Positions 1 to 18,539 of a stretch of DNA of 18,539 nt are shown here, piece after piece (position 1 is the first letter of the stretch; each line of letters begins with the position of its first letter). Made by a program: the position numbers and the translations under genes. This stretch comes from Candidatus Thorarchaeota archaeon. GTDB lineage: Archaea > Asgardarchaeota > Thorarchaeia > Thorarchaeales > Thorarchaeaceae. The notes beneath the pieces were generated by a model. That model worked only from the letters and a program-made list of their open reading frames with translations. It was not told where the DNA came from and made no database searches. Where the stretch lies: assembly GCA_003345595.1 (NCBI GenBank), contig PRDI01000109.1, positions 1 through 18,539 of the forward strand, written 5' to 3'.

Positions 1-1050
1 CGGGTGTGCTTGTTCGGCGAGCACAGTGATTACTTACGCCTACAGGTGCTGCCTGCGGCAATAAACCGTTCAATAGACATCCTTGTCTTTCCAAGACACG
101 GTTCCTCGATTAGAGTCTTGTACGTCAACCTGAACGAAACGGACACGTTCGATATACACAAGGTTGTGACCTATCGTCACCGACGCGAGTATCTTCGAAG
201 TGCCTTCAATGTCTTGGCACGACAAGGCATGAAACCGTCCACTGGAGCAGACCTGACTGTCAGTGGAAACATCCCGATTGCTGCAGGACTCTCAAGCTCC
301 TCGGCTCTGACAGTTGCCTCTGTCATGGCATTTGCGTACCTGACCGGCACCCAGCTCAAACCTGACAGGATCGCACATCTCGCATTTCAAGCAGAAGTGC
401 AGGAGTTTGGAGAGAGCGGCGGAATGATGGACCATTTTGCCTCAGCATATGGCGCACTGATCCACCTTGACTGCGGTCATGAGAACCGGCTCACGAAGCT
501 GCCAGCGCAACTGAACGGTCTTGTGATTGGCGACTCTCAGGAGAAGAAGACGGACACTGTGGGCGATCTCATCTCCATTAGAAAGACTGTAGAAGATGGA
601 TATAGGCGACTTGCTGATCTGCTCCCCGGTTTTGATCAGAGAGTGACTCCGCTTGAGCTAGTTGAAAGGTACATCGACAGACTCCCCGAAAGCTGCAGAC
701 TCATGACCATGTCGACGATCAGGAACCGGGACCTAACAACTCGCGCAATGAGATTGCTGAGCTCAGCCTCGCCAGATCCCAAGATTGTAGGTCTTATGCT
801 CGATGAGCACCACTCGATTCTGAGAGATGGACTACATAGATCCACGCCGAAGATAGAAGCCATGATCTCAGCTGCGAAGTCTGCAGGCGCGCTCGGCTGC
901 AAGATAAATGGTAGTGGAGGGGGCGGGACAATGCTGGCTTATGCACCCGGCTGCGAGAAGGAGGTTGCAGACGCCATAAGTCAGTCAGGCGGCATTCCTT
1001 ATCCCGTGAAGATATCTCAAGGGGCTTCTGGAGCAGCCATCACGGAATAG
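1..1050 (+). CDS. GHMP kinase, galactokinase-like (5'-truncated)
   Basis: Frame is open from base 1 (RVCLFGEHSDY, matching the galactokinase GRVNLIGEHTDY signature). It has the PIAAGLSSSSA ATP-binding loop, GMMDH and GCKINGSGGGG motifs. Substrate uncertain. Confidence 0.85.
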   Translation, partial: RVCLFGEHSDYLRLQVLPAAINRSIDILVFPRHGSSIRVLYVNLNETDTFDIHKVVTYRHRREYLRSAFNVLARQGMKPSTGADLTVSGNIPIAAGLSSSSALTVASVMAFAYLTGTQLKPDRIAHLAFQAEVQEFGESGGMMDHFASAYGALIHLDCGHENRLTKLPAQLNGLVIGDSQEKKTDTVGDLISIRKTVEDGYRRLADLLPGFDQRVTPLELVERYIDRLPESCRLMTMSTIRNRDLTTRAMRLLSSASPDPKIVGLMLDEHHSILRDGLHRSTPKIEAMISAAKSAGALGCKINGSGGGGTMLAYAPGCEKEVADAISQSGGIPYPVKISQGASGAAITE

Positions 1051-2623
1051 CCTGCTGCCCTGCGGCCAATTCACTCATTCTGGTTTCTACAGTGGAAACC
1101 GTTTCTTCTTTCACCTTTCCAGCGGCGGCTACCAGTTGATCTACGTCCTCACTCATCTTCTTGACGAATGCCTTGTCATGAATGTTGCCCAAGTTGATCC
1201 TGACATTCAGTGCGGCTCCTTCGACGGCTGCAAACAGGGCGAACGCCGCCACGCCGGCGTCAGTTATCGCATTTATGTTGCCCTTCTCTGCAACAGTTCT
1301 CGCCGCTTCAAGTGCCTTAAGTGAGTGCTGTATTGTTGTCAGGGGCACCTCTGAAGCATGCTTTGTCGCCGCCTCGACTTGCTCCGCCTTCTTCCTCTTT
1401 TCTATGTCAGTCCCCTCAGGCATCCTGATGGCCGTCATGACATCCTCGAAGGCAGCTGAGTCCTTCTCTACAAGGTCCATGAGAATCCCGCGGTCAGTTT
1501 CAGCTGTGTGCCTTAGACCTGTCATTTCATCCTTGATGGCTGCGAACTTGCGTCCCGACAGAGACAGGCCCGAAACCATGCAGACCAAGCCAGCTCCGTA
1601 TGATCCCATGAGTGCCGCTACGCTGCCGCCACCAGGAGTAGCATGAGCTCGCCTGACTTCATCGCCGAACTCTATGAGCGACATCTCTGTGAACGTCTTC
1701 TCAGTCGGCTCATTTGCTCCTGCTAGGTAGTAGAGGTCGAGAATCATCGACTCGTCGAGCTTGTCCACCTGTAGGTAGTACTTGACCGCATCAATCAACG
1801 CAAACAAGGGAACCATGCCCACAATCTCGGTTTCAACGACAGAGGCGCCGTAGCGACGTGCCTCGTTTCGTACAACCTCAAGAGCCTGATGCATTCGAGT
1901 GCGTCCAGGGTTGGTCAGGTTCATGGATATCTGAGTCATCCCCCTTTCGGGGAGTTCAATGCCCATCGCTTGAATGTTGACGAGCCCGCCAGTGGTCGCA
2001 CGGACGGCATCAGCACATGCTTTTGCTGCACGCAAGTCCGTGGTGTTCAAATCGGCATTGAAGGCAATCAAGAAGTTGCGGGCGCCGGTGGCAGTACAGC
2101 CTGCAGTAGGGTGAATCTTCTTTGGACCGTAGTCGGGATCCTTAGCTGGGTCCTTCCCGATGAGTTGTCTCAGGCCTTCGAATTCACCCTCTCGTATGTT
2201 GGGCAGTTCGACACGCTCAGGACGAGTCGCAGACTTGGCGTACAGGTAGACGGGAACGTTGCACGCACGAGAGAACTCCTCTCCAAACTCCTTGGAGAGC
2301 TCGATGCACTCACCAATGGTGACACCATGTAGAGGGATAAAGGGAACAACATCGACAGCGCCCATGCGGGGATGTGCACCCTTGTGCCGAGTCAGATCAA
2401 TCTTCTGTACTGCCAGCTTACTGGCCTTGAGGACTGCCTCCTTGACCTTCTGAGGTTCACCAATGAGTGTGAACACTGACCTGTTGTGATCGTGATCGTA
2501 CTCAAGGTCTAGAAGCTTAACTCCCTCAACACTGCGTATTGCATCGGCAAGGGCGTCAATGACCTCCTGTCGCCTGCCTTCGCTGAAGTTTGGAACACTC
2601 TCTACAATCTTCACGTCCGTCAC
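1040..2623 (-). CDS. ftcD: Bifunctional glutamate formimidoyltransferase / formimidoyltetrahydrofolate cyclodeaminase (fused FTCD)
   Basis: N-terminal VESVPNFSEGRR, DHNRSV, HPRMGAVDVVPF, GAR and QISMNL motifs (FT domain); C-terminal TPGGGSVAA, D..AF, GNINAITDAG and NVRINL motifs (cyclodeaminase domain). GTG start. Confidence 0.95.
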   Translation of the reverse strand: MTDVKIVESVPNFSEGRRQEVIDALADAIRSVEGVKLLDLEYDHDHNRSVFTLIGEPQKVKEAVLKASKLAVQKIDLTRHKGAHPRMGAVDVVPFIPLHGVTIGECIELSKEFGEEFSRACNVPVYLYAKSATRPERVELPNIREGEFEGLRQLIGKDPAKDPDYGPKKIHPTAGCTATGARNFLIAFNADLNTTDLRAAKACADAVRATTGGLVNIQAMGIELPERGMTQISMNLTNPGRTRMHQALEVVRNEARRYGASVVETEIVGMVPLFALIDAVKYYLQVDKLDESMILDLYYLAGANEPTEKTFTEMSLIEFGDEVRRAHATPGGGSVAALMGSYGAGLVCMVSGLSLSGRKFAAIKDEMTGLRHTAETDRGILMDLVEKDSAAFEDVMTAIRMPEGTDIEKRKKAEQVEAATKHASEVPLTTIQHSLKALEAARTVAEKGNINAITDAGVAAFALFAAVEGAALNVRINLGNIHDKAFVKKMSEDVDQLVAAAGKVKEETVSTVETRMSELAAGQQAIP

Positions 2624-2691
2624 TGATGCCAGATTCTGCTGGAACTGGCAAAAAAGGTTTGGGCAAGAAACAGTGTGCTAGACCGAGAGGC

Positions 2692-3627
2692 TTAGCTGCT
2701 GTAAGTCCCCAGATCGATGGCATCCCCTGTCAGCACGTTGGCCATGGCCTTGTCGAAGGCGTACGCGGAGAGCACGTTCTTGAGAAGCATCGTTATGGTC
2801 ATGGGACCCACCCCACCCGGAACGGGAGTTATGTATGACACTTTGCACTTTAGAGCCTCAGTGTCACAATCACCATTGGGCGTTGCGACGTCGATGACGA
2901 TTGCACCCTCTTTGACCATGTCGGCGGTAATAAAGAATGGATCTTCTTTTGACTTGCGGCGACCAATCGCAGTGACAAGAATGTCAGCCTGTCTGGTAAA
3001 CGATGGCAGGTCTCGGGTCTTCGAGTGACACACTGTGACAGTCAGGTCTCTGTTCAGAAGCATCATCACCAGAGGCTTCCCTACGATTGTCGATCGGTTG
3101 ACAATCACTGCGTGTTTGCCCTGAAGTGGAACTCCGAGATGATCTAATATCGTGGCAATTCCCTGAGGGGTTGCTGCACCAAGCAACTCACTGCCATAGA
3201 ACAGCCTGTAGATGTTGGTCGGCGAGAATCCATCGACGTCCTTTGTGGGCTCGACTGCGCTGATAATCCTCTCTTCACTAATGTGCTTGGGCAGCGGAAG
3301 CTGGACTAAGATGCCGGAAACTGATACGTCGTGGTTCAACGTGTGAATAAGATCTATCAACTGGTCTTCTGTGGTATTGTCTGGAAGGTTGTACTGACCT
3401 GAGGCTATCCCTACGCGCGCACAGGCCTTATGTTTCATTCTGACATACATGGTAGAGCCCGGGTCTTCCCCCACTTGCACCGTGACCAGCTTCGGGGGAG
3501 CCCCGTAGGCCTCAGTCAGCCGAGCGACCTCGCGCGCAATCTCTTCCTCTATGTGCCCAGCCAGCTTCTTGCCGCTGATCACGCGATCGTCACAGAAAGT
3601 GCTTGGAGTAGCCTCCATCGTAGTCAT
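2692..3627 (-). CDS. folD: Methylenetetrahydrofolate dehydrogenase/cyclohydrolase
   Basis: YVRMK (YxxxK), GILVQLPLP, KDVDG, RSTIVGKP, CHSKT and TPVPGGVGPMT motifs. The start could instead be the ATG at 3618. Confidence 0.95.
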   Translation of the reverse strand: MTTMEATPSTFCDDRVISGKKLAGHIEEEIAREVARLTEAYGAPPKLVTVQVGEDPGSTMYVRMKHKACARVGIASGQYNLPDNTTEDQLIDLIHTLNHDVSVSGILVQLPLPKHISEERIISAVEPTKDVDGFSPTNIYRLFYGSELLGAATPQGIATILDHLGVPLQGKHAVIVNRSTIVGKPLVMMLLNRDLTVTVCHSKTRDLPSFTRQADILVTAIGRRKSKEDPFFITADMVKEGAIVIDVATPNGDCDTEALKCKVSYITPVPGGVGPMTITMLLKNVLSAYAFDKAMANVLTGDAIDLGTYSS

Positions 3628-3642
3628 TCAAACACCACCGGT

Positions 3643-5241
3643 CTAGAACACACCAAAGATGTTGTTTTTCTCATCTAGCCCCATGCCCACAGCTGCTGGT
3701 TCCTTCGGTAACCCAGGCATGAGCATGATGTCACCCATGTAGACGACAACGAACCCTGCTCCCGCGCTCACGTCAACACCACGTACAGAAACGTCGAACC
3801 CCGTCGGTCTGCCAAGGAGCTTGGGATTGTCGGACAGACTGAACTGCGTTTTGGCAACGCATACGGGCAGCTTACCGTACCCGCGTTTCTCCAGTGACCT
3901 GATGTCAGACTCAGCATCTTCAGCATACGTGACTCCCCGAGCACCATAGACCTTTGTCGCCAGTTTACTGACCTTTGTCTTCAGATCGTCCTCGAGTTCG
4001 TATACGTAGGTAAGCTTGCTTTTCTGGCCAACGACTTCGATGATGTCAGCTGCTAGTTCCTTGCCACCTTCACTCCCCTTTGCGTAGACCTCGGAAACCT
4101 CCATCTTCCATCCACGCTTTGAGCAGAAGGCCTTCAATGCGGATATCTGTTCGGGAGTGTCGCTCGGGAACCTGTTCAGTGCAATGACAGCTGGCAGTCC
4201 GAAGGCACGCACGTTTTCCACGTGTTTCTCAAGATTCGGAAAACCCTTCTCAAGCACACCCTCGCCGTGGTTCATGAGTGCCCTGATTGATGTGACAACG
4301 ACGACTGCGTCTACTTTGAACCCACCTATCCTTGTCACTATATCGACGAACTTCTCAGCTCCAAGATCTGCTCCAAAGCCAGCCTCGACGACTACATAGT
4401 CGAACAATCTCAGAGCGATATCGATAGCTGTCACGGAGTTGGTACCGTGTGCGATATTGGCGAATGGACCTGCATGGATCAGAGCAGGGGTTCCTTCGGA
4501 CGTCTGGACCAAGTTAGGCATTAGTGCGTCCCGCAGGAGCACGCTCATCGCACCTTCAGCCTTAAGGTCGCTAGCATGAACCTCCTCAAGCTTCATGGTA
4601 CGTCCGACAAGGACTCGACCAAGGCGTGCCTTGAGGTCTTCGTAACTTGTCGCCAGAGCAAGAATGGCCATAATCTCAGAGGCAGCAGTTATCACGAATG
4701 AGTCCTCGCGCGGAAAGCCATTCGCTTTCCCACCGAGGCCAACAGCTATCTTCCTGAGGGCTCTATCGTTCATGTCGATGGTCCGAGGCCAGTAGACTCT
4801 TCGAATATCTATGTTCAGCTGATTGCCCTGGTGAATGTGATTGTCAATCATGGCAGAAAGCAGATTGTGTGCGGCAGACACAGCAGGAAAGTCCGAAGTA
4901 AACAGCAGGTTGATCTTCTCGAAAGGCAAGACCTGAGCCTTGCCGCCTCCAGCGGCTCCGCCCTTCACGCCAAAGACAGGACCAAGTGACGGCTCTCTTA
5001 TTGTGACAACTGCCTTGCGACCCATAGCGTTGAGAGCCATTGACAGACCAATCGCATTCGTGGTCTTGCCCTCTCCTGCAGGTGTGGGAGTGGTCGCAGT
5101 GACGAGGATCAGTCTTCCCTTTCTCTCTCCTAGCACCTTCTTGATTCCTAGGTCAATCTTGGCCATATACTTGCCGTATGGTTCCAGAAACTCGGAAGGT
5201 ATGCCTGCTTTCTCAGCCACTTCTGCAATGGGAATCATCAT
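3643..5241 (-). CDS. fhs: Formate--tetrahydrofolate ligase
   Basis: TPTPAGEGKTT, REPSLGPVFGVKGGAAGGG, HAGPFANIAHG, EAGFGADLGAEKF, AKTQFSLSD and MPGLP motifs. Confidence 0.97.
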   Translation of the reverse strand: MMIPIAEVAEKAGIPSEFLEPYGKYMAKIDLGIKKVLGERKGRLILVTATTPTPAGEGKTTNAIGLSMALNAMGRKAVVTIREPSLGPVFGVKGGAAGGGKAQVLPFEKINLLFTSDFPAVSAAHNLLSAMIDNHIHQGNQLNIDIRRVYWPRTIDMNDRALRKIAVGLGGKANGFPREDSFVITAASEIMAILALATSYEDLKARLGRVLVGRTMKLEEVHASDLKAEGAMSVLLRDALMPNLVQTSEGTPALIHAGPFANIAHGTNSVTAIDIALRLFDYVVVEAGFGADLGAEKFVDIVTRIGGFKVDAVVVVTSIRALMNHGEGVLEKGFPNLEKHVENVRAFGLPAVIALNRFPSDTPEQISALKAFCSKRGWKMEVSEVYAKGSEGGKELAADIIEVVGQKSKLTYVYELEDDLKTKVSKLATKVYGARGVTYAEDAESDIRSLEKRGYGKLPVCVAKTQFSLSDNPKLLGRPTGFDVSVRGVDVSAGAGFVVVYMGDIMLMPGLPKEPAAVGMGLDEKNNIFGVF

Positions 5242-5368
5242 TTCACACTTTCCAGCCTAACGCTGGTCCCTAGCGCTCGCCTTCCCTTGATAAACAATGC
5301 CAAACGTCACAACCGTGTCCAAAAGAACATAAGACAGGCATCTGCAATGCTACGCAGGGTTAACCAAA

Positions 5369-6676
5369 ATGGACAGGACACCGCTCGAAGCACTACCGGA
5401 TGCACTCCCTGACGGGATAGAACTTGAGAAGTATATAGTCGGGACCTACTATGTAGGACTTCCGCCGATGCTCGATGCAAGGCAGCTGGCGTGGGGCGCA
5501 GCTGTGGAGCAGAGCACCGGAACATGGATTCCTGTTCCCGGTGAAACCGTCGACGTCCGAAAGAGGCACATTGCCAAAGTGATTGGGGTCTTCGAGGTTC
5601 CGTACTATGAGTACAGTACGCCCAAGGATCTAGAAAGGCGCGAATATGTAATCCAGGTCGCCTTTCCATGGGCGAACTTCGGAGCACAGATTCCCATGAT
5701 GCTCAGCACTGTAGTGGGCAACATAAGCATGGGAGGACGTATCAAGTGTCTTGACCTGCGCTTCCCGAAGAGCTTCCTGAAGTCATTCAAGGGACCAAAG
5801 TTCGGAATCAGCGGCCTGCGAAAACTGACCGGAGTGAAAGACCGTCCATTCTTGAACAACATGATCAAACCATGCGTGTATACCTCTGCAAAGATGGGTG
5901 CAGGCCTCTTCTATGAGGCCGCTGCAGGCGGAGCGGACATAATCAAGGACGATGAACTTCTCGCTAACCCAGAGTACAACAGCTTGGCTGAGCGTGTGCC
6001 ATTGTTCATGGAAGCCGCTGACAGGGCCAATGCGGAGAAGAATGAGAAGACCCTCTATACCGCGAACATAACTGACAGCATAACCAGACTCTTTGAGAAC
6101 GCCGAGAAGGCGCAGGAGTGGGGAGCCAATGCTCTGATGGTCAACTTCCTCGCTGTGGGCTATTCTGCATTCCAAGCAGTCTGCGAGGACCCGTCAACGA
6201 AGGTGCCTGTGCTGGCACATATGGACATCGCAGGCGCGCTGTATGAATCGCCGATTACAGGCATTGCCTCGAACCTAGTCATCGGGAAGCTGCCAAGAAT
6301 CTGCGGTGCCGATATCACTGTCTTTCCGGCCCCATATGGGAAAGCCCCTATACTCAAGGAGAGATACCTCGGTATGGCCCATGAGATGGTCATGCCGCTG
6401 CTCCACATCGAGCAGACAGCTCCAATGCCCAGCGGCGGTATTTCCCCAGGCATGGTAGAGGAAGTGATGGAAGACCTGGGTCCCGACATTGTAATCGGGT
6501 CGGGCGGGGGAATACATGCACACCCTAAGGGACCACGCGCTGGTGCGACGGCCTTCAGACAGGCGATTGAAGCGAAGATGAAGGGCATCCCTGTCAGCCA
6601 GTATGCAAGTGAACATGAGGAACTCAAAATCGCCATGGAGTCATGGGGTGCCGGCAGGACTGGATTCGAGCTGTAG
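5369..6676 (+). CDS. RuBisCO-like protein (form IV, RLP)
   Basis: EQSTGTW, FKGPKFGI, IKDDE, PMPSGG and GSGGGIHAHP motifs. The carboxylase residues K177, R295 and H327 (form I numbering) appear substituted (IKPC, AHMD, ITVFP). Confidence 0.9.
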   Translation: MDRTPLEALPDALPDGIELEKYIVGTYYVGLPPMLDARQLAWGAAVEQSTGTWIPVPGETVDVRKRHIAKVIGVFEVPYYEYSTPKDLERREYVIQVAFPWANFGAQIPMMLSTVVGNISMGGRIKCLDLRFPKSFLKSFKGPKFGISGLRKLTGVKDRPFLNNMIKPCVYTSAKMGAGLFYEAAAGGADIIKDDELLANPEYNSLAERVPLFMEAADRANAEKNEKTLYTANITDSITRLFENAEKAQEWGANALMVNFLAVGYSAFQAVCEDPSTKVPVLAHMDIAGALYESPITGIASNLVIGKLPRICGADITVFPAPYGKAPILKERYLGMAHEMVMPLLHIEQTAPMPSGGISPGMVEEVMEDLGPDIVIGSGGGIHAHPKGPRAGATAFRQAIEAKMKGIPVSQYASEHEELKIAMESWGAGRTGFEL

Positions 6677-6729
6677 TCCACGCTAGCGACTGACCAAAGA
6701 TTATGATACGATATCTGAGGCGAATAGTC

Positions 6730-7731
6730 ATGAGTACCGCAAAGAAAATGGATGACGAGATAGTCGATTGGCTCCTTGAGGAAGAGAATCCAAGTGTGCG
6801 GTTCTGGGCCCTGCAGCAGCTTCGAGGGAAGAAAGGGACTGATGCAGAGGTCATAGCGGCTCAACGTGCGATCATGCAGTCAGACTGTGTCAAGGCAATC
6901 CTAAAGGCTCAGAGGCCGGAGGGGCACTGGGAAAACAGGGAGAGCTTCTATCTACCGAAGTACATAGCGAGTACCCACAATCTGCTGATTCTCGCAGAGC
7001 TTGGTGCTGAAGCTACTACTGCCATAAGACGCGGAGTGGAGCATGTGTTCCTGTTCCAGCGCGATTCGGGTCATTTCTTGATCAACATCCCAAAGACAGA
7101 GAAAGGCAAAGCGAGTACGATGACAGATGGGTGTTGCATTGACGGCAACATACTGTACTACCTGCTCCACTTCGGCTATCTTGAAGACGCTCACACAAAG
7201 AGGCTCATCCAGTTCCTTGTTAACGATCATTCGAAAGATTACGGATGGCGATGCAGGTCCTATCCAATTGACAGGAACAGAGTCTTTCCAGTCAACTGCT
7301 ACATGGGAGCTGTAAAAGCCCTCAAGGGTCTGTCCATGATTCCCAAGAAAGACCGATCCGCTGAAGTCAGTTATGTCATCCAAGCAGAAACAGAGTCTAT
7401 CCTCTCTAACCAAGTGTACAAGTATCTTCGTGGGCCAAAGGGCGAGAGGAAGGAGAAGGCAGGATGGAAGCGTTTTGGTTTTCCTCTGTTCTATCAATCG
7501 GACGTTCTTGAAGTGCTGGACGTGCTGACTGGGCTGGGCGCACATGATGAAAGGATGTCTGATGCCGTCGAACTTGTGGAGAAGGCTCGAGGGCCTGACG
7601 GAAAATGGGCACTCAAGAACACCTTCAATGGCAAAATGCTGTGCAACATTGATACGAAGAACCAGCCATCGAAGTGGGTGACTCTCAGGGCCGTGCGAGT
7701 TCTGAAGAGATGGTATCAGGAACATGGCTAG
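6730..7731 (+). CDS. Uncharacterised (alpha/alpha)-toroid protein with prenyltransferase/squalene-cyclase-like repeats
   Basis: Repeated QW-like motifs (ILKAQRPEGHW, LFQRDSGHF, KDYGWRC, KARGPDGKW), plus FGFPLFYQSDVLEVL and a C-terminal PSKWVTLRA. ATG 6730 preferred over 6703. Confidence 0.65.
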   Translation: MSTAKKMDDEIVDWLLEEENPSVRFWALQQLRGKKGTDAEVIAAQRAIMQSDCVKAILKAQRPEGHWENRESFYLPKYIASTHNLLILAELGAEATTAIRRGVEHVFLFQRDSGHFLINIPKTEKGKASTMTDGCCIDGNILYYLLHFGYLEDAHTKRLIQFLVNDHSKDYGWRCRSYPIDRNRVFPVNCYMGAVKALKGLSMIPKKDRSAEVSYVIQAETESILSNQVYKYLRGPKGERKEKAGWKRFGFPLFYQSDVLEVLDVLTGLGAHDERMSDAVELVEKARGPDGKWALKNTFNGKMLCNIDTKNQPSKWVTLRAVRVLKRWYQEHG

Positions 7732-7824
7732 CCTTGGAAAACGTGCGCGGTACGTCTAGTATGTTGTGCACCCAAGTCCATCAGAGTTAATACTTAGAAA
7801 GCATCTAGTAAGCAATCGTTGCCT

Positions 7825-7830
7825 AGGAGG
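7825..7830 (+). promoter_or_regulatory. Shine-Dalgarno site
   Basis: AGGAGG 8 nt upstream of ATG 7839. Confidence 0.65.
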
Positions 7831-7838
7831 AACTGACG

Positions 7839-9206
7839 ATGAAGCTCAAGCCTGTCACTCTTACAGAACAAGAGATTGAAGACATGATATCCGATATCAC
7901 CGACGAGGAGGCCAAAGAGGCAGAGGAGCACTCGCTCACGCCGCTGAAAGACAAGATCCTCTTTGAGGGTGAACCCGGTGGAGCTGTCGTGAAAGACACC
8001 AAGGGCAACGAGTACATAGATTGTACGTCTCAGGCATGGACTCTGAATATCGGCTTCTGTGACCCCGACATCGCGTTCGTTGTGGCCCGCCAGATGCAGC
8101 GTCTTTCACACGTCAGATACGGATTCCCAACTGTTCCCAGGTTGAAGCTGCTGAACGAGATCACGAAGCTATTCAAGATGCCGCGGGCGAGCTTCAACAA
8201 CATGGGCGGAGGAGCCTCAGTTGAGGCGGCCATGAAAATAGCATTGTTGCGGAAGAAGGATGCCGACACATTCATCACGGCATGGCGTGCTTACCATGGT
8301 TCCTCGCTCGCGACGACAAGTGCCAGCGCATACATGCCCACAGCAACTCGTTTTCTCGGCTTCGGGAGAGAGCACTTTGTAAAGATTCCTTATCCATACT
8401 GCTACAGATGCTACCTTGGCCATGACAGGGAGAAAGAAGACTGCACAGGAGTATGCGCGGAGTTTGTCAAACAGACCATCATGCACGGCGTCACGGGTCC
8501 TGTAGCAGGGATAATCGTCGAGCCAATCATGGGACCCGGTGGACATATCGAAGCACATACCGAATACCTGAAGGCGCTCAAGGAGATTTGTGAACAGATA
8601 GATGCACTGCTCATTTTCGACGAGGCACAGACTGCCTTCGGTAGAGTAGGTGAGTGGTGTGCATCTGACCTTCACAACATGCGTCCTGATGTCATGTGCT
8701 TGACCAAGGGAATTGCCGGCGGTGTCCCGATGGGTGCAACTCTCACACGTGGTGACATAGTGGGGTTTACTGAGTCTGAGGAACACTCGACGTTCGGGTC
8801 TAACCCGGTCATGTTCGCGGCATCTCTTGTCAATATAGAGATCATTAAGCGTAAGAACCTCCTGCAGAGGAGCAAGCTGCTCGGTGAGAAAATCAAGGAC
8901 GGAATTCTCGAGCTCCAGGAGAAGTACCCAGTCATCGGGGACGTTCGATGCCCGGGGCTATACAAGGGGATTGAGCTTGTCGAAGATCCTAAGTCGAAGA
9001 GGCCAGGGGTCGAGATGGCACATGCATTCATCCAGGAGGGATGGAAGCGCGGGGTCATCTTCGACTACAACATGCCAAACCTATCCCCATGGGGCTATGA
9101 CCTTCGCAATGTAATCAAGATTAAGCCACCTCTCACGATTACGGAGGAACAGGTGGACAAGGTACTTGAAGTGTTCGAGGAATGCCTGCAGGAAGTCACG
9201 AAGTGA
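7839..9206 (+). CDS. Class III PLP-dependent aminotransferase (GabT/ArgD-like)
   Basis: DTKGNEYID, AYHGSS, IIVEPIMG, LIFDEAQTAFGR, DVMCLTKGIAGG (PLP lysine), HSTFGSNP and IKIKPPL motifs. Confidence 0.9.
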   Translation: MKLKPVTLTEQEIEDMISDITDEEAKEAEEHSLTPLKDKILFEGEPGGAVVKDTKGNEYIDCTSQAWTLNIGFCDPDIAFVVARQMQRLSHVRYGFPTVPRLKLLNEITKLFKMPRASFNNMGGGASVEAAMKIALLRKKDADTFITAWRAYHGSSLATTSASAYMPTATRFLGFGREHFVKIPYPYCYRCYLGHDREKEDCTGVCAEFVKQTIMHGVTGPVAGIIVEPIMGPGGHIEAHTEYLKALKEICEQIDALLIFDEAQTAFGRVGEWCASDLHNMRPDVMCLTKGIAGGVPMGATLTRGDIVGFTESEEHSTFGSNPVMFAASLVNIEIIKRKNLLQRSKLLGEKIKDGILELQEKYPVIGDVRCPGLYKGIELVEDPKSKRPGVEMAHAFIQEGWKRGVIFDYNMPNLSPWGYDLRNVIKIKPPLTITEEQVDKVLEVFEECLQEVTK

Positions 9207-9242
9207 GATAGCGGTCGCTGCTCTGCGTGACTCTGCGTGCTT

Positions 9243-10364
9243 CTACTCAACCTTCACCAGCCGTATCTCACCATAGTCACTGATGACTCTCATGTAGCCT
9301 CTGAGCATTTGATCCACGGAGGGGTCACCGGTGTCGACCTTCAGTGATTCGCCCTCAATCCCCCTAAGCTTCGAAACCGTGCATAGAACTCGTATATGGT
9401 CTCTGCCTGCTCTCTCAATCACTCTCGGGCTTATCTGTTGGTTTCCTCTGCCGAACAAGACTCCTTGGTGACCTATCGGGGAAACAATGATCCACACATT
9501 GCTGAACTCCTCTACGGAGTCAAGAATCCTAGACTCATTCACGTCGTTCTGTACTGTACCATTCTGGTACAGGTCTACACCTAGTGTGGTCTTCTTCACT
9601 CCAAGGAGCCCTGCGAGCGTCTTGACAGTCGTTCCCGGACCTAAAATGAGGGTCGCCCCCTTCGGAAGCGTTTCGAGAACGTACCTCGCGATAGCTTCCT
9701 GTGCCTCGTGCTCATCTGTGGTTTCTGCGCTAATCTGCTTGGAGCCCTGAAATCGTGCAGGCACTGATGGGCCCCTCAGATAGCCGTACAGACGTACGAC
9801 GAACTTGTCCTGCCTAATGGCCTCCTCGTCAGCGTCCATCACCTCAAACTCTGTGGTTCCCGTGTTACCTTCGCGCATCACCCTGATGACCTCGGCAGCA
9901 TCTCGCGGATTCACAACGAAGATGCCGCTGTACATCTTGACCCCCGATGGCACGCCTAGGACCATCAGGTCGGCAAGGTCGCCTTGGGTGACGGCATCAA
10001 GAATGTCGCGAGCAGTGCCATCTCCTCCCACGAAGACAAGAAGACGTACGCCCGAGTTGTATAATGCCTTCACGCAACGTACCGTGTCTTCAGAGGCGGT
10101 TTCTATTCCAATGGCCACATCAACCACGTCGTGCTTGACGTCTGCTTGTCGACAAACACCCGCCCCCATCGGTCCAGGGCAAGCTGTCAGGCTGATATCA
10201 GGAACCCTCAACGACTTCAGCGCATCCAGGAACTCTCGGGCGCGCCGCGGGGCAACTGGCTTTGCCCCTCTTTTGATTGCCTCTCTGACCACGCCGTCAG
10301 TTCCCTTCAGCCCTACGCGGCCACCCATGCCGGCAATCGGGTTCACAAGCAGGCCGACATTCAT
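9243..10364 (-). CDS. ATP-NAD kinase family protein (COG3199-like)
   Basis: NPIAGMGGRVGLKGTDG, GGDGTARD, GVPSGVKMYSG, GPGTT, TLGVD, GRGNQQ and DTGD motifs. Confidence 0.85.
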   Translation of the reverse strand: MNVGLLVNPIAGMGGRVGLKGTDGVVREAIKRGAKPVAPRRAREFLDALKSLRVPDISLTACPGPMGAGVCRQADVKHDVVDVAIGIETASEDTVRCVKALYNSGVRLLVFVGGDGTARDILDAVTQGDLADLMVLGVPSGVKMYSGIFVVNPRDAAEVIRVMREGNTGTTEFEVMDADEEAIRQDKFVVRLYGYLRGPSVPARFQGSKQISAETTDEHEAQEAIARYVLETLPKGATLILGPGTTVKTLAGLLGVKKTTLGVDLYQNGTVQNDVNESRILDSVEEFSNVWIIVSPIGHQGVLFGRGNQQISPRVIERAGRDHIRVLCTVSKLRGIEGESLKVDTGDPSVDQMLRGYMRVISDYGEIRLVKVE

Positions 10365-10432
10365 TCAAACCACAACCTCTCAACGCCTTATGCCCAACAC
10401 AGACACCTTATCAGTGTTCATAGGTGGCCCAG

Positions 10433-11014
10433 CTATTTCAAAGCACGGACTTCTGCCGCTGTTTGAAACCAGAAAGCGACCCTGAACAGGACTTCCTCCA
10501 AGAGGCGAGGTCTGTTGTCGGGGGTAGCATCTTCGGGCCACTTGTGGCGCCTGTAGTCGTCAAACTTGTCGAATGTCTTGCCATACTTCGTCGTGAGAGG
10601 CGTTTCCACCTTTCTGTCGCAGACCGTGACAAGAGCACGAACGAGAGTGGTGAAATCGAAGTCCAGACGAAGCAACCAGTCGCGAACAGCTTTGAAGAAC
10701 CTCGTCTGTTCAGTCTTGTCCCAAGGTAGACTCTTGACAGCATCTCGGTCCCGCGCGTCGACTCGGTCACTGTTGAAACTGCAGCTCTTGTCGTAGGTGC
10801 AGCGAGCCCTCACAAGCACGTCTTGCTTTGATAGCCACACAGCAAGTTCATGATTGCCCTTCTTCGATAGGGCCACCTTGTGATCTCCAGCTGGAAAGAT
10901 GACCTCGACAACGCCTACGTCCTTCTGACGTAGTCCCTGCTTGAAGTAGAGGTCAAGGGCCCACGCAATCGGAGGCAGGACGTTTGCTGCGTAGTACTCG
11001 TCAGGCTTAGTCAT
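10433..11014 (-). CDS. Hypothetical protein (193 aa)
   Basis: Fills the gap between the GTPase and the kinase on the same strand and has protein-like composition; no motif recognised. Confidence 0.7.
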   Translation of the reverse strand: MTKPDEYYAANVLPPIAWALDLYFKQGLRQKDVGVVEVIFPAGDHKVALSKKGNHELAVWLSKQDVLVRARCTYDKSCSFNSDRVDARDRDAVKSLPWDKTEQTRFFKAVRDWLLRLDFDFTTLVRALVTVCDRKVETPLTTKYGKTFDKFDDYRRHKWPEDATPDNRPRLLEEVLFRVAFWFQTAAEVRALK

Positions 11015-11094
11015 TCTTCAAAACCTAGTTCGAAATGATGGTGCGATTTGCCTGTGGCGTCAACAAGGAACCTAAGAAGATGCTTCCGGTCTGC

Positions 11095-11655
11095 TCACTG
11101 GACTTCCCACTGGCCGCCTTCCTCACGTTGTTCAACTAGGGTCTTCCCGAGCTGCTCGAATATGTCAATGACCCCCTCTCCGGTCTTTGCAGAAGACTCA
11201 ACATAGGGCATTCGGCGCTTGTCTGCAAACTCCCTGCCTTCCGCGGGTGTCACGACACGGTCTGGAAGGTCTGTCTTGTTTGCCACGAGGACAAGTGGTA
11301 TGTCCTTGTTTATGGCCTTGCGAAGCTCATCTAGCCACTCCTGTAGGACGATGAATGTGCGACGTCGGGTCACGTCGAAAACCAGTATTCCTCCACTGGC
11401 GCCTCGGTAGTACATGGGTCGAAGGATCTGAAAACGCGACTGACCAGCCACATCCCAAATCTGGAGCTTGACCGTAAGCCTCCGTCCCTCGCTCGCTTTG
11501 ATGTCAATGTTCTTGACGGCGAACTGAGAGCCAATTGTGGTCTTGTAGTCAGTCCTGAAGAAGCCATGTGAGAATCGGGTCACGATTGCAGTCTTGCCAA
11601 CAGCACCCTCGCCCAACACAACTACTTTGTACAGTCGGTCATACGTACTGCTCAT
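11095..11655 (-). CDS. Rab-like small GTPase (Ras superfamily)
   Basis: G1 GEGAVGKT, G2 TIG, G3 WDVAGQ, G4 NKTD and G5 SAK; RabF-like motifs IGSQF, KLQIW, RFQIL, YYRGA and LVFDVT; no C-terminal Cys. Confidence 0.93.
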   Translation of the reverse strand: MSSTYDRLYKVVVLGEGAVGKTAIVTRFSHGFFRTDYKTTIGSQFAVKNIDIKASEGRRLTVKLQIWDVAGQSRFQILRPMYYRGASGGILVFDVTRRRTFIVLQEWLDELRKAINKDIPLVLVANKTDLPDRVVTPAEGREFADKRRMPYVESSAKTGEGVIDIFEQLGKTLVEQREEGGQWEVQ

Positions 11656-11677
11656 CTGAGTCTACCCCGGTTCTCAA

Positions 11678-11693
11678 CGCGGATGCATCCGCG
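11678..11693. repeat. Perfect 16-bp palindrome upstream of the Rab-like gene
   Basis: CGCGGATGCATCCGCG equals its own reverse complement. Confidence 0.8.
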
Positions 11694-11769
11694 GGAATAG
11701 TGCAAAAGGGTAGGGTTTGTAGCTTCTAATAACCATTTCGCGGGACAAGGCAGGAAATGCGGTGAGCAG

Positions 11770-12567
11770 TCATGAAGCACTTGCTTCTGCCCAGCGCACG
11801 AATTTGGCCAGCAACCTGTTGAACTCGTCAGGCTTCTCCAGCATAGGTATGTGATCCGCCCCTCTAACAAAGGCGACGTCTGCGCGGGGTAGTTGCTCTG
11901 CGAGCATCCGTGCAAGACCAGGCTCAATCACATGGTCCTCTTGACCATGAATCACCAGACACGGCGTTTCGATTGACCCGAGTTTCCCTGAAATATCGAA
12001 TCGGTCGCACGCCCTAAGGTCACGAAGGAGCAACTGGGGATTCTCCCTTTTGATCTGCTCGTCCAATCGCTTTATCGCGAAAGCTTCAGATACATCGCCC
12101 GTGAGCCTGCTCTTCAGCATGAGCAGCTCGGTCTCTATGGTTTCAAAGGCCAAGCGGGGAATCAGTTTCGCTAGTTCGAGATCTGCAGAAGCACCGACAA
12201 GTACAATGCCACGCGGCTGGCGGAACTCGGGGTGTAGTACATAGGACATGACGACACCTCCTCCCATGGAGTGTCCTATCAAAACAAAGTGCCTTATCTT
12301 CAGGTAGTCTACCAACGCTGCAATCTCATGAGTGTAGCCGCCGTCAATAGTCGCTTCACCCTCAATGTTGTCTGACGCACCATGCCCCGACAGGTCAGGC
12401 GCCACAACCCTGTTTGTCCAGCAGAATTCGTGTTTCTGGAGAGTCCAGACGATGTGCGAAGACCCAGCGCCGTGCACAAAAACAAGAGCAAGACCCTTTC
12501 TCTTGTCTTTTCGCCTGTCTGCGTCCACATAGTGCAGCTCCGAACCATGGTACCCGAAGAAAGGCAT
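11770..12567 (-). CDS. Alpha/beta-fold hydrolase
   Basis: VFVHGAG oxyanion motif, DLSGHG, GHSMGG nucleophile elbow, HGQED acid and GADH catalytic His. ATG 12567 (MPFFGY) preferred. Confidence 0.9.
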   Translation of the reverse strand: MPFFGYHGSELHYVDADRRKDKRKGLALVFVHGAGSSHIVWTLQKHEFCWTNRVVAPDLSGHGASDNIEGEATIDGGYTHEIAALVDYLKIRHFVLIGHSMGGGVVMSYVLHPEFRQPRGIVLVGASADLELAKLIPRLAFETIETELLMLKSRLTGDVSEAFAIKRLDEQIKRENPQLLLRDLRACDRFDISGKLGSIETPCLVIHGQEDHVIEPGLARMLAEQLPRADVAFVRGADHIPMLEKPDEFNRLLAKFVRWAEASAS

Positions 12568-12698
12568 AGACCCACATCCCAGTGATGCTTCACCATCGGT
12601 GAATGTGGTCATATATCCCTATGCCACTGACGATTAGCCAGAAGTGGGTAGGCAACTTTTTCTTTCGTGCCTCATATGCGATGGTCGGGGTCACTCTC

Positions 12699-14075
12699 AT
12701 GGCAAAGCTGTTCGGAACCACAGGAATCAGAAAAGTATACGGAACAGAGTTTGACCTTGAAATGGCCCTGAATCTTGGGAAAGCCTTGGGCACATATCTG
12801 ACAGGCGGAAATGCTGTCTTAGCTGAGGACGTTCGAACCACGAGCCGCATGGTGGCCGATTCATTGTCCGCAGGCCTTCTTTCAACGGGCACCATAGTGA
12901 CTAGGGCGGGAATGCTGCCGACACCCACGCTCGCATTCACGACAATGACGCGCGGGTTCGATGTCGGTGTCATGATTACGGCGTCACACAATCCGCCCGA
13001 GTATACAGGTGTGAAATTCTGGTCCAAGAACAGCATGGGATACACGCCCGAGGAAGAATCGACAATCGAAGGAATCTACAGCTCGCACAAGTTCAGGGTG
13101 GCAGCTTGGGACCAGCTAGGCAGTGAGAAGACCGTAGAAACGTGTGTGGCGGAACACATTGAAGCGGTGATATCAAGGTGCGATGCCGAGGCAATCCGGA
13201 GGAGGGCTGCGAAGGTCATAATCGATCCTGGCAATGGAGCCTCCTGCGTGTTGACACCATACTTGCTGGGAAATCTTGGATGCAAGGTGATCACGGTCAA
13301 TGGTCAGCCAGATGGGCATTTCCCAGGCCGAGTTTCAGAGCCTGACGATGAAAACCTTGGAGACCTCAAACGCATGGTCAAGGAAACGGGTGCGGACTTG
13401 GGTGTGGCGCACGATGGTGACTCTGATAGGGTCGTATTTGTGACAGAAGCGGGACAGGTTGTGAGGGGTGACAGGACCATTGCTCTCTTGGCGGCTGAGG
13501 CACTGAAGGCGTCAACCAACAAGACCGTTGTGACCACAGTGGACAGCTCTCGAGTGCTTGATGAAACCGTAGAAAGAGCGGGAGGGCGGACAATCAGGAC
13601 TCCTGTTGGTGATATACAGGTGGCTATGAAGGTGAGAGAAACTGGAGCACTACTAGGCGGCGAAGCGTGCGGTGTTTTTATCTTCCCTGAGTTTCATCTT
13701 GCCCCAGAACCGTTTCTGGCCGCTTGCAAAGTGTTGGAGCTCATTGCGCGCAAGAACCAGAGCTTCGGCGAAATCATCCGAGCGATACCCGAGTACCCAC
13801 TGTCCAAGACGAAGCTCGACTGCCGAAACGACTTGAAGACGCATGTCATGGCGGCTCTTAGAGAGAGTCTCCCTGCAGCATTCACCAATGTCGCCGACGT
13901 TGTAACAGTTGACGGACTCGGCATTTCGCTGAAACAGGGCTGGGTCTTGGTCAGACCCTCTGGTACTGAACCAGTGATCAGAATTACATGCGAAGGCCCA
14001 ACGCGCCAGAGAGTGCAGACCATTATGAGAAAGGCCAAGGCCGTTGTAACAGCAGAGATTCAGACAGCAGGCTGA
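12699..14075 (+). CDS. glmM: Phosphoglucosamine mutase / phosphohexomutase
   Basis: KLFGTTGIR, TASHNP (phospho-Ser), DGDSDR (metal loop), GGEACG and VRPSGTEP motifs. GlmM versus PMM/PGM specificity is not resolvable by eye. Confidence 0.75.
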   Translation: MAKLFGTTGIRKVYGTEFDLEMALNLGKALGTYLTGGNAVLAEDVRTTSRMVADSLSAGLLSTGTIVTRAGMLPTPTLAFTTMTRGFDVGVMITASHNPPEYTGVKFWSKNSMGYTPEEESTIEGIYSSHKFRVAAWDQLGSEKTVETCVAEHIEAVISRCDAEAIRRRAAKVIIDPGNGASCVLTPYLLGNLGCKVITVNGQPDGHFPGRVSEPDDENLGDLKRMVKETGADLGVAHDGDSDRVVFVTEAGQVVRGDRTIALLAAEALKASTNKTVVTTVDSSRVLDETVERAGGRTIRTPVGDIQVAMKVRETGALLGGEACGVFIFPEFHLAPEPFLAACKVLELIARKNQSFGEIIRAIPEYPLSKTKLDCRNDLKTHVMAALRESLPAAFTNVADVVTVDGLGISLKQGWVLVRPSGTEPVIRITCEGPTRQRVQTIMRKAKAVVTAEIQTAG

Positions 14076-14150
14076 CAGTCTTATTGGCGATGACACTGTG
14101 GCATGTGCAATACCAATCAGGGACCGATTGTGCGCTATGAGAATTCGAGG

Positions 14151-14193
14151 TGGAGCAGATGATACACTGCTCCATATGCGGACAATCTTTATA
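14151..14193 (+). promoter_or_regulatory. Inverted repeat plus TATA-like box upstream of the 14235 ORF
   Basis: TGGAGCAG-N8-CTGCTCCA at 14151-14174, then TTTATA at 14188-14193, about 42 nt before the ATG. Confidence 0.45.
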
Positions 14194-14234
14194 GCACAAA
14201 CCTCCGAGTGCAGGCTGAAAGAGTGGTCTGAGTC

Positions 14235-14660
14235 ATGCCTAAAGAGAAAGACGAATTGGGAATCATGGATGACTTCGAGTGGGCGCTAAAGGACCCCAGT
14301 GAAGAGAAGCTACGCGAACTGGGAACGGTCGTTTCTACTGTCACCATGAAGCTTGTTGCCGCAATCTCCGATCTTCAGACTGCTCTGTCTGATGTTCAAA
14401 CCAAGCTTGGGGCCCTTGATTCCCGCGTTAGCCAACTGGACAGCAGGATGGCAAGCGGCAGAACCGCAGGATCCTCAGCCGGGCTCGAAATGGGAGCATC
14501 CGGTGCCGCTGCTTCGCCAGGCATTGCTAGGGCACCCATAGCCAAGGCCCCAACTCCAGCGCCAGCTGCCGGAGGAGGCGGAGGTCTCATGGGTGAACTC
14601 AAGTCATTACTGTCTGCAAGGAGAAGGAAGACAGACACCGGCCCCGAGGGCACTGGGTAG
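14235..14660 (+). CDS. Coiled-coil protein with Ala/Pro-rich linker and C-terminal Ena/VASP FAB/WH2-like helix
   Basis: Heptad pattern ISDLQTALSDVQTKLGALDSRVSQLDSRM; linker RAPIAKAPTPAPAA; C-terminal GGGGGLMGELKSLLSARRRK. Confidence 0.7.
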   Translation: MPKEKDELGIMDDFEWALKDPSEEKLRELGTVVSTVTMKLVAAISDLQTALSDVQTKLGALDSRVSQLDSRMASGRTAGSSAGLEMGASGAAASPGIARAPIAKAPTPAPAAGGGGGLMGELKSLLSARRRKTDTGPEGTG

Positions 14661-14672
14661 TTCCAGAACAGC

Positions 14673-15341
14673 CTAGATGAGCGTCTTGACAGCGTTCATG
14701 GTATAGAACGGACCTGCATGAGTCGGAAGCGATAGAGTGAAAGCTTCTGCTCTTTCGCAACCTGCTTGGATGCCGCGCAGACGAGTCCTGGCATCATAGA
14801 ACCTCAGGTAGAACGCGTCAGCCTTTGTCAGCTGTGATTTGTGTTCCTTGAGGGCACTCACTGCGGTGGAGAAAGACTCAGAAACGTCCATCAAGACGTG
14901 AGGCTGTGAATGGAGGCTGTTGATCTCCATGCCATAGATCCTGTTCACCCGATAGGCGTTCTCAAAGGTTGTTGTATGTGACGCCCATTCAATAGCATCC
15001 GCCACCAGCTGAGCACACTGAACGTGATTTCGATTGTAGTCATCTCCAGAGTGGGTGATGACCGCTGATGGCCTAGACTTCAGGATTGTCTGAACAATCT
15101 CCTTTCCCAATGACCAGTCGACCGCGAAATCGTCACGTGTGTTTGTGTACACCTCTCTAACTCCCAGCAGGCGGCAAGCTGCCCGCATCTCTCTGTTTCG
15201 GGTGTCGTTCCCCGTCAGAGCAAGGACATCCACACTGACACCTTGATCCACATGTCGCCTGATAGTGCCGCCAGCTCCTAGGCATTCGTCATCAGGGTGC
15301 GCCACTATCACAAGAATGGAGTCCTGAGGAGGGCCTGTCAT
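14673..15341 (-). CDS. bshB: PIG-L family N-acetylglucosaminyl deacetylase, BshB-like
   Basis: VIVAHPDDE Zn motif, TRNRE, ITH..D...H, HKSQ and AEAF motifs; divergent from bshA. ATG 15341 preferred over TTG 15371. Confidence 0.8.
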   Translation of the reverse strand: MTGPPQDSILVIVAHPDDECLGAGGTIRRHVDQGVSVDVLALTGNDTRNREMRAACRLLGVREVYTNTRDDFAVDWSLGKEIVQTILKSRPSAVITHSGDDYNRNHVQCAQLVADAIEWASHTTTFENAYRVNRIYGMEINSLHSQPHVLMDVSESFSTAVSALKEHKSQLTKADAFYLRFYDARTRLRGIQAGCERAEAFTLSLPTHAGPFYTMNAVKTLI

Positions 15342-15458
15342 ACGCTCGCCGAGGAGTATCTGTCTAATCAACGTTTGGACAGAACTGACGCCAGCCTGAC
15401 TGACCCTACCAGTTCACTTAAAGGGACAGAGCAGTACGCGGCTGTTGAGTGAACCACA

Positions 15459-16622
15459 ATGCGGATTGGCGTCAACCTCTATCCTGGCGTTGGAGGCTCC
15501 GGGCATTTGGCGACAAGATTGGGTGAACATCTTGCCCAGAGAGGACACACTATCCACTTCATTACTTATCAGCGGCCCTTCGCTCTGATGTGGGAGCAGT
15601 ACAGAGGAATCTACGTCGATCTTGTTGACAGGTTCGACTATCCTCTTTTCAGTGAAATAGGACCTCCGTACGCGATGGCCTTGACCTCAAAGATCTTGAA
15701 GGTGAAGAACGACGCGAATCTCGACCTGCTTCACGCGCATTATGCGATTCCGCACGCCATGGCAGGATACATGGCACGAGAGATATCCGGTCTGCCATAC
15801 CTCGTCACTCTTCATGGATCAGACGCGCATACACTCGGGCCAGACCCGGCCTACAAGCCGGTCGTAAAGTTCACGGTAGAGAAGGCAAACGCAGTGACCG
15901 CAGTGTCTCAGTTTCTGCAGAAGACGGCGTACGAGCGGCTCGGCATTGAGAGGGAGATACACGTCGTGCCAAACTTCATCGACACAAAGCAGTTTCAGCC
16001 ACTTGACAGCTGCAGGCTGACTGTGGAAGGTGGCTGCGTTGGCATGAAAAGGGGAGAGGATGCTAAAACCATTGACCCTGAAGAGAAAGTGCTACTACAC
16101 ATCTCCAACTTCAGGGAGGTCAAACGTGTGACCGACCTTATCGAGATAATGCGGATTGTGGTCAATGAGATTCCCAACTCCCGTCTCATAATCGTAGGGG
16201 ATGGACCCGAACGCATTGAGGTGGAGAGGAGAATCGAGAAGCTCAATCTATGCAATAACGTCCATCTGCTTGGCGTCAGAACAAGCATGCAGGAGATATT
16301 CTGTGGAACAGACGCGTTTCTCCTCAACTCCAAAGTGGAAGGCATGCCGCTGGTATTGCTTGAGGCCATGGCATGTGGCGTGCCAGTGGTCACGACTCCC
16401 GCTGGTGGCGTTCCAGAGCTCGTACGTCCAGGTGTCGATGGCGTTGTGACAAAGGGATTTGAGCACGATGAGTTTGCAAAAGCGGTGATAGACATTCTCG
16501 AGAAGGATAGCCTCAGGAAGACTCTCGCAAAGGCAGGACGGAAACGAGTCGTTGAGAGCTTCTCTTCAGAGAGAATAGTACCAATGTATGAGAAGGTGTT
16601 CGAGGAGGCAGTTGCCACCTAA
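15459..16622 (+). CDS. bshA: N-acetyl-alpha-D-glucosaminyl L-malate synthase (GT4)
   Basis: BshA-typical YPGVGGSG, HFITY, YPLF, LLHAHYAIPHA, TLHGSD, VTAVS and HISNFREVKR motifs. Confidence 0.9.
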   Translation: MRIGVNLYPGVGGSGHLATRLGEHLAQRGHTIHFITYQRPFALMWEQYRGIYVDLVDRFDYPLFSEIGPPYAMALTSKILKVKNDANLDLLHAHYAIPHAMAGYMAREISGLPYLVTLHGSDAHTLGPDPAYKPVVKFTVEKANAVTAVSQFLQKTAYERLGIEREIHVVPNFIDTKQFQPLDSCRLTVEGGCVGMKRGEDAKTIDPEEKVLLHISNFREVKRVTDLIEIMRIVVNEIPNSRLIIVGDGPERIEVERRIEKLNLCNNVHLLGVRTSMQEIFCGTDAFLLNSKVEGMPLVLLEAMACGVPVVTTPAGGVPELVRPGVDGVVTKGFEHDEFAKAVIDILEKDSLRKTLAKAGRKRVVESFSSERIVPMYEKVFEEAVAT

Positions 16623-16628
16623 GGAGGT
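16621..16628 (+). promoter_or_regulatory. Shine-Dalgarno site overlapping the bshA stop codon
   Basis: TAAGGAGGT; AAGGAGGT ends 10 nt before ATG 16639. Confidence 0.6.
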
Positions 16629-16638
16629 TCTTGAGAAC

Positions 16639-18372
16639 ATGGACCTCAGTATTTCAGAGGTCTACCAGGCGTTTGTCTGGAAAGGCGAAAACGCTGAACT
16701 TGCTAAGGATCTCTACGACACCCCGGTTGAAACTATCGGGGGTGTCACTGACAGAGCGACGAGGCTAATCGCCGCCTACAAAACCGCAGCGTGGCACAGC
16801 GCCGAACGTATTGAAACCATTGCTAGAACTCTAACACATGTATGCGGCGAGATTGGATGCTACACGCCTAGAGTCAGGGAATCCATCGAGCGCTTGGGTG
16901 CTGGAGTCGTGGAGGCATCTCACCAGAGCGTAGTGATGGGCGGGCCCGTCTACATTCTGAACAAGGCAGCCACGGCCAGACGGGTTGCCACACTCGCTCA
17001 CGAAAGGGGTCTGGACCTGTCGCCCGTCTTCTTTATCGCAGACTATGACATGGTCCAAGCGGAACTCACAAACATCAGAACGCCTGTTCCTGGTCAGGAC
17101 GGGAACCTGGTCAGCGTGCCAGTCCCCGAGGGATACGAGCATTCGCCTGTGAGCAGACTCCCGTTGCCTGGATACGACTGGTACTCTAGGACTGAGGACA
17201 GCATTCGAGCAGGCTATAGGCCGCTGTTCAAGTCGATGGGAGCTCTGCACAGGAGTATGTTCGACGAGCGGCTTGAACAATGCCTAGCCCTGACTCGCTC
17301 CACCTATGTCAATTCACGCACACTTGGCGACTGGGCAATGAAGATACTTGCGAGACTGTTCAACATCGAACAGGATCTCGGGATACCGCTTGTACCAGCG
17401 TCTGATCTCTCAGTGAGAGAGCTGCTCGTCACGGGAATGGAGCTCCTTCTCAGTCGAACAGCCCGGACGAGATTCATTAAGGCACATAATGCGGCTTCAG
17501 AAGCCGCCAGAAAGGGGGGCTTCAAGCCGGGGATGAGTCCCAGGGATTCACGGTACGTACCATTCTATTATGAGTGCACCAATGCGACCTGTCACTCGAG
17601 TCGGACTGAGCTTCAGTATGAGGATCAGGGGTCAAAGGCAACAATAACAGGAAAGTGCCCATCTTGTGGTGAAGATATCGAGATAGAAACCTCGGCTGAC
17701 AAACCTGACCTCAAAGAGTTCGCTGCGAACTTGTCGCCCCGCGTGGATTCAAGGCAGATCATTGTAGACACAATGTTGCCTGTGCTGATACACATAGGTG
17801 GCATTGGAGAAACGGCGTACTATGCGCAAGTGATACCAGCCGCAAGAGCATTGTCAGTCCCATTCCCACTGTTTGTGCGCTATCCTCGTGTGTACTTCAA
17901 CACTCCATGGAATGAACAACTGGCATTGAGTCTGAAGAGAAACAACATCCCTGTGCTTCATTCACCAGGTCTGTTCGCTCTTGTTGGCAAAATCGGCAGG
18001 TCTGCAAAGAAGGGCAAGCCGGAAGAGCTGAATGATGCAGTATGGGAACTCATGCGCCTGATAACGGACACCAGACGAGCCTTGGATCAAGAACTCGCGA
18101 GAATCAAGGAGGCAGTTCCCAAGGCGGCAGGCGAAGAGGCAAAACGACTCCTAACGCTCAAGCTCGACCTTGAGCGCTACCTCAGCTGGGTCTTCGGCGA
18201 GTATGCAGAAGAGAAGGCAGGACAGGAAACGGCATGGTCTTGGATTGAATGGGCTGTGAACTCGAGTTTTCACGATTTGTTCGGCCCGTACGAGCGTGCT
18301 TACACTGGAGCTATGAAGAACGGCGCAACGATGTTCGTGAACTTCACTGTTCCGGAAGAACCTTCGAACTAA
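16639..18372 (+). CDS. bshC: Divergent BshC-like putative cysteine-adding enzyme
   Basis: HQSVVMGGPVYILNKA (cf. GQQ..LFTGPLYTIYK), PVFFIADYD (cf. PVFWIAGEDHD), SPRVDSR...LP...IGGIGETAYYAQ (cf. SPNVVLRP...LP...GGPGEIAYWAQ), a C-terminal coiled coil, and position directly after bshA. Confidence 0.8.
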   Translation: MDLSISEVYQAFVWKGENAELAKDLYDTPVETIGGVTDRATRLIAAYKTAAWHSAERIETIARTLTHVCGEIGCYTPRVRESIERLGAGVVEASHQSVVMGGPVYILNKAATARRVATLAHERGLDLSPVFFIADYDMVQAELTNIRTPVPGQDGNLVSVPVPEGYEHSPVSRLPLPGYDWYSRTEDSIRAGYRPLFKSMGALHRSMFDERLEQCLALTRSTYVNSRTLGDWAMKILARLFNIEQDLGIPLVPASDLSVRELLVTGMELLLSRTARTRFIKAHNAASEAARKGGFKPGMSPRDSRYVPFYYECTNATCHSSRTELQYEDQGSKATITGKCPSCGEDIEIETSADKPDLKEFAANLSPRVDSRQIIVDTMLPVLIHIGGIGETAYYAQVIPAARALSVPFPLFVRYPRVYFNTPWNEQLALSLKRNNIPVLHSPGLFALVGKIGRSAKKGKPEELNDAVWELMRLITDTRRALDQELARIKEAVPKAAGEEAKRLLTLKLDLERYLSWVFGEYAEEKAGQETAWSWIEWAVNSSFHDLFGPYERAYTGAMKNGATMFVNFTVPEEPSN

Positions 18373-18388
18373 GCGAGTGCGCCAAGAC

Positions 18389-18538
18389 TCATCCCAGCTC
18401 TTTCGACAGGAGCTTGCCTAGCCGCTCAATGCCTTCGCGTATGGTCTGAGGATCAGCGTAAGAGAACCCTATCCGCATGGTGTTCGGTTCAGCAACGCTT
18501 GCCCTTAGGTCGTTGCCGTCCTCTGTCAATGCGTATCC
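18389..18538 (-). CDS. PLP-dependent aminotransferase class I/II (LysN/MocR-like), 3' end only
   Basis: Own translation (not in the ORF track): GYALTEDGNDLRASVAEPNTMRIGFSYADPQTIREGIERLGKLLSKELG*, resembling the NTMRLNFS...IEEGIKRL C-terminus of this family. Confidence 0.75.
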   Translation of the reverse strand, partial: GYALTEDGNDLRASVAEPNTMRIGFSYADPQTIREGIERLGKLLSKELG

Positions 18539-18539
18539 G

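What the first reader, a model, noticed from the sequence alone, without database searches (positions are those of the whole stretch)
14235..14660. Small protein with an Ena/VASP F-actin-binding-like motif: candidate archaeal actin regulator
Seen: an N-terminal coiled coil, a Gly/Ala/Pro low-complexity linker, and GGGGGLMGELKSLLSARRRKT at 14571-14633. Known (from memory): the human VASP EVH2 F-actin-binding segment reads [20 protein letters not shown], and VASP works as a coiled-coil oligomer; Asgard archaea encode actin, profilin and gelsolins. Inference: an oligomeric, multivalent actin binder (bundler, nucleator or elongator) with its coiled coil placed N-terminally, i.e. a possible overlooked eukaryotic-signature protein. 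The match is short and could be convergent.
Basis: partly seen in the sequence, partly recalled or inferred. Interest (0 to 1): 0.8.

Follow-up and report, generated by a model that had tools for sequence, protein, structure and literature searches.

The report
Asgard coiled-coil protein, VASP-like tail
This is a real 141-residue Thorarchaeota gene from an undescribed protein family found across Asgard archaea; its conserved end helix resembles the filament-binding block of animal VASP well beyond chance, which makes it a testable but unproven candidate for a missing archaeal actin factor.

Summary
ORF 14235-14660 (+) encodes 141 residues with a conserved head, a clean five-heptad coiled coil, a disordered Ala/Pro/Gly arm and an end helix at the stated coordinates.

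The human VASP FAB 20-mer, taken from PMC10340426, finds this tail as its single outlier among all six-frame ORFs of the genome (E 1.2e-5; next best about 1). The genome is a Thorarchaeota-type MAG with an actin and gelsolin-domain genes.

The protein belongs to an unnamed family found in most Asgard lineages searched. Only the ELK core of the tail is conserved across the family. The Gly run and the RRRK that drive the VASP match are found only in Thor sequences. Lokiarchaeia and a likely Odin genome carry true polyproline arms; this protein does not.

The whole module also forms the C-terminus of Arf-like GTPases in Lokiarchaeia. Other lineages have longer relatives with several tail-like helices in tandem.

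No Pfam WH2, thymosin or VASP model matches. The probable L. ossiferum orthologue is expressed but is not among the enriched Lokiactin co-IP proteins.

Verdict: an oligomeric adaptor with a docking helix. Actin is the best single guess for the target (about 0.4); membrane or a GTPase-linked partner are live rivals. This scan has flagged the same family before on other DNA.

The parts
14235..14660 (+). Whole gene: 141 codons plus stop (protein P0001)
   Evidence: ORF list and translation. There are 40 close relatives at 42-94% identity by BLASTP. Profile hits in 153 of 201 Asgard genomes at E 1e-5; the weakest of these are partly coiled-coil noise.
14262..14354 (+). Conserved head (residues 10-40): an acidic/aromatic start, then the most conserved block of the Thor subfamily
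   Evidence: Invariant columns W16, A17, L18, K19, D20, P21, E24, G30, V32, S34, T37, K39 and L40 in 41 sequences. AF2 models helices 10-19 and 23 onward. This block aligns with the segment that follows the GTPase domain in the Lokiarchaeial Arf-like fusions.
14352..14450 (+). Coiled coil, about five heptads (residues 40-72)
   Evidence: Unbroken a/d hydrophobic spacing. AF2 models a helix at high confidence. PDB and Pfam give only generic coiled-coil hits.
14460..14585 (+). Disordered Ala/Pro/Gly arm (residues 76-117), ending in a Gly run
   Evidence: pLDDT below 50 for residues 77-115. The arm varies in length and sequence among relatives. Thor-type sequences lack runs of four or more Pro in 25 of 26 cases.
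14532..14552 (+). Short conserved island inside the arm (residues 100-106), Thor subfamily only; unexplained
   Evidence: A105 is invariant and the neighbouring residues match the majority consensus of the 41 Thor sequences. The island is absent from Loki and Frey relatives.
14586..14630 (+). Conserved amphipathic basic end helix (residues 118-132): the VASP-FAB-like motif and family signature
   Evidence: M119, G120, E121, L122, K123, L125, L126, A128, R129, R130 and K132 are conserved at 90% or more. The ELK core is conserved at 90% or more across 81 sequences from several classes. AF2 models a helix at 118-134 with pLDDT about 86. FAB match at E 1.2e-5. A tail-only HMM finds no second copy in this genome.

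Best explanation
The gene encodes a small adaptor protein. Its coiled coil would assemble two or more chains, and each chain would hold out a flexible arm of about 40 residues tipped with a conserved amphipathic basic docking helix.

My best single guess for the docking target is Asgard actin. Several tail helices per oligomer would bind filament sides or the barbed-end cleft, so that the particle tethers or bundles filaments. In lineages whose arm is true polyproline, the particle might also gather profilin-actin. This is a minimal Ena/VASP-like or WH2-like logic, reached without membership in those families.

Shown here: the gene is real, the layout is as described, the tail is conserved, the family is widespread in Asgard archaea, and the resemblance to FAB exceeds chance.

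Inferred: that the protein oligomerises, what the tail binds, and any effect on actin assembly.
For: 1. The tail is the only outlier hit of the VASP FAB 20-mer in the whole genome. FAB is itself considered WH2-like (PMC3034019).

2. The tail core is the most conserved element across the family, from Thor to Loki, Frey/Jord and a likely Odin genome. It includes an invariant Glu at the edge of the hydrophobic face, which suits a specific protein contact better than generic lipid binding.

3. Relatives in Lokiarchaeia carry runs of four or more Pro in 34 of 37 cases, the class of tract that recruits profilin in VASP, WASP and formins. A 1.42-Mb closed genome, probably Odin, has one too.

4. Longer relatives in two other Asgard families keep the same head and coil but carry three or four tail-like helices in tandem on a long arm. 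That is the multivalent design of filament binders and WH2-repeat nucleators.

5. Every named source of a full-length, tail-bearing match is an Asgard archaeon; the remaining hits are unnamed metagenome sequences or generic coiled coils. This genome has an actin and gelsolin-domain genes.

6. Current literature lists only profilins and gelsolins as Asgard actin regulators and notes that polymerases such as formins and Ena/VASP belong to the more complex eukaryotic machinery.
Against: - No Pfam WH2, thymosin, WH1 or VASP_tetra match to whole proteins or to excised motifs at E up to 10. A tail profile finds nothing relevant in the PDB.
- The Gly run and RRRK, which carry much of the FAB score, are Thor-only. 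The FAB and GAB peptides do not pick out other family members above background.
- This protein itself has no polyproline.
- The whole module is fused to Arf-like GTPases in Lokiarchaeia. That fits a membrane anchor or a GTPase partner as well as it fits actin.
- A flexible linker followed by a terminal amphipathic basic helix is also the classic membrane-targeting design. The tail's hydrophobic moment is 0.32-0.36 with net charge +3 to +5.
- The probable L. ossiferum orthologue (GNAMCCOK_02219, mapped by gene order and a neighbour's mass) is detected in all 16 proteome columns. It is absent from the Lokiactin co-IP rows with log2 ratio of 1.13 or more in the preprint's table, which is held only in part.
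- There is no gene-neighbourhood link to actin genes. In Thor the neighbours are sugar and thiol metabolism genes.
Confidence: 0.4

Rival explanations
1. Membrane tether. The end helix is a membrane-targeting amphipathic helix, as in MinD, FtsA, OdinFtsZ1 or Arf-type helices. The coiled coil makes a multivalent membrane-bound scaffold. On the Arf-like fusions the same helix would play the part of the lipid anchor that eukaryotic small GTPases have.
For: The design is a flexible linker followed by a terminal amphipathic helix with a basic cluster. Hydrophobic moment is 0.32-0.36, net charge +3 to +5, and the HeliQuest-type D factor is 1.3-2.0. The same tail closes Arf-like GTPases in 155 of 161 Lokiarchaeia-class genomes, at the position where small GTPases carry their membrane anchor. 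Asgard proteins are known to use terminal amphipathic helices for membrane binding (PMC12583498; Asgard Arf papers). The L. ossiferum orthologue is not enriched with Lokiactin.
Against: Mean hydrophobicity of the helix is low (0.12-0.22). An invariant Glu sits beside the hydrophobic face, and many tails end in acidic runs directly after the basic cluster. Both features disfavour binding to anionic lipids. Near-invariance of specific residues is more typical of a protein-protein motif.
Confidence: 0.25
2. GTPase-pathway adaptor. The conserved head and coil bind a small GTPase, or substitute for the C-terminal module of one, and the tail docks on a non-actin effector. The small protein would be the free-standing form of the Arf-like GTPase tail, acting in membrane or trafficking control.
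For: hhalign gives 95.5% probability (E 1.4e-8) that the last 100 or so residues of the 423-aa Arf-like protein P0401 equal the whole small protein: head, coil and tail. The fusion is near-universal in that class. A Ras/Arf-family GTPase gene lies 2.6 kb upstream in this window, and in the two other Thor contigs examined.
Against: The Arf-like GTPase domain of the fusion has no detectable close homologue in this genome, so no partner can be named. The window's neighbouring GTPase is of a different subfamily. The only Arf protein co-purified with Lokiactin in L. ossiferum lacks this tail. Nothing identifies the tail's target.
Confidence: 0.2
3. The FAB resemblance is coincidental, and the protein is a structural coiled-coil protein of unrelated function.
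For: The motif is short, and part of its score comes from low-complexity Gly and Arg runs. It was noticed after the fact, among many possible known motifs. No family model matches.
Against: There is a 14-bit gap to the next best hit in 2.6 M residues. The tail is strongly conserved across a phylum. The tail is re-used on GTPases and in tandem arrays, which shows it is a functional module.
Confidence: 0.1

Closest known systems
Ena/VASP EVH2 region (human VASP: GAB 223-239, FAB 259-278, tetramerising coil 343-380; PMC10340426, PMC3034019)
   Same: Both have an oligomerising coiled coil, a flexible Pro-containing region and a short basic amphipathic helix. The helix aligns with FAB at 13 of 19 positions. 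The multivalent logic is the same.
   Different: The coil is N-terminal here, not C-terminal. There is no EVH1 domain, no GAB and no VASP_tetra match. This protein has no polyproline. The FAB-like flanks are specific to the Thor lineage, so the likeness is probably convergent.
WH2-domain actin binders and Pro-rich/WH2 assembly factors (WASP/WAVE/WASH family; bacterial mimics such as Burkholderia BimA and Vibrio VopL/F, from general knowledge)
   Same: The N-to-C order is coil, then Pro-rich arm, then amphipathic helix with basic residues, with an acidic end in some relatives. Tandem tail-like helices occur in the longer relatives.
   Different: No Pfam WH2 or thymosin match to any whole protein or fragment. 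There is no clear LKKT-type motif at the canonical spacing, no C or A region, and no ARPC4 in this genome.
C-terminal modules of Lokiarchaeial Arf-like GTPases (unnamed; e.g. L009:713-1981 = P0401, 423 aa; L055:199-1626, 475 aa)
   Same: Demonstrably homologous over head, coil and tail (hhalign 95.5%), with the same ELK-centred tail.
   Different: Those proteins carry an N-terminal helical domain and an Arf-family GTPase domain (PF00025, E 7e-22) and a shorter arm. This genome has only the free-standing form.
Terminal membrane-targeting amphipathic helices (MinD, FtsA; OdinFtsZ1 and OdinSepF, PMC12583498)
   Same: A flexible linker followed by a terminal amphipathic helix flanked by basic residues.
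   Different: Low hydrophobicity, an invariant acidic residue and frequent acidic ends. Sequence identity is far more conserved than is usual for lipid-binding helices.

Membership tests
Ena/VASP | N-terminal EVH1 (WH1) domain | tested here: not met
   No Pfam family at E 0.01 or below for P0001. No WH1 among hits up to E 10 for 41 members.
Ena/VASP | Central proline-rich region able to recruit profilin | tested here: not met
   25 of 26 Thor-type sequences have no run of four or more Pro, and P0001's own arm shows none. The feature is present by sequence in 34 of 37 Loki-type relatives. Profilin binding itself was not testable.
Ena/VASP | GAB: WH2-like G-actin-binding motif | tested here: not met
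   The GAB 17-mer from PMC10340426 gives only background hits in this genome and in the long relatives.
Ena/VASP | FAB: basic amphipathic F-actin-binding block | tested here: inconclusive
   The sequence likeness is significant for this ORF (E 1.2e-5). It rests partly on Thor-only flanks, and non-Thor tails are not picked out. F-actin binding was not tested.
Ena/VASP | C-terminal right-handed tetramerisation coil (VASP_tetra) | tested here: not met
   The coil is N-terminal with an ordinary heptad pattern. No VASP_tetra hit.
WH2 domain (PF02205) / thymosin beta (PF01290) | Match to the family model; helix plus an LKKT-type motif at canonical spacing | tested here: not met
   No hit at E up to 10 for whole proteins, excised tails or the tandem motifs of P0402 and P0403. 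HMMER's filters limit sensitivity for such short models.
Unnamed Asgard 'coiled coil, arm, end helix' family | Conserved head, heptad coil, variable disordered arm and an ELK-centred terminal helix; length 115-190 aa | tested here: met
   Searches and alignments. Profile hits in 153 of 201 Asgard genomes, near-universal in several families. Orthologues read directly in six further lineages.
Membrane-targeting amphipathic helix proteins | Terminal helix with a hydrophobic face and basic flanks; lipid binding | tested here: inconclusive
   Amphipathic and basic by calculation, but with low hydrophobicity and an invariant Glu. Lipid binding is not testable with these tools.

The most novel reading that the evidence does not exclude
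This family is the long-sought Asgard actin assembly or tethering factor. It would be an oligomeric polymerase, bundler or nucleator that works by VASP/WH2-type multivalent docking. In Lokiarchaeia it would be wired directly to Arf-like GTPases, so that small-GTPase control of actin assembly predates eukaryotes.
Probability: 0.2. Interest if true: 0.9.

Novelty: new variant of a known kind. Interest (0 to 1): 0.6.

Why it matters
Asgard archaea have eukaryote-like actin, and cultured species show dynamic actin-dependent protrusions and crawling. Only profilins and gelsolins are known as their regulators; no elongation, nucleation or tethering factor has been identified.

This family is small, abundant and present across most of the phylum. 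Its layout matches that of eukaryotic actin assembly factors, and it shares a module with Arf-like GTPases. That makes it a concrete, cheap-to-test candidate for the gap.

If the tail instead binds membrane, the family would show how Asgard small GTPases and scaffolds attach to membranes without lipid anchors. That is also an open question.

Tried and rejected
- Complex prediction of the tail (alignment A5, residues 96-141) with the genome's own actin (alignment A4). The job was not folded, because the tool does not pair a eukaryote-like chain with a microbial one. There is no verdict either way, and I did not try it by other means.
- Pfam scans of whole proteins, 41 family members, long relatives and excised motifs gave only generic coiled-coil noise.
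- PDB sequence searches with the family profile and with a tail-only profile gave coiled coils and one designed peptide.
- The ESM Atlas look-alike search gave nothing usable.
- I tested whether the ARF GTPase co-purified with Lokiactin in L. ossiferum is one of the tail-bearing fusions. It is not. It maps to a 329-aa, 38.1-kDa ORF with a different C-terminus.
- I looked for the L. ossiferum orthologue in the Lokiactin co-IP table. It is not among the rows held with log2 ratio of 1.13 or more. The table is truncated and the identifier mapping is inferred.
I did not find them. The long profile hits are plain coiled coils. The genome's own gelsolin-X protein is unrelated. A tail-only profile in 41 Lokiarchaeia genomes hits only small proteins and ORFs of 354-492 aa; those I read are Arf-like GTPase fusions.
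- The Rosetta-stone link to the Ras-family GTPase 2.6 kb upstream could not be made: the fusion's GTPase domain has no detectable close homologue in this genome.
- The search for related loci could not use the alignments because no stretch was conserved enough.
- Two regions fetched for further fusions missed their ORFs.

Full report
THE OBJECT. The window carries a 141-codon ORF at 14235-14660 on the + strand. Its first residues are conserved in relatives, so the ATG at 14235 is the likely start.

The protein has four parts.
- A conserved head (residues 10-40).
- A coiled coil (residues 40-72). Its hydrophobic positions follow an unbroken 3-4 spacing.
- A disordered Ala/Pro/Gly arm (residues 76-117).
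- An end helix (residues 118-132), followed by a short acidic/Gly end.

AlphaFold2 with an 81-sequence alignment gives helices at 10-19, 23-75 and 118-134. The mean pLDDT of the 10-residue blocks between residues 31 and 60 is 93-96, the end helix is about 86, and residues 77-115 are below 50.

THE HOST. The window lies in a 2.73-Mb, 129-contig genome that is 83% complete. Close relatives of the protein and of the genome's actin are labelled Thorarchaeota by their sources. The genome encodes an actin (PF00022, E 1e-133) and several gelsolin-domain ORFs. The Pfam profilin and ARPC4 models find nothing. For the divergent Asgard profilins this says little. The window also has a Ras-family GTPase, which fits an Asgard origin.

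IS THE VASP LIKENESS MORE THAN CHANCE? I used that 20-mer as a blastp-short query against every six-frame ORF of at least 50 residues in the genome (25,237 ORFs, 2.62 M residues). This ORF scores 37.5 bits (E 1.2e-5, 13 of 19 identical, one gap). The next best hit scores 23.5 bits at E about 1. The resemblance is therefore real at the level of this genome. The motif was noticed after the fact, and part of the score comes from a Gly run and an Arg run.

THE FAMILY. Forty close relatives (42-94% identity by BLASTP), all unnamed and without Pfam domains, come from Thorarchaeota-labelled sources or from unnamed metagenome records. In them the head is nearly invariant and the tail is conserved at 90% or more at eleven positions.

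A profile search of 1.8 billion representatives added distant full-length relatives of 115-165 residues. A further search named their sources as Promethearchaeota, Lokiarchaeia, Freyarchaeota and Jordarchaeia, again all 'hypothetical'.

Against 201 species genomes of the phylum, the profile hits 153. It is near-universal in several families (42/43, 40/40, 18/19). It finds nothing in two families (0/7, 0/10) and only weak or variant forms in another.

I read orthologues directly in six more lineages, including a closed 1,418,269-bp genome that is probably an Odinarchaeon.

Across all of these, only the centre of the tail is constant: an Arg, a hydrophobic pair, then Glu-Leu-Lys, then two hydrophobic residues and a few basic ones. 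The Gly run and the RRRK, the flanks that make the Thor tail look so much like FAB, are Thor-only. Accordingly, the FAB peptide does not pick out non-Thor tails above background, and the GAB peptide picks out nothing. I read the likeness to VASP as convergent or partly fortuitous in its flanks, not as shared descent.

WHAT POINTS TO ACTIN.
- FAB is regarded as WH2-like (PMC3034019), and the tail shares its amphipathic-plus-basic character.
- Lokiarchaeial relatives have runs of four or more Pro in 34 of 37 cases, often several runs of five or more. The probable Odin protein has one as well. Thor (1/26) and Frey/Jord (0/13) types do not. Such tracts next to an actin-binding helix are the hallmark of profilin-actin-recruiting factors.
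- Two other Asgard families have relatives of 260-350 residues with the same head and coil, and a long arm carrying three or four tail-like helices in tandem (P0402, P0403). This is the multivalent design of filament binders.
- Every named source of a full-length match is an Asgard archaeon. The held literature lists only profilins and gelsolins as Asgard actin regulators. The 2026 Nature paper on Asgard crawling contrasts this with the formin and Ena/VASP polymerases of eukaryotes. I found no paper describing this family.

WHAT POINTS ELSEWHERE.
- No Pfam WH2, thymosin, WH1 or VASP_tetra model matches any whole protein or excised motif at E up to 10. PDB sequence searches give only coiled coils.
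- The whole small protein is homologous to the C-terminal 100 or so residues of 410-480-residue Arf-like GTPases. These are near-universal in Lokiarchaeia: hhalign 95.5%, E 1.4e-8; PF00025 E 7e-22; 155 of 161 genomes. At that position a flexible arm plus a basic amphipathic helix looks like a membrane anchor or an effector-docking site.
- The helix is amphipathic and basic by calculation, and Asgard proteins are known to use terminal amphipathic helices on membranes. Against lipid binding, the helix has low hydrophobicity, an invariant Glu beside the hydrophobic face, and frequent acidic runs right after the basic cluster.

EXPERIMENTAL DATA WITHIN REACH. The preprint of the Asgard crawling paper holds proteome and Lokiactin co-IP tables for L. 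ossiferum. I located the species' genome among the held genomes by its single 6,035,313-bp contig. Its orthologue is at 2,628,799-2,629,257 (152 residues, 16.14 kDa, three polyproline runs).

The upstream ORF's mass (24.03 kDa computed) matches GNAMCCOK_02218 (24.01 kDa in the table). This is the same 0.02 offset I see for the Arf protein. The orthologue is therefore probably GNAMCCOK_02219.

That identifier is detected in all 16 proteome columns (mean log2 18.47). It does not appear among the co-IP rows with log2 ratio of 1.13 or more. The stored table is truncated and the mapping is inferred, so this counts as weak evidence against a stable actin complex under those conditions. The co-purified ARF GTPase is a different protein without this tail.

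CONTEXT. In Thor genomes the gene sits between a phosphoglucomutase-family gene and a PIG-L / GT4 / BshC-like trio, with a Ras-family GTPase 2.6 kb upstream. The same order holds in two other Thor contigs. In L. ossiferum the neighbours differ. Gene order therefore gives no functional clue. The fusion's GTPase domain has no detectable close homologue in this genome, and the tail occurs only once here.

NOT DONE.

VERDICT. The protein is a member of an undescribed, phylum-wide Asgard family built as an oligomerising coil, a flexible arm and a conserved docking helix. It is not a member of Ena/VASP or of the WH2 family by any test I could run.

It may still work like them. I put actin docking at about 0.4, a membrane anchor at about 0.25, a GTPase-pathway partner other than actin at about 0.2, and coincidence at about 0.1.

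Earlier agents of this scan reached similar readings on relatives in other genomes. I reproduced the Arf-fusion link independently, and I could not reproduce a claimed gelsolin or profilin fusion.

Noticed in passing
window 14673-18372: A PIG-L deacetylase (- strand), a GT4 glycosyltransferase and a BshC-like gene together form a bacillithiol-type (bshB/bshA/bshC) trio. The same trio is present in two other Thorarchaeota contigs.
   Followed up: no
window 1040-6676: A tetrahydrofolate C1 block on the - strand (formiminotransferase-cyclodeaminase, FolD, formate-THF ligase) sits next to a RuBisCO large-subunit homologue on the + strand.
   Followed up: no
window 10433-11655: A Ras/Arf/Roc-family small GTPase (186 aa, PF00071 E 2e-49) lies beside a 193-aa ORF with no Pfam match. 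One other Thor contig examined (L007) has the same pair; the second (L008) has the GTPase but no gene called beside it. The ORF could be a GTPase partner.
   Followed up: partly
window 6703-7731: A 342-aa ORF with no Pfam family at E 0.01, between the RuBisCO homologue and a class-III aminotransferase.
   Followed up: no
L009:713-1981, L055:199-1626 (Lokiarchaeia genomes): Proteins of 410-480 aa consisting of an N-terminal helical domain, an Arf-like GTPase, a coiled coil, an arm and the same ELK tail. They are present in 155 of 161 genomes of that class. The Asgard Arf papers I could read do not describe them.
   Followed up: partly
L047:489-1271 (-), L050:354-1403 (-): Relatives of 260-350 aa in two other Asgard families carry repeated short Pro-Asn-Leu-type motifs and three or four tail-like amphipathic helices in tandem. 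Some helices are followed by long acidic runs.
   Followed up: partly
L006:722-1663 (-) = own genome contig C103: A 314-aa protein with a weak gelsolin-domain match, a Pro/Ala-rich linker of about 90 residues and a C-terminal domain of unknown kind. It resembles the published Thor 'GelX' layout and is unrelated to the family studied here.
   Followed up: partly
L017:738-1358 (L. ossiferum genome): The zinc-ribbon protein encoded just upstream of the L. ossiferum orthologue is probably GNAMCCOK_02218. It is listed as enriched in the Lokiactin co-IP (log2 1.36, adjusted p 0.034) in the preprint's table.
   Followed up: no

Follow-up and report, generated by a model that had tools for sequence, protein, structure and literature searches.

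Organization of the gene cluster

The window analyzed here is the whole stretch of 18,539 nucleotides that spans positions 1 to 18,539 of contig PRDI01000109.1 from a Candidatus Thorarchaeota assembly (GCA_003345595.1). It harbors a bshB-like gene for a PIG-L/LmbE N-deacetylase (14673..15341, minus strand), which lies divergently to bshA (15459..16622, plus strand), a gene matching the TIGR03999 model and encoding a retaining glycosyltransferase of family GT4 with 387 amino acids. A bshC-like gene of an archaeal subfamily (16639..18372, plus strand) follows. This is the arrangement that an earlier reading of the nucleotide sequence (the original prediction) had described, and all three open reading frames are found as proposed.

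The bshB-like frame is open up to a TTG at 15371; since orthologues begin with MTG... or MSG..., the most likely start is the ATG at 15341, yielding 222 amino acids. The bshC-like frame is open from 16588, and its most likely start is M18 (nucleotide 16639, 577 amino acids), because orthologue alignments begin at residues 18–21. Read in this way, the gene does not overlap bshA and begins 16 nucleotides past the bshA stop codon. The divergent intergenic region of 117 nucleotides (15342..15458), as read from the sequence, presumably serves bshB and bshA as a shared promoter region. A TTAAAG element is located about 35 nucleotides upstream of bshA.

Further upstream, glmM (12603..14075, plus strand) encodes an archaeal-type phosphoglucosamine mutase (TIGR03990 Arch_GlmM, 518.6 bits; cut-off 439). 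About 40 named Thorarchaeota records, among them the closed chromosome CP070761.1, share the gene order abh-glmM-orf141-bshB-bshA-bshC, and glmM is situated just upstream of the cluster in nearly all Thorarchaeota loci with sufficient flank. The synteny across Asgard metagenome-assembled genomes (MAGs) that had been named as a check on the original prediction is hence present. Adjacency of bshA and bshC is seen in four Asgard families, namely Thorarchaeota and three others, with differing orientations. In longer Thorarchaeota loci, no extra pathway partner was found downstream of bshC, where a convergent class I/II aminotransferase gene, an OMP decarboxylase gene and one unassigned open reading frame are located.

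Archaeal origin of the contig

Bacillithiol (BSH) is otherwise a bacterial trait, and the contig is just 18.5 kb long and belongs to a MAG of 129 contigs that is 83% complete, which may suggest that bacterial DNA was wrongly binned with, or fused as a chimera to, an archaeal assembly. However, GC content is even along the contig (0.50–0.55), and a Ras-family GTPase and the archaeal-equivalog GlmM are encoded on the same contig as the bsh genes. Moreover, the cluster is found with the same neighbors in 24/24 genomes of the same family and in named Thorarchaeota records, among others on contigs of 0.2–3.2 Mb. A bacterial or chimeric source is thereby effectively refuted. The contig is native to Thorarchaeota, archaeal and non-chimeric, which gives a name to the "probable Asgard" host of the original prediction.

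The glycosyltransferase BshA

On TIGR03999, the glycosyltransferase scores 384.7 bits, i.e. 111 bits above the equivalog cut-off of 273.7, as compared to 134 bits for the next-best family; it had rightly been called a clear BshA. It displays the two-domain GT4 architecture (PF13439 and PF00534), and its top matches in the PDB are solved BshA structures (2jjm/3mbo, 5d00, 6n1x, 6d9t; E-values from 1e-78 to 1e-67). The donor and catalytic residues H118, N171, K209, E280 and E288 (S. aureus numbering, PMC10361700) are kept, and the T120 position is occupied by Ser. The motifs LHGSD, (I/V)PNF(I/V)D and SNFRxVK are each kept in 115–118 of 120 orthologues, and both glutamates of the EX7E motif in 120/120. 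By sequence, the protein is predicted to be an N-acetylglucosaminyl L-malate synthase.

In S. aureus BshA, the ESFG motif contacts GlcNAc, S281 reaching the acetyl group and the G283 backbone O3/O4, and the motif is described as "highly conserved in BshA enzymes" (PMC10361700). We looked for it in the window protein and in 120 Thorarchaeota orthologues and found it missing from all of them: alignment to B. anthracis BshA places EGMP (E294–P297; 16338..16349, plus strand) at this position, as in 120/120 Thorarchaeota orthologues. Of the other Asgard families, labelled here by number, f12 displays EGAP, while f5 and f14 keep ESFG.

This distribution may point to a product other than bacillithiol itself, such as a variant with another hexosamine (GalN for GlcN); other conceivable variants would carry another group attached by the divergent BshC-like enzyme, or another acceptor acid. 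In the GT4 capsule polymerase NmW, Pro versus Gly at the fourth position of the motif switches between use of UDP-Gal and UDP-Glc (PMC10361700), which points the same way. However, this analogy concerns one unrelated GT4 enzyme, the window BshA keeps its other donor residues and its wide margin above the equivalog cut-off, and a neighboring GlmM of archaeal type is in keeping with GlcNAc as donor. We consider such a variant unlikely on balance.

The PIG-L deacetylase

The BshB-like protein is a member of the PIG-L family (PF02585, 71.8 bits; gathering score 28.2). Among NCBIfam models, BshB1 (TIGR04001) matches best, with 87.1 bits versus a cut-off of 182.5, which places the protein outside the equivalog; its closest solved relatives are the BshB1 structures 2ixd and 6p2t. 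In three of the genomes (G022, G013, G014) it is encoded by the sole PIG-L gene. All aligned sequences keep the AHPDDE motif, with zinc ligands and the general-base Asp, as well as the His at the end of the second motif. The HPDH of this second motif was sought in the window protein, and NRNH was found instead: in the alignment to BC1534 (2ixd), DYNRNH (15024..15041, minus strand) replaces the D(R/Y)HPDH of PIG-L proteins, keeping the zinc-ligand His and changing the catalytic His and the Asp to Asn. NxNH is present in 40/41 Thorarchaeota sequences, the remaining one reading NRAH, and HPDH is found in f12 and f27. The enzyme is predicted to convert GlcNAc-malate to GlcN-malate. NxNH may count as a further sign of a variant product, but motif changes of this kind could be neutral and leave the reaction unchanged.

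The BshC-like protein and its four-cysteine element

The third protein scores 63.9 bits on PF10079 (Rossmann-like_BshC; gathering score 27) and 60.1 bits on TIGR03998 (cut-off 265.8); by these profiles it is within the Pfam BshC family and outside the characterised equivalog group. A single-sequence phmmer search against the PDB gave nothing, and a profile built from 18 homologues retrieved B. subtilis BshC (4wbd, E-value 1.3e-16). The AF2 model (pLDDT 90) displays a Rossmann-like core with insertion subdomains and a C-terminal helical coiled-coil domain with long helices at 443–519. The top Foldseek match of this model is again 4wbd (E-value 2.1e-18, TM 0.66/0.70, 610 columns, full length). 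The original prediction had staked itself on a BshC profile or structural match of this open reading frame, and both are at hand. Its proposed profile searches have a mixed outcome, with BshA above its equivalog cut-off and the other two proteins matching their Pfam families, PIG-L and BshC, but below the BshB1 and BshC equivalog cut-offs. The bshC-like gene is present in 24/24 genomes of the same family. Many tblastn matches of bshC carried apparent internal stops; recoding was discarded as an explanation, as these alignments ran past the natural stop into the longer C-terminus of the window protein.

Alignment and model display a zinc-ribbon-like element of four cysteines (Cys4; C313, C318, C340 and C343, numbered from M18; 17575..17667, plus strand). 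It sits on two beta-hairpins of the BshC insertion subdomain (strands 309–312, 322–330, 333–339 and 346–352, pLDDT 93–97). In alignment A1, C313 and C340 are invariant, and C318 and C343 are conserved to at least 90%. The motif occurs in 17/28 BshC sequences of the Thorarchaeota type (Thor-type) versus 0/79 canonical BshC representatives, and the stretch of B. subtilis BshC aligned to it is without cysteine. BshC core motifs are altered in Thor-type sequences as well. In a FastTree phylogeny with midpoint rooting, built from representatives without taxon labels and silent on the direction of transfer and on age, Thor-type BshC forms a separate clade (support 0.95). No bacterial donor emerged, the one scan of genome contigs having matched Asgard records alone. 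The separate clade and the restriction of Cys4 are both compatible with a variant product.

From its sequence, the BshC-like enzyme is predicted to attach cysteine to GlcN-malate. No BshC, bacterial enzymes included, has had its reaction reconstituted (PMC5790435), and for this reason homology is unable to fix BshC chemistry.

Distribution across Asgard genomes

At the level of families, BshA and BshC go together in a set of 301 Asgard genomes. BshA and BshC are each found in 69/76 genomes of family f1, 27/28 of f5, 3/3 of f26 and 10/11 of f27; the counts are 16/19 and 17/19 in f12, and 11/11 and 10/11 in f14. In f9, BshA is found in 0/68 and BshC in 1/68 genomes, and most other families of this set display neither. 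In bacterial genomes, bshC was itself identified through co-occurrence of this kind (PMC5790435).

Redox partners and alternative thiols

Five Thorarchaeota genomes (G000, G022, G012, G013, G014) were searched for BSH-dependent redox enzymes; positive controls responded, and four of the five (all but G000) are 97–98% complete. For Bdr/YpdA (TIGR04018), the best score in these genomes was 88 bits versus a cut-off of 340, and BrxA/B and BrxC (PF06491, TIGR04019) were unmatched. The five genomes were also negative for a gamma-Glu-Cys ligase of the GCS2 type. The role as redox and detoxification buffer, as originally proposed, is thus left without its known partners, and use of the thiol probably does not involve the recycling system (Brx/Bdr) of Firmicutes. 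The thiol may be reduced by a generic thioredoxin-reductase-like flavoprotein, proteins of this type having come up in the search for the redox partners, or may buffer metals or electrophiles by way of DinB-type transferases. DinB_2 thiol-transferase candidates are encoded by three genes in this genome, but are present in 3/5 genomes and thus uninformative.

GT4 glycosyl transfer followed by PIG-L deacetylation is also how both GPI-anchor and mycothiol synthesis begin. The cluster might accordingly have no part in thiol synthesis, the first two enzymes making a GlcN glycoconjugate (a GPI-like GlcN-lipid, a surface glycan precursor, or a GlcN-malate solute) and the BshC-like protein having an unrelated function. 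The missing BSH-dependent enzymes and the scores of the BshB-like and BshC-like proteins below their equivalog cut-offs would fit this view. However, the GT4 enzyme is specifically BshA (385 bits versus 134), the third protein shows the BshC fold, its gene accompanies bshA in both presence and location across nine Asgard families, and within the cluster neither membrane segments nor genes related to lipids were noted. We regard a function outside thiol synthesis as very improbable.

Comparison with known systems

The bacterial BSH pathway (BshA-BshB1/B2-BshC) of B. subtilis, B. anthracis, S. aureus, Deinococcus-Thermus and Chlorobi involves the same three enzyme families, which are encoded in one neighborhood here. 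Shared features are a BshA at equivalog level, a deacetylase nearest to BshB1, the 4wbd fold and the co-occurrence of BshA and BshC. On the other hand, the host is archaeal, the BshC of the Cys4 clade is about 15% identical to 4wbd, NxNH stands for HPDH and EGMP for ESFG, and Bdr/YpdA, BrxA/B and BrxC were not found. Linkage to archaeal glmM also differs from B. subtilis, where the genes are linked to mgsA and panBCD.

Mycothiol synthesis (MshA-MshB-MshC) in Actinobacteria follows the same logic of GT4 GlcNAc transfer, PIG-L/LmbE deacetylation and addition of cysteine by a class I aminoacyl-tRNA synthetase-like enzyme. However, the models for MshA, MshB and Mca score far lower on the window proteins (61, 34 and 28 bits), and MshC (3c8z) is a weak fold match of the BshC-like model (E-value 0.03, TM 0.24). 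The second-best fold match is a class I lysyl-tRNA synthetase (1irx, E-value 7e-8), which has the Rossmann core in common; TM is 0.34–0.38 only, the anticodon-binding domain is unmatched, and nothing observed here points to tRNA handling.

The bsh cluster of family f27 (loci L084 and L085) likewise displays adjacent BshA, BshB and BshC genes in an Asgard host. In contrast to the Thor-type, its BshC scores 265–280 bits on PF10079, is without Cys4 and is nested among canonical, presumably bacterial, BshCs; its BshB keeps HPDH; and its genes are arranged co-directionally as bshC-bshB-bshA. These differences suggest a separate origin of the f27 cluster.

Proposed pathway

We observed the identity and conserved order of the genes, the folds of their products, their archaeal origin and the co-occurrence of BshA and BshC; from homology to the bacterial pathway we infer the substrates of all steps and the final product. 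GlmM would supply GlcN-1-P for the synthesis of UDP-GlcNAc, from which BshA would move GlcNAc onto L-malate. The PIG-L enzyme would strip the N-acetyl group, and the BshC-like enzyme, with its class I aminoacyl-tRNA synthetase-like Rossmann core and coiled-coil tail, would join cysteine to the free amine of GlcN-malate. The end product would be Cys-GlcN-malate, i.e. bacillithiol, or a very close analogue.

We consider bacillithiol or a close analogue the likely product of the cluster. The original prediction of "bacillithiol or a variant" remains the best reading in that the contig is archaeal and the third protein has the BshC profile and fold; it is weakened in that BshB and BshC are below equivalog level and motifs are changed in all three enzymes. 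Points counting against bacillithiol are the scores far below the equivalog cut-offs (87 versus 182.5 for BshB; 60 versus 265.8 for BshC), a changed motif in each enzyme (ESFG to EGMP, HPDH to NxNH, the Cys4 insert and core motifs of BshC), and the missing Bdr/YpdA, BrxA/B and BrxC.

More speculatively, Thor-type BshC may be an ancient branch of its family that is specific to archaea, in which Cys4 may dock a macromolecule carrying activated cysteine (a carrier protein or charged tRNA). Combined with the changes in BshA and BshB and the lack of Brx and Bdr, this would amount to synthesis and use of a BSH analogue by non-bacterial chemistry. We deem this a doubtful proposition. If it were true, Thor-type BshC could be where the BshC reaction gets reconstituted. 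In practical terms, the divergent zinc-ribbon BshC provides an independent second version of this enzyme, for which reconstitution of the reaction has been out of reach for 15 years.

Implications and prior reports

Should a BSH-type thiol be made by Thorarchaeota and about half of the sampled Asgard genomes, a major "bacterial" redox cofactor would reach the archaeal lineage closest to eukaryotes. This would bear on the handling of oxidants, electrophiles and metals by relatives of the eukaryotic ancestor before glutathione. A 2025 survey (PMC12719100), which reported no archaeal bacillithiol pathway and probably missed it owing to sequence divergence, would stand corrected as well.

Archaeal bacillithiol genes as such are already on record. 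A 2020 review (PMC7278568) lists BshA and BshC hits in Asgard archaea and suggests BSH synthesis, stating that BSH was never detected in an archaeon, and Asgard bsh genes were flagged in a 2021 preprint on Asgard viruses. The added value of the present analysis is therefore in enzyme-level differences and missing recycling partners rather than in the existence of the cluster; contributed here, as judged from the sequences, are the Cys4 BshC clade, NxNH in BshB, EGMP in BshA, and the missing Bdr/YpdA, BrxA/B and BrxC. Orthologues of bshA are named BshA in PGAP/JGI annotation, as the original prediction had anticipated for homologues.

The bsh cluster and its genes

The three open reading frames (ORFs) of the predicted cluster, a PIG-L deacetylase divergent from a BshA glycosyltransferase that is followed by a BshC-like gene, are all present at 14673–18372 and match the profiles of their families. 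The PIG-L/LmbE deacetylase gene (bshB-like, ORF 14673–15371, minus strand) matches PF02585 with 71.8 bits; its top NCBIfam model is BshB1, at 87.1 bits far below the cut-off of 182.5. The bshA ORF (15459–16622, plus strand) is recognized at equivalog level by TIGR03999 (384.7 bits, cut-off 273.7), with the runner-up NCBIfam family at only 134 bits, and the closest solved relatives of its product are the BshA structures 2jjm/3mbo, 5d00, 6n1x and 6d9t (E 1e-78 to 1e-67). The bshC-like ORF (16588–18372, plus strand) scores 63.9 bits against Pfam Rossmann-like_BshC (gathering score 27) and 60.1 bits against the NCBIfam BshC equivalog, below the cut-off of 265.8. Based on alignments of orthologues, bshB most likely starts at the ATG at 15341, giving 222 amino acids, and bshC at M18 (nt 16639), 16 nt past the bshA stop, giving 577 amino acids.

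Origin of the contig

The window is an entire contig (18,539 bp) of a metagenome-assembled genome (MAG) of 2.73 Mb (83% complete). The contig is native to Thorarchaeota, as indicated by its uniform GC content (0.50–0.55 over the whole length), an archaeal-type glmM (TIGR03990, 518.6 bits, cut-off 439), a Ras/Rab-like small GTPase serving as taxonomic marker (11095–11655, minus strand; PF00071, 168 bits), which is an Asgard eukaryotic-signature protein, and the loci sharing the cluster. The BshC-like protein matched 59 loci in a scan of named genomes, all Asgard and labelled almost exclusively Thorarchaeota or Promethearchaeota, among them a closed chromosome (CP070761.1) as well as contigs measuring 0.2–0.47 Mb. 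The order a/b-hydrolase (minus), glmM (plus), orf141 (plus), bshB (minus), bshA (plus), bshC (plus) recurs in essentially all sufficiently flanked loci. Mis-binned or chimeric DNA as the source of the cluster is effectively excluded, since the BshC-like protein is present in 24/24 genomes of the same family and its neighbours recur in Asgard loci, including a closed chromosome. The host, originally called a probable Asgard archaeon, is thus confirmed as a member of Thorarchaeota.

The product of orf141 (14235–14660, plus strand; 141 amino acids), the ORF that separates glmM from the 3′ end of bshB, matched no Pfam or NCBIfam family; its position is kept across nearly all Thorarchaeota loci (identity 37–94%).

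The third gene as an archaeal BshC

A PDB search with the single BshC-like sequence gave no match. The profile of an alignment of 18 homologues matched Bacillus subtilis BshC (4wbd) with E 1.3e-16 across the Rossmann-like core. An AlphaFold2 model computed from the same alignment (pLDDT 90, pTM 0.90) retrieved 4wbd in first place by Foldseek, as a full-length match (E 2.1e-18, TM 0.66/0.70, 15% identity), ahead of aminoacyl-tRNA synthetases of class I, LysRS (1irx) first among them; the fold of MshC, from the mycothiol pathway, matches weakly. The core BshC motifs are altered yet recognizable: (A/G)(H/Q)Q...GGP...NK, (D)YD..Q.E and GPGE.AYY. Together with the Pfam score, the profile and fold matches to 4wbd bear out the third ORF as a predicted BshC.

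Searched exhaustively, 1.84 billion representatives yielded 47 proteins at E<1e-30 (25–56% identity, mostly 540–590 amino acids), after which the matches weaken to E of about 1e-10, where canonical BshCs of roughly 540 amino acids start. Phylogenetic analysis places 46/46 sequences of the window protein's type (Thor-type), drawn from Asgard families f1, f5, f12 and f14 and from the representatives of this search, in a single clade (support 0.95, stem 0.47). The contigs of two more distant members also read as archaeal, one encoding LSM together with an Arf/Ras GTPase, and the second archaeal Pilin_N with a geranylgeranyl reductase. These sequence data argue that Thor-type BshC is a separate archaeal branch.

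Residues C313, C318, C340 and C343 of the window protein are located at the turns of two beta-hairpins (model pLDDT 93–97) and form a predicted zinc ribbon (Cys4), whereas the aligned stretch of 4wbd contains no cysteine. The motif is found in 17/28 full-length Thor-type representatives versus 0/79 canonical BshCs, and appears to have been lost in the sub-clade holding f5 and f14.

Departures in BshA and BshB

The window BshA retains H118, N171, K209, E280 and E288 (Staphylococcus aureus numbering, PMC10361700) and has Ser for T120. The GlcNAc-contacting motif ESFG, termed highly conserved among BshAs (PMC10361700), is changed to EGMP in the window as in 120/120 Thorarchaeota orthologues, and to EGAP in f12; f5 and f14 retain ESFG. 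In the GT4 capsule polymerase NmW, Pro versus Gly at the fourth position switches between UDP-Gal and UDP-Glc use (PMC10361700). By analogy with this one enzyme, EGMP-type BshA may possibly use a different donor sugar.

The deacetylase has an intact set of metal ligands as well as the general-base Asp (AHPDDE ... H). Its HPDH motif is changed to NxNH in 40/41 Thorarchaeota sequences (NRAH in the remaining one) and retained in f12. In three near-complete Thorarchaeota genomes the bshB-like gene is the sole PIG-L gene, and hence the only candidate there for the deacetylation step.

Distribution across Asgard archaea

BshC (PF10079) is matched in 156 of 301 sampled Asgard genomes and BshA (E<=1e-60) in 140, of which 134 are over the cut-off. 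The family-level profiles of the two proteins agree: BshA and BshC are equally frequent in f1 (69/76 each), f5 (27/28), f18 (1/1), f20 (1/7), f25 (1/1), f26 (3/3) and f27 (10/11), and nearly so in f12 (16/19 and 17/19), f14 (11/11 and 10/11) and f9 (0/68 and 1/68). Most remaining families have neither, the exceptions being f22, f24 and f29 with weak BshC matches without BshA. Also in f5, f12 and f14 bshA adjoins bshC, in differing orientations.

Unlike the divergent bshB/bshA of the window, the cluster of f27 is co-directional, bshC-bshB-bshA (8287–11675 in locus L084, 5730–9118 in L085). Its BshC (265–280 bits) lacks Cys4 and nests among canonical BshCs, and its BshB keeps HPDH. With gene order, BshC class, Cys4 and HPDH all differing, the bsh cluster of Asgard archaea comes in two or more forms; the sequences suggest that the f27 form is a separate acquisition, probably of bacterial derivation.

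In the closed Thorarchaeota chromosome CP070658.1 (3685–7395), BshC-like residues 125–588 lie within a 1237-residue open frame. Neither bshA nor bshB is close by, and the genome shows no BshA at E<=1e-60. The arrangement resembles a bshC fusion or remnant in a lineage whose pathway has been lost.

The existence of bsh genes in Asgard archaea was already known. Rawat and Maupin-Furlow (2020; PMC7278568) count 39 InterPro hits in archaea for BshA and as many for BshC, mostly Asgard, and just two for YpdA; a preprint of 2021 on Asgard viruses describes BshA as "prevalent in Asgards"; and dozens of Thorarchaeota orthologues are named BshA by NCBI PGAP and JGI. A survey of 2025 (PMC12719100), which searched RefSeq by BLAST with queries from C. 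tepidum at E<=1e-20, reported the pathway in no archaea, probably because Thor-type BshB and BshC are divergent and MAGs are excluded from RefSeq. New at the enzyme level are the Cys4 BshC clade, the NxNH BshB and the EGMP BshA; the tight BshA/BshC co-occurrence over Asgard families, the canonical-type f27 cluster and the failure to find known recycling enzymes are new as well.

Product and possible partners

The cluster is confirmed, and its probable and most likely function is to make bacillithiol or a closely related compound, as originally proposed. To date, the reaction catalysed by BshC has not been reconstituted in vitro (PMC5790435). A variant product instead of bacillithiol is a real alternative, albeit an improbable one, and a non-thiol glycoconjugate would be very unlikely.

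Partners of bacillithiol or its analogue were searched for in the window genome and four Thorarchaeota genomes of 97–98% completeness. BSSB reductase (TIGR04018) retrieved only generic thioredoxin-reductase-like flavoproteins in these five genomes (best 88 bits, cut-off 340); neither BrxA/B (PF06491) nor BrxC (TIGR04019) was matched, with positive controls responding, and no GCS2-type gamma-Glu-Cys ligase was found. The region 3′ of bshC in other Thorarchaeota holds housekeeping genes only. DinB_2 proteins are patchy (3/5 genomes). Three DinB_2 genes are found in the window genome (contigs C114, 17050–17969, and C90, 4578–4916), two of them adjacent and divergent; as putative thiol S-transferases they might employ the product of the cluster.

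Further genes of the contig

A 193-residue ORF (10433–11014, minus strand) has no family match, and a NAD kinase-like gene (9243–10364, minus strand) scores weakly for its domains (53.6 and 50.6 bits). A tetrahydrofolate C1 block (1040–5241, minus strand) consists of consecutive genes for formiminotransferase-cyclodeaminase (FTCD), FolD and formate-THF ligase (FTHFS). At 5369–9206 (plus strand), a RuBisCO-like protein (top model MtnW-type enolase, 346 bits, below the cut-off of 409) is followed by a 342-residue ORF without family and a class III aminotransferase, a module that may serve sulfur- or sugar-acid salvage.
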